51,502 nucleotides of DNA from an uncultured bacterium (GCA_965371515.1 CBDUYR010000020.1:1-51502); one strand, 5' to 3'. Shown: positions 1 through 51,502, counted from the stretch's first letter. Notes: generated by a model not told the origin, from the sequence alone. Translations and numbers: made by a program.

Positions 1-736
1 AGTAGAGCGAATGATCGGTGATCCTGTCCCGGCTGAAATCGAGTGAACCCTCCCATTGGATAGTCTGGCCGTATCCGGCGAGGTTTCTCTCGTAGAGCTT
101 GACCCTGTGTCGATCCTGCGTTATCCAGCTGTATTTCGCGCCGATCGACCAGACATCCCTTGTAAGTACCTGGACGTCGATCGAATCGGTGCTTCCCTCG
201 ACCGGGATTATCCTGACGAGGGCGTCCTGGATAAAGGCGGTCTCCCTGAGGAGACGCTCCGAGTCGGACAGGGCGTAGGGATCTACGGGGTCGCCCTCCT
301 CGAAAAGGAGGAAGGCGGCGATCTTGTTCACCTTGGTGTCTATGTGAATCCGGTCTATCGCCCGGACAAGCCAGGGCCCGTCGGGATTCGCGGTTCCCAC
401 TTCTATGTCGCTGAGGATGTTGTACCTGAAGATCTCGATATGGCGGATGAATTTCCCGATGTACGGAAGATATGGATCCTCGCTCTTCAATGCTCCGGTC
501 CCCACACTCGCGGGATCGAGCCTCGTTGTGAAGATGAAATCCGAGAGGAGCCCGCCGAGGGCGTTTCTCTCCACCTGCGCCTGGAGGGAATCCATCTTTT
601 CTGTGCTTTTCGCGGATATCGTGTCGTGTACCTGGTCTGTGTAAGGGCCGACAGTGGCGGCAGGCGAGGCGCCTGCGGACGCTCCGAGAAGGATCGCCGC
701 TGCAGAGATCGACAGGATGCCCGCTGTTCGTTTCAT
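1..736 (-). CDS. Omp85/BamA-TamA-like outer membrane protein, N-terminal part (signal peptide + POTRA-like domain); runs off the window start
   Basis: Not in the ORF track; translated by hand from ATG at 736: MKRTAGILSISAAAILLGASAGA... then YIGKFIRHIEI, HIDTKVNKIAAFLLFEEGDPVDPYALSDSERLLRETAFIQDA, IDVQVLTRDVWS and LYERNLAGYGQ, which resemble a POTRA domain and the first barrel strands. Frame stays open to the edge. Confidence 0.75.
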   Translation of the reverse strand, partial: MKRTAGILSISAAAILLGASAGASPAATVGPYTDQVHDTISAKSTEKMDSLQAQVERNALGGLLSDFIFTTRLDPASVGTGALKSEDPYLPYIGKFIRHIEIFRYNILSDIEVGTANPDGPWLVRAIDRIHIDTKVNKIAAFLLFEEGDPVDPYALSDSERLLRETAFIQDALVRIIPVEGSTDSIDVQVLTRDVWSIGAKYSWITQDRHRVKLYERNLAGYGQTIQWEGSLDFSRDRITDHSLY

Positions 737-890
737 ATCAGTCCGGATTGTAACGGTCTGCCGGCAGTTGAAAAAGAGATTTTAAGGGATAGTGGCGGCT
801 TGTTACATCGCCCGGTTATGGCTGGAATACGCGTCGAGTATCCTGATATCATGATGATGAACTGCCGGCCTTCTACGAACGGAGCATGTA

Positions 891-1385
891 ATGGCAGCGA
901 AGAAGAAATACTGGACTACGATGAAGACCCCCGTCGGCGAGCTTTTCATTGCCGGCCGCGACGGGAAGTTGACCGATGTACTCTTCCGCAGGCCGCGGAA
1001 AGGATTTCCCGGTCCGATGTGGGAGAAATCCAGCAAACCGTTCGCCGAAGTAAAGAGACAGCTCGCCGAGTACTTCAGGGGAGAGAGAAAGACGTTCGAC
1101 CTCAACCTCGAGCCCGAGGGCACGTCGTTCCAGCTCGCCGCATGGCGCCAGTTGCGCAGGATACCATACGGGAAGACGATTTCGTACGGCGAACAGGCGA
1201 GCAGGATTGGTAATCCGAAGGCCGCCAGGGCCGTCGGGGCGGCGAACGGGGAGAATCCGATATCGATCATCGTCCCGTGTCACAGGGTGATAGGGGCCGA
1301 CGGGAGGCTGACGGGTTTCGGTGGAGGGCTCGGAAAGAAGAAGCTGCTGCTCGATCTGGAGGGTGCGACGGGCTTCAGGCTCTGA
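891..1385 (+). CDS. ogt: Methylated-DNA--protein-cysteine methyltransferase
   Basis: IPYGKTISYGE, ARAVGAANGENP and active-site PCHRV motif. Confidence 0.97.
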   Translation: MAAKKKYWTTMKTPVGELFIAGRDGKLTDVLFRRPRKGFPGPMWEKSSKPFAEVKRQLAEYFRGERKTFDLNLEPEGTSFQLAAWRQLRRIPYGKTISYGEQASRIGNPKAARAVGAANGENPISIIVPCHRVIGADGRLTGFGGGLGKKKLLLDLEGATGFRL

Positions 1386-1393
1386 CAGGGCTC

Positions 1394-1681
1394 TCAGTCT
1401 TCCAGGATTTCCAGGACGGCGATAGTCGCTCCCCAGCCGCCCGCATCCTCCCCTGCGAGACGGTACGATTCGACGAAGGGGAGGGAGGCGAGGAGGGCGT
1501 GAACGGTCTCCCGCATAGCTCCAGTACCTTTTCCGTGGATTATCCTGACTTCGAGGATTCCCTTCGCGCGGCACTCCTCGAGATAGTGCGTCACGAGCTC
1601 CTTCGCCTCCGACGGATCGAACGTGTGAAGGTCCAGGGCCCCGTCGATCGGCAGTTCCACCGGTCCGAATTCATCTTCCAT
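1394..1681 (-). CDS. Stand-alone Smr/MutS2-domain protein
   Basis: LDLHTF, IIHGKGTGAMR, GGWGAT motifs; ATG at 1681 preferred over the GTG at 1720. Confidence 0.92.
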   Translation of the reverse strand: MEDEFGPVELPIDGALDLHTFDPSEAKELVTHYLEECRAKGILEVRIIHGKGTGAMRETVHALLASLPFVESYRLAGEDAGGWGATIAVLEILED

Positions 1682-1709
1682 ACAGTAATATTCGGATAAT
1701 CGGGCCGCA

Positions 1710-1754
1710 AAATCAATCACCGTGATTGATTTCTGGTCGCCACGGTGCTACTTT
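1710..1754 (+). promoter_or_regulatory. Perfect 11-1-11 palindrome overlapping a sigma70-like promoter for the PPIase gene
   Basis: AAATCAATCAC-C-GTGATTGATTT (1710-1732); TTGATT (1726-1731)-17 nt-TACTTT (1749-1754) with extended TG. Confidence 0.55.
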
Positions 1755-1915
1755 ATATAAACTTGCCCGCCCCGCATCGAGAACGGCGGGGGCGGGTCCC
1801 GGGCGGTCACCGGGCAAAATCTCCTTAAAGGCTGTTGAGCTCTCGAGTCGAGCTGCCGGTCTTGATGCCAGACAGGGGCCGCTGTATTTATTCTATCGGA
1901 GGGAGGAACCATCCG

Positions 1916-2944
1916 ATGTTCAGAACGAAGATTGCGTTTATCCTGTTTTTTGTCATGGTGACTGCCATCGCCGGATGCGGGGAAGACGGGAAGAAAGAGA
2001 GCGGTGAAAGCATGGACACCCCCATGGCGGACAGTGCGGATTTCGTGGCAAAGGTAAACGGTGCCGTCATCGGAGAGAAGGAACTCTCCCAGGAACTCAT
2101 GATGCTCAAGCAGCAGATGGCAGGCAGGGTAAACCCGCAGCAGCTCGATTCGATGGAGCCGATGCTGAAGCAGCAGGCCGTTGCCAACCTCGTGAACAGG
2201 GCGCTTCTCACACAAGCCGCTGACAGTGAGAATATCACCGTGACGACCGAGCAGGTCGACGCGAAATTCGAAGAGATCAAGGCCAACTTCCCCGACGAGG
2301 AGACCTTCGTCACACAGCTGGACAGGAGCAACATGACCCCCGATGAGTTCCGCGTGGAAGTCGAGCGCGGGATCAAGCTCGAGGAGCTGGTCGGGCTCAA
2401 GACTGTCGGCGCCGATGCGCCTACGGAAGAAGAGGCCAGAGAATTCTACGATTCGAACAAGGAGAGATTCTCGACGCCCGAGAGGATTCGCGCCTCCCAT
2501 ATCCTGATAAAGGTCGAGGAGACAGACTCGGAGTTCGTGCGCGAACAGAAGAAGGCAAAGATCGATGAGCTCCACGCCAGGCTCGTCGCCGGCGAAAAAA
2601 TTGCACCGCTCGCCATGGAGAATTCGGACTGCCCGAGCAAGAGCAAGGGCGGGGACCTCGGTTTCTTTGGAAGGGGCCAGATGGTCAAGCCGTTCGATGA
2701 CGCTGCGTTCGCCCTCGAGCCGGGCGAGATCAGCCCCGTTGTCGAGACGATGTTCGGCTATCACGTCATCGAGGTCACCGAAAAGGAAGAGTCGAATGTC
2801 ACATCTTTCGAGGACTCGAAAGAAAGCATCATCGATTATCTCGCCGAGATGAAGAAGCAGGACGTGATGAACAGTTACATAACCTCGTTGCGGGATAAAG
2901 CCGAAATCGAGTATGCCGATTCGGCCCTCGCTCCGAGTATGTAA
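1916..2944 (+). CDS. PrsA/SurA-like parvulin peptidyl-prolyl isomerase, lipoprotein
   Basis: GGAGG RBS before ATG 1916; lipobox IAGC; SurA_N-like VAKVNG; parvulin motifs RASHILIK, SDCPSKSKGGDLGFF, FGYHVI. Confidence 0.93.
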   Translation: MFRTKIAFILFFVMVTAIAGCGEDGKKESGESMDTPMADSADFVAKVNGAVIGEKELSQELMMLKQQMAGRVNPQQLDSMEPMLKQQAVANLVNRALLTQAADSENITVTTEQVDAKFEEIKANFPDEETFVTQLDRSNMTPDEFRVEVERGIKLEELVGLKTVGADAPTEEEAREFYDSNKERFSTPERIRASHILIKVEETDSEFVREQKKAKIDELHARLVAGEKIAPLAMENSDCPSKSKGGDLGFFGRGQMVKPFDDAAFALEPGEISPVVETMFGYHVIEVTEKEESNVTSFEDSKESIIDYLAEMKKQDVMNSYITSLRDKAEIEYADSALAPSM

Positions 2945-2990
2945 GCCGGCCCGCACGGCGGGACCGCGGAGATTACATTATTTTCAATGA

Positions 2991-3040
2991 ACGAGCCGGT
3001 GTTCCGGAGACGATCCGGGGCCCGGCTCGTCTTTTTTTTT
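2991..3040 (+). terminator. Intrinsic terminator between the converging PPIase gene and glgP
   Basis: ACGAGCCGG...CCGGCTCGT stem followed by a T9 tract. Confidence 0.85.
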
Positions 3041-3052
3041 ATGGACGGGGCG

Positions 3053-5581
3053 TCAATCTTCCCGGTCGATGAAGGCGGGATCGGCCGACTTGATGTTCAT
3101 CTTCTCGGCGGGGATGACGAGACGGTCGGCGTGCCAGATCTCCTTGTTGTACTCGAGGATCGTCCTGTCGGATGAGAACCTTCCCGAGCGGGCCACGTTG
3201 AGAAGGGATTTCCTGTTCCACAGATCACGGTCTAAGTATTCCCTGCAGACCCTTTCCTGCGCATGCCGGTAAGAATCGAAATCGGCAAGCACGAGGAATC
3301 TGTCGTTTCCGAGGATAGCGTCGACGAGCGGCCGGAACAGGTCCTTCTGTTGCGGTGAGAAGAAGCCGCTGCGAAGCAGCTCGATCGTTTTCTTAAGGAT
3401 CGGGTCGGCAGCGAGATACTGGTGGGCGTTGTATTCGACGGCGGTCTGTCTCGCTTCCGAAGCGCTCAGGCCGAAGATGTAGATGTTTTCCTCGCCGACC
3501 TCTTCCATGATCTCGATGTTTGCACCGTCGAGCGTCCCGACGGTCAGGGCGCCGTTGAGGGCTAGTTTCATGTTTCCCGTACCAGACGCTTCGTAACCTG
3601 CCGTCGAGATCTGCTCAGAGACGTTGGCCGCCGGTATGATCGCCTCAGCGAGCGTTACCCCGTAGTTCGGAAGGAAGATGACCTTGAGAGTGTCGCCCGT
3701 CTCACTGTCGTCGTTGATCATAGCGGCCACGTGGTTGACCAGACTGATGACAAGCTTCGATATGAAGTAGTCGGGCGCGGCCTTGCCTGCGAATATATAA
3801 GTCCGCGGGCAGGGCTTGTAATCGGGGTCTTCCTTGAGCCTCAGCCAGGAGTACATCACGTGGAGGATGTTCAGAATCTGCCGCTTGTACTCGTGGAAAC
3901 GCTTGATCTGAACGTCGTAGATCGACGAGGGGTCGATAGTGAAATCAGTGAGTCTGCCGGTCAGTTCGGCCAGCAGTTCCTTGTTCGCCATCTTTACCCC
4001 GTTGTATCTCTCCATGAATTCCCCATCGCCGGAGAATTCCTCGAGGCGGCGCAGCTGCTCGAGATCTGTAACCCAGGTGCTTCCGATCTTCTCGGTGATA
4101 AGCGACGCGAGCCCTGGATTGGCCGCGAGGAGCCATCGTCTCGGTGTGATCCCGTTCGTCTTGTTGTTGATCTTTCCAGGGAAGATCTCGTTAAAGTCCT
4201 TGAGGATGAATTTCTTCAGCAGCCTCGTGTGAAGGGCTGCCACGCCGTTGGTGGAATGAGAACCGACCATGGCGAGATGGGCCATCCTTACCTTCGCGCC
4301 GGGATCGCCCGTCACTATCGAGACACGCGCGAGCCTGTCCGTATCGCCCGGATACCTCAGTGAAACCCTCTTGCGGAACATCACATCTATTCTACGTATG
4401 ATCTGCAGGTGCCTCGGGAGCAGCTTTTCGAACATCGACACGGGCCACTCCTCGAGTGCCTCGGGAAGGAGGGTGTGATTCGTGTAGGCGCACGTTTTCT
4501 GAGTAATTTCCCATGCCTTGTCCCACTTGACGTTGTGATCGTCGATCAGCAGCCTCATCAGCTCGGGGATCGCAAGCGAGGGATGTGTGTCGTTGAGCTG
4601 GATCGCTGCCTTGTCGGGAAACTCGTCGAATTTTCTGTGATCGATCAGGTACCTTCTTATGATGTCCTGTATCGAGCAGGAGACGAAGAAGTACTGCTGC
4701 ATCAGGCGCAGCTCGCGTCCCTCGAAGGTACTGTCGTTGGGGTATAGTACCTTGGAGATGTTCTCCGAGAGGTTCTTCTGCTCGACCGCCTTGAGGTAGT
4801 CGCCGTTCTGGAAGAAATCGAGATTGAACTCCCGTGTAGCGTGTGCCGACCAGAGCCTGAGGGTGTTGACCGTGATATTGCCGTACCCGGCGATCGGAGT
4901 GTCGTAGGCGACACCGATGATGTCCTTCGTATCGGCCCATTCGCGTATCGTCGTCCCGCCGGGTCCCCATTCTTCGATGACCTTTCCGTAGAACTTGACG
5001 ATGAACGAATACTCAGGCCTTTCTATCTCCCAGGGATTGCCGTACTTGAGCCATTCGTCGGGGCATTCGTGCTGGGCGAGGTCCCTTATCTCCTGCTCGA
5101 AGATACCGTATTCGTAGCGGATACCGTACCCGACGGCCGGGATCATGAGTGTCGCCATCGAGTCGAGAAAGCAGGCCGCCAGGCGTCCGAGACCGCCGTT
5201 CCCAAGCCCCGCGTCGGGTTCCTGGTCGATTATCCGTTCGAGGTCGAGCTCGATCTTCCCCATTGCCGCGAGGGTCTGGTCGTAAATGTCGAGATTGATC
5301 AGGTTGTTAACGAGCGCCCTGCCCATGAGGTATTCGGCGGAGAGGTAGTAGACGCGCTTTACGTCCTTCTGGTGATAGATCTGCTGCGTCTTGATCCACT
5401 GTTCGACTAGTCTGTCACGGGCGGTCAGCGCCAGCGAGAAATAGAGGTCTTTCAGAGTCGCCGTGTACTGGTCCTTCGAGCGGGAATATTCGATGTGATT
5501 GGCGAAATCATTGAGGATGCCGGCAGCGTCGTACGATTTGTGGAAGATCCCCCACTTCTTGAACATTTCACTCCTGCTCAT
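3053..5581 (-). CDS. glgP: Glycogen/maltodextrin phosphorylase
   Basis: GLGNGGLGRLAACFLDS, QLNDTHP, KRFHEYKRQ, PLP-lysine motif EASGTGNMK. Confidence 0.97.
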   Translation of the reverse strand: MSRSEMFKKWGIFHKSYDAAGILNDFANHIEYSRSKDQYTATLKDLYFSLALTARDRLVEQWIKTQQIYHQKDVKRVYYLSAEYLMGRALVNNLINLDIYDQTLAAMGKIELDLERIIDQEPDAGLGNGGLGRLAACFLDSMATLMIPAVGYGIRYEYGIFEQEIRDLAQHECPDEWLKYGNPWEIERPEYSFIVKFYGKVIEEWGPGGTTIREWADTKDIIGVAYDTPIAGYGNITVNTLRLWSAHATREFNLDFFQNGDYLKAVEQKNLSENISKVLYPNDSTFEGRELRLMQQYFFVSCSIQDIIRRYLIDHRKFDEFPDKAAIQLNDTHPSLAIPELMRLLIDDHNVKWDKAWEITQKTCAYTNHTLLPEALEEWPVSMFEKLLPRHLQIIRRIDVMFRKRVSLRYPGDTDRLARVSIVTGDPGAKVRMAHLAMVGSHSTNGVAALHTRLLKKFILKDFNEIFPGKINNKTNGITPRRWLLAANPGLASLITEKIGSTWVTDLEQLRRLEEFSGDGEFMERYNGVKMANKELLAELTGRLTDFTIDPSSIYDVQIKRFHEYKRQILNILHVMYSWLRLKEDPDYKPCPRTYIFAGKAAPDYFISKLVISLVNHVAAMINDDSETGDTLKVIFLPNYGVTLAEAIIPAANVSEQISTAGYEASGTGNMKLALNGALTVGTLDGANIEIMEEVGEENIYIFGLSASEARQTAVEYNAHQYLAADPILKKTIELLRSGFFSPQQKDLFRPLVDAILGNDRFLVLADFDSYRHAQERVCREYLDRDLWNRKSLLNVARSGRFSSDRTILEYNKEIWHADRLVIPAEKMNIKSADPAFIDRED

Positions 5582-5622
5582 CGGTATTATAATCCTCCGT
5601 TATTACTGGTTATTTGTTCTGC

Positions 5623-6255
5623 CTAGCACCGCGCCGCGGCCGCTGCCCGCAGCGACTTGTCAAAAGCCCGCGAAGGGTTGAAGGTCTGAAGCTTGAACGG
5701 CGACCCGTCCGGTATCATCTCCGCCACTCCGTCCATGTCGCTGTCGGAGAGAAGGGAGGACACCAGTGTCGTCCTGAATTCGTGCTCTATCCCGCAACAG
5801 GAGAGCAGATCGATTGACCTGGTGATCTCGCCGATGGGAGCAGGTACGCCGGCCAGTCTGTCGTACGACCAGGGAGGCGCCTTCACGTCCATCGAAACGT
5901 AATCGATGAGACCTTCGGATATCAGGCGCTCGAGCACTTCCGGCCTGCTGCCGTTCGTGTCGATCTTGATCCTGTACCCGATCTCCCGTACCTTGCGCAG
6001 AAAATCGGCAAGGTCCTTCTGCATGGTGGGCTCGCCGCCGGTGACGACCAGGCCGTCGAGCCTTCCCGAACGTGAACTGAGGTAGGATAGCACATATTCC
6101 TCGGGAATGAGAAGGCCATCCTGCGGAGTCTCTGGAATGAGGCTGCCGTTGTGGCAGAAGGGGCACCGGAAGTTGCAGCCCTGCGTGAAGACGATCGCCG
6201 CCACGCGGCCGGGAAAATCACTGAGACTGAATTTCTGGAATCCGCCGATCCTCAT
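5623..6255 (-). CDS. nrdG: Anaerobic ribonucleotide reductase activase (radical SAM)
   Basis: MRIGGFQKFSLSDFPG...GCNFRCPFCHN, TGGEPT; ATG overlaps the nrdD stop (TGATG). Confidence 0.95.
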   Translation of the reverse strand: MRIGGFQKFSLSDFPGRVAAIVFTQGCNFRCPFCHNGSLIPETPQDGLLIPEEYVLSYLSSRSGRLDGLVVTGGEPTMQKDLADFLRKVREIGYRIKIDTNGSRPEVLERLISEGLIDYVSMDVKAPPWSYDRLAGVPAPIGEITRSIDLLSCCGIEHEFRTTLVSSLLSDSDMDGVAEMIPDGSPFKLQTFNPSRAFDKSLRAAAAARC

Positions 6256-8399
6256 CAGATCGAATACCTCTTCCTGATCTCGAACTCGGCCTGCTTGCCC
6301 GCGTTCCACTGGTCCACCGGCCTGAGGTAGCCGACAACGCGCGAGTAGACCTCGGTCTCCCGCCTGCAGTCGGGACAGCGTTTGACTTCACCACGGATGT
6401 ACCCGTGCTCCGGGCAGACGGAGAAGGACGGCGAGATGGTGAAATAGGGGAGCTTGTAGTCGTTGCACACCTTGCGGACGAAGTTCTTTATCGCGGCGGG
6501 ATCGGCCACGGCCTCGCCGAGGAAGACGTGAAGGACAGTGCCGCCTGTGTACTTCGCCTGGATATCATCCTGGAGGTCGAGCATCTCGAACACGTCGTCG
6601 GTGAAATCGACGGGGAGCTGGCTCGAGTTGGTGTAGAACGGCTCGCCGCCCCTGGCTGTCTGATCGTCGTTCGCGCACCTGATGTCCGGGAACTTCTTGC
6701 GGTCGATCCTCGCGAGGCGGTAGGCCGTACCCTCGGCCGGGGTCGCCTCAAGGTTGTAGTAGTTACTCGTCTCCTCCTGGAACACCTTGAGCTTTTCTCT
6801 CATGAAGTCCAGAGTCCTGCCTGCGAACTCCGCGCCCTTCGGATCACCGATCGTCACGCCGTGGAAGTTGAGGCACGCCTCGTTGAGGCCGACGAGCCCG
6901 ATCGTCGAAAAGTGGTTGAACCAGTAACAGTCGTGTCTCTCGTGCATATTGCGCAGGTAGTATTTCGTGTAGGGATAGAGGTTCTTCTCCGTGAATCCCT
7001 CGAGGACCTTGCGTTTTGTCTCCAGGCTCGTCCGCGCGATCTCCATGAGGTGGCCGAGGCGGCCGAAGAACTCATCTTCTGTTTCTGAAAGATATCCGAT
7101 GCGGGGCATGTTGATCGTCACCACGCCGATCGAGCCGGTGAGCGGATTGGCGCCGAACAGTCCGCCGCCCTTTTTCTCGAGCGACCTCAGATCGAGCCTC
7201 AGCCTGCAGCACATCGACCGGGCGTCGTCGGGGGAGAGGTCGGCATTGACGAAGTTGGCGAAGTAGGGGATCCCGTATTTCGCGGTCACTTCCCAGAGGC
7301 GTTCGAGGCCGGGAGCGTCCCAGTCGAAATCGGACGATATGTTGTATGTCGGGATGGGGAAGGTGAACACCCTGCCTCGGGCGTCTCCCTCGGCGAGCAC
7401 CTCGAGAAATGCCCTGTTGAGCATCACCATCTCCTCGCCGAACTCCCCGTAAGTCTCCTCCATCGGTTTTCCGCCGATTATGACAGGCTCGCTCGCGAGG
7501 GTCGAAGGCGGCTGGAGATCGAGGGTGAGATTGGTGAACGGCGTCTGGAAACCGACCCTCGTGGGGACGTTCACGTTGAAGACGAACGCCTGCAGGGCCT
7601 GCTTGACTTCCCTGTACGAGAGGCCGTCGTAGCGGATGAACGGGGCGAGCAGCGTATCGAAGTTCGAGAATGCCTGAGCGCCGGCCGCCTCTCCCTGCAG
7701 CGTATAGAAGAAGTTGACGATCTGTCCGAGCGCGGTACTGAAATGTTTCGCAGGCTTGCTCTCCGCCTTGCCCGCCGCTCCGCGGAAACCGCTTCGCAGG
7801 ACGTCGTGAAGGTCCCACCCTACGCAGTAGACCGACAACAGTCCAAGGTCGTGTATGTGTAGCGCGCCCGAGGAGTGTGCCTCGCGGACTTCGGCCGTGT
7901 AGATCTTGTTGAGCCAGTACGTCTTGCTCACTTCGCTGGAGATGTAGTTATTCAGGCCCTGGAGGGAGTAGGCCATGTTGCTGTTCTCGCGGACCTTCCA
8001 GTCGAGCTTCTCGAGGTAGTTGTCGATCAGGTCGACGTCGGCCTTTTTGATCATCTCCCTGATCCTCGCGTGCTGGTCGCGGTAGAGGATGTACGCCTTC
8101 GCGGTTTTCTTGAAGGGGGAGGTCAGCAGCACGTCTTCGACGATGTCCTGGATTTCCTCGACGGTCGGTACGTCGCTCTGGGCCATCACCTGGGTGAGGC
8201 CGAGCACGCGGATGGCCAGCTTGCGCGCGATGTCTTCGGATAGTTCTCCGGTGGCGCGGCCCGCCTTGAGGATTGCCTTCGTGATCTTGTCCGCGTCGAA
8301 GTCGACAAAACGCCCGTCTCTCTTGCGGATCGATGTGAATGTCGCGGGAGGCCCCTGGCGGACGGTTTCCTTTTTACCCCTGGTAGAGGTGGACTGCAT
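6255..8399 (-). CDS. nrdD: Class III ribonucleoside-triphosphate reductase with N-terminal ATP cone
   Basis: ATP cone (IRKRDGR..FDADKI), HIHDL, SMCCRL, EATPAEG, YTGGT, Zn site CPEH..CPDC, glycyl loop YSRVVGYLRP; AAAGGA RBS before ATG 8399 (alternative start 8405). Confidence 0.96.
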   Translation of the reverse strand: MQSTSTRGKKETVRQGPPATFTSIRKRDGRFVDFDADKITKAILKAGRATGELSEDIARKLAIRVLGLTQVMAQSDVPTVEEIQDIVEDVLLTSPFKKTAKAYILYRDQHARIREMIKKADVDLIDNYLEKLDWKVRENSNMAYSLQGLNNYISSEVSKTYWLNKIYTAEVREAHSSGALHIHDLGLLSVYCVGWDLHDVLRSGFRGAAGKAESKPAKHFSTALGQIVNFFYTLQGEAAGAQAFSNFDTLLAPFIRYDGLSYREVKQALQAFVFNVNVPTRVGFQTPFTNLTLDLQPPSTLASEPVIIGGKPMEETYGEFGEEMVMLNRAFLEVLAEGDARGRVFTFPIPTYNISSDFDWDAPGLERLWEVTAKYGIPYFANFVNADLSPDDARSMCCRLRLDLRSLEKKGGGLFGANPLTGSIGVVTINMPRIGYLSETEDEFFGRLGHLMEIARTSLETKRKVLEGFTEKNLYPYTKYYLRNMHERHDCYWFNHFSTIGLVGLNEACLNFHGVTIGDPKGAEFAGRTLDFMREKLKVFQEETSNYYNLEATPAEGTAYRLARIDRKKFPDIRCANDDQTARGGEPFYTNSSQLPVDFTDDVFEMLDLQDDIQAKYTGGTVLHVFLGEAVADPAAIKNFVRKVCNDYKLPYFTISPSFSVCPEHGYIRGEVKRCPDCRRETEVYSRVVGYLRPVDQWNAGKQAEFEIRKRYSI

Positions 8400-8677
8400 T
8401 AGCATCCTTTCGTCCCGCGCAGGCAATGGGCTGATCCCTCCGCAGGCGTTCCTGGCGTCTGATATCTGTCGAATGGCCTTGGCTCGCACGGACGTTTCCG
8501 GGGCACCATGCCCTCCTGGTCCCGGTTGCGTCCCTCGATATGAGAGAAAAAGTTTGCCTGGCGGCAGAGCGGGCTTCGAGTCGTCCACTGAAGTATATGT
8601 GCCATATCTTCTGCCTGTCAGGCCGGCCCCTCCCTCGAAGGCTTCGGCCCATATATCCGCGAGTGTACTCGCGGGCC

Positions 8678-8858
8678 GCCGGCAGGTCTTCGGACTCGCA
8701 GGCTGGTATCGGTACCGGCCTACCGGCCGCGGCTTCCCGGCTCCCTGGCGGGGGCCAGTGCCAATGTGCGGCTTTCGTTCCTGCTCACCGCTGCGGGGCA
8801 GTTCCGGAATCTCACCGGATTCCCTTCGACTCCCATATATGGAGTACTTTCCGTCGGC
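8678..8858 (-). ncRNA. Cobalamin (AdoCbl-type) riboswitch in the nrdD leader
   Basis: Minus strand reads AAGGGAATCCGGTGAGATTCCGGAACTGCCCCGCAGCGGTGA...CACTGG...GGGAAG...GAGTCCGAAGACCTGCC; P1 is GCCGACGG/CTGCCGGC. Confidence 0.95.
8830..8845. promoter_or_regulatory. NrdR box 2 (inside the riboswitch P2 hairpin)
   Basis: CTCCCATATATGGAGT matches the core of acaCwAtATaTwGtgt; 32 bp from box 1. Confidence 0.65.
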
Positions 8859-8861
8859 AAG

Positions 8862-8877
8862 ACACAATATATAGTGG
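8862..8877. promoter_or_regulatory. NrdR box 1
   Basis: ACACAATATATAGTGG, 15/16 match to the NrdR consensus, upstream of an RNR gene. Confidence 0.88.
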
Positions 8878-8895
8878 GCGCTGAAGGCGAGTCAA
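8866..8895 (-). promoter_or_regulatory. sigma70-type promoter of nrdDG
   Basis: TTGACT (8895-8890)-18 nt-TATATT (8871-8866); predicted +1 falls at the riboswitch 5' end. Confidence 0.7.
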
Positions 8896-9063
8896 CGAAA
8901 AACAGACAACAGTCCGAAAGATGTCCTGTAATGCAGGTCCACGGGGAAATCGATTGATGGTGGACATCCACCGAAATATATGATATAAAATAAGTAGGGG
9001 AATTAAGCGGGCTGACTGGTCCAGGGACAATTCAGACTTTCCGGATATCTGGGAGGTATCAGC

Positions 9064-9483
9064 ATGGCCGGTCCGGGGGAAATCGTTACGAGGCGTAAAC
9101 GGGTTCTTTTCATGGACGATGAGGAGATGCTGCGCAGCGTCGTCTCCAGGATGCTTGAGCTCATGGGCTACGATGTCGCGTCCGCAGCCGACGGAGAGGA
9201 AGCGGTGCGGCTCTATATCGAGGCGGCGGAGAAAGGTTCCGGTTTCGATGTAGTCATCCTCGACCTGAGCGTGCAGAGGGGCATGGGTGGAAGGGATGCG
9301 GCTACGAAACTGATCGAGTACGATCCGGACGTCGTCGCGCTTGTCTCGAGCGGGTTTGTCGGCGATCCGGTATTGCAGAACTACCGCGAGTATGGATTCC
9401 GCGGCGTGATCCCCAAGCCGTACACCTCCGACGAACTGCGCGAGGGGCTCAGCAGGGTGCTCATCCCGAGAGTGTCTTCCTGA
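9064..9483 (+). CDS. Single-domain response regulator (receiver)
   Basis: VLFMDDE, VILDL (phosphoacceptor Asp), SSG, PKPY; GGAGG RBS. Confidence 0.92.
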   Translation: MAGPGEIVTRRKRVLFMDDEEMLRSVVSRMLELMGYDVASAADGEEAVRLYIEAAEKGSGFDVVILDLSVQRGMGGRDAATKLIEYDPDVVALVSSGFVGDPVLQNYREYGFRGVIPKPYTSDELREGLSRVLIPRVSS

Positions 9484-9622
9484 TATACTTGTCTAATCCC
9501 GCGAGATTATTCACAACCATTTCGATTCCATTGTTACTTTCGTTGTAATTTGTTGCCATTCGGTGACATCCAGCCCTCCATAACATCCTGGTTAAGATAT
9601 AGAAAAATAATTTTTCAAGGGG

Positions 9623-9652
9623 TTGACAAGGGCCTCTCTATCCTAGTATCGT
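9623..9652 (+). promoter_or_regulatory. Putative sigma70 promoter of gdhA
   Basis: TTGACA-18 nt-TATCGT with an AT-rich UP-like region upstream. Confidence 0.55.
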
Positions 9653-9724
9653 TCCTGTCCCGGTCGTTTTCAGCTGCCGGGATCATATCGTTCAAGAAGT
9701 GCCCCTCTGGGGCGAAATGCGTGA

Positions 9725-11092
<1,368 letters not shown>

Positions 11093-11121
11093 CGACGGGA
11101 CTCTGCTTTATGCAGACAGAC

Positions 11122-11150
11122 GGGCGGGCCATTCGGCCCGCCCTTTTTTT
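11122..11150 (+). terminator. Intrinsic terminator of gdhA
   Basis: GGGCGGGCC-ATTC-GGCCCGCCC-T7. Confidence 0.9.
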
Positions 11151-11174
11151 GTTGAATCTGATCCGGTCTGAATC

Positions 11175-13757
11175 CTATTTATTACCAAGCTCCGACTCAA
11201 GGGTGGCGATCCGGTCCCTCATGGCAGCGAGCTCACGCTCTACGCGTGCATCGTTGAGTTCCCTGGCTTCTCTCCGCTCGAGGGCCGGGTCCGAGTCGGA
11301 GGGCGAATCACCGTAACCGGCCGAGAGAGCATCGACCGGGCCATACGCCGTTGGGATATAGAGCGCGGTAAGAGAACTCTTCGTCACCGAGACCACGCCG
11401 GACAGCTCCGATCCGATCAGGTAATAGGTGAAGCTGCCCCCATCGGCCGCTTCGAAAAGGCCGTGGACCGAGATGGGAAAACTGTAAACTCCAGTCGCGA
11501 GGCCGGCGTCGAGTTTCAGCTCGTTGTCCTGAGCAGCCGGGAAGCTTGTCTCGTTGGCCGAAACACCGAAGCGTCCTGTATCACCGGTACCGGATGTGTG
11601 GTCGATCTGGACCTCGGCCGTTCCCCAGACGATGACGTATCCGGCCGCCGGTACAGTGATGGTCCTTCCCGCGACGGAGGTGATGCCCGTATCGAGGTTG
11701 TATACGGTAGTCCTCCAGTCGTATCCGGCCCCGGGCTCGTCGAGGATCTCCGGCGCCGAAAGTGCATCGGGGGGCAGCTCGACCGACGCGTCTCCTGATT
11801 CGCTCATGTCGAATACGGCCGATGTGCTCGCTCCGAAGATACTTACTTTTGTATCCTGGGTTCCGTTGTGATTGCCGTCGACGGTGAATCCGACTGAAGA
11901 GTTGTTTCTCCTCACCCAGATGAATCCACCCTCTCCGCTGCCGTCGCCCTCGAGGCTGACCGTTGTGTAGAGGCCTGTTTCATCGTAGGTCGTGAAGTTG
12001 CCCCCGACCAGGGTGTTCCAGGCGTACAATGACCTGTTGCCCGTCGTGCCATAGATCTCGAGCTCCGCCGATTCCGTTATCCTCATCGTGTTTACTCCGC
12101 CCGTCCTGAAGAGGATCGAGCCCGACGGCCTGTTGTTGTATATCGCCATCGCTCCGGAATAGGCGCCTGCGAACAGGTCATCGTAAAGACGGATTCCCGC
12201 GAGTGAGCCATTCTCGTCGATGAATGTGATCTGCTCTCCCGACCCGGATCCCGCGTTGGGATTCTCGATCCGGATTCCCATCCAGGCGTTGACGTCTTCA
12301 TAGATATGGAGGTTCTCAGCGGGTTCGGTCGTGCCGATACCGATTTCAGACCCATCGTTCCAGAAATTGCTGTCTGCGATCCACCCGCCGTCGTAGCGGA
12401 GCGTCTGGCCTATCGTCCCCGCCGGGAGGCCGCTTGCGGTAAGGGAGTTCCAGCTGCTGCCGTTATATCCTTCGAAATCGGCCCCGGTCCACTGGATCGT
12501 GCCGGCGTAATTACCGCCCGCGTTGTTGAGCCGTATCGCGCCCGGAAGATTCATCGACTCGGCGAGCGCGGCATTGCCGAAGGTTGTCCAGCCACCCGGC
12601 CCGACCCGCATCGACACTCCGAATCCCTGCAGCCACAGGTTCCAGCTGTACGACGAGTCGAGATAATGGTACCCGCGGAGGACGCTTTCTCTCAGGTACC
12701 CATATAAAGGAATGGCAGTCGCTGCCACCGAGTTTACATACAGCGACGAAAAACCCGAATCGTATCCGTCCAGTCTGAAACCGACCTGCCCCGAATTATT
12801 TACGATATGGAGCGGAACTGATGGCGATGCGGTCCCGATCCCGATGTTGGTACCGGTGTTGGTCAGGTTATCCGCCGCGACCCAGTCGGCTCCGTTGTGT
12901 CTGAGTGTGTTTGTCGAGCTGCCCGACGGCAGAGTGCTTCCGCCCCCGCTCGTCAGCGACTGCCATAGCGAGCCGTCGTATCCCTCGAAATCGGCGCCGG
13001 TCCAGCGGATCGTTCCTTCGTTCGTATTCGTCGTCGTGCCGAGCCTGATCGCGCCGTTGACGTCGAGTTCTTCAAGTGGCCCGAAAATGCCGATGCCTAC
13101 CTTGCCATCGCCGTCTATGCGCAGACGGGTGAGGTTATGTGTCATCAGCGACACGCCGCCATTCGTCAGCGTTCCGAGGGAAAAGTCGCTGCCGGCAGCA
13201 TGCCTGATCCTTGCTTCCGTCACTGTCGCCATCCGGAAATCGATGCGACTCTGGTTGCCTGTGTTCTGGATGAGCAGGGCTGGCGTGGTGGCGTCTGCGA
13301 TGCTTGTATAGATGTGAAGAGGAGCTTCCGGATTCATCAATCCTATCCCGACATCGCCGTCGGCCGGGAATATGTTGCTGACCCCGTATAATGCCCTGGC
13401 GCTGAACGCGTAGGCGTTCGCGGTAAAGATACGCCTCGGTGAAAGCTCTCCTCCCCCGTCGATCTCCAGGGCGAGATAGAGGGGCTTGTCGAAGGCTTCA
13501 TCGATGGGAATGTCGTGTCCGAGGGTCGTGTTGAATATGCCCTTGCTGACGTTGACGGGGATCGTTTCCTCCCATAGGTGCGATCCCCCGGACAGTACGT
13601 CGTAGAGCCTGAATGTCATGTTGTACGAGCCGTCCGATACGACGACGCCCATGTCGTCGGTGAGCACTCCCTGGTAGTTTATCAGTCTCGGGATCTGTCC
13701 CGATACCGGGACGGTGGCCAGCATGACGACTACGAGTATTAACAGTATCTTTTTCAT
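11175..13757 (-). CDS. Secreted fibre-like repeat protein (INYQG N-terminal domain, xGIG(T) repeats, C-terminal coiled coil)
   Basis: Signal peptide MKKILLILVVVMLATVPVSG; QIPRLINYQGVLTD; four VGIG/IGIGT motifs; terminal ELAAMRDRIATLESEL. Confidence 0.75.
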   Translation of the reverse strand: MKKILLILVVVMLATVPVSGQIPRLINYQGVLTDDMGVVVSDGSYNMTFRLYDVLSGGSHLWEETIPVNVSKGIFNTTLGHDIPIDEAFDKPLYLALEIDGGGELSPRRIFTANAYAFSARALYGVSNIFPADGDVGIGLMNPEAPLHIYTSIADATTPALLIQNTGNQSRIDFRMATVTEARIRHAAGSDFSLGTLTNGGVSLMTHNLTRLRIDGDGKVGIGIFGPLEELDVNGAIRLGTTTNTNEGTIRWTGADFEGYDGSLWQSLTSGGGSTLPSGSSTNTLRHNGADWVAADNLTNTGTNIGIGTASPSVPLHIVNNSGQVGFRLDGYDSGFSSLYVNSVAATAIPLYGYLRESVLRGYHYLDSSYSWNLWLQGFGVSMRVGPGGWTTFGNAALAESMNLPGAIRLNNAGGNYAGTIQWTGADFEGYNGSSWNSLTASGLPAGTIGQTLRYDGGWIADSNFWNDGSEIGIGTTEPAENLHIYEDVNAWMGIRIENPNAGSGSGEQITFIDENGSLAGIRLYDDLFAGAYSGAMAIYNNRPSGSILFRTGGVNTMRITESAELEIYGTTGNRSLYAWNTLVGGNFTTYDETGLYTTVSLEGDGSGEGGFIWVRRNNSSVGFTVDGNHNGTQDTKVSIFGASTSAVFDMSESGDASVELPPDALSAPEILDEPGAGYDWRTTVYNLDTGITSVAGRTITVPAAGYVIVWGTAEVQIDHTSGTGDTGRFGVSANETSFPAAQDNELKLDAGLATGVYSFPISVHGLFEAADGGSFTYYLIGSELSGVVSVTKSSLTALYIPTAYGPVDALSAGYGDSPSDSDPALERREARELNDARVERELAAMRDRIATLESELGNK
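12330..13055 (-). repeat. Internal duplication of a ~72-aa unit in the fibre-like protein
   Basis: GAIRL..GTI(R/Q)WTGADFEGY(D/N)GS.W.SLT..LP.G...TLR..G.W.A..N..N.G..IGIGT occurs twice (about 13055-12830 and 12545-12330). Confidence 0.8.
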
Positions 13758-13809
13758 CTCCGTTTTCCTTTCGTCCTCGTTCTTCGTGTTCATCAGGTGC
13801 ACTCCCGGC

Positions 13810-14610
13810 TCATCTCATCATTACAAGTTTTCTCGTCAGAGATCGCTTGCCGCTTATGAGACGGTAGAGGTAGATGCCGGATGATACCTTCCTTCCGGCG
13901 TCGTTGATGCCGTCCCAGTGGAGAGTGTGTCTGCCGCCATCCATCTGCTGGTCGGCCAATGTCCTGATCCTTCTTCCCTGAACGTCGAATATCTCCAGGC
14001 GGACCCTGTCGGGGCCCGGCATATAGAACGAGATCGAAGTCGAAGGGTTGAACGGATTCGGATAGTTCTGGTAGAGAGTCAGTGGTATCGAAGGCACCGA
14101 GATGACAAGGGTGAAGGAGAGGAATTCCCGGTCGTCCTGAACGCCCCCGACCTGGTAGGTATACGTCCTGCCGGGCAGCGCTGACTCGTCGAGGTAGATG
14201 TTCGTGCCCGAAGTCCCGAAGGGTTTATCGTTCAGTCTCTCGAACTGTTCGGGTTCTTCGCCTTCTCCCCTGTAGACGTTGAAGCCGTCGAGCGATCCTG
14301 CAGCAGCGGCTGTCCATCTCAGTTCCACCGCGCCGTTGCTCAGCATGCCGCTGAACGACGCGATCGCGACATCGACGGACGATGATATTCCTGCGATCTG
14401 CCAGAATCCCGGAAGGACCGTGTTGTCCGGCCCGGTCTTATAAAAAATTTGCATCTCGCCGACTGTGAACCATACGTTGTGGCTCCCGCTCGCAGTTCCC
14501 CCGCTGCTGCCTTGTACGTCGTGCGGCACCATATACTGTGCCGATACAACGACAGGACATAGCACGATCAGGGGGATCAGAGCGAGCAGTGCCCGTCTCA
14601 TCTCTCTCAT
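13810..14610 (-). CDS. Secreted protein with C-terminal FlgD-Ig/T9SS-like sorting domain
   Basis: GGAGGT RBS, signal peptide, FTVGE..GFWQ N-domain, Ig/Fn3-like domain, LYQNYPNPFNPSTSISF...SGIYLYRL...KLVMMR. Confidence 0.85.
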   Translation of the reverse strand: MREMRRALLALIPLIVLCPVVVSAQYMVPHDVQGSSGGTASGSHNVWFTVGEMQIFYKTGPDNTVLPGFWQIAGISSSVDVAIASFSGMLSNGAVELRWTAAAAGSLDGFNVYRGEGEEPEQFERLNDKPFGTSGTNIYLDESALPGRTYTYQVGGVQDDREFLSFTLVISVPSIPLTLYQNYPNPFNPSTSISFYMPGPDRVRLEIFDVQGRRIRTLADQQMDGGRHTLHWDGINDAGRKVSSGIYLYRLISGKRSLTRKLVMMR

Positions 14611-14726
14611 CGAGACCTCCCGTCTGAATTGTTGATTTTCCTCTGTTTTCAACCGCTTACAGGACAAGATTCCCACATATGGATATGAAGGCGCAAGGAG
14701 AAACCCGGTTAATAGCTAAGGATTGC

Positions 14727-14772
14727 TTGACATCAGGGCCTTCTCGTATTAGTATTAGTAATCGTTACTATT
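14727..14772 (+). promoter_or_regulatory. sigma70 promoter with overlapping PerR-type operator
   Basis: TTGACA (14727)-17 nt-TAGTAT (14750-14755); palindrome ATTAGTAATCGTTACTATT (14754-14772) of the AGTAA-n3-TTACT type. Confidence 0.8.
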
Positions 14773-14789
14773 ATAAAGTGGGAGTTGAT

Positions 14790-15203
14790 ATGAAATCCAC
14801 CCTGAGAATGACAAAGCAGCGGCAGGTGATCCTCGAGGAGCTGAGAATGATGCACACGCATCCCACCGCCGACGAGCTCTACGAGCGGGTCCGCGGCAGG
14901 CTTCCGCGGATCAGTCTCGGGACGGTTTACAGGAACCTCGAAAAACTCGCCGGTTCAGGTATAATCAGGAGGCTCGATTACTCGGGTTCCCAGATGCGGT
15001 TCGACGGGGACCTGCACGGCCATCAGCACATCAGATGCATTTCATGCGGGCGTATAGAGGATATCGAAGGAGCGCCGGAGCCGACCCGCTGCGACCATGA
15101 GCTGCTCGCCGGATCGGGATTCAGGCTCGTCGAGCGGAGAGTCGAATACGTCGGGGTCTGCCCCGAATGTGACGCGAGAGAAAAGGGGAATCAGTCAAGT
15201 TGA
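14790..15203 (+). CDS. perR: Fur-family transcriptional repressor, PerR-like
   Basis: RMTKQRQVILE, HPTADELY, ISLGTVYRNL, HQHIRCISC, CPEC; heads the peroxide-stress genes. Confidence 0.85.
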   Translation: MKSTLRMTKQRQVILEELRMMHTHPTADELYERVRGRLPRISLGTVYRNLEKLAGSGIIRRLDYSGSQMRFDGDLHGHQHIRCISCGRIEDIEGAPEPTRCDHELLAGSGFRLVERRVEYVGVCPECDAREKGNQSS

Positions 15204-16027
15204 GTATAACCGCCCCTGAAAGAAAGAAACTCGGGAGAGCCCTGGAGAAACTCTACGAGAGATACGAATGGAGAAGATATGTCGATCCCGACCCTCTTGT
15301 CTTTCTCTACGACTACCCGGATGTCCGCGACAGGGAGATAGTCGGCCTGATCGCATCGTCGCTCGCGTTCGGCGGGGTCAGGCAGATCATGGGGAGCGTC
15401 GAGAAGGTCATCTCGCCGATGGGCCGTTCGCCCCGCGAATTTGTTATGAACACTTCCCCGAAGCGCTTGGCGAAGATCTTCGATCGATTCAGGCACAGGT
15501 GGGCGACATCGGACGACCTTGTCCGGATGCTTACAGGCGTGCGATCGATGATAGAGAATCACGGATCGCTAGAGAAGGGATTCACGGCCGGGATGAACAA
15601 AAGCGACGATGATGTTATCCCGGCGATGACGAGGTTTGCCTCGGAGATCGTATGCGTCGGCAGCACGGCCGGGATCTGTCTCATACCAGATCCGTGTCGC
15701 AAGAGCGCCTGCAAGCGGCTTAACCTCTTCCTGCGCTGGATGGTCCGAATCGACCGCGTCGATCCCGGGGGCTGGAAAATGGTACCCGCCTCGAAGCTTC
15801 TCATCCCGCTCGATGTCCACATGTTCAGATTCGCTTCCCTGCTCGGCCTGACAGAGCGGAAGCAGGCCAATCTCGCGACGGCCAGGGAGATCACCGCTGA
15901 ATTCGCGAAGATGTCGCCGGACGATCCGGTAAAGTACGATTTCGCGCTCACCAGGCTCGGTATTAGGCGCGACGACGACCGCGGCGAACTGATGGCGAAG
16001 CTGGACATTGCCGCCGCGGTGAAATAG
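15200..16027 (+). CDS. TIGR02757/DUF2400 family protein
   Basis: DPL.F, SACKRLNLFLRWMVR.D.VDPG, IPLDVH, DPVKYDFAL; TTG start overlaps the perR stop. Confidence 0.88.
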   Translation: MSITAPERKKLGRALEKLYERYEWRRYVDPDPLVFLYDYPDVRDREIVGLIASSLAFGGVRQIMGSVEKVISPMGRSPREFVMNTSPKRLAKIFDRFRHRWATSDDLVRMLTGVRSMIENHGSLEKGFTAGMNKSDDDVIPAMTRFASEIVCVGSTAGICLIPDPCRKSACKRLNLFLRWMVRIDRVDPGGWKMVPASKLLIPLDVHMFRFASLLGLTERKQANLATAREITAEFAKMSPDDPVKYDFALTRLGIRRDDDRGELMAKLDIAAAVK

Positions 16028-16038
16028 ATGGAGTCATA

Positions 16039-17301
16039 ATGATTGAGTTTATTCAGGATATTCTGATGCAGACCTGGGAGACGCTTCGGGAGATGTCGCC
16101 CTTCCTGCTCTTCGGCTTCCTCATCGCCGGGATCCTCTACGTGTTCATCAAACCCGAGCTGGTCGAAAGGCACCTCGGCGGAAAGGGCATGTCCCAGGTC
16201 GTGAAGGCCTCTGTGCTCGGCGTGCCGCTGCCTCTCTGTTCGTGCGGCGTGATCCCCGTGGCCGCCTCGCTGAGGAGGCACGGTGCGGGAAAGGGAGCGA
16301 CGACATCCTTTCTCATCTCCACTCCTCAGACAGGCGTCGACAGCATCATGGTGACGCTGAGCCTGCTCGGGCCGGTGTTCGCCATCTTCAGGCCCTTCTT
16401 CGCTTTTATCAGCGGGATATTCGGGGGCACGCTCGTTAACGCCCTCGACGGGGATGATATGACAGGAAACAGCAATCCGCACCCGGTCTGCACAGAATGC
16501 GACAGCGACGGAGGTCACAGGAGCGCCGGCGTCCGGGGCGCGCTGAGGTACGGGTTCCACACACTTCCGAGAGATATTAACAGGGCCCTGATCATCGGGA
16601 TCATTCTTGCCGGGCTGATCGGCGCACTCATTCCCGACGACTACTTCGCTTCGATACTCGGAGGCGGGATCGTCGCAATGCTCGTGATGATGGCCGTCGG
16701 TATCCCGATCTACGTCTGTGCTACCGCATCGGTGCCGATCGCCGCCGTTCTTATAGCCAAGGGCATCTCGCCCGGCGCGGCGCTGGTCTTCCTGATGACA
16801 GGTCCCGCGACTAACGCAGCTACGATCATGACCATAGCGAAGGTAATGGGAAAGCGCACCGCTGCGATCTATCTCGGCGCGGTGGCGGTAAGCGCGATCG
16901 CCGGCGGACTGCTGCTCGACGCGATCTACCAGGCGGGGTCATTTTCGGGAGCGATGGAGCATCCGTGGATGCTCCCCGGCTGGCTGAAAAGTCTCAGCGC
17001 GTTCCTGATCACGGCGATCGTCATCGGTTCGTTCTTCCGCATTCCGTGGGAGAGGCCGGTCGAGATCGATATAGAGGATGGTAAAGGCATGAAACTGAAA
17101 ATCGAGGGAATGACCTGCGAGCACTGCGTCACGAGCGTGACGAAGGCGCTGAAGGAGAGCCGGGGCGTCGAGTCGGCCCTGGTCGATCTGAAGAGAGGAG
17201 AAGCTGTTGTAGCGGGCGGGGACATCGACTTATCCCTGCTCAGGGAGGCGGTAGAGAGCCTCGGATACAAGGTGACCGGATCGGACGATTCCGGGACTTG
17301 A
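16039..17301 (+). CDS. DUF318/ArsP (SO_0444-like) permease with C-terminal HMA domain
   Basis: PLPLCSCGVIP, FLISTPQTGVDS, PIYVCATASVP, multiple TM segments; C-terminal IEGMTCEHC. Confidence 0.88.
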   Translation: MIEFIQDILMQTWETLREMSPFLLFGFLIAGILYVFIKPELVERHLGGKGMSQVVKASVLGVPLPLCSCGVIPVAASLRRHGAGKGATTSFLISTPQTGVDSIMVTLSLLGPVFAIFRPFFAFISGIFGGTLVNALDGDDMTGNSNPHPVCTECDSDGGHRSAGVRGALRYGFHTLPRDINRALIIGIILAGLIGALIPDDYFASILGGGIVAMLVMMAVGIPIYVCATASVPIAAVLIAKGISPGAALVFLMTGPATNAATIMTIAKVMGKRTAAIYLGAVAVSAIAGGLLLDAIYQAGSFSGAMEHPWMLPGWLKSLSAFLITAIVIGSFFRIPWERPVEIDIEDGKGMKLKIEGMTCEHCVTSVTKALKESRGVESALVDLKRGEAVVAGGDIDLSLLREAVESLGYKVTGSDDSGT

Positions 17302-17353
17302 TAGATAGACCGAAGAGGGGTACACTGATTAACCCATTCCAGGAGGTAACAGA

Positions 17354-17926
17354 ATGTCATTGAAGGGTACGAAGACCGAGAAGAACATCCTCACCGCTTT
17401 TGCCGGCGAGTCGCAGGCTCGCAACCGTTACACGTTTTTCGCCAAGCAGGCGCGCAAGGAAGGGTTCGTCCAGATCTCAGACATATTCGAGGAGACTGCG
17501 AACCAGGAGAAGGAGCACGCCAAGAGGCTGTTCAAGCTTCTCGAGGGCGGAGAGGTCGAGATCACAGGATCGTTCCCCGCAGGTGTCATTGGCCCGACGC
17601 AGGAAAACCTGATGGAGGCCGCTGGAGGCGAGAATTACGAGTGGACGCAGATGTATCCCGGATTCGCCGAGGTCGCCCGTGAGGAGGGCTTCAACGAGAT
17701 CGCCGTGATCTTCGAAGCGATCGCTGTTGCCGAGAAGCAGCACGAGAAGAGGTACAACGACCTGAGGGGTAACATCGAGAACGGCACCGTCTTCAAGAAG
17801 GACAAGCAGGTCGTATGGCGCTGCCGCAACTGCGGCTACCTGCACACCGGCAAAGAAGCTCCGGAGAACTGCCCCGCATGCGCTCATCCGAAGGCGCACT
17901 TCGAGGTGCTTGGAGAGAACTGGTAA
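17354..17926 (+). CDS. rbr: Rubrerythrin
   Basis: [34 protein letters not shown]. Confidence 0.97.
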
Positions 17927-17989
17927 TAACGATAAAACGGACACGGTATATATACGGAAGCGATCCATTTAGAGTGAAAGGAGCCAGAG

Positions 17990-18367
17990 ATGGCGAAGAG
18001 ACTTGAAGTCTACAAGTGCGACATGTGCGGGAACATCGTCGAGGTGCTCCACGGCGGAGCGGGCAAGCTCGTCTGCTGCGGCCAGGAGATGAATTTATTC
18101 GAGGAGAAGACCGCCGATTCCTCGACCGAGAAGCATGTGCCCGTCATCGAGAAGATAGACGGCGGATACAAGGTCGTCGTGGGCAGCACGCTCCACCCGA
18201 TGGAGGAGAAGCATTACATCGAGTGGATCCAGCTGATATCGGGAGACACATCGATAAGGGCTTTCCTCAATCCCGGCGACGCGCCGGAGGCCGTCTTCAA
18301 GTGCGATTTCGACGATGTCTCGGCCCGTGAGTTCTGCAACGTGCACGGGCTGTGGAAGGAGGAATAG
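17990..18367 (+). CDS. dfx: Desulfoferrodoxin (2Fe superoxide reductase)
   Basis: [34 protein letters not shown]. Confidence 0.96.
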
Positions 18368-18373
18368 AGAGAG

Positions 18374-18904
18374 ATGATCCCCGACAAGATCAACAAGGCT
18401 TTCAATGAGCAGATCAAGCATGAGTTCTACTCTGCATATCTCTATCTCTCGATGGCTTCGTGGCTGGAGACCGAGGGTCACGAGGGGATGGGCCGGTGGA
18501 TGCGCGTGCAGGCGATGGAAGAGATGACGCACGCAATGAAGTTTTTCGACCATATCCTCGAAAGAGGAGGCGAGCCCGAACTGCTAGCCATCGATAAGCC
18601 GACCGTGAAATGGGACTCGCCTCTCGCGGCGTTCGAGAACGCCCTCGCGCACGAGGAGTTCATCAGCGGGAAGATAAACGACCTGATGACCCTCTCGCTC
18701 GACGAGAACGACCATGCCTCCAGGACGATGCTCCAGTGGTTCGTCGACGAGCAGGTCGAGGAAGAGGACAATGCCTCGAAGAACGTCTACAACTTGAAGA
18801 TGGTCGGAGACAGGGGGCAGGGAATGCTCATGGTCGACCGGGAGATGGGCGCAAGGGTATTCAAGATCCCTCTCTCTCCCGAGTTCGGCAACTCGGCGGA
18901 GTAG
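18374..18904 (+). CDS. ftnA: Non-heme ferritin
   Basis: NEQIKHEFYSAYLYLSM, EEMTHAMK, HE, LQWFVDEQVEEE. Confidence 0.95.
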   Translation: MIPDKINKAFNEQIKHEFYSAYLYLSMASWLETEGHEGMGRWMRVQAMEEMTHAMKFFDHILERGGEPELLAIDKPTVKWDSPLAAFENALAHEEFISGKINDLMTLSLDENDHASRTMLQWFVDEQVEEEDNASKNVYNLKMVGDRGQGMLMVDREMGARVFKIPLSPEFGNSAE

Positions 18905-18949
18905 GGCCCCGACCTGAGAACCGTATTCAGATGAGGAAGGAACCCGACG

Positions 18950-20176
18950 ATGAAGGCATGCAGGGCTGTGAAGATCTCGGATAACGTCTACTGGGTAGGC
19001 GCGGTCGACTGGGATATCAGGAACTTCCACGGATATTCGACCGACCGTGGAACGACGTACAACGCCTACCTGATTATGGCCGAGAAGGTCACTCTCGTGG
19101 ATACCGTCAAGGCGCCTTTCCGCGAGGAGCTGCTTGCCAGGATCAGGTCGGTCATCGAGCCGGAGAAAATCGACTACATCATCTCCAATCACTCCGAGAT
19201 GGATCACACGGGCTGCCTGCCGGCGATGATCGATATCATCAAGCCCGAGGAAGTCTTTGCCTCGAAGAAGGGCGTCGAGGCGCTCGAGGCGCATTTCGGG
19301 CTGAAGGAAATCACTGCCGTCGATGACGGGGGCGAGATCGACCTCGGGAACATGAAGGTCACCTGCCTCGAGACAAGGCTCCTGCACTGGCCCGATTCGA
19401 TGGTCTCGTACCTGGCGGAAGACAAGGTTCTCTTCTCGCAGGACGGCTTCGGGATGCATCTCGCCTCGAACGAGAGGTTCGACGACGAGCTGGACGATTA
19501 CGTGCTCTACCACGAGGCGGCGAAGTACTTCGCCAACATACTTCTGCTCTATTCGCACATCGCCGGGAAGGTAATAAAGAGGATAGAGGAGAGCGGGCTC
19601 GAGATAGAGACGATCGCTCCCGACCACGGGCCGGTATGGCGCGCGAAGATCCCATGGATAATCGACCTGTACAAGAAGTGGTCGGCCAGGGAGCTGAAGA
19701 AGAAAGCGATCATCGTATACGATTCGATGTGGGACAGCACGCGCATGATGGCAAGGGCGATAGAGGACGGGCTGACCGAGGGCGGTGTGCACGTCAAGGT
19801 TCTCAATGCCACCGCGACCGGCCGTGCGGAGATCGTCACCGAGCTGTTAGACGCCGGCGCATTGATCGTCGGGTCGCCGACGCTGAACAACCAGATCTTT
19901 CCGACGATCGCCGACGTCCTCACATACATCAAGGGGCTCAAGCCTATGGGGCTCGTCGGCGCGTCGTTCGGTTCGTACGGATGGAGCGGCGAGTCGGTCC
20001 GTGTGCTGAACGCCTGGCTCGAGGAGATGAAGGTCGAGCTGGTGGGGGAGGGGGTCAGGGTCAACTATGTCCCGAAGACCGGTGACTTGGAGAGGTGCAG
20101 GCAGCTCGGTCTCGATGTGGCGAAGAGGATCAAGGATCTGCCCGATCCGCTGATAGTCACGAAGGTCTGCACCTGA
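18950..20176 (+). CDS. fprA: Flavodiiron protein (class A; O2/NO reductase)
   Basis: GTTYNAYL, NHSEMDH, LHWPD, SQDGFG, APDHG, flavodoxin domain YDSMWDST / GSYGWSG. Confidence 0.95.
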   Translation: MKACRAVKISDNVYWVGAVDWDIRNFHGYSTDRGTTYNAYLIMAEKVTLVDTVKAPFREELLARIRSVIEPEKIDYIISNHSEMDHTGCLPAMIDIIKPEEVFASKKGVEALEAHFGLKEITAVDDGGEIDLGNMKVTCLETRLLHWPDSMVSYLAEDKVLFSQDGFGMHLASNERFDDELDDYVLYHEAAKYFANILLLYSHIAGKVIKRIEESGLEIETIAPDHGPVWRAKIPWIIDLYKKWSARELKKKAIIVYDSMWDSTRMMARAIEDGLTEGGVHVKVLNATATGRAEIVTELLDAGALIVGSPTLNNQIFPTIADVLTYIKGLKPMGLVGASFGSYGWSGESVRVLNAWLEEMKVELVGEGVRVNYVPKTGDLERCRQLGLDVAKRIKDLPDPLIVTKVCT

Positions 20177-20227
20177 GCCGAAGGGTCCGGCAGCCCATTC
20201 CGGCACAGCAGCCATTAACGGTTTTAA

Positions 20228-20254
20228 CGGCCCCGGTTTATGCAACCGGGGCCG
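20228..20254. terminator. Hairpin after fprA, possible terminator
   Basis: CGGCCCCGGTT-TATGC-AACCGGGGCCG; no strong U tract. Confidence 0.5.
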
Positions 20255-20300
20255 CTCTGGTCAAAATTCCTGAAAAACCTCGATTTTCGGCCATTTGCAG

Positions 20301-20344
20301 TTGACAATACACTGCCCTCTCATTATATTGGTATATAAGTACCA
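20301..20344 (+). promoter_or_regulatory. sigma70 promoter with adjacent inverted repeat (likely Rrf2 operator)
   Basis: TTGACA-17 nt-TATATT (20301-20329); TGGTA-N6-TACCA (20329-20344). Confidence 0.65.
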
Positions 20345-20367
20345 CAATACTCATATAAGGAGATATC

Positions 20368-20817
20368 TTGCATGGTTCGCTGAGAATATCCGAAGCCGCG
20401 TCGCTGGCGCTGCACACCATGGTTTTCCTGGCGGGTGCCCCGGACATCCGGTATTCGGCCGGCAGGATAGCCCGGACGCTCTGTGTCTCGGAAGCCCATC
20501 TTGCCAAGGTCCTCCAGAGGCTCTCGAAGGCCGGTCTTCTCGTCTCTGCCAGGGGGCCGAAGGGTGGATTCCGGCTTGCCCGAGGCCCGGAGAAGATAAC
20601 CCTGCTGATGGTCTTCGAGGTTATCGACGGGCCGTTCAAGCCTGAAGAATGTCTGATGCAGGACCAGAGCTGCGGTCAGATGGGGTGCCTGTTCGGCGAC
20701 CTGCTCGGAGACATCAACAGGCAGGTGAGGGAGTATCTCGGCGGCCGGAATCTCGAGGACGTCAAATGGGTCTACGATTCGGCAGGAGACAGGAAAGGAA
20801 ATCAAGATGAAGCGTAA
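20368..20817 (+). CDS. Rrf2-family transcriptional regulator with three C-terminal Cys
   Basis: SEAASLALH, HLAKVLQRL, SARGPKGGFRLA, CLMQDQSCGQMGC; AAGGAG RBS and TTG start. Confidence 0.92.
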   Translation: MHGSLRISEAASLALHTMVFLAGAPDIRYSAGRIARTLCVSEAHLAKVLQRLSKAGLLVSARGPKGGFRLARGPEKITLLMVFEVIDGPFKPEECLMQDQSCGQMGCLFGDLLGDINRQVREYLGGRNLEDVKWVYDSAGDRKGNQDEA

Positions 20818-21763
20818 GATAATCACCATCGATGATGAGAAGTGCAACGGATGTGGAGCCTGCATCCCCGACTGCCCCGAGGGGGCGCTCCAGCTTATTG
20901 ACGGCAAGGCGAGACTTATCAGCGATCTCTTCTGCGATGGGCTGGGCGCATGCATCGGAAGCTGTCCCGAGGATGCCATCTCGGTAGAGGAGAGGGAGGC
21001 GGAGCCGTACGACGAGTCGAAGGTCATGGCAAATATCGCCCGGCACGGGACCAATACGATCAAGGCTCACCTCGCTCACCTGCAGGACCACGGCGAGGAC
21101 GAATTCCTGCGCGAGGCCATCGCGTACCTCGTGGAGAACGACATCGAGGTCCCCTCCGAATTCCTCGAAGCGAAATGCGCCTGCGGAGAGCTCGGCGACG
21201 CGCCGTCAGGCAAGGAAGCAATCGAGCGTCTCGTCGAGGAGGAGAAGAAGTGCAGAGAGCCTGTCATCGACAGGGGGCCGGACCCACACGGACAGGGTCA
21301 ACATCTCGGTGGCGGGTGCCCCGGCACGAGACTGATGAACTTCGATATGGACGCCCCTCCCTGTGAAGAGGAAGAAGCCGCGGCTCCGGAATCGATGCCT
21401 TCGAGGCTGAGGCAGTGGCCGGTCCAGATAATGCTGATTCCACCGCATGCGCCGTTCCTCAACGGAGCCGACCTGCTCTTCGCGGCCGACTGCGTACCGT
21501 TTGCCTACCCCGATTTTCACGAGAAGTTCCTGAAGGGCCGTGTATGTCTCGTCGGGTGCCCCAAGCTCGACGACGCACAGCACTACCTCGAGAAGATCAC
21601 CGAGATGTTCAAGCTCAACGATATCAAGTCGGTGATGATCGCCTACATGGAGGTTCCCTGTTGCGGGGGAATGATCAGAATAATCGAAGAGGCGATGAAG
21701 GCCTCAGGGAAGAATATCCCGCTGGCGAAGCAGATGATCGGCATTAAGGGCGACGAACTCTAG
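20807..21763 (+). CDS. 2x[4Fe-4S] ferredoxin-domain protein with Cys-rich C-terminal domain
   Basis: CNGCGACIPDCP, CDGLGACIGSCP, GGCPG, QWPVQ, AADC, GCPKLD, MEVPCC. Confidence 0.9.
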   Translation: MKRKIITIDDEKCNGCGACIPDCPEGALQLIDGKARLISDLFCDGLGACIGSCPEDAISVEEREAEPYDESKVMANIARHGTNTIKAHLAHLQDHGEDEFLREAIAYLVENDIEVPSEFLEAKCACGELGDAPSGKEAIERLVEEEKKCREPVIDRGPDPHGQGQHLGGGCPGTRLMNFDMDAPPCEEEEAAAPESMPSRLRQWPVQIMLIPPHAPFLNGADLLFAADCVPFAYPDFHEKFLKGRVCLVGCPKLDDAQHYLEKITEMFKLNDIKSVMIAYMEVPCCGGMIRIIEEAMKASGKNIPLAKQMIGIKGDEL

Positions 21764-22866
21764 GCGGGCCTGAGATCGTCCAGCCATGTGGCGTCCGCGT
21801 CGAATTTTCTCTTGAAGAACTTTCCGTCGTTCTTCGGATCGCGTGCCTGGTGGAACCTGAAGTAGAAGTAATCTTTATCCATCCCCGCTATCGCGATCTT
21901 GCCGTCCCGATGTGACATGACGTAACGGTATCTCTTGCTGTACCCGTCAAGCAGCGATCTGGATTTCTCGACTATTTCGAACCCTCTTGCGAGGGAGATC
22001 TGGAACAGTTTCTTTACGCGTTTTACGGGCCGGCACTGGAATACGTAATACGGAACTGCTCCCATTCCGGTAAGTTCCCTCTGCAATTTCGACAAGGTCT
22101 CGGGGTTGTCGTTTACACCCCGGAGAAGCACTGTCTGGTTGTTGGTCACTATGCCCGCGCGGTGAAGTCTGTTTATCGATTTTCGCGCCTCAGGAGTGAT
22201 CTCACTGGGATGATTGAATTGTGTGCTGACATATAGACGTTTTTTCTTGACCGAGATCTCCTTGAGGAGTTCGTAGAGTTCCCTGTCCTCTGTGATGCGC
22301 TGCGGCATGGTAACCGGTACCTTCGTGCCGATACGGATGAAATCGAGATGATCGATGGCGGAGAGCTTCTCCAGAAATTTTCTCAGTATCCTGGTGGGCA
22401 GGCAGAGAGGATCTCCTCCGCTGAGAAGGACGTTGTTGATCTCGGGATGAGCGCTGATATAGCTGACCGCGTCGCCCAGCCGGTGAATGGTCTCTCCCGT
22501 CGGGCGCCCGACGAGTCTTTTCCTGAAACAGTATCTGCAGTAGGTTGTGCACATATTGGTGGTCAGCAGGAGCGCGGTCCGCGTGTATTTGTGCTGCAGC
22601 CCGGTGAGTTTTGTGCTCTGCTGCTCGCCGCTCTGGTCGTATATTCCTGAAATGTCGAGCTCGCCATCCGAGGGTATCGTCATTTTCCTCAGTGGATCAT
22701 CCGGGTCGTTCCAGTCGATCAGCGATGCGTAATACCTCGTGATACTCATCGGATGACGGCCGATGATCTTCTTGAGCTTTATCTTCTCGGTCTTTGATAT
22801 ATCGACGAACTCGGCCAGGTCCTCGACGGTCGTGATATTATTCTTGAATTCATTTTCCCAGTTCAC
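21760..22866 (-). CDS. KamA-family radical SAM/PLP aminomutase-like protein
   Basis: GLQHKY, CTTYCRYCFRKR, LLSGGDPL, QFNHP.E, NQTVLLRGVND, GK (putative PLP Lys); GGAGGT RBS supports GTG at 22866. Confidence 0.9.
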   Translation of the reverse strand: MNWENEFKNNITTVEDLAEFVDISKTEKIKLKKIIGRHPMSITRYYASLIDWNDPDDPLRKMTIPSDGELDISGIYDQSGEQQSTKLTGLQHKYTRTALLLTTNMCTTYCRYCFRKRLVGRPTGETIHRLGDAVSYISAHPEINNVLLSGGDPLCLPTRILRKFLEKLSAIDHLDFIRIGTKVPVTMPQRITEDRELYELLKEISVKKKRLYVSTQFNHPSEITPEARKSINRLHRAGIVTNNQTVLLRGVNDNPETLSKLQRELTGMGAVPYYVFQCRPVKRVKKLFQISLARGFEIVEKSRSLLDGYSKRYRYVMSHRDGKIAIAGMDKDYFYFRFHQARDPKNDGKFFKRKFDADATWLDDLRPA

Positions 22867-23084
22867 GTTGTCCACCTCCCACATGGAGACACGTATGGCT
22901 AGATTACGTTCCGACTGGCCTTGCAGTGTTAATAAGGTAAAATTACCGAGGCAAACCAGCATGTATGAAACTGCTCTGGAGGTCCCGTGCAGGTTCAGAT
23001 ACAAGATAACATATACGGAATGTGATTGCTATCGTTAAAGGTGATGCTTGTATAACGCTATTTGCGGCGATCTTAGCGGCCTTA

Positions 23085-23122
23085 TAAGAAAGGAGCCATG
23101 TCCCGAAAGGGACACGGCTCCT
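23085..23122 (-). terminator. Intrinsic terminator closing the 27187-23148 operon
   Basis: Minus strand AGGAGCCGTGTCCC-TTTC-GGGACATGGCTCCT followed by TTCTTAT. Confidence 0.8.
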
Positions 23123-23147
23123 CCGGCCCGGATCTTAGCAGGAGTTA

Positions 23148-23801
23148 CTAATTCGACGTTTCCGTCTTCACGTGGATCCTCGAGTCCTTCGAAATCGAGA
23201 GTCCTGCGGAATCCGCATCGAGCAGTCCGTTTTCGTCGGTAATCACAACGATGCCGTCTACAACCACTGCGACGTTATCTGTTCTGATTTCCCTCTCACC
23301 GACAAGGAAATACGAGGGCCTTCCCGTGGCGATATCGGGGAATTCCCTCAGGACATAATTACCGTCACCCGAGCAGAATCTGAGGGGCTCTCTCTCAGGC
23401 TGTTCGGTAGCCGCTGCCAGCGACGGCTCCTCTTCGAAAGGATGTGTGTACGGTTCGTAAACCAGCTCGATCCCCTCCGCTACGGACCCCGATACTTCAG
23501 AAGGACTTAATGAGATATTCCGCATGAGGACATCGAATCTTACATCGATTTTTGCAGTTTCAACGACCTGGCGATAGTAGCTGACGAATTCAATCAGCTC
23601 CTCTAGCGTTTCCCTGCACATCTCGCATGCCTCCAAGTGGGATCTCAGGTCCCCTTCTCCGGGTTGAAAAAGATCCGCCACAATTGCCGCCGAATCTTTC
23701 TCATGAGCGCCTTCCGCTCCGGCCCCTCCAAGTGCTCTAATGGCGAGTGCTTCCAGCTTTCCCCTAGGTATACACCCCTCCGGCGTCGCATTTTTAAACA
23801 C
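23148..23801 (-). CDS. Soluble zinc-binding anti-sigma-like protein (zf-HC2/ZAS motif) with C-terminal beta domain
   Basis: CIPRGKLEAL...HLEACEMCRE (Hx3Cx2C); no TM segment; GTG start abuts the upstream stop, GAGGAGG-like RBS. Confidence 0.65.
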   Translation of the reverse strand: MFKNATPEGCIPRGKLEALAIRALGGAGAEGAHEKDSAAIVADLFQPGEGDLRSHLEACEMCRETLEELIEFVSYYRQVVETAKIDVRFDVLMRNISLSPSEVSGSVAEGIELVYEPYTHPFEEEPSLAAATEQPEREPLRFCSGDGNYVLREFPDIATGRPSYFLVGEREIRTDNVAVVVDGIVVITDENGLLDADSAGLSISKDSRIHVKTETSN

Positions 23802-24914
23802 TCATCTCACCTCTTCTCTGGAGACATCTCGGATATCTGCACGAATTTTTTTCAGAAAATTTTCCCAGAGAGCCTTCCAGAAGTTCTGAAAGCTGCCCAT
23901 ATGCCTCTTCCTGTACATTTCGGTATCGCATTCCTCTATATGCCGGCCCAGGGCCTCATTGTGCGGGATCTTCCTGCCGTGGACGATTATTTCAATGAGG
24001 ATGTCTCTTCCGGCCTGTACGTACGCTTCCCGGAATTCGGCCGAGCCGCCCTTCCTCCAGCCGTACGATTCAGCCGTCTCGGTCAGCGCCTCTTCGGAAA
24101 GACGAAACATCTCCTTCTGCAGGTACTCCTGCATCGGGTCGTTTCTCGTGATCTCGCTGCGGGGCTGTATGAACCGCGATTTGATCAGCTCATACGCGGC
24201 GGTCCGCAGTGTGGAGATATGAAGGCGGCTGGCATATCTGTTCCCTGCCGAGAGATTATCGAAGATCAGCTCAACGGCCCTGCCCGGGGTCTCCGAGCCC
24301 TGCAGAAGCGGGGCGATGGCGGTGACGATCTCATCGGCGGTCGCCTGCCTGTGCGAGGCCGATTCCGCCGCCTCGAGATCGATCACACTACTGCCCCTGC
24401 GTTCGAATCTCGGGCTGGTCCTGATGTGCCGGGTGACGGCCGAGAAGATATAATGCAGCACCTTCTTTTCGGATCGGGAGATCTTCTTCAGAATCTGGCT
24501 GAGATTGACCTCGGTTATCCCCTTCAAAAAGAAGAAGAGATCCTTCTTCTCCGTCTTGTCGTTACCGGAGAAGAACCGCAGGATGAGATTCGTGATCTCG
24601 AGGAAGTTGTTTTCTCCCCGCGTCGAGTATGGGGTCTCTGCCGTGATATGGGCGATCTCCTCGAATTCGTACGACACCGTGCTGAGAAAGAACCATGCTG
24701 AGGACCTGGACTTCACCTCGAGCTCGGCGACGGCCATCGCGAAAAGATGGAGGTAGATAATCCGGATATCCCCACGTGCGGATTTCTCGGCCTGGTCGAT
24801 CATCTCATCGGAGGGGGAGATGCCGGCAAGCGGCTCGAACATGTCGCGGATGTTTTCTGCCGACTCGTAGAGGCGGTCCAGATCGACACCTTCGAGGGTC
24901 ATCGGCTCGTTCAC
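23802..24914 (-). CDS. Hypothetical helical protein, possibly a highly divergent sigma70/ECF-like factor
   Basis: 370-aa ORF coupled to both neighbours (GTGA overlap); weak region-2-like segments EEIAHITAE and FFFLKGITEVNLSQILKK; sits directly before a ZAS gene. The CDS is solid; the function is inferred. Confidence 0.5.
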   Translation of the reverse strand: MNEPMTLEGVDLDRLYESAENIRDMFEPLAGISPSDEMIDQAEKSARGDIRIIYLHLFAMAVAELEVKSRSSAWFFLSTVSYEFEEIAHITAETPYSTRGENNFLEITNLILRFFSGNDKTEKKDLFFFLKGITEVNLSQILKKISRSEKKVLHYIFSAVTRHIRTSPRFERRGSSVIDLEAAESASHRQATADEIVTAIAPLLQGSETPGRAVELIFDNLSAGNRYASRLHISTLRTAAYELIKSRFIQPRSEITRNDPMQEYLQKEMFRLSEEALTETAESYGWRKGGSAEFREAYVQAGRDILIEIIVHGRKIPHNEALGRHIEECDTEMYRKRHMGSFQNFWKALWENFLKKIRADIRDVSREEVR

Positions 24915-27187
24915 TTGCCCTTCCTCGCCAGGGTATCGTTATGATCTTTCAAATGTCTCAGGTACGACCTGTTGACCGTCGGCTCGGCGACCCATTCTTC
25001 CCCGTCCCAGTAGCGGACGCCTTCAGCCAGGGCTGCTTCGTCCTTTTTCTGTCCGGCATAGAACACTTCCTCGATTTCGTCCGGCATTTTCTTGTGAATA
25101 GTTACAGTCTGGACGATTCTGGCTCCTGTGCATTCCAGGCGGTTTCCAAACGTGAATTCAACATCTGCCCCTTTTGAATTAACGACGAGCGATATCCCAC
25201 CGGGATTGTGCCGGATTCTGGGTGAAAACGGATAATGGTGTTTTCTATAAGGAATGTACCTGTAGAAGTCCGGAAGTTTAATATAGTACTTTGCCACATC
25301 GGCATTGATCCCACTGACATCATAATTATATCCCTTTGGGGATGATCCGCTTGCGAATGCCGGATCGATGATGATGGCTACACAGGCTTCCAGCTCGATA
25401 TTGTATCCGGCGATAAACAGGTCGATATTACCGTCATTGTCGAAGTCGCCTTTTTTTATCTCCTGCAGGGCACCCTTGTGGTAAAACCCCTGTATTCTTC
25501 CATCATCCGGGTAGTAACTGATGAGCGCGGCCGGCAGATTCAGAGAATGATTTGTAAGGATCAGTATTCTGGGCTCTTCGTCCTGATTCGCCGAGAACAT
25601 CTCGGAGTTAACCATCATGATCCCCGTGTTGTACCCGGCAATATCTAAAGATTTGCCAAAAACATCTGCCTCATTGTATGTGGAACTGCGGATGAGGGAC
25701 CCTCTGTCGTCGAATGAATAGAAGTGGAGTCGATTAACTCTGTAAGGATGGGCGCGTCGGGATTCGGAAAGGACGCATATTGCTTCCCTGCCCTCTGATC
25801 CATCAAAGTCCGCGACAAAAAACCTTTTAAATATTGTTGTTTTTCCTGTCATGAATCCCACATTGAGAGATGATATGTTGTGACTATACTGGTTTTGTAT
25901 GACGAGGAGGCTGTCGACCAGTTCTATTTTAGCGATGGAACGGTTGACATAAGGGGGCAGAATGAAGAAAAACAATGATGCCAGAATTGCGGCAGTCGCG
26001 GAAAGACTGGTTATAAGGTGTTTTCTCCCGAGGAACATTCGCTGAAGCAGGGGTTTGCCGGCGGGGGCTTTGCGCCTGGCCGTAATTCTGGGATCACTGT
26101 ATATAGCGGCTATATCTGATGTTGGTACGAGGTCGAGTTTCCTCTCCGGATACTTCCTCGAAAGGACAGCGAGCTCCTTTTCCGCCGTATCGAGATTGCC
26201 GGCCGGGAGGATGAGCTTTGAAAACCTGGAGAAGAAGACGGCCCGCACCTTGTCGGCTACATAGGAGTCTTCTACCGCCAGGATATTCCCGGTCTCGTCG
26301 ACCGTGCCTGTGAATGCGATAGCGGGATTTATCCTGAGCCTGTATCTGTGGAGGTCGAGCCTGCCGAGCACCGATACGAGCAGCGCCGCGATAGCAAGGC
26401 CTGCCGAGCCTCCGGACAGTCTCTGGATCGCCGATGCGGGAAAGGATGCGATCTCAGGCAGGGATATCCTGTATTCCCTCGGTATCCTCTGGATACCTCC
26501 CATGCCCATCGCGGAAGCTGCGTATTCTTCCGCGACCCTGACGGCGGTGTGGATCTGTCTCTCGAAAGGGCTGTTCGGTTCGGCGGATATATGTTCGAAG
26601 TTGATGACGGGGTGGTGCCTCGTTCTGACGCTCCACTCGCCGGTGATCCTGATCTCCACGCGTGCCTTGACCACACGGCCCGTACTGAAAGGGGTCTTTC
26701 CCGTGTTGTATATCGAGACGAGGGGGAGTCCTGCCGTGCCCCAGGCGTTTTCCCTGAAGAATCCTCCAGCTCCGGTCTCGCTTTTCCGGGAGGCGTCTGC
26801 CGAAGTCTCTGCTGCCGTGCTGTCGCCGTTAAGGATTGCCGAGATCGAATCGATCTCCCCGCGGATTCTGGACAGACCCTCTTCGACGCCGGCGGGGATG
26901 TAATCTCCCGTCGCCATTGCAATGTCTCCCGCGACATCGTTGAGTGACTCGAGGCCCTCGTATCCGAAAGAAACGTATGCCTCGGAGATCAGGGCGTCCA
27001 TTATGATGGGGGTGAAGAGGGCGAGCTGGGGCGCGTAGAACGACTGATTGGTATTCTTGAGATGGGCCAGCAGTATGGCCGCCGGCTCAACGAGCGAAAG
27101 ACCTTCTTTTTTCCCCTTGAGCTTCACGTAGAGGTGCTGAAGAAGGTCGTCGATTTCCCTGATGGACAGGTCGAAGTCGTTCGTCAA
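24911..27187 (-). CDS. Membrane-anchored Lon-type (S16) protease-domain protein with extracytoplasmic FG-GAP-like domain
   Basis: LSGGSAGLA (Ser261), IAFTGTVDETGNILAV, DKVRA (Lys313), LILPAGN; one TM (LITSLSATAAILASLFFFILPPYV); VADFDGSEGRE and GDFDNDGNIDL motifs; no AAA+ Walker motifs. Confidence 0.78.
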   Translation of the reverse strand: MTNDFDLSIREIDDLLQHLYVKLKGKKEGLSLVEPAAILLAHLKNTNQSFYAPQLALFTPIIMDALISEAYVSFGYEGLESLNDVAGDIAMATGDYIPAGVEEGLSRIRGEIDSISAILNGDSTAAETSADASRKSETGAGGFFRENAWGTAGLPLVSIYNTGKTPFSTGRVVKARVEIRITGEWSVRTRHHPVINFEHISAEPNSPFERQIHTAVRVAEEYAASAMGMGGIQRIPREYRISLPEIASFPASAIQRLSGGSAGLAIAALLVSVLGRLDLHRYRLRINPAIAFTGTVDETGNILAVEDSYVADKVRAVFFSRFSKLILPAGNLDTAEKELAVLSRKYPERKLDLVPTSDIAAIYSDPRITARRKAPAGKPLLQRMFLGRKHLITSLSATAAILASLFFFILPPYVNRSIAKIELVDSLLVIQNQYSHNISSLNVGFMTGKTTIFKRFFVADFDGSEGREAICVLSESRRAHPYRVNRLHFYSFDDRGSLIRSSTYNEADVFGKSLDIAGYNTGIMMVNSEMFSANQDEEPRILILTNHSLNLPAALISYYPDDGRIQGFYHKGALQEIKKGDFDNDGNIDLFIAGYNIELEACVAIIIDPAFASGSSPKGYNYDVSGINADVAKYYIKLPDFYRYIPYRKHHYPFSPRIRHNPGGISLVVNSKGADVEFTFGNRLECTGARIVQTVTIHKKMPDEIEEVFYAGQKKDEAALAEGVRYWDGEEWVAEPTVNRSYLRHLKDHNDTLARKGK

Positions 27188-27256
27188 TTGCGTTCCGCCT
27201 GGTTGAGCATCCCGCAGTGTCCCCTCCCCAGCGGTCCGTTATAGAGGCGCAGCCTC

Positions 27257-27286
27257 ATTCTATACCAAGAATAGGGGCTGAATCAA
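27257..27286 (-). promoter_or_regulatory. Putative sigma70 promoter of the Lon-like operon
   Basis: TTGATT (27286-27281)-18 nt-TAGAAT (27262-27257). Confidence 0.5.
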
Positions 27287-27358
27287 GGACTCGCGGAAAT
27301 ATGTCATATATATTTGACGGTCAACGATGCGAAAAGTCTGTTACGGCAGGCCTTCCGG

Positions 27359-28702
27359 TCAGTCTCCCTCGACGGTCTCAGCCCGGAGATCGCCGTAGAT
27401 GACTCTCCAGCGGCCGTCCTCGATCTTCCAGCGCATCAGTACCTTGTCGTGGTCGAGGGCGCCTACCGAATCTCCGTGATATTCCACCTCGACGCCGTCT
27501 TCCACGAGTCCGGCATGGAAGGCGCTGAAATTGCGCGTCTTGAAGATCTCCTTGAAGAGTTCCGACCCCCAGAGCCCCTCCTTCTGAAGCCTGTCCTGGT
27601 TCTTACGGATCTCGCTCGCAGCCATACCGAGAGCGGGGTCGGCCGGGTATCTTCCGTTCGTAAGCTTCGAGTAGGCACGCAATCCCTCAATAGCGCCTTC
27701 TTCACCTTCATGAGCATCCCCGAAATCGAGAGTGATGTAATCCTCCGGAACCTCGAATTCGAAATCCTCCTTCGACAGTGACGGATTCCACTGGAAATCT
27801 CTGTATGTCTCGTGGACTACCACCTTGCCCTCGTCCGATTTGAATTCCCTCTCGATCAGCACTGGCCAGTTAGTCGATGCGTCTACCCATAGGCGGACCG
27901 AGCCCTCCTCGTACTGGCCGGCCCACATCACCGGGTCGATGACCTCGATGCCCGAGGCTTTGATACCGGCTATATCGCGAGTGCCGATCTCCCTGTACTC
28001 GAAGGAGTGGAAATACTCGACCATGTCCCGGGCGCTGGTCATGTCAGTCATCTTCCTGGCGTCCCTGCTGGTAAGGCCGATTGTGAAATAGGACTCGTTC
28101 TTGTGGTGGAGCACATGGATCGCCTGCTCATCCTGCCTCACGAAGATCTCGACTGCGAGTTTACCGTCGATGTACTGGGCCTTCTTCTGACCGTACTTTT
28201 CCGAGAACCAGGCGATCATCTCCATGCTGTCCATGGGGGTGGCCACCCGGTCTATGCGGCAGATGTAGTCCTGTGCCTCCCGCACCTGGGCGATGACCTG
28301 TGCCCATGCGACGTCCCCCGGCCCCCCTCTGAATATCAGGTTCCAGCCGACGATAAGCACGAGCGCGGCTGCGGCGGCAAGCGCGAGTTTTGCAGCCAAC
28401 CCGCCTGAGAATCCACGCTTTCGGCCGGTCTTTTCCATATCGATGACATTATCAGTGGTCTCGTCCTTGTACTGTTTTTCGATCGATTCCATGACTCTTT
28501 CCTCCAGCCGTTCGATTTTCCCGTTCATGGATCGAGTCATTCCGGTCAGCAGCCTGTCGTCCTCGAGAAGGGCGTTGCGGTACTCCCTGCACCCGGCGCA
28601 TTCGGCGAGATGTTTCTCTATTCGGGCGATCTCGTCGCCGCTAAGCCCCGAATGAAGCATCTCCTCGAGCTTCTCTCTCGTCTCGGTGCAGCGATCACTC
28701 AT
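27359..28702 (-). CDS. Transmembrane anti-sigma factor (zf-HC2 + TM + LolA-like extracytoplasmic domain)
   Basis: MSDRC...HLAECAGC; TM LALAAAAALVLIVGWNLIF; LWVDASTNWPVLIE and DFQWNPSLSKEDF; ATG overlaps the sigma stop (ATGA). Confidence 0.85.
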   Translation of the reverse strand: MSDRCTETREKLEEMLHSGLSGDEIARIEKHLAECAGCREYRNALLEDDRLLTGMTRSMNGKIERLEERVMESIEKQYKDETTDNVIDMEKTGRKRGFSGGLAAKLALAAAAALVLIVGWNLIFRGGPGDVAWAQVIAQVREAQDYICRIDRVATPMDSMEMIAWFSEKYGQKKAQYIDGKLAVEIFVRQDEQAIHVLHHKNESYFTIGLTSRDARKMTDMTSARDMVEYFHSFEYREIGTRDIAGIKASGIEVIDPVMWAGQYEEGSVRLWVDASTNWPVLIEREFKSDEGKVVVHETYRDFQWNPSLSKEDFEFEVPEDYITLDFGDAHEGEEGAIEGLRAYSKLTNGRYPADPALGMAASEIRKNQDRLQKEGLWGSELFKEIFKTRNFSAFHAGLVEDGVEVEYHGDSVGALDHDKVLMRWKIEDGRWRVIYGDLRAETVEGD

Positions 28703-29223
28703 CTCAAACCTGCCTGTCTCTCCAGGATCCTGCGCAGTTCCTTCCGCGCCCTGCTCAGCCTCGTACACGCTCCGGCATGGCTGATCTCGAGCTCCACTGC
28801 GAGCCTCTTCGCGCTCTTTCCGTCGAAGTAGTAGAGCATGAGCGGCGTGCGGTATTTCTCGGGCAGCATGGCCAGCGCCTCGTGCAGCCGGGAAAAGTCC
28901 CCGGTTTCCGGCTGCGGGTCGTGCATGCGTTCCTCGATGAGCTCCCGCCGCCTCGCGCCGACGCGGATATGGTCCCGGCAGAGGTTTCTCGCGATATGCG
29001 TGATCCACGGCCCGAACGACTCGCCGCTGCGGAGGGTACCGAGGCGGGAGAATCCCCTGATAAACGCCTCCTGGGCGATATCGTCGCTGTCTGCTGTGTT
29101 CCCGAGAATGCCCATACACACGGCGTAGACCCTCCTCGAATGCCTCCGGACCAGGTCTGCGTATGCCTGCCTGTTCCCGTTGCGGCTGGTTGTGACCAGA
29201 TACTCGTCCGTTATCTCGTTCAC
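28699..29223 (-). CDS. ECF RNA polymerase sigma factor
   Basis: DSDDIAQEAFIR, FGPWITHIARNLCRD, LPEKYRTPLMLYY, TRLSRARKEL; GTG 29223 with GGGAG RBS (alternative ATG 29241). Confidence 0.93.
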   Translation of the reverse strand: MNEITDEYLVTTSRNGNRQAYADLVRRHSRRVYAVCMGILGNTADSDDIAQEAFIRGFSRLGTLRSGESFGPWITHIARNLCRDHIRVGARRRELIEERMHDPQPETGDFSRLHEALAMLPEKYRTPLMLYYFDGKSAKRLAVELEISHAGACTRLSRARKELRRILERQAGLR

Positions 29224-29247
29224 GGGAGCTCCCTTTCTCATACACAG

Positions 29248-29274
29248 GACGAGTGAAAAGCCCGGATTCTTACA
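29248..29274 (-). promoter_or_regulatory. Candidate ECF autoregulatory promoter
   Basis: TGTAAGA-16 nt-CGTC directly upstream of the ECF gene. Confidence 0.55.
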
Positions 29275-29295
29275 GGAATTTTACAGGGGATCATG

Positions 29296-29333
29296 AGTTT
29301 ATTGTACCATTAAGGGTGACTGTACAATAAACT
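29296..29333. repeat. Perfect 12-bp inverted repeat with 14-bp spacer in the ECF/CHAT divergent intergenic region
   Basis: AGTTTATTGTAC-CATTAAGGGTGACT-GTACAATAAACT. Confidence 0.85.
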
Positions 29334-29362
29334 TTACATTTCACGTATGTATATGATACACT
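29333..29362 (+). promoter_or_regulatory. Putative sigma70 promoter of the CHAT gene
   Basis: TTTACA-18 nt-TACACT with extended TG. Confidence 0.55.
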
Positions 29363-29491
29363 AACAAAATAAGCGGCCAATACAGCTGATTCTCAAAAAA
29401 TCTAAATCGGAAGATGCTGTCCTGGGCTGTGATCATGCGTCAATTTTTAATTACACCATGATGCAGTCCTGAAGTGGATGGACTTCGTGCC

Positions 29492-32400
29492 ATGATTTCC
29501 GATGCCTCGCGCGTTTCTCGCCCGACCCTTCTATTCCTTGCCTCGATCCATATCCTTGCGATCGTTTTTGTCTCTCCTCTGTATGCCCAGGATCCGGTCT
29601 GGGACTTTATTATCGCCGCCGATTCGATCAGCAAGGCCGGCGACGATGCTGCGCTTACCCGGTTCGTGGGAGAAAACTCCATCCTCGTCGGCGCTGCCGT
29701 GCACGAGCTCATCGATTCTGCGGTGATCGTCGGGGACCAGGGGAGTGCCGCGGACGAGAAGGACAACATGGAGTTCGCGGAGCTGATCGCCCGCATCTAC
29801 CTGGACGGGGGAGGCGATCCGGCTCCTCTCGAGCTCGTGGCCGTCTACAGGGCGTGGACTCCTGATCAGCGAAAGGCGAGAGCATCGGCGAAATCTCTCG
29901 AGGAACAATCGGCGGAAGCCCGCAGAACCCGCGACTTCGAGACTGCGTCCGGCCTGCTCGGGCAGGCTCTCGATATCTACAGGGAGATCGGCGACAGTTA
30001 TTCCGAGGCGATCGTCTACGGAAGTTATGGCGTGCTCTATTGGCATGCGGACGATTTCGACTCGGTTTTCGAATATTACGGAAAAGCTCTGGCCGCCCGC
30101 CGCGGGATAGACAATGCAATCCTCGAGGGAAAGACACTCAACGGGCTCGGTTCTGCGCACAATGTTTATGACAGGTTCGATTCGGCGGCCTTCTATTACG
30201 GCATGGCTATAGACCTGCGGCGCAGGACGGGCGACCTCTCAGGCCTTCTCTCCTCCGTGACATATCTGGGCAACACGTATCTCAGACAGGGCAGGCTCAA
30301 CGACGCGAGAAACGTCTATGAAGAGGCTGCGGGCATCCTCGAGAGGACCGGTGGTAAAGTATCCCAGCAGATAGACCTGCTCAACTCTATGGCCAGTCTC
30401 TACTTCGATATGGGGCGCCTGGGAAGGTCGAACGAGGCGTACCGTGCGGCGCTCGAGAAGGCAGTTTCCCTCTATGGGACCGATCCCGAGCTCGCCGCTC
30501 AGGCGGAGATCTCGATTCGCATGAACATAGCCACCAATCTGATGAAAGAGACAAGGTACAGAGAGGCGATGCGGGAGCTCGACGCAGTCCGCCTCCTGCT
30601 CGAACGATATCCCGATCCGGTCACATCGGCCGCATTCGCGCGGAATCTCGGACAGGCCTACTACGAGATGGGCGAACTCGACCATGCCCGCGATAATTGG
30701 CTGCTCTATCTTCGAATGGCGACCGAGCTGGAAGCTCCCGGCATGGAGATAGAGGCGCTTATAAACATCGGGAACCTGTACATGACGTACGGAGCGCCGG
30801 ACAGGGCGCTCGCCTTTGCCGATTCCGCACTGGTCAAGGCGGAGAGGGCCGGGAACCTGACCTTCCTGCGAAGCGCCCACATGCTTTCCGCCGAGCTGCG
30901 GACGGAGACGGGGGATTACGACATCGCCCTGTCACACTGGGAGAAGGCCAGGGAGATAGACGGAGACCAGCAGGCAGAGGGAAGCATGATCTTCGACGAG
31001 ATGGGGATCGCCAATGTCTATGCCCTCAAAGGGGAGAGCGAGAGGGCCAGGAAGAAATACCTCGAATTGCTTCCCCGTATCCGCAGCTCCGGGCTGAGCT
31101 CGATGGAGGAGCCGCTCTGGTTCGGCATTGCGCACACATATGAGAAAGACAGTCCTGACAGTGCCAGATTCTACTACGATAAGGCCTTTTCGCTGCTGGA
31201 GGCGGCTGGATTCCAGACGAGCAGCGCGGAACTGGGGACGGGATTTCATGGAAACGGCAGATACTACTACGAAGAGGTAGCGAGGTTCTACGCCGGCATG
31301 GCCGCCCGGACGGGGGACGACATGTGGTCGTGCGAGGCGTTCAAGACGATCGAGCGATCGAAGGCGCGGGGGCTCCTCGAGATGCTGCAGAGCTCGATCG
31401 CCGGAGAGCATTCGCCCGCCGAGGAAGCCCTGCTCGATTCGATATACAGCCTCGATAAGCAGGCGGCCGGTTACAGAGGAGACCTGGAGAAACTAGAGCG
31501 CTGCTACAGGGTGCTCAAGGAGGAGAGGCTCGGTTCGGCGACCGGGAAACTGGTGGTGGGAGGGGAAGTGTCGGGGCTTGAGGATGTCCGCAAGGCCCTG
31601 CCGCGAAAGACCGTCGTTTTCTCGTACGCCCTCGGAGACAGCGCCTCGCAGCTGTGGGTGATCGACCGGAATGGGCACGAGCTTTACGAACTGCCCGGAC
31701 GCCAGGAGCTCATGAAGGACTCGGAGCTGCTGGTACAAGCGGTGAAAAGACCCGGCGCGGGTGACGACGCGTTCATCACCAGGTCGCGGAGGCTCTACGA
31801 TATATTGATCGCGCCCGGCGTCGGGAAGCTCGGCAAGGCGTCGGATCTGGTCATAGTGCCTGACGGGTGCCTGTTCGGGATACCGTTCGAGGCCCTGCTC
31901 GCCGGGGACGCAGAGACCGGGGCCGACTGGAAGGATATGCCATTTCTCTTCAGATCGTACAATACGGTCTACTCGCCCTCCGCCTCCTGCTTCCTGTGGC
32001 TCCGAAACAAGAAATACGCGAAAAAATACGAAGTCGATCTCCTGGCCGTCGGCGATCCCGATTATTCGGGCGTCGATACCGGCTCGGGCCGCCCTCTCCG
32101 CCCGCTTCCCAACACGAGAGCCGAGGTGGAAGGTATCGGCCGCATGTTCGACGAGTCCGAGAAGACCATACTCGTCGGGCCGGCGGCGACCGAGGGGACG
32201 CTGAAGAAGAACATAAGCGAGCATCCGTCACGGATAATCCATATAGCCGCCCACGGGCTCGTCGACCCGGTGACTCCGGCAGCCTCGAGCATAGCTCTCT
32301 GCGCGGAGCCCGGTTCCGGTGAGGACGGCTATCTCCATACGCTGGAGATCCTGGCCCTGCCGGTGGACTCACGTCTCGTCGTCCTCTCCGCGTGCGAGAC

Positions 32401-32680
32401 GGCGACGGGAAGGATAGGCAGGGGCGAAGGCGTCGTCGGGTTGAGCAGGGCGTTTCTCTGCTCAGGGGCCTCGGCGGTGGTTTCAAGCCTGTGGGCAGTT
32501 TCCGACGAATCGACTGCTCTGCTCATGGAAATATTCTACGAAAATATGACGGGAAAGGAAAAATCAGCGGTTCGGGCCATGAGGGAGGCCCGGGGGAAGC
32601 TTCTCGAAACCGCCGAGTACTCGCATCCTTTCCATTGGGCGTCTTTTATAACTATAGGGACGGACAAGGCGCCCTGGTAA
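29492..32680 (+). CDS. TPR-CHAT (caspase-like) protease with N-terminal signal-like segment
   Basis: Hydrophobic N-terminus LLFLASIHILAIVFVSPLYA; many TPRs; ERSKARGLL, IVPDG.L..IPFEAL, HIAAHG (His), LVVLSACET (Cys), VSSLW.VSD, HPFHWASF. Confidence 0.93.
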   Translation: MISDASRVSRPTLLFLASIHILAIVFVSPLYAQDPVWDFIIAADSISKAGDDAALTRFVGENSILVGAAVHELIDSAVIVGDQGSAADEKDNMEFAELIARIYLDGGGDPAPLELVAVYRAWTPDQRKARASAKSLEEQSAEARRTRDFETASGLLGQALDIYREIGDSYSEAIVYGSYGVLYWHADDFDSVFEYYGKALAARRGIDNAILEGKTLNGLGSAHNVYDRFDSAAFYYGMAIDLRRRTGDLSGLLSSVTYLGNTYLRQGRLNDARNVYEEAAGILERTGGKVSQQIDLLNSMASLYFDMGRLGRSNEAYRAALEKAVSLYGTDPELAAQAEISIRMNIATNLMKETRYREAMRELDAVRLLLERYPDPVTSAAFARNLGQAYYEMGELDHARDNWLLYLRMATELEAPGMEIEALINIGNLYMTYGAPDRALAFADSALVKAERAGNLTFLRSAHMLSAELRTETGDYDIALSHWEKAREIDGDQQAEGSMIFDEMGIANVYALKGESERARKKYLELLPRIRSSGLSSMEEPLWFGIAHTYEKDSPDSARFYYDKAFSLLEAAGFQTSSAELGTGFHGNGRYYYEEVARFYAGMAARTGDDMWSCEAFKTIERSKARGLLEMLQSSIAGEHSPAEEALLDSIYSLDKQAAGYRGDLEKLERCYRVLKEERLGSATGKLVVGGEVSGLEDVRKALPRKTVVFSYALGDSASQLWVIDRNGHELYELPGRQELMKDSELLVQAVKRPGAGDDAFITRSRRLYDILIAPGVGKLGKASDLVIVPDGCLFGIPFEALLAGDAETGADWKDMPFLFRSYNTVYSPSASCFLWLRNKKYAKKYEVDLLAVGDPDYSGVDTGSGRPLRPLPNTRAEVEGIGRMFDESEKTILVGPAATEGTLKKNISEHPSRIIHIAAHGLVDPVTPAASSIALCAEPGSGEDGYLHTLEILALPVDSRLVVLSACETATGRIGRGEGVVGLSRAFLCSGASAVVSSLWAVSDESTALLMEIFYENMTGKEKSAVRAMREARGKLLETAEYSHPFHWASFITIGTDKAPW

Positions 32681-32744
32681 ATGGCCGCGGCCCGCGATGT
32701 TTGCGGAGCCGCACAAACATCATGTCTCAGAGGGGGACCCCGAG

Positions 32745-35700
32745 ATGAAAACTGCTCTGGTTTTCTGCTGCATCGTCGTCTTGATCTCGATTATTTTTTC
32801 ACCCGTACCAGCCGGAGCGGACGAGCCGTCAGGCATGATCCCGGTCACGGGTGACGGCAGGGAGATTCTGCGCATCACTTCGGAGGGAGGATCGGGCCCC
32901 CGCCTGATCGCCTATTTCGATCCCGGCCTGACGCAGCGCACGATCTGCGTGACCTCGGGCGATACGATCGTGGTCTTCCTGGCGGCAGAGAACTGTCCTG
33001 CCCCGATCGACAGGCTGATATACGGGCTCACCTGTTCCAGCCCTCCTCTGGTGTTCGTCGACGAGACGTTCGAGGCGGGGACAGCGACGGGTGATTTCTA
33101 TTCTGGCATCGACCTCGGTTTCGGCGTCCCGGCCGAAGCTTCAGGTCAGCTCCTGATCCAGACGCTCAGGTTCGCGGTGACCGGATCGTGCCTGGACGGG
33201 TGCGGCCTTGACCGGCCCGACGGCATCGTCACTACCTTCCATCCCGTACTGGGTTCCGGGGGAGAGCCGAGCGCCATCCTGACCACTGGTGAGGAGATCG
33301 TCGTGTACGGCCATTCCTCGATGGTCTGCGATGATGACGGACTTCCCGATCTCGAGATCGCCTCGTTCACCTCGCCCGATACTGCGATGACGTATGAGGA
33401 TATATTTCCAGGTCTCGACCTGGTGATCCGAAACGGCGGCGAAGATGACACGAATGAAGGCTTTGAAATACAACTATTCCTCGTCGACGATATGACGACG
33501 ACCTATGGGGAGATACTGAGCAAGCGTTCGATATCCACGGTCATTCCGGCCGGAGGTACCGCGTCTTTCGAGCTGGAGGACGCGACGATTCCTCTCACAT
33601 CGGAATTCGGACAGAAATATCTTCTTCTCGTGCTCGATGGATACGATGGAGTGATCGAGGGAGACGAGGGAAACAACTCGCTCTATCATCCTATAGTGAT
33701 TGTTCCCAATCTCGATATTGATTCGGTCTGTGTCTACGCTGAAGACTTCCAGGAAGGAGCCGGCGGATGGACTCCCGTTGATCTCACAGCGGGCGAACCC
33801 CACTGGAAGACCGACATGCATTTCGACGGAGCGACCGACAGGGACGTGATGTGGTGTGGAACGGACGACGCTTCCTATTCGACTCAGCCCGGTTACGGAA
33901 ACAACTGGAACGAGGGACTCGTCAAGCAGTTCTCGCTGCCGACGGGCGATGTGACGCTGAGCTGTCTGCTCCAGCACGACGTTGAGCAGGGCTACGATTT
34001 TGTCCGCGTCCAGATCTCGACGGACGGGGAGAACTATTCCGACCTGGCCGCGCTGAGCGGCAGATCAGGCGGTTTCGTCCAGAAGGACTACGATCTGACC
34101 CCTTACAGCGGCACGGATGTCTCGATCAGATTCCTCGTCGCTTCGGACAACGCCTGGTCGGATGAGGACGGAGGGTATCCAAGCAAAGGCGCCCTGATGA
34201 TCGACCGGGTCGCGATCACCGGCCTGCCCCCCGATGAATTTATCTCGGGATTCGACGGATGGACCGCCGATCTGTGTCCCCCGGTCGGAGGGGAGTACCG
34301 TCTCGAGTACGATCCTCCATGCGATATTGCGTTTCCCTGCGGGATCAACCAGTCGGGCGAACCCCAGGTCACATGCAACGCCTGGGTAGCATACGATCCG
34401 GCCACCGGAGTCTTCCCTTTCTCGTCCGACGAGGAGAGGGCTGCGGGCCTCGGCGTCAATATCGGGATCGTCTCTCCGGAGATCCCGGTTCCCTTCGACG
34501 CCGTCGCCGTAATCATGGAATTCGACGTATATCTCGTCCTCCCGCTCGTGAACAACCAGTATTTCACCTGGGATGTAGCATTCCCTCCCGACTGGGAATG
34601 GCAGAGCAAGAATCACAAGAACCATCTTTACTACGGTACGGGCGGCTGGACCACGGTGAGCTTCGACATCACGCGTTACATCCCGCCCGGTGCTGAGCAG
34701 ATGAAGATCAGGCTTCGAAGCCTCGAGAGTTTCGAGCTTCCGTTCAACGGCACACACACACCGGCCCCGTACTTCGACAATGTCATTGTTTACGGCGTCG
34801 GTACATCCGCGGGCGGGATAAATGTGGCGTCCTTTCCCAGGGACTGTTCCCTGGCCGACAGCGACTGGGACGGCGTAGGCGATGTCGTCGATGCCTGCCC
34901 ATTCGAGAATTCCGCTCCGTTCGACCGTGACGGCGATGGCTGTATCGACGAGACGATCAGCAGCAGGCATGTCGAATACGTAGCGGATGATACCCTGCGG
35001 TTCTGGATCCACGAGGACGGCGCGCCCGCCGTGCACGACGGCAGTGACATCGAGGCGATCCGGCTCGGCGTGGAGGCGTGGAACGCAGTCTCCGGCATCG
35101 ACATCGGGGCGAGGTACATGGGGACGACGGAGCAGAGGGACGCGCGCATACTCGACGGGATGAACACGATCACCTTCAGCGACCCTGATTACGTCTTCCC
35201 TATCGGCGTGCTCGCCGTCGGGATAAGCACATCCTTCGTCGAGCCGCAGCGCTATCGTGAGCAGCCGGTCAGGCCCGGCCAGATTGTCGACGCCGATATC
35301 ATCTTCAATCCGATGATGAGTTTCACCACGCCTTCAAACACGCATATCGAAGGCACGGATATCAAGAGTGTCGCCACACACGAGGCCGGACACCTCTTCG
35401 GCCTGTCTCACTCGGCCGTGCAGACCTCCACGATGTTCTTCGTGCTGCCTCCCGGGACGGAAGCCTCGACCCTGGAGGTCGAGGACCAGCTGGCGCTGAG
35501 GAAGGCGTATGCCGAACAGACTGTTCTCGACGGGGCGAGCAGGCTGAAGGGAACGGTAACCGACGGGCAGAGCGGACTGCCCGTGCCGGGCGCCATAATC
35601 TTCGCCATCGATTCGGCGAGCAGCGACACACTAGGCAGCGAATACACGATGATCGATGGGAGTTTCGATTTCTTCGACCTCCCCGACGGCGATTATTACG

Positions 35701-38700
35701 TCGCGATCCATCCGCTCAACGGCAGTTCAGTTATCGGCTACCTGCAGCCGGCGAACATCAACCAGTACGTCAGGGAAAACGTCGTGGATATATTCGTGCC
35801 GGAGTACTGGGACGCGGCCGAATCGAACGATGACGACGAGACGGCCATGACGGCGGTTTACGTCGCCGCCGGCGCGACGGCGAATATATCGATCATCACG
35901 AATATCGACCTGGAAGCCCCCTTCGTGACGGCGACTTCGCCGGAAGAGGGCGTGGACGGCGTACGCATAGACGCCGCGATATTGATCTCATTCTCCGAGC
36001 CGATAGACCTGGGCACTCTCCAGGGGAACTTCAGCCTGGAGGACACCCTCTCGGGGCAGGCGATCGGGGGCAACGTCGCCACCCTGAACGACGATTCGAC
36101 GCTGGCGTTCATCCCCTCGGGCAGCCTCGAGTTCGGGGCGGTCTACAAGCTGACGCTCGACATCGGTCTCTCCGACATGTTCGGAAACGGCCTTGCCGTT
36201 CCATTCATCTTCGAATTCGAGACCGAGGCAAAGCCCGATGTGAGAATCGTCAGCCTCTCGCCCCGAAGGGGGATAGAGGGCGCGGTCATCGTTATAAGCG
36301 GATACGGGTTCGCTGGCGGGGCCGCGGGCAATTCGGTCGATTTTAACGGGACGAACGCAACGATCCTCGAAGCGACGCCGACGAAGCTCGTCGTAGAGGT
36401 GCCGGCGGGCGCTTTGAGCGGCAACGTCACAGTGACCGATCTCGTCGAGGGCGGGACGAGCAACGCATTGACATTCACAATGCTGGTTGCCGAGGAAGTG
36501 GCGAGGGGCTATGACGCCGGTTCGGTGGGACTCGGGTCCCGTCCGCGGGCGCTGTCCGTCTCGCCCGACGGCTCTTTGATGTTCATCGCCACGGAAGCTG
36601 GATATTCCGTCGTCGTTGTAGATCCAGGATCGCCGGACTACCTCACGGCGAGGCATTTCGGCGTGGCCGGCGGAATGAATTCGATAGAGGTCACTCCCGA
36701 CGGCAGCCGTGTATACGCTGTGAGCGGCGATAACGAGAAAATATACAGGATAAACGGAGAAGCCGGCGCGGGCGGACTCGACGATCTTCTCGTACTCAGC
36801 GAGATCGACGCCGGGGCGCGGCCCCTTGGCATCATCGTCGATCCGTCAGGGCAGCGTGCCTTCGTGGCCACCTCTGGCAACACGGTGCAGATATATGACA
36901 TCAATCCTTCCAGCGCCACCTTCGACATGCAGGTGGGAGAGATCTCATCGGTCGGAACGAGTCTGAAAGGTGCCATGGCGATCGATCCGGCTGGCGGACT
37001 TCTCGTCGTGATAAGCGGTGAGGGGAAAGCGGCCGTCTACGATCTGGGCGCCGACGAGCTCCTCGCCGCCGTCGACGTCGGGATCGACCCGAGGGACGTA
37101 ACGGTCGACCCCATGGGTGACCGGGCCTACGTAACCGACGATAACGGGTCGGTATCGATCGTGTCCCTCGAGATGCTCGAGAACGTTATGGAAATATCGA
37201 CGGGAGGTGCGCTGAGAGGAGAGGCGGTCACCCCGGCGGGTTCCTTCCTCTACGCGGTCAACCGCGAACTGAACTTCTACGACGTGATAGACCTAAGGCC
37301 GGAGAGCGCCACTTTCAGGAGCATCGTCTCGAACATCGGCCTGCCGATCAATCCGACCGATGTCGAGATGTCGTCTGACGGAATGTACGCCTATTCGATC
37401 AGCGAGCAGGACATGGTCCTGTCGGTGACCGCGATCGGCGTGGGGCCGGTGCTGAGGAGCCTGTCGCCTGTCGCCGGACCGGATGGGACCACAGTGGTGC
37501 TTGCCGGCTCCGGGTTCTCGGCGGACAGTTCCGTCGCCGTGTCTTTCAACGGCATCGAGGTCTTACCCGAGGTGAGAAGGGATTCGTTCCTCGTGGCCGT
37601 AGTGCCCGCCGGCGATGTGACGGGACCGGTTACCGTGGTCGGCTCGAATCCTTCCGGGCCCGATGCGATCTCGAACGCGGCCTACTTCGAAAGGCTCGGG
37701 GCCACCACTGCCGACGGACTGAGACTGGCTGGAAGCCTCGAGGCGGCCGGCCTCGCCGGAGAGGCCGCAATCGCCTCGAACAGCGGGGATATCGGCATAT
37801 TCTTCGTCGAGGAGGGTTCCGACCAGGCCCTTTGCGCCCTCGATACAGATCCCTCGAGCGGGACGTTCCACCAGCTCCTCGGGACCTGTCCGCTGCCGCC
37901 CGGCATGATAGCGGATGAAGTCCTCGTGACGCCGGACGATGATTTCGCGCTGGTGATCGATCACGGAGCCGGTCTGGCCGGCGAGATCGGTTTCATCCCT
38001 GTCATCGACGTGAACAGGTTCAGCGGAACCTTCCTTACCATGATCGGCTCGATCGACGTTTCTTCGATGTCCAGGGGTGTCAGCGGGGCCTGCATCGATC
38101 CCGCCGGAGCATGTCTGGTCATCGCCGAATCGGGCGACGCGGGCGGCGAAATAGACGCTACCATTCACATATTCCATCTCGATTCCCCCGGTGAGGCAGC
38201 CTTTACGCCGTCGGCAAGTGTCGATATCGGCGCCGTCAGCGTGGAGCACCTGCTGTTCCAACCTGCGGGCCTCTACTGCTATCTGCCCGTTACCGATGCG
38301 GCGGGACCATCGATACACGTACTCGACACGGATACCGAAAGCGTTACCCACGCGACTGTCGTCGCGACGATGCCACTGCCCGGCTCTCCGGCGGGTCCTG
38401 TTCCCGAGGCGCTCGCTTTCACGCCTTCCGGTGAGAGGTGCCTGGTGTTGACGCGCGATGCGGGAGCGACGGAGCGACGCGATGTCGTGATGCTCGATAC
38501 TACTGATCCGGCCGCCCCGACGATCTCTCACGTCGAACCGCTGGGCGGTTCCGCGGAGGGAGCGGGCCTTATCGCCGCATCCCCGCGGGGAGACAGGGCG
38601 ATGGCCTCAGTGGAGGGTGAGGGCCTGTATCATCTCGCCATCGTATCCGGCGAGGATACTGTCGCCGTCGTCGGCAGGGAGGGGGACGGAGGGCCTTCGC

Positions 38701-41273
38701 TGCCTGGTGGATTCTACACGACCGACGGATCGAAGTATTACTGCACTGCCCCTTCGGTCGACAACATCTGTGTATACGATTTCACCGAAGCGCAGCTGCT
38801 CGGGCTGATATCGGGTAATTACCAGTCGGCAGTCGCCGGCGGACAGCTTCCCGCGCCGATGCGCGTCAGTGTAAGCACGGCAGGTTCGCAGCCTGTCGAG
38901 GGAGTGCCGGTAACGTTCACCGTGACGTACGGCACAGGGCATCTCACCGGCACGGGGGCGGCGACGATGACCGTCGCGACGGGAGAGGACGGCATGGCTG
39001 GCGCAACGCTGGTCCTCGGCCCCGAGATCGGGCTTCAGCAGGTCTCTGTAGCTTCTCCCGGACTGACCGGTTCGCCGATCGTGTTCAGGGCCGACGCTCT
39101 CATAGATCCGGAAACGCTGCCGCTCAGGTTCGTTGATGTCGTCCCGATCGATTCCACGACCGATGTCTCCATGACGTCGGCTGTACGGTTGACTTTCAGC
39201 CGGCCGGTCGACCCTGCCACGGTCGATTCCACCGTATGCTATCTTCTCGAGGACGGGGCCCCCGCACCGGAAGCGGTAATAATCGGCTTCTCCGACGGCA
39301 ACCGCCGGATCTCGTTGATGCCGAGGGAGAGCCTCGAACCACTGACAGGATATACTGTCGGATTCGCCGCCGGCATCCTCGACATGTCCGGAGGTGGACT
39401 GGAAAATCCGGGAACGACCAGTTTCCGCACTTCCGCGCCGCCTCCAATCGTTCTCGAGGCTGTATCGCCTCCGAGCGGTCTGCGTGGCATGAACGTCGTT
39501 CTCTCCGGCCAGGGTTTCGACCGCGATGTGCAGGACAACGATGTCTTTTTCAACGAATTCCCCGCGGCGGTGACGGAAGCGGCCCTCGATCATCTTATCG
39601 TCGTCGTTCCCTACGACCTGATCATCGGCAGCTCGGTCGTGAGGGTGGAGGCGTTGGGACAGTCGTCGAACATGCTGACCTTCAATGCCCTGGCGCCCGA
39701 TACGACCGCGATCGACGAGGAAGTTTTCCAGCATGTGGGTACGGGATCGCCGACCCGGAGCGTCGCAGTTACGCCTGACGGTGCCCTGATGTACGCGGTC
39801 AGCCCTTCGGCCAACACCGTGGTGGCGATCGATATCCTGTCCCTCTACCCGCTCGCGACGATACCGGTCGGGGAGAATCCTTATTCGATCTCTCTCGATC
39901 CGCAGGGCGACTACGCTTATGTCACCAACTTTCTCGGCAACACGGTATCGGTGATCAATATCAAGCGCTACTCTCCGGCGTTCAACACCGTAGAGAAGAC
40001 GATCAATGTCGGGCTGAACCCGATAGACGCCATCGTCATTCCTGACGGCAGCAGGCTCGTAGTCTCGAACCTCGGATCGATGAGCCTCAGCATAGTGGAC
40101 ACCGACAAGATCAGCGAGACGTATCACCTGGTCCTCACGACCGTATACGCCAACGAGACTACTCGTTCGATCGCTGTCACGCCTGACGGCGGCCTGCTCT
40201 ACATTGGAACCAACGACGGATACCTCGTTGTGAGCACCGTCGACTTCGGCGTCGTCAAGAAGGTGGGAACGGGATCGACTACGAAGACACTCACCGTCAC
40301 GCCCGACGGAGCGCTCCTCGTGCTCCTGACGACCGATGGGGAGGTGGTGATCATCGATATCGCACCGGGCAGCCCGACCGAGGACCAGGTCGTCGGAAGG
40401 GTGGGCACCGGCTCGACGGTGAAATCGCTCACCGTCACTCCCGACGGCGGGTTGCTCTATCTCGTCCTCGAAGAGATCGATGCCATCCTGGTCGTCCGTC
40501 TCGACAGGATCACGTCGGCCGAGGCTTTGGCCGGAGTGGACGAGACAGGCCTGGAGATGGTCCAGACGACAGTGATCGATACGATAACCGCGGGAGAGGA
40601 TCCCGCTGAGGTAGCGTTTGCGCCGGGCGGGGCCGAGGTCGCGGTCATCACGAACGCCGGTGACAACACGGTGTCTATCTACAACCGGGACCTTGGCGTC
40701 GTCGCCGTCGCGCTTTCCGGGTTCAATGTCAGGCAGTCGGGAGAGAGGGCTGAGCTCGAGTGGAGAACGAATGTTGAAGAAGGAACGATCGGATTCCATC
40801 TGCAGCGGTCCGAGAACATGTCGTTCGGATACGAGAGAATCACAGTCGAGCCGCTGCCCGCCATGGGCATTCCCTCTACGTATACATGGAACGACGAGAC
40901 GGTGCGTCCCGGGGTGACGTACTATTACAAGCTCGAGGCTGTCAACGTGACGGGCGGGAGCGAGGAATTCGGGCCTCTCGAATTCAGGCTCACGGCCAGG
41001 TTCACCATGTACCAGAACGTGCCCAATCCGTTCAACCCCGTTACGAAGATCCGGTTCACCATTCCCGAAACGGGACACGTGGACCTCAGGATATACGACG
41101 TCACCGGGCGTCTTGTCAGGACACTCGTGGACAGGAAACTTGCAGCGGATAACCACGAAGTCACGTGGGACGGGACGAACAATGGCGGCAGGCACGTCGC
41201 CAGCGGAGTCTACTTCTACAGGATCATGGCTGGAAAGCACAGGAAGACGAGAAAGATGGTCCTGTTGAGATAA
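32745..41273 (+). CDS. Giant secreted multidomain metzincin (M10/matrixin-like) surface protein with Ig, TIG, beta-propeller and FlgD-Ig CTD domains
   Basis: Signal peptide; CARDB-like; InhA-like jelly roll; TSP3-like DSDWDGVGDVVDACP; HEAGHLFGLSH (35379-35411) with STMF Met-turn; Big_5-like and IPT/TIG domains; VTPDG propellers; YQNVPNPFNP...KMVLLR. Confidence 0.88.
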   Translation: MKTALVFCCIVVLISIIFSPVPAGADEPSGMIPVTGDGREILRITSEGGSGPRLIAYFDPGLTQRTICVTSGDTIVVFLAAENCPAPIDRLIYGLTCSSPPLVFVDETFEAGTATGDFYSGIDLGFGVPAEASGQLLIQTLRFAVTGSCLDGCGLDRPDGIVTTFHPVLGSGGEPSAILTTGEEIVVYGHSSMVCDDDGLPDLEIASFTSPDTAMTYEDIFPGLDLVIRNGGEDDTNEGFEIQLFLVDDMTTTYGEILSKRSISTVIPAGGTASFELEDATIPLTSEFGQKYLLLVLDGYDGVIEGDEGNNSLYHPIVIVPNLDIDSVCVYAEDFQEGAGGWTPVDLTAGEPHWKTDMHFDGATDRDVMWCGTDDASYSTQPGYGNNWNEGLVKQFSLPTGDVTLSCLLQHDVEQGYDFVRVQISTDGENYSDLAALSGRSGGFVQKDYDLTPYSGTDVSIRFLVASDNAWSDEDGGYPSKGALMIDRVAITGLPPDEFISGFDGWTADLCPPVGGEYRLEYDPPCDIAFPCGINQSGEPQVTCNAWVAYDPATGVFPFSSDEERAAGLGVNIGIVSPEIPVPFDAVAVIMEFDVYLVLPLVNNQYFTWDVAFPPDWEWQSKNHKNHLYYGTGGWTTVSFDITRYIPPGAEQMKIRLRSLESFELPFNGTHTPAPYFDNVIVYGVGTSAGGINVASFPRDCSLADSDWDGVGDVVDACPFENSAPFDRDGDGCIDETISSRHVEYVADDTLRFWIHEDGAPAVHDGSDIEAIRLGVEAWNAVSGIDIGARYMGTTEQRDARILDGMNTITFSDPDYVFPIGVLAVGISTSFVEPQRYREQPVRPGQIVDADIIFNPMMSFTTPSNTHIEGTDIKSVATHEAGHLFGLSHSAVQTSTMFFVLPPGTEASTLEVEDQLALRKAYAEQTVLDGASRLKGTVTDGQSGLPVPGAIIFAIDSASSDTLGSEYTMIDGSFDFFDLPDGDYYVAIHPLNGSSVIGYLQPANINQYVRENVVDIFVPEYWDAAESNDDDETAMTAVYVAAGATANISIITNIDLEAPFVTATSPEEGVDGVRIDAAILISFSEPIDLGTLQGNFSLEDTLSGQAIGGNVATLNDDSTLAFIPSGSLEFGAVYKLTLDIGLSDMFGNGLAVPFIFEFETEAKPDVRIVSLSPRRGIEGAVIVISGYGFAGGAAGNSVDFNGTNATILEATPTKLVVEVPAGALSGNVTVTDLVEGGTSNALTFTMLVAEEVARGYDAGSVGLGSRPRALSVSPDGSLMFIATEAGYSVVVVDPGSPDYLTARHFGVAGGMNSIEVTPDGSRVYAVSGDNEKIYRINGEAGAGGLDDLLVLSEIDAGARPLGIIVDPSGQRAFVATSGNTVQIYDINPSSATFDMQVGEISSVGTSLKGAMAIDPAGGLLVVISGEGKAAVYDLGADELLAAVDVGIDPRDVTVDPMGDRAYVTDDNGSVSIVSLEMLENVMEISTGGALRGEAVTPAGSFLYAVNRELNFYDVIDLRPESATFRSIVSNIGLPINPTDVEMSSDGMYAYSISEQDMVLSVTAIGVGPVLRSLSPVAGPDGTTVVLAGSGFSADSSVAVSFNGIEVLPEVRRDSFLVAVVPAGDVTGPVTVVGSNPSGPDAISNAAYFERLGATTADGLRLAGSLEAAGLAGEAAIASNSGDIGIFFVEEGSDQALCALDTDPSSGTFHQLLGTCPLPPGMIADEVLVTPDDDFALVIDHGAGLAGEIGFIPVIDVNRFSGTFLTMIGSIDVSSMSRGVSGACIDPAGACLVIAESGDAGGEIDATIHIFHLDSPGEAAFTPSASVDIGAVSVEHLLFQPAGLYCYLPVTDAAGPSIHVLDTDTESVTHATVVATMPLPGSPAGPVPEALAFTPSGERCLVLTRDAGATERRDVVMLDTTDPAAPTISHVEPLGGSAEGAGLIAASPRGDRAMASVEGEGLYHLAIVSGEDTVAVVGREGDGGPSLPGGFYTTDGSKYYCTAPSVDNICVYDFTEAQLLGLISGNYQSAVAGGQLPAPMRVSVSTAGSQPVEGVPVTFTVTYGTGHLTGTGAATMTVATGEDGMAGATLVLGPEIGLQQVSVASPGLTGSPIVFRADALIDPETLPLRFVDVVPIDSTTDVSMTSAVRLTFSRPVDPATVDSTVCYLLEDGAPAPEAVIIGFSDGNRRISLMPRESLEPLTGYTVGFAAGILDMSGGGLENPGTTSFRTSAPPPIVLEAVSPPSGLRGMNVVLSGQGFDRDVQDNDVFFNEFPAAVTEAALDHLIVVVPYDLIIGSSVVRVEALGQSSNMLTFNALAPDTTAIDEEVFQHVGTGSPTRSVAVTPDGALMYAVSPSANTVVAIDILSLYPLATIPVGENPYSISLDPQGDYAYVTNFLGNTVSVINIKRYSPAFNTVEKTINVGLNPIDAIVIPDGSRLVVSNLGSMSLSIVDTDKISETYHLVLTTVYANETTRSIAVTPDGGLLYIGTNDGYLVVSTVDFGVVKKVGTGSTTKTLTVTPDGALLVLLTTDGEVVIIDIAPGSPTEDQVVGRVGTGSTVKSLTVTPDGGLLYLVLEEIDAILVVRLDRITSAEALAGVDETGLEMVQTTVIDTITAGEDPAEVAFAPGGAEVAVITNAGDNTVSIYNRDLGVVAVALSGFNVRQSGERAELEWRTNVEEGTIGFHLQRSENMSFGYERITVEPLPAMGIPSTYTWNDETVRPGVTYYYKLEAVNVTGGSEEFGPLEFRLTARFTMYQNVPNPFNPVTKIRFTIPETGHVDLRIYDVTGRLVRTLVDRKLAADNHEVTWDGTNNGGRHVASGVYFYRIMAGKHRKTRKMVLLR

Positions 41274-41332
41274 CCGGTCCGGGAACGGGCGAGGAGACGG
41301 AAATGGCATTAGAACTGGAAAGGGTGGCAGAA

Positions 41333-41887
41333 ATGAGAACGTGGATCGTTATTGTCGCCGTTATGACGGCGATACTCGCAAGCGGCAGTGCGGATGTGTC
41401 CGCGTCGCGCGTAGTTCACATGAGCGCCCGGCAGATGGCGGACAACTCCGTCCTCGTGGTAACCGGGCGGGTAAGCGGCGTGGAGTCGTACTGGAACGAA
41501 AAGAACACGAAGATATTCACAAAGACGACGATCACCGTCGACGAGACATTCAAAGGCGATCGTCGCGCGAGGATCGAGTTGATTCAGCTCGGCGGGATCG
41601 TCGGCAACATCAAGGTGAATGTCGAGGGCGCCCTCAAATGGACGGAAGCCGAGGAGGTCCTTCTCTTTCTCGAGCCGTACGACGCCGGCACCTACCAGGT
41701 GTCGGGGCTCTCCCAGGGCAAGTTTCTCGTCGAGCGCGACCCCGATACGGGAGAGAGGTATGTCAGCCGTGCCGCTATGGAGGGAGTGGAACTGCTGGAG
41801 GCCGATGGCAGTCAGGCGAGCCATGATGGACAGATGGAAAAGGTCCGCCTCGATCTGTTTATCTCTGAGGTGATCGGGAACGATTGA
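41333..41887 (+). CDS. Small secreted beta-domain protein of a type often fused to or beside matrixin-like proteases
   Basis: Signal peptide; MADNSVLVVTGRV, IFTKTTITVDETFKG, LGGIVG, EEVLLFL; alternative start 41303. Confidence 0.7.
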   Translation: MRTWIVIVAVMTAILASGSADVSASRVVHMSARQMADNSVLVVTGRVSGVESYWNEKNTKIFTKTTITVDETFKGDRRARIELIQLGGIVGNIKVNVEGALKWTEAEEVLLFLEPYDAGTYQVSGLSQGKFLVERDPDTGERYVSRAAMEGVELLEADGSQASHDGQMEKVRLDLFISEVIGND

Positions 41888-41919
41888 CGGGAGATTTATA
41901 TTGCGGAGGGGGGCCGCGT

Positions 41920-42345
41920 CTAGCCGTCCTCGTCCACAGGTTTCGATCTGCCTGTCTTGAGCCGGCTCCTGCGCCGCTTGTCCTCGAGCCGTTTTTTGCT
42001 CACGCCGGCGGGTACCCTGGTCTTTCTGCGGGGGCGTTCAAGCACCAGTGCTTCACGGAGCAGCTCCGCGAATCTCTCGGCCGCGGCCTCGCGGTTCGCC
42101 TTCTGTGTGCGGTGTCTCTGGGAGACTAAGCGCATGATCCCCACGCGGGAGACCCTTGTCGCGAGCCTGTCGAGGATTCTCTCGCGCTGAGCGTCACTCA
42201 GGCTCGGTGAACAGGCGACGTCGAACAGCAGAGTGGCGCGTGTGTTCAGCTTGTTCACGTTCTGCCCGCCCGGCCCGCTTGAACGCGAAAAGGTGAAGGA
42301 TATTTCCTTGTCCGGTATCGACAGTCTCGAGTTTATCCTGATCAT
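41920..42345 (-). CDS. arfB: Alternative ribosome rescue peptidyl-tRNA hydrolase
   Basis: SRSSGPGGQNVNK, QRHRTQKANRE, basic C-terminal tail. Confidence 0.96.
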   Translation of the reverse strand: MIRINSRLSIPDKEISFTFSRSSGPGGQNVNKLNTRATLLFDVACSPSLSDAQRERILDRLATRVSRVGIMRLVSQRHRTQKANREAAAERFAELLREALVLERPRRKTRVPAGVSKKRLEDKRRRSRLKTGRSKPVDEDG

Positions 42346-42508
42346 GTTCCTGTTCCTGCCAGTACTTTCTACTCTCGAGCACGATGACGCGGCAACCGTT
42401 CAAAGCGGTTGATTGCCGCCCCCGTCAGATGTACATCATGATTGTATCCGAGTGAGCCGTCCTGATTCAACTTCTGAAATCTATTCTATGTGCCGGCATG
42501 ATTGTCTG

Positions 42509-42537
42509 TTGCAAATGAACCGCAGGCGTTTTACCAT
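42509..42537 (+). promoter_or_regulatory. Putative sigma70 promoter of the cytochrome genes
   Basis: TTGCAA-17 nt-TACCAT. Confidence 0.55.
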
Positions 42538-42601
42538 GGCCGCAGCTCTCGCACCTGACGGACTGCACCCTGAAATCCAGATCAAGCAAGCGGAGGTTTT
42601 A

Positions 42602-43990
42602 ATGAGGCGCCCCCGGGTTATTACGAGTCTGGTATTGATGCTGATGTTACTGGTTCTCTATCCCCTTGCCGACGCAGGCGGCGGGAGAGCGGTTTCGGCG
42701 GACGAGGAAGCCGGCGGCACGTTCGGGACGCGCAGCTACGATGACTACGAACGTCCGCAGGCCTGCAGGTCCTGTCATGTCGATATCTACGAGCAGTGGT
42801 CGCAGTCGGCGATGGCGACGGCCTTCACCCATCACTGGGACGAGATCGAATATTTCGACCTCGCGCGGAAGCACGTTGAACAGGATCCCGCGCAAGAGAG
42901 TGTTGTTAACGGGTGCAACGGGTGTCACGCCCCGATCGCATGGGTGTCGGGAGAGGGAGATCCGCCGAGGCCTGGCGGCAGCAGGGCGGACGAAGGCGTC
43001 TCGTGCGATTTCTGTCATACGATCACGGGAAGGACCGGCGAGCCCTCGGTCAACTTCAACTACACCGTCGATCCCGGAGAGGTGAAGCGGGGAAACCGCG
43101 ATGGGGGGAAAAGCCCGTTTCACAAGACCGAACATCTCGATTTCATGCGCACCGCCGAGTACTGCGGGATCTGCCACAACGAGAAGGACCCCTACGGTAT
43201 CTGGGTCAAGTCCACCCAGCTTGAGTGGAAGGAAGGCCCCTACGCCGCCGAGGGAGTCCCGTGTCACAGGTGCCATATGCCCGGCGCGAAGGGTCGAAGC
43301 GCAAACACGTCGAAGAGAGAGTTCCCCGACATCGCGCAGCATCTCTTTCATGGCGCGCACGATCCGGGCAAGGTGAAAGGATCGATCGAATTGCGGATGC
43401 ATCCGGACAGCCGTGAAGTCGAGCCCGGCGATATCGTCGTGATAAGCGTACAGCTTTTCAACGGCAAGTGCGGTCACAAGGTACCGAGCGGGTCTGCCGA
43501 GGAGAGGCAGCTCTGGCTGCACGTCTCGGCGCACTGCCCCGGAGGCGAGGTCTATCATCTTCCCGTCGACCTGAAGGGATTCGAGGGGGAGGAAGAGACG
43601 ATCACGAGCAACGCGCTCGCCTACCAGGATATGGGCGAGATGCTCGGCGATCCCTCTTTCGCGGGGCTGCCCCGGGACGCGCTCGAGCACGAGGGCGACA
43701 GGATATTCTGCCTGCCGTATTTCGATCCGCAGGGACGCAGGACGATCGCGCAGTGGAACACCATGTCGCTCGGGACAGACTACAGGATCGGACCGAGAGA
43801 GACGAAGATAGAGACTTTCACATGGACCGTGCCCGACGACGTTGAGTTCGGCATGGTCGTGGTCAGGGCCGAGCTCAATTACCGCCGGCTGGTGAAATCG
43901 GTTGCCGATTACCTCAAGGTGCCGGCGGACGAAGCGGAGATCATCAGGGTGAACGACGCCGAGACGAGTTTCGAGGTCGTCGATTACTGA
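42602..43990 (+). CDS. Periplasmic pentaheme cytochrome c (c554-like) with C-terminal beta domain
   Basis: GGAGG RBS, signal peptide, CRSCH, CNGCH, CDFCH, CGICH, CHRCH; GHKVPSG. Confidence 0.92.
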   Translation: MRRPRVITSLVLMLMLLVLYPLADAGGGRAVSADEEAGGTFGTRSYDDYERPQACRSCHVDIYEQWSQSAMATAFTHHWDEIEYFDLARKHVEQDPAQESVVNGCNGCHAPIAWVSGEGDPPRPGGSRADEGVSCDFCHTITGRTGEPSVNFNYTVDPGEVKRGNRDGGKSPFHKTEHLDFMRTAEYCGICHNEKDPYGIWVKSTQLEWKEGPYAAEGVPCHRCHMPGAKGRSANTSKREFPDIAQHLFHGAHDPGKVKGSIELRMHPDSREVEPGDIVVISVQLFNGKCGHKVPSGSAEERQLWLHVSAHCPGGEVYHLPVDLKGFEGEEETITSNALAYQDMGEMLGDPSFAGLPRDALEHEGDRIFCLPYFDPQGRRTIAQWNTMSLGTDYRIGPRETKIETFTWTVPDDVEFGMVVVRAELNYRRLVKSVADYLKVPADEAEIIRVNDAETSFEVVDY

Positions 43991-44030
43991 TCGCATATAC
44001 TGATTTGCACATTTGAAAGGGAGGTTGGTC

Positions 44031-45230
44031 TTGTCATTGCGAGCTGGAAGGATGTCGTCGACGATCATGGTTATTGCCGCAGTGGTCGTCGCCGCTGCGG
44101 TGCTCATGCCGGAGGACGCCGCCGCCATTCCGGCCTTTGCGCGCAAGTACAGGATGTCGTGCACGACATGTCACGCTCCTGTTCCGAGGCTGAAGGAGTA
44201 CGGCGAGGATTTCGCGGGCAATGCGTTCAGGCTCGAGGACAAGGAGCCGAAGAGGTTCTTCCCCGACACCGGCGATGACATGCTTACGCTTCAGCGCGAG
44301 CTGCCGATCGCCGTACGTTTCGACGCCTACTTTCTCTACGACAAGTACAAAGATGGAAACATGACCGACTTTCAGACGCCGTTCGGGCTGAAGCTGCTGT
44401 CCGGCGGGAACATATCGAAGAACATCGGGTACTATTTTTACTTCTATATGTCGGAGAAGGGAGAGGTCGCCGGGATAGAGGATGCCTACGTGCATTTCAA
44501 CAACCTCTTCGGCGCCGATTTCGACCTGATGGTCGGGCAGTTCCAGGTATCCGATCCCCTCTTCAAGCGTGAGCTGCGCCTCACCTACGAGGACTATTAT
44601 ATATACAAGGTCAGGGTTGGAGACACTCCGACCAACCTCACGTACGACCGCGGACTGATGTTTACCCTGGGAACGGATATCGGTTTCGACGTGGTCTTCG
44701 AGGTGGTGAACGGCAACGGCAAGGGTGAGGCACATAACGGCTATCTGGACGAGGACAACTGGAAGAACTTCCTGCTCAGGGTCTCCCAGGCTCTCGGGCC
44801 GGTCCGGATAGGCGCGTTCGGCTATTCGTGCAATACGAAGGCGGACAACGGGGGCACGATAGTGGAGAACGCGCACTGGTACGCCGGGGCGGACGGGACG
44901 ATAGACTACGAGGACAAACTCCAGCTAAACATGCAGTACGTCTATCGAGAGGACGAGAATCCGTGGCTCCAGTCTGTCGGTGCCACCGTGGTGGAGACGA
45001 AGGGCGGATTCGCCGAGCTGGTCTATGCCCCGCAGGGGGCATCCGGGAGGCACTGGATAGTGTTCCTCTACAATTATATCGATTCGCAGCAGAAAGAGCT
45101 GAACATGAACGCGGGGACCCTTTCGTACAGCTGGCTTCTCAGGCGCAACCTGCGGCTCCTCGCTGAAGGTACGTACAACGATACGGACGAGGCCTTCCGG
45201 TTTACCGGTGGATTTGTCTCGGCATTTTAG
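44031..45230 (+). CDS. Cyc2-like fused monoheme cytochrome c / outer-membrane porin
   Basis: Signal peptide then AIPAFARKYRMSCTTCH.PVPRL..YG..F; amphipathic beta strands; C-terminal Phe; GGGAGG RBS before TTG 44031. Confidence 0.82.
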   Translation: MSLRAGRMSSTIMVIAAVVVAAAVLMPEDAAAIPAFARKYRMSCTTCHAPVPRLKEYGEDFAGNAFRLEDKEPKRFFPDTGDDMLTLQRELPIAVRFDAYFLYDKYKDGNMTDFQTPFGLKLLSGGNISKNIGYYFYFYMSEKGEVAGIEDAYVHFNNLFGADFDLMVGQFQVSDPLFKRELRLTYEDYYIYKVRVGDTPTNLTYDRGLMFTLGTDIGFDVVFEVVNGNGKGEAHNGYLDEDNWKNFLLRVSQALGPVRIGAFGYSCNTKADNGGTIVENAHWYAGADGTIDYEDKLQLNMQYVYREDENPWLQSVGATVVETKGGFAELVYAPQGASGRHWIVFLYNYIDSQQKELNMNAGTLSYSWLLRRNLRLLAEGTYNDTDEAFRFTGGFVSAF

Positions 45231-45316
45231 AGTATAGTACAGTTCCCGCGGTACTCGCACCCGCGGCAGAATCGTCAATATCAACGGCACTGTAACTTGG
45301 ATAAGGAGGATGCCGG

Positions 45317-45796
45317 ATGTCCGTTCTTCAGCCTTCCGATATCGTCGACATCGGAATCGAAAAAGAAATCAAGCGCCGTGACTTCTACGCGCTGGCCGCC
45401 GAGCACTTCTCGGATAACGCCGACCTGGCTGCACTCTTCGGAAAGCTTCGCGACTGGGAAGAGGGACATATAAAGAAATTCGAGAAGATCCGCGAGGATG
45501 TAAAGGGCGGCAACTACGCCGAATCGTACCCCGGCGAGATCCACGAATACATGGCCGCCGTGGTTGAGGGCGACCTGTACGAGAATCTTGACGCGGAGTC
45601 ATTCGCCCTCAATGTGAAGACTCCGGAGGTGGCCCTCGAGGCGGGCATCGGGTTCGAGAAGGACGCGATACTCTTCTTCGGCGGGCTGGCCAACTTCGTC
45701 GATCCCAAGGCGAGAGAGGTCATCGAGAAACTTATATCGGAGGAACAGCAGCATATGCTCCAGCTCTTCGAGATGAAGAAGAAGCTGCAGGCATAA
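45317..45796 (+). CDS. Ferritin-like (rubrerythrin-family, no rubredoxin domain) protein
   Basis: IEKE..RRDFY, WEEGH, GIGFEKDAILFF, SEEQQH. Confidence 0.85.
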   Translation: MSVLQPSDIVDIGIEKEIKRRDFYALAAEHFSDNADLAALFGKLRDWEEGHIKKFEKIREDVKGGNYAESYPGEIHEYMAAVVEGDLYENLDAESFALNVKTPEVALEAGIGFEKDAILFFGGLANFVDPKAREVIEKLISEEQQHMLQLFEMKKKLQA

Positions 45797-45831
45797 AACC
45801 ATTTTACCATTATCACCCCTGGAGGTGAGAC

Positions 45832-47583
45832 GTGAACTCGTTCTTCAAGACCTTTTTCGCTTCCCTTCTGGCCATGGTTGTGGCCATAACGGTGGCCTCA
45901 GTGCTGGGGGGCTTAGTCATAGGCGGCGTGATCGCTTCAAAGATGTCAGACAAGCCCAAGATCGAGGACAGCTCCTGGCTCGTAATCGACCTGTACGGTG
46001 GAATAACGGAGTACGACCCGCCGACCAACTTCATCGGCGAGATCGTGGGCGGCAAGGGGGAGACCCTCACGAGGATCCTCTGCAATCTCGATAAGGTCTG
46101 CGTAGACGACCGGATGGAGGGTGTGATCTTCAAGATGTCGTCGAGCAACGCCGCCGGGCGCGCCATGCTCGAGGAGATGCGAGGCGCTGTAAAGAAAGTC
46201 CAGGCATCGGGCAAGAAGGTCTATGGATACTCCGATTCCATGGACAGGCACACATACTATCTGGCCGGCGCCTGCGATTCGCTCTTTATGCCCCCGACCG
46301 CCTATATGAATTTCATCGGCTTGTCGGTCACGACCCAACATGTCAAGGGAATGCTCGAGAAGCTCAAGATCAAGCCGAATCTCCACAGGATCAAGAATTA
46401 CAAGAGTGCCGCCGAGATGATCATCCGCGACGACATGTCGAAGTATTCCCGGGAGAATAAGGACTGGATGCTCGATGAGTACTGGGATCTCTATTGCACG
46501 GCCCTCGAGGAGGACCGCGGGTTAACCGAGGAGCAGATAACCGCCGCGATGGAGAAGGCGCTTTTCCCGATCGAGGATGCCGTGGAGGCAGGCTTCGTCG
46601 ACTCGATAATGTACTGGGACGAACTGGTCGATTTCCTCAAGGGCGATGAGGAGGAGCTCGAGACGGTCTGTCAGGCTACATACGAAAAGGTCCAGCCGAA
46701 GGAGCTCGGCATGGGCGGCAAGAAGAAGATCGCCATTGTTCACGCCCAGGGTATGATCGGCGGCCGCAAGAGCAAGACCGATCCGATGTTCGGGCTCCTG
46801 ATGGGACACGAGACGGTCAACGCCCAGCTTCGCAAGGCACGCAAGGACGACGATGTCGTGGCTGTGATCTTCCGCGTGAACAGCGGGGGAGGAGAGAGCC
46901 TCGCCAGTGACATGATGGGACACGAGGTTGCCATCACGGCGGGGGAGAAGCCGGTCATCGTCTCGATGGTCGACGTCGCCGCTTCGGGCGGTTACATGAT
47001 TGCATACCGCGCGACGAAGATGATCGCCGACGAGATGACAGTCACCGGTTCGATCGGGTCGATCAACATGAAGTTCAATATGAAGGGATTCTACGAGATG
47101 TTCGGCATCACCCATGACTATACGTCGAAGGGGCCGAATGCGATGATGTACTCTCCCTTCCTCGACTTTACGAAGGATGAGCGCGAGATCTTCGAGGCGG
47201 ACCACTGGAAGGGCTTCAACGCATGGCTTCAGGACGTGGCCGATCACCGCGGTATGACCTTCGAGGCTGCCGAGAAGCTTGCGCATGGTCGCGTATGGAC
47301 GGGCCGTCAGGGTGTGGCAAACGGCCTGATCGACGGTACCGGTGGCCTGGACGTGGCAATCGTGATGGCGAGAGAGCTCGCCGGGATCGAGGAGGACGAA
47401 AAGCTCTCGCTCGTACATTACCCGCAGCCGAAGTCGTTCTTCGAGTCGCTCATGGCCGGAGGCGCCTTCTCGACCGCTGCGAGATATGTTGTGTGGCGCT
47501 ATCTTCAGGACGATGTCGCCGAGACGTGGGACATGGTCACAAACCGCCGCATGAACATGATGCCAGAGATGGATATCAGATAG
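45832..47583 (+). CDS. sppA: Signal peptide peptidase SppA (67K type, S49)
   Basis: N-terminal TM, YKSAAE (Lys), RVNSGGG, AASGGY (Ser), TGSIG, GRVWTG. Confidence 0.93.
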   Translation: MNSFFKTFFASLLAMVVAITVASVLGGLVIGGVIASKMSDKPKIEDSSWLVIDLYGGITEYDPPTNFIGEIVGGKGETLTRILCNLDKVCVDDRMEGVIFKMSSSNAAGRAMLEEMRGAVKKVQASGKKVYGYSDSMDRHTYYLAGACDSLFMPPTAYMNFIGLSVTTQHVKGMLEKLKIKPNLHRIKNYKSAAEMIIRDDMSKYSRENKDWMLDEYWDLYCTALEEDRGLTEEQITAAMEKALFPIEDAVEAGFVDSIMYWDELVDFLKGDEEELETVCQATYEKVQPKELGMGGKKKIAIVHAQGMIGGRKSKTDPMFGLLMGHETVNAQLRKARKDDDVVAVIFRVNSGGGESLASDMMGHEVAITAGEKPVIVSMVDVAASGGYMIAYRATKMIADEMTVTGSIGSINMKFNMKGFYEMFGITHDYTSKGPNAMMYSPFLDFTKDEREIFEADHWKGFNAWLQDVADHRGMTFEAAEKLAHGRVWTGRQGVANGLIDGTGGLDVAIVMARELAGIEEDEKLSLVHYPQPKSFFESLMAGGAFSTAARYVVWRYLQDDVAETWDMVTNRRMNMMPEMDIR

Positions 47584-47609
47584 GTCCGCTCATCAGTGAG
47601 AGGGATTGC

Positions 47610-47639
47610 AGGGCCGCGGCGGATGCCGCGGCCCTTTTT
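47610..47639 (+). terminator. Intrinsic terminator after sppA
   Basis: GGGCCGCGGC-GGAT-GCCGCGGCCC-T5. Confidence 0.8.
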
Positions 47640-47659
47640 CCCGGGAAAGGATAGACCCG

Positions 47660-49750
47660 ATGAAGAATCAGCACAGATTCATCCTGGTACTGCTGGCGAC
47701 CGTTCTCATGGCGGCCGTTTCCGTATCGGCAGGCGAGGAGATCGATAAACGCGCCTTCACGGCCGAAGATCTATGGAAGGTCAAGCGGCTCGGCTCGCTC
47801 GAACTGTCGCCGACAGGCCGGCTGGCTGCAGTCGTCGTTACGCAATACTGCATCGACAAGAACAAAGGGGCCGGAGACATCTGGCTCGTCAATACCGACG
47901 GAAGCGGAGCGAGAAGGTTCACGACGGGCGAGACTTCGGAGGGCTCTCCCTCCTGGAGCCCGGACGGGAAGAGGCTGGCGTTCACAGCAAAGCGCGACGG
48001 CGAGAAGGCCCAGCTCCAGATCATCCCGATCGGCGGCGGCGAGGCCGAGGAACTGACCGACATGCCGCTGGGCGTCTCGAGTCCGAGATGGCTTCCCGAC
48101 GGGAAGCGGATTGTCTTCGTTTCTCCCGTGCTGCCCGGCTACGAGGAGGATCTCGACTCGATGAAGGTCGAGATCGAGAAGCGCGGCAAGAGCAAGATTT
48201 CGGCGAAGGTCACAGAAGACGTCTTTTACCGCTACTGGGATCACTGGCTGACAGACGGCTATGTAAACCATCTATTCGTCATCAATCTGGAGACGAGAGA
48301 AGTGACCGACCTGATGACCGGATGGGACCGCCTCACCGGCGCCAGCGGGCTCGGCTACGATATCGCTCCCGACGGCGGGGAGATCGCATTCTCTGCTTTC
48401 CGTTACGGGGCGCCGTACGATTCGCTCACCACCGACATATACCTGGTCGACATCGAGAGCCCGGGAAAGCCGAAGAACCTCACCGCGAGAAACCCGGCCA
48501 ACGATTTTTCGCCATACTACACTCCGGACGGAAAGTACATCCTCTACGGCACGCAGAAGATTGTCGGGTTCTACGGCGACCGTGTGCGGCTTGTCAGGTA
48601 CGACCGCAGCACGCACGGCAAGAAGAAACTGACCGAGTCGTTCGACCGTTCGCCCTCGGGCTGGGTGACCGGCGCGAAGGCGAAGACGATATATTTCCGC
48701 GCCGAGGATCGCGCGATGGGCTCGCTCTTCTCCGTCGGTATCGACGGCGGAGAGGTCAGGGAGATCTACCGGAGCGGATACAACGGGTCGATAGGCGTTA
48801 CACCGAAGAACCGGCTCGTCTTCCTGCACCAGGACAACGCGCAGCCGAATACGGTCTATTCGATCAAGACCAACGGTAAAGGCCTGAAGAAGCTCACAGA
48901 CTTCAATGACGAAATTCTCGCCGACATCGAGTTCGGCGTGATGGAGGATGTCTGGTTCAAGGGCGCCGAGGGCGGGGACGTGCAGATGTTCGTGATGTAT
49001 CCTCCGTTCTTCAACCCGGAAGACCATACGAAGAAGTGGCCGCTGCTCGTGCTCGTCCACGGCGGGCCGCACGGTACCTTCGGCGACGACTTTCATCCGA
49101 GATGGAACACGCAGATCTTCGCCGCGCCGGGTTACGTTCTGGCGATGGTCAACTTCCACGGTTCGTCGAGCTTCGGACAGGACTACACCGACGCCATTAC
49201 CGGCGAACACGGGCGCAAGCCGTACCTGGACGTCATGGCCGCTGTCGACGTGATGCTCGAGGGGGGCTACATCGACGAGAAACGTATGGCGGTTGCCGGC
49301 GGCAGCTACGGCGGATACCTCGTCAGCTGGATCGCTACGCAGACCGACCGGTTCGCGTGCATCATAAACCACGCCGGTGTCTTCGACCTGCTCGTGCAGT
49401 TCGGCTCCGACTGGACCTTTGGAAGGCCGCGCGCCTACGGGGGCAATCCGTGGGACAGCATGGACGATGTGATCCGCTGGTCGCCCGCGCACAACATGGA
49501 GAAATATGTGACGCCGACACTTGTGATCCACGGCGAGCTCGACTACCGCGTGCCGGTCGGCAACGGGCTCGAGGCGTACGGGATGCTCAAGCGAAAGAAC
49601 GTGCCGGCGCGCCTGATATATTTCCCCGACGAAAATCACTGGGTGCTCACCCCGCAGAACTCGATCTTCTGGTACGGTGAATTCCACGGCTGGCTCAAGC
49701 GCTGGATCGGCGCCGGTCCGGACGTACAGTGGCAAGCAGGGTTGAAATGA
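47660..49750 (+). CDS. S9 family peptidase (dipeptidyl-/acylaminoacyl-peptidase), secreted
   Basis: Signal peptide, WSPDG propeller repeats, VHGGPH, GGSYGG, HGELDYRVP, FPDENHW. Confidence 0.95.
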   Translation: MKNQHRFILVLLATVLMAAVSVSAGEEIDKRAFTAEDLWKVKRLGSLELSPTGRLAAVVVTQYCIDKNKGAGDIWLVNTDGSGARRFTTGETSEGSPSWSPDGKRLAFTAKRDGEKAQLQIIPIGGGEAEELTDMPLGVSSPRWLPDGKRIVFVSPVLPGYEEDLDSMKVEIEKRGKSKISAKVTEDVFYRYWDHWLTDGYVNHLFVINLETREVTDLMTGWDRLTGASGLGYDIAPDGGEIAFSAFRYGAPYDSLTTDIYLVDIESPGKPKNLTARNPANDFSPYYTPDGKYILYGTQKIVGFYGDRVRLVRYDRSTHGKKKLTESFDRSPSGWVTGAKAKTIYFRAEDRAMGSLFSVGIDGGEVREIYRSGYNGSIGVTPKNRLVFLHQDNAQPNTVYSIKTNGKGLKKLTDFNDEILADIEFGVMEDVWFKGAEGGDVQMFVMYPPFFNPEDHTKKWPLLVLVHGGPHGTFGDDFHPRWNTQIFAAPGYVLAMVNFHGSSSFGQDYTDAITGEHGRKPYLDVMAAVDVMLEGGYIDEKRMAVAGGSYGGYLVSWIATQTDRFACIINHAGVFDLLVQFGSDWTFGRPRAYGGNPWDSMDDVIRWSPAHNMEKYVTPTLVIHGELDYRVPVGNGLEAYGMLKRKNVPARLIYFPDENHWVLTPQNSIFWYGEFHGWLKRWIGAGPDVQWQAGLK

Positions 49751-49766
49751 ACAGAAAGGAATGAAC

Positions 49767-51502
49767 ATGTCCGCCATGAATGTGCCGGCGGTTAATATAT
49801 CCGCCGCGCTAGGCCTCGTTCTTCTGCTCCTGCCGCTGACTCTGGCAGTCCTGCTTCCGGAAGACGCGCAGGCCTACGACAGATTGACCGGCCGGATGGA
49901 TGCATCGCGCTCCGAGGTCATTGCCGAACACGGCATGGTCTGCTGCTCACATCCGCTCGCCGCACAGATCGGGATCGACATCCTGAAGAAAGGCGGCTCG
50001 GCCGTCGACGCGGCGATAGCGGTAAACGCGGCGCTTGGTCTGATGGAGCCCGTGGCGAACGGCGTCGGCGGCGACCTCTTCGCGATCGTGTGGGACGCGA
50101 AGACACAGAAGCTATACGGACTGAACGCGAGTGGACGCTGCCCCGGGCTGCTCACGATCGAGGATGTGAAGAGTTCGGGATACGAGGAGTACATTCCGTA
50201 CACGGGATTCCTGCCCCAGACCGTGCCCGGCTGCGTCGACGGCTGGTTTTCGCTGCACGAGAAGTTCGGCAGAATTTCGATGAAGGATATCCTCGCCCCG
50301 GCGATAAAGCACGCCGAGGAAGGATTTCCCGTCACCGAGGTCATCGCACATTACTGGGAGCTCGGGAGCAGGCGGCTGAAGGACCAGCCGAATTTCGCCG
50401 CGACCTACATGCCCGGTGGTGCGGCGCCGCGCAAGGGAGAGATCTTCCGCAATCCCGACCTGGCGAAAACACTCAGGCTCATCGCGAAGAAGGGCCGCAG
50501 GGTGTTCTACGAGGGAGATATCGCGAAGACGATCGACAGGTTCTGCGAGAAACACGGAGGCTACCTGCGGCTCGAAGATTTCGAGAAGCACACGTCGACG
50601 TGGGTCGAGCCTGTCGGGACGGATTACCGCGGCTACGACGTCTGGGAGCTCCCGCCGAACGGACAGGGGCTCGCGGCGCTCCAGATGCTCAATGTCCTCG
50701 AGGCGTACGACATCGCCTCAATGGGTTTCGGCAGCGCCGACTACCTGCATTTATTAATAGAGGCGAAGAAGCTTGCCTTCGAGGACCGCGCGAAGTTCTA
50801 TTCCGATCCGGCGTTCAACGATATCCCTGTCGACGGACTCGTCTCGAAGGAATATGCCGCGATGCGCCGCGAGTTGATCAGCCCCGACAGGGCGCTGAGG
50901 CAGATCGGCGCGGGCGACCCGATACTCGAGACGGGGGAGACGACATACCTCGTCGTAGCCGACAGGGACCGCAACTTCGTCTCGCTGATCCAGAGCAACT
51001 ACGCCGGCTTCGGTTCGGGCCCGGTCCCCGACGGCCTCGGATTCTGTCTCCAGGACCGTGGAGCCCTCTTCAATCTCGACCCGGAGCATCCCAACTCTCT
51101 CGAGCCGGGCAAGCGGCCCTTCCACACGATCATCCCCGCCTTTGTTACGAAGGACGGTTCGCCAGTATTCGCATTCGGAGTGATGGGGGGCTCGATGCAG
51201 CCCCAGGGCCACGTCCAAGTACTGTGCAACATCATCGATTTCGGGATGGGGATACAGGAGGCGGGCGATGCGCCGAGGATAAGGCATTACGGATCGTCAC
51301 AGCCGACCGGCCAGCTGATGACCGACGGCGGGCGCGTTGTATTCGAGAGCGGGATCCTGCCCGAGGTGATCCGCGAGCTCGTCTCGCGCGGTCACACGGT
51401 CGGCAAGGAGAACGGCGGATACGGCGGCTACCAGGGTATCTGGTACGACTGGGAGAAGAACGTTCTTATCGGCGGAACCGAGTCGCGCAAGGACGGCTGC
51501 GC
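49767..51502 (+). CDS. ggt: Gamma-glutamyltransferase (3' end just outside the window)
   Basis: Translated by hand: signal peptide, GGSAVDAAIA, GVGGDLF, TVPG, ELPPNGQG, nucleophile TTYL..LIQSNY, PGKRPFHTIIP, GVMGG.MQPQGH, ESRKDGCA. Confidence 0.95.
   Translation, partial: MSAMNVPAVNISAALGLVLLLLPLTLAVLLPEDAQAYDRLTGRMDASRSEVIAEHGMVCCSHPLAAQIGIDILKKGGSAVDAAIAVNAALGLMEPVANGVGGDLFAIVWDAKTQKLYGLNASGRCPGLLTIEDVKSSGYEEYIPYTGFLPQTVPGCVDGWFSLHEKFGRISMKDILAPAIKHAEEGFPVTEVIAHYWELGSRRLKDQPNFAATYMPGGAAPRKGEIFRNPDLAKTLRLIAKKGRRVFYEGDIAKTIDRFCEKHGGYLRLEDFEKHTSTWVEPVGTDYRGYDVWELPPNGQGLAALQMLNVLEAYDIASMGFGSADYLHLLIEAKKLAFEDRAKFYSDPAFNDIPVDGLVSKEYAAMRRELISPDRALRQIGAGDPILETGETTYLVVADRDRNFVSLIQSNYAGFGSGPVPDGLGFCLQDRGALFNLDPEHPNSLEPGKRPFHTIIPAFVTKDGSPVFAFGVMGGSMQPQGHVQVLCNIIDFGMGIQEAGDAPRIRHYGSSQPTGQLMTDGGRVVFESGILPEVIRELVSRGHTVGKENGGYGGYQGIWYDWEKNVLIGGTESRKDGC

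Follow-up and report, generated by a model that had tools for sequence, protein, structure and literature searches.

The 51,502-nucleotide stretch of DNA from an uncultured bacterium analysed here (the window) carries an operon of three genes on its minus strand (Table 1). The preliminary description treated them as translationally coupled, with a promoter-like element and terminator of their own. The three open reading frames, the GTGA overlap of genes 1 and 2 and the abutting stop and start of genes 2 and 3 are all present, but special translational coupling of genes 2 and 3 is rejected. The two codons abut because the gene 2 stop was lost in the source lineage (TGA to CGA at 23831-23829); in relatives, gene 2 stops nine codons earlier and is followed by a 27-nt spacer with a Shine-Dalgarno sequence before gene 3. 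The abutment is thus a by-product of stop loss and gives no sign of special coupling. The promoter-like site matches the consensus at 9 of 12 positions, a level at which three sites were found against 3.0 expected by chance, but both of its boxes are kept in relatives. The terminator region folds at -38.8 kcal/mol over an 80-nt stretch and its hairpin is likewise conserved, although the terminator scanner did not report it. The gene 1 leader, with a fold energy of -18.1 kcal/mol calculated without a shuffle control, is possibly a translational-control hairpin.

Table 1 Genes, predicted domains and sites of the three-gene operon, in window coordinates.
Feature	Position	Strand	Description and basis
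Intrinsic-terminator-like hairpin	23086..23124	minus	3' of gene 3; folds; kept in relatives
Gene 3	23148..23801	minus	217 aa; GTG start abuts gene 2 stop; soluble ZAS protein, C10...H55-x3-C59-x2-C62, LAAA linker, C-terminal beta-rich region
Predicted cleavage site L128-A129-A130-A131	23409..23420	minus	Invariant AA; CalpT precedent; tracks Lon gene
Gene 2	23802..24914	minus	370 aa; GTG start; GTGA overlap with gene 1; mostly helical; in model, residues ~7-150 sigma-2-like, middle domain 150-250, C-terminal domain 260-365
Shine-Dalgarno of gene 3, GAGGTGA	23807..23813	minus	Sequence; kept in relatives
Bipartite motif	23815..23843	minus	CGTGCA-N16-CCAGAGA; family consensus TGCA-N16-CCATATA; 13 nt before gene 3 start
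Gene 1	24911..27187	minus	758 aa; TTG start; N-terminal helical region ~1-140, Lon/S16-type protease domain, one TM helix, FG-GAP-like module outside
Sensor-like extracytoplasmic module	24914..25954	minus	Residues 412-755; FG-GAP-like
Transmembrane helix	25955..26017	minus	Residues 391-411, N-in/C-out; hydrophobicity, charge bias
Lys313, predicted general base	26249..26251	minus	27/29 alignment rows
Ser261, predicted nucleophile (GGSAG)	26405..26407	minus	27/29 alignment rows
Gene 1 5' leader	27188..27236	minus	CCGC...GGCGG arms flanking GGAGGGG tract; conserved
Sigma-70-like promoter candidate of operon	27257..27286	minus	TTGATT, 18 nt, TAGAAT; both boxes kept in relatives

The product of gene 1 crosses the membrane once and carries a Lon (S16)-type domain that lacks an ATPase and is predicted to act as a protease. 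Its profile matches Lon proteases in the PDB (best E 6e-5), with the Ser and Lys aligned to the Lon motifs, and the best sequence matches of the protease domain are the LonC protein TTC1975 and archaeal LonB domains; the Pfam Lon_C model scores below its cut-off (E 0.02, 14.9 vs 21.1). The dyad proposed earlier lies within the Ser-Lys motifs of peptidase S16 (G-x-S-A-G; TG...K). Ser261 and Lys313 are missing from the same two of 29 alignment rows, one of which is a tandem duplicate adjoining an intact copy in genome G055, and the pair is kept in 10 of 10 distant Lon-like neighbours from a second phylum. Consistent with the claimed lack of an AAA+ module, a Pfam search found no AAA family in gene 1, and no Walker A motif occurs in ten distant homologues of the second phylum. 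In contrast to LonB, LonC and other S16 proteases, gene 1 shows no AAA+ or Lon-insertion module, and its protease domain is fused to a transmembrane helix and an outer sensor-like domain. The expected single helix corresponds to the one strong hydrophobic segment, and in 29 of 29 homologues Lys and Arg are more numerous N-terminal to it. The FG-GAP match of the outer module is weak in gene 1 itself (E 0.19) and stronger in homologues (best E 3e-8), and the module is doubled in homologues of ~1090 aa. All 12 tested proteins with an N-terminal Cro/C1 HTH carry a related outer module, which has therefore been swapped between outputs. These XRE-HTH/TM/FG-GAP one-component regulators of the same class, whose layout we take to be ToxR/CadC-like, share the outer region and single helix with gene 1, but their output is a DNA-binding HTH, whereas that of gene 1 would be a protease.

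Gene 3 has the zinc anti-sigma motif and lacks a TM segment, as first described. H55 is conserved in 33 of 34 rows, C59 and C62 in 32 and C10 in 28, and the gene 3 profile matches the anti-sigma factor RsiW (E 0.0014). The first ligand, C10, lies 45 residues before H55, a spacing that is usually shorter in ZAS proteins. ESM Atlas comparisons reached 0.94 to clusters, one cluster set having zf-HC2 in 35% of its members; CalpT was not reached at E 10 in the PDB profile search.

Gene 3 also contains a CalpT-like (L)AA site that tracks the Lon gene, a feature new here and missed in the preliminary description. A129 and A130 are present in all 34 rows, and in 10 of 10 rows below 60% identity. In the CRISPR-linked system, the CalpT bond cleaved by CalpL joins A204 and A205 of a 202-LAAA motif, and the cut exposes an LAA degron (10.1101/2024.05.08.593097). 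By analogy, the Lon-type domain likely cuts gene 3 at its conserved Leu-Ala-Ala site, and a cut after A130 is predicted to expose an ssrA-like ...PSLAA C-terminus. In the second phylum, 10 of 10 ZAS partners that neighbour a Lon-like TM gene have LAA aligned to the gene 3 site, as do 2 of 2 partners encoded at the end of a contig; of the full-length partners with no Lon-like gene in the fetched flank, 0 of 13 have it. These counts come from related genomes and chosen regions, omit five short ZAS proteins and ten regions in which no ZAS ORF was detected, and might go back to one division into two clades.

The Lon-type domain might instead act on another substrate (itself, gene 2 as a pro-sigma factor, or an unlinked protein) or serve as a docking scaffold, with LAA as a binding or Clp-adaptor motif. 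We regard this as quite unlikely: LAA is present with the Lon gene and absent without it, a second ATP-independent Lon domain cleaves its substrate at this very motif, and Ser and Lys are conserved and lost together. In its favour, the cleavage of gene 3 is itself a prediction, gene-2/ZAS pairs of the second phylum more often stand alone than beside a Lon gene, and 3 of 16 loci (G055, G054 and G044), from genomes that keep an intact gene 1, have a frameshifted or degenerate ZAS half in gene 3.

The sigma-like character ascribed to gene 2 is suggested by the structure model and finds no counterpart in sequence. For the N-terminal 150 residues of the model, sigma domain 2 ranks first among 48,161 folds, and sigma or sigma-like chains occupy ranks 1-5 and 7 and 22 of 50 rows. 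The best alignment has Z 7.4 (rmsd 3.0 over 98, within residues ~7-150), within a range that, according to the fold-comparison tool, helical bundles commonly reach. Alignments of the whole chain finish on sigma-4, at an rmsd of 12-16, and locally the C-terminal domain best matches folds other than sigma-4, namely those of globin-like proteins, lambda Q and FocB (Z 5-6). Searches of Pfam, NCBIfam and the PDB gave no sigma match above noise, the Sigma70_r2/r4 and ECF models reaching 1 of 61 family members at E 0.031. Profile-profile comparison yielded probabilities of 1.9-2.6% against the ECF factors of the genome, with a weak match (about 2%) at the linker/region 4.1, and 0.2% against its group 1-3 sigma factors. 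Foldseek against PDB and viral models returned no match at E 0.001, and ESM Atlas gave low-score leads only (0.83 to a Sigma70_r2 cluster). The model is thus suggestive only of a very divergent sigma factor with a sigma-2-like N-terminal domain. An ECF sigma factor encoded upstream (29241-28699) was rejected as the partner of gene 3, since a TM zf-HC2 anti-sigma of its own goes with it and it adjoins the operon in only 1 of 22 loci.

The bipartite motif ahead of gene 3 may be the cognate promoter of the gene 2 product, through which the anti-sigma gene would be under feedback control. Leave-one-out testing with five distant loci placed it at ranks 1, 1, 5, 4 and 1, and in a locus never used for training it ranked 1 of 4,378 positions; across clades it performed poorly at several loci (ranks 217 and 219). 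This Krumholzibacteria motif does not occur at 23 stand-alone loci from the second phylum or at loci L104/L105. An antisense copy at 22986 (plus strand) scores highly in the source genome, is absent from relatives and was dismissed as chance. Within the genome, motif matches show no enrichment relative to wrong spacers and none upstream of genes; in 43 family genomes, exact matches neither exceed the reversed control nor fall at shared places. The missing regulon would suit another reading, in which the protease and ZAS parts act as proposed and gene 2 is a DNA-binding regulator or an RNA-polymerase-binding modulator with a sigma-2-like bundle, the motif being its operator; so would the lack of a sequence or profile match to sigma factors, the extra 100-residue middle domain and the fold of the C-terminal domain. 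We consider this reading unlikely, given the sigma chains at the top of the fold ranking, a ZAS-motif ORF that directly follows gene 2 homologues of the second phylum in 30 of 40 regions, and a motif that is non-palindromic with a spacer fixed at 16 nt, another clade having a different 16-nt-spaced motif at the same place in 9 of 23 loci.

The three-gene neighbourhood recurs elsewhere, as anticipated: the genes are adjacent in 13 of 16 loci, and their order is kept in two phyla. Two loci are cut by contig ends, gene 2 is frameshifted in one, and in genome G044 gene 1 lies on another contig. The module is patchy (15 of 208 genomes); gene-2/ZAS pairs occur in 126 of 167 genomes of the second phylum, that of genome G209; in G208 and G209, the sole gene-1-like matches are ordinary Lon proteases. 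A single-protein scan of genome contigs returned three loci, one weak and unrelated-looking. Independence from CRISPR is supported by the lack of any Cas10 match (TIGR02577 or TIGR02578) in the 99.6% complete source genome, with positive controls detected. Pfam found no SAVED domain in gene 1; the genome-wide SAVED search had no positive control.

The closest characterised relatives, CalpL/T/S and Csx29/Csx30/CASP-sigma, are antiviral, and the module shows a patchy spread, duplicated and swapped sensors and broken copies. It could accordingly serve in defence against phage or envelope breach, the freed sigma-like protein causing growth arrest. We find such a role improbable, as PADLOC gave no match for six proteins, Cas10 is missing, the operon keeps a stable position beside housekeeping redox genes within the genus, and the gene-2/ZAS pair is near-core in the second phylum. 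The defence reading concerns biological role and is compatible with the proposed chemistry.

Compared with CalpL-CalpT-CalpS, the operon shares the three-gene make-up, an ATP-independent Lon-type Ser/Lys protease (here of predicted activity) and a soluble anti-sigma protein (here a predicted one) whose LAAA linker, with a predicted LAA degron, separates an N-terminal sigma-binding part from a C-terminal domain. The inputs differ: SAVED and cA4 for CalpL, an extracytoplasmic FG-GAP-like module behind a TM helix for gene 1. CalpL-CalpT-CalpS is tied to type III CRISPR, whereas the source genome lacks Cas10; CalpT has a MazF-like fold as described, gene 3 a ZAS motif; CalpS is ECF-like, while the 370-aa gene 2 product is not recognisable as ECF; and the Ser-Lys spacing is 52 in gene 1 against 41 in CalpL (S154/K195). 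Csx29 (TPR-CHAT)-Csx30-CASP-sigma of type III-E CRISPR follows the same logic of protease, cleaved anti-sigma and sigma factor, but Csx29 is a caspase-like protease switched by target RNA and has no membrane span. RseA/sigmaE and RsiW/SigW likewise run from an outside signal through proteolysis and an Ala-Ala degron for ClpXP to sigma release, and RsiW shares the ZAS motif with gene 3. In those systems a membrane-spanning anti-sigma is the target of site-1 and site-2 proteases; in the present operon the span belongs to the protease, and the predicted anti-sigma is soluble.

We propose that the operon probably encodes a CRISPR-free, receptor-triggered cascade of the CalpL/T/S type that is finished by ClpXP, with binding, cleavage and signal all predicted. 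An outside ligand would cluster the single-pass receptor, a step taken over from CalpL, whose cleavage occurs in trans inside a filament. The cytoplasmic, ATP-independent Lon-type domain would then cut the soluble zinc anti-sigma-like protein at LAA, the fragment with the LAA tail would be degraded by ClpXP, and the predicted divergent sigma factor, once released, would start transcription. The bipartite motif could add feedback on the anti-sigma gene, comparable to rseA P3, a sigma-dependent promoter within the sigma gene rpoE that feeds the anti-sigma gene (PMC8595263). The receptor-protease route to a sigma factor suggested at the outset thus gains from the dyad, the topology, the ZAS motif, the co-occurrence of the genes, the lack of Cas10 and the LAA site. 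By analogy with CalpT, its premise that cleavage alone frees the sigma factor likely does not hold. An exposed LAA end would hand the fragment to ClpXP, and the cascade would therefore not be independent of host AAA+ proteases; ClpX is present in the source genome. In a broader reading, to which we give an even chance, the operon represents a receptor-protease class in which the cytoplasmic, ATP-free Lon domain of a single-pass sensor would cleave a soluble zinc anti-sigma at a concealed LAA degron, releasing a member of an unrecognised three-domain sigma family that is near-universal in another phylum. It would then be an equivalent of the CalpL/T/S logic outside CRISPR, and possibly the origin of that logic. 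A literature search that did not extend to most subscription papers found no published description of the three-gene module.

To our knowledge, signals from outside reach alternative sigma factors through cutting an anti-sigma that is bound to the membrane, through a kinase or by partner switching. If the proposed cascade is correct, a further route would run through a receptor acting itself as a site-specific protease on the cytoplasmic side. As candidate catalytic residues, bond, degron and promoter are named, each step is testable in E. coli, and an orthogonal protease with an exchangeable outer domain would be useful in building engineered receptors. As a whole, the CRISPR-linked logic of Lon protease, anti-sigma and sigma factor would then exist outside immunity, and a sigma-like family missed by current HMM libraries would be added in 126 of 167 genomes of one phylum.

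The window, contig C20 of a 3.08 Mb source genome that is 99.6% complete, carries a minus-strand operon encoding a membrane Lon-type protein with an outer FG-GAP-like module (gene 1), a sigma-like candidate (gene 2) and a soluble protein with a zinc anti-sigma (ZAS) motif (gene 3). Homologues with assigned names belong to Candidatus Krumholzibacteria. Among the flanking signals of the preliminary description, the terminator is borne out as a hairpin 3' of gene 3 that is kept in relatives. The promoter before gene 1 stands as a sigma-70-like candidate, also kept in relatives, but at chance level when taken alone. The abutting gene 2 stop and gene 3 start are present, but result from a TGA-to-CGA change, gene 2 being nine codons shorter in relatives.

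Operon genes and other features, in forward-strand positions of the window unless a locus or contig is named
Feature	Positions	Strand	Basis
Gene 1, 758 aa	27187-24911	-	ORF
Gene 2, 370 aa	24914-23802	-	ORF
Gene 3, 217 aa	23801-23148	-	ORF
Short conserved tract CTCCTGC-x-AAGATCCGGGC, gene 3 stop to terminator hairpin, in most relatives	23125-23145	-	
Conserved G/C-rich leader 5' of the gene 1 TTG start, able to pair around a GGAGGGG tract	27188-27236	-	
Ordinary ECF sigma with TM zf-HC2 anti-sigma, immediately 5' of gene 1	27359-29241	-	
Redox cluster downstream of the operon, with Rrf2 regulator, 4Fe-4S protein and KamA-like radical SAM	17990-22890		domain search
TPR-CHAT protease with signal peptide (1068 aa), then 2858-aa secreted multi-domain protein	29474-41273	+	
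Tandem gene 1 copies (genome G055)	L023:3444-8016		
286-aa sigma factor, regions 2 and 4 separated by a long insertion, with adjoining genes (locus L052)	G000:C41:78-6773		

Of 22 related loci, just one has the ECF sigma/anti-sigma pair next to the operon. The Rrf2, 4Fe-4S and radical SAM genes are operon neighbours conserved in close relatives, and the redox cluster presumably also includes desulfoferrodoxin-like, ferritin-like and flavodiiron-like proteins. We take the tail of the 2858-aa secreted protein to be FlgD-like; a CHAT homologue lies upstream of the operon in locus L022, too.

Across the 208 genomes of the phylum, gene 2 occurs in 15, gene 3 in 17 (two weak or cut) and gene 1 at full length in 16, and the three sets of genomes nearly coincide. 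Conservation of the neighbourhood, proposed as a check on the operon, is confirmed by 13 of 16 fetched loci, in which the three genes are adjacent and in the same order; two of the remaining loci end at contig ends, and in genome G044 gene 1 lies elsewhere. Two findings count against a cascade: three genomes (G055, G054 and G044) have a broken ZAS half in gene 3, and the second copy in genome G051 has a frameshift in gene 2.

Pfam recognizes Lon_C in gene 1 only below threshold (E 0.02). When the family profile is compared with the PDB, 30 sequences are listed at E up to 10, of which 26 are Lon proteases by name or entry title; the best match has E 6e-5, and GGS261AG and K313 align with Lon motifs. 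The suggested Ser261/Lys313 pair is well kept: among 29 aligned homologues, 27 have Ser261 and 27 have Lys313, and the two exceptions are near-identical sequences without either catalytic residue. One of them is the first copy of the tandem in genome G055, which could be a decoy or co-receptor; the second copy is intact. The single TM helix described earlier is recovered as one segment, residues 391-411. Lys and Arg are in excess on its N-terminal side in 29/29 rows, which puts the protease domain inside, in a predicted cytoplasmic position. Eleven of 27 database matches carry the outer module (residues 412-755) in duplicate. The region of this module has a match in 54 of the 208 phylum genomes, 16 with full-length gene 1 and 38 with the outer region only, and an N-terminal Cro/C1 helix-turn-helix precedes the TM helix in all 12 of the outer-region-only proteins scanned. 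As the module occurs on both Lon-type and HTH proteins, its cytoplasmic output varies, which is what a sensor would be expected to show. XRE-HTH/TM/FG-GAP-like one-component regulators, often multicopy, occur in 38/208 phylum genomes (fetched loci L090-L103). Compared with the protein P0001, the proteins P0048, P0050, P0052 and P0054 have the protease half in common and sharply different outer modules, in many doubled, which suggests a swapping of sensor modules among close homologues.

Gene 3 is soluble, as previously described, with C10 and H55-x3-C59-x2-C62, and the best PDB match of its profile is the anti-sigma RsiW (E 0.0014). Its most conserved residues, A129-A130 (34 of 34 rows; 10 of 10 rows below 60% identity), have L, W, M or F before them; in gene 3 itself they form the LAA tripeptide 128-130. 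In the type III CRISPR-linked system, the SAVED-Lon protease CalpL cleaves the anti-sigma CalpT in trans within a filament, cutting within 202-LAAA, between A204 and A205, and exposing an LAA C-degron required for sigma release (10.1101/2024.05.08.593097). A gene 3 fragment cut after A130 would end in ...EEEPSLAA, and ClpX is encoded in the source genome. Defence as the output, which the resemblance to a CRISPR-linked system might invite, appears highly improbable; a search of the source genome (99.6% complete) found no Cas10.

Among 1.84 billion representatives, a profile search found 38 matches, the most distant labelled Calditrichota. In the phylum of that genome, 126 of 167 genomes have a match to the gene 2 profile (124 of 165 if two unpublished genomes, used for this tally only, are set aside). 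Of the 40 regions of this second phylum that were compared, 20 came from the stronger matches; the other 20 were mostly weaker or second copies. In 30 of the 40 the gene 2 homologue has a ZAS-motif ORF on its 3' side, and in 10 the ZAS gene is followed by a Lon-like TM gene, giving the order sigma-like, ZAS, protease, with Ser and Lys kept in 10/10. At the aligned site, LAA is present in all 10 ZAS proteins beside a Lon-like gene and in two more whose contigs stop after the ZAS gene. Full-length ZAS partners that lack a Lon-like neighbour number 13, and none of them has LAA there, a tally that excludes five short ZAS proteins and ten regions without a detected ZAS ORF; an alignment-free count places FAA nearby in 1 of the 13. 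Since the second-phylum genomes are related, the pattern may represent one evolutionary split and not many events. In two phyla, then, sequence comparison links the LAA site with the protease. Beside this pattern, another substrate for the Lon-type domain, or a scaffold role, is quite unlikely.

The HMM libraries searched gave no family for gene 2, and Foldseek returned no match for its three-domain AlphaFold2 model (pLDDT 82.7, pTM 0.57). When the model was compared with 48,161 representative chains, the top five places, the seventh, and 22 of 50 rows in all went to sigma or sigma-like chains, which align with residues about 7-150 at a best Z of 7.4, on a scale where values below 8 may reflect a common arrangement. 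The titles do not identify a few of these chains, which we take to be, for example, T4 gp55 and the AR9 specificity subunit. In a repeat comparison, sigma chains filled 46 of 50 rows, highly redundant, with Z at most 7.3; profile-profile comparison with the source genome's own sigma factors was not significant. The model is suggestive of an N-terminal sigma-2-like domain; profile and library matches do not back a sigma-like assignment. A non-sigma regulator, compatible with that lack of matches, seems unlikely next to the sigma-rich structural ranking.

Alignment of the gene 2/gene 3 junction revealed a bipartite motif, TGCA-N16-CCA(T/G)(A/T)A, about 13 nt 5' of the gene 3 start. It falls in different gene 2 reading frames and, in locus L029, entirely past the stop, and is therefore not a protein constraint. 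When five distant loci were each left out of the training in turn, the motif ranked 1, 1, 5, 4 and 1 among 6,000-32,000 positions; in L067, a locus outside the training, it came first of 4,378. Cross-clade tests, in which a model built from one clade was applied to the other, performed less well (ranks 1 to 219). Stand-alone second-phylum loci have another motif, CCGTAA-N16-GTAT, just past the stop in 9 of 23, a partly circular count, the pattern having been drawn by eye from 7 of these loci. Loci L135-L177, from the phylum of genome G209, hold near-core pairs of a gene-2-like and a soluble ZAS protein without a protease, with this motif of their own past the stop and no name in the HMM libraries searched. 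In rseA, the sigma-dependent promoter P3 lies within the sigma gene and drives the anti-sigma gene (PMC8595263). A regulon search in the genome and family genomes found none; the motif is a candidate promoter of gene 3, with a presumed role in feedback.

Our literature search found no description of the three-gene module. Lon and protease, as whole words, are absent from the main text of the ECF reclassification paper (PMC7826278), and the available text of a type III effector survey treats CalpL only in CRISPR loci (PMC11229360). In locus L052 of genome G000, the sigma gene is followed by one gene for a zf-HC2-like TM protein and another for a secreted protein, and is divergent from a 956-aa gene, a layout that resembles CHAT-linked sigma modules.

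We consider it reasonably probable, as a whole, that the operon encodes a receptor-triggered release system. Ligand-driven clustering of the gene 1 receptor would lead its cytoplasmic domain to cut gene 3 at LAA, ClpXP would remove the zinc domain, and the putative divergent sigma factor encoded by gene 2 would be released and feed back on the anti-sigma gene. The operon would work like CalpL-CalpT-CalpS, but without SAVED and the type III CRISPR link, two defining features of that system, and in contrast to RseA/RsiW-type proteolysis, a different partner would span the membrane.
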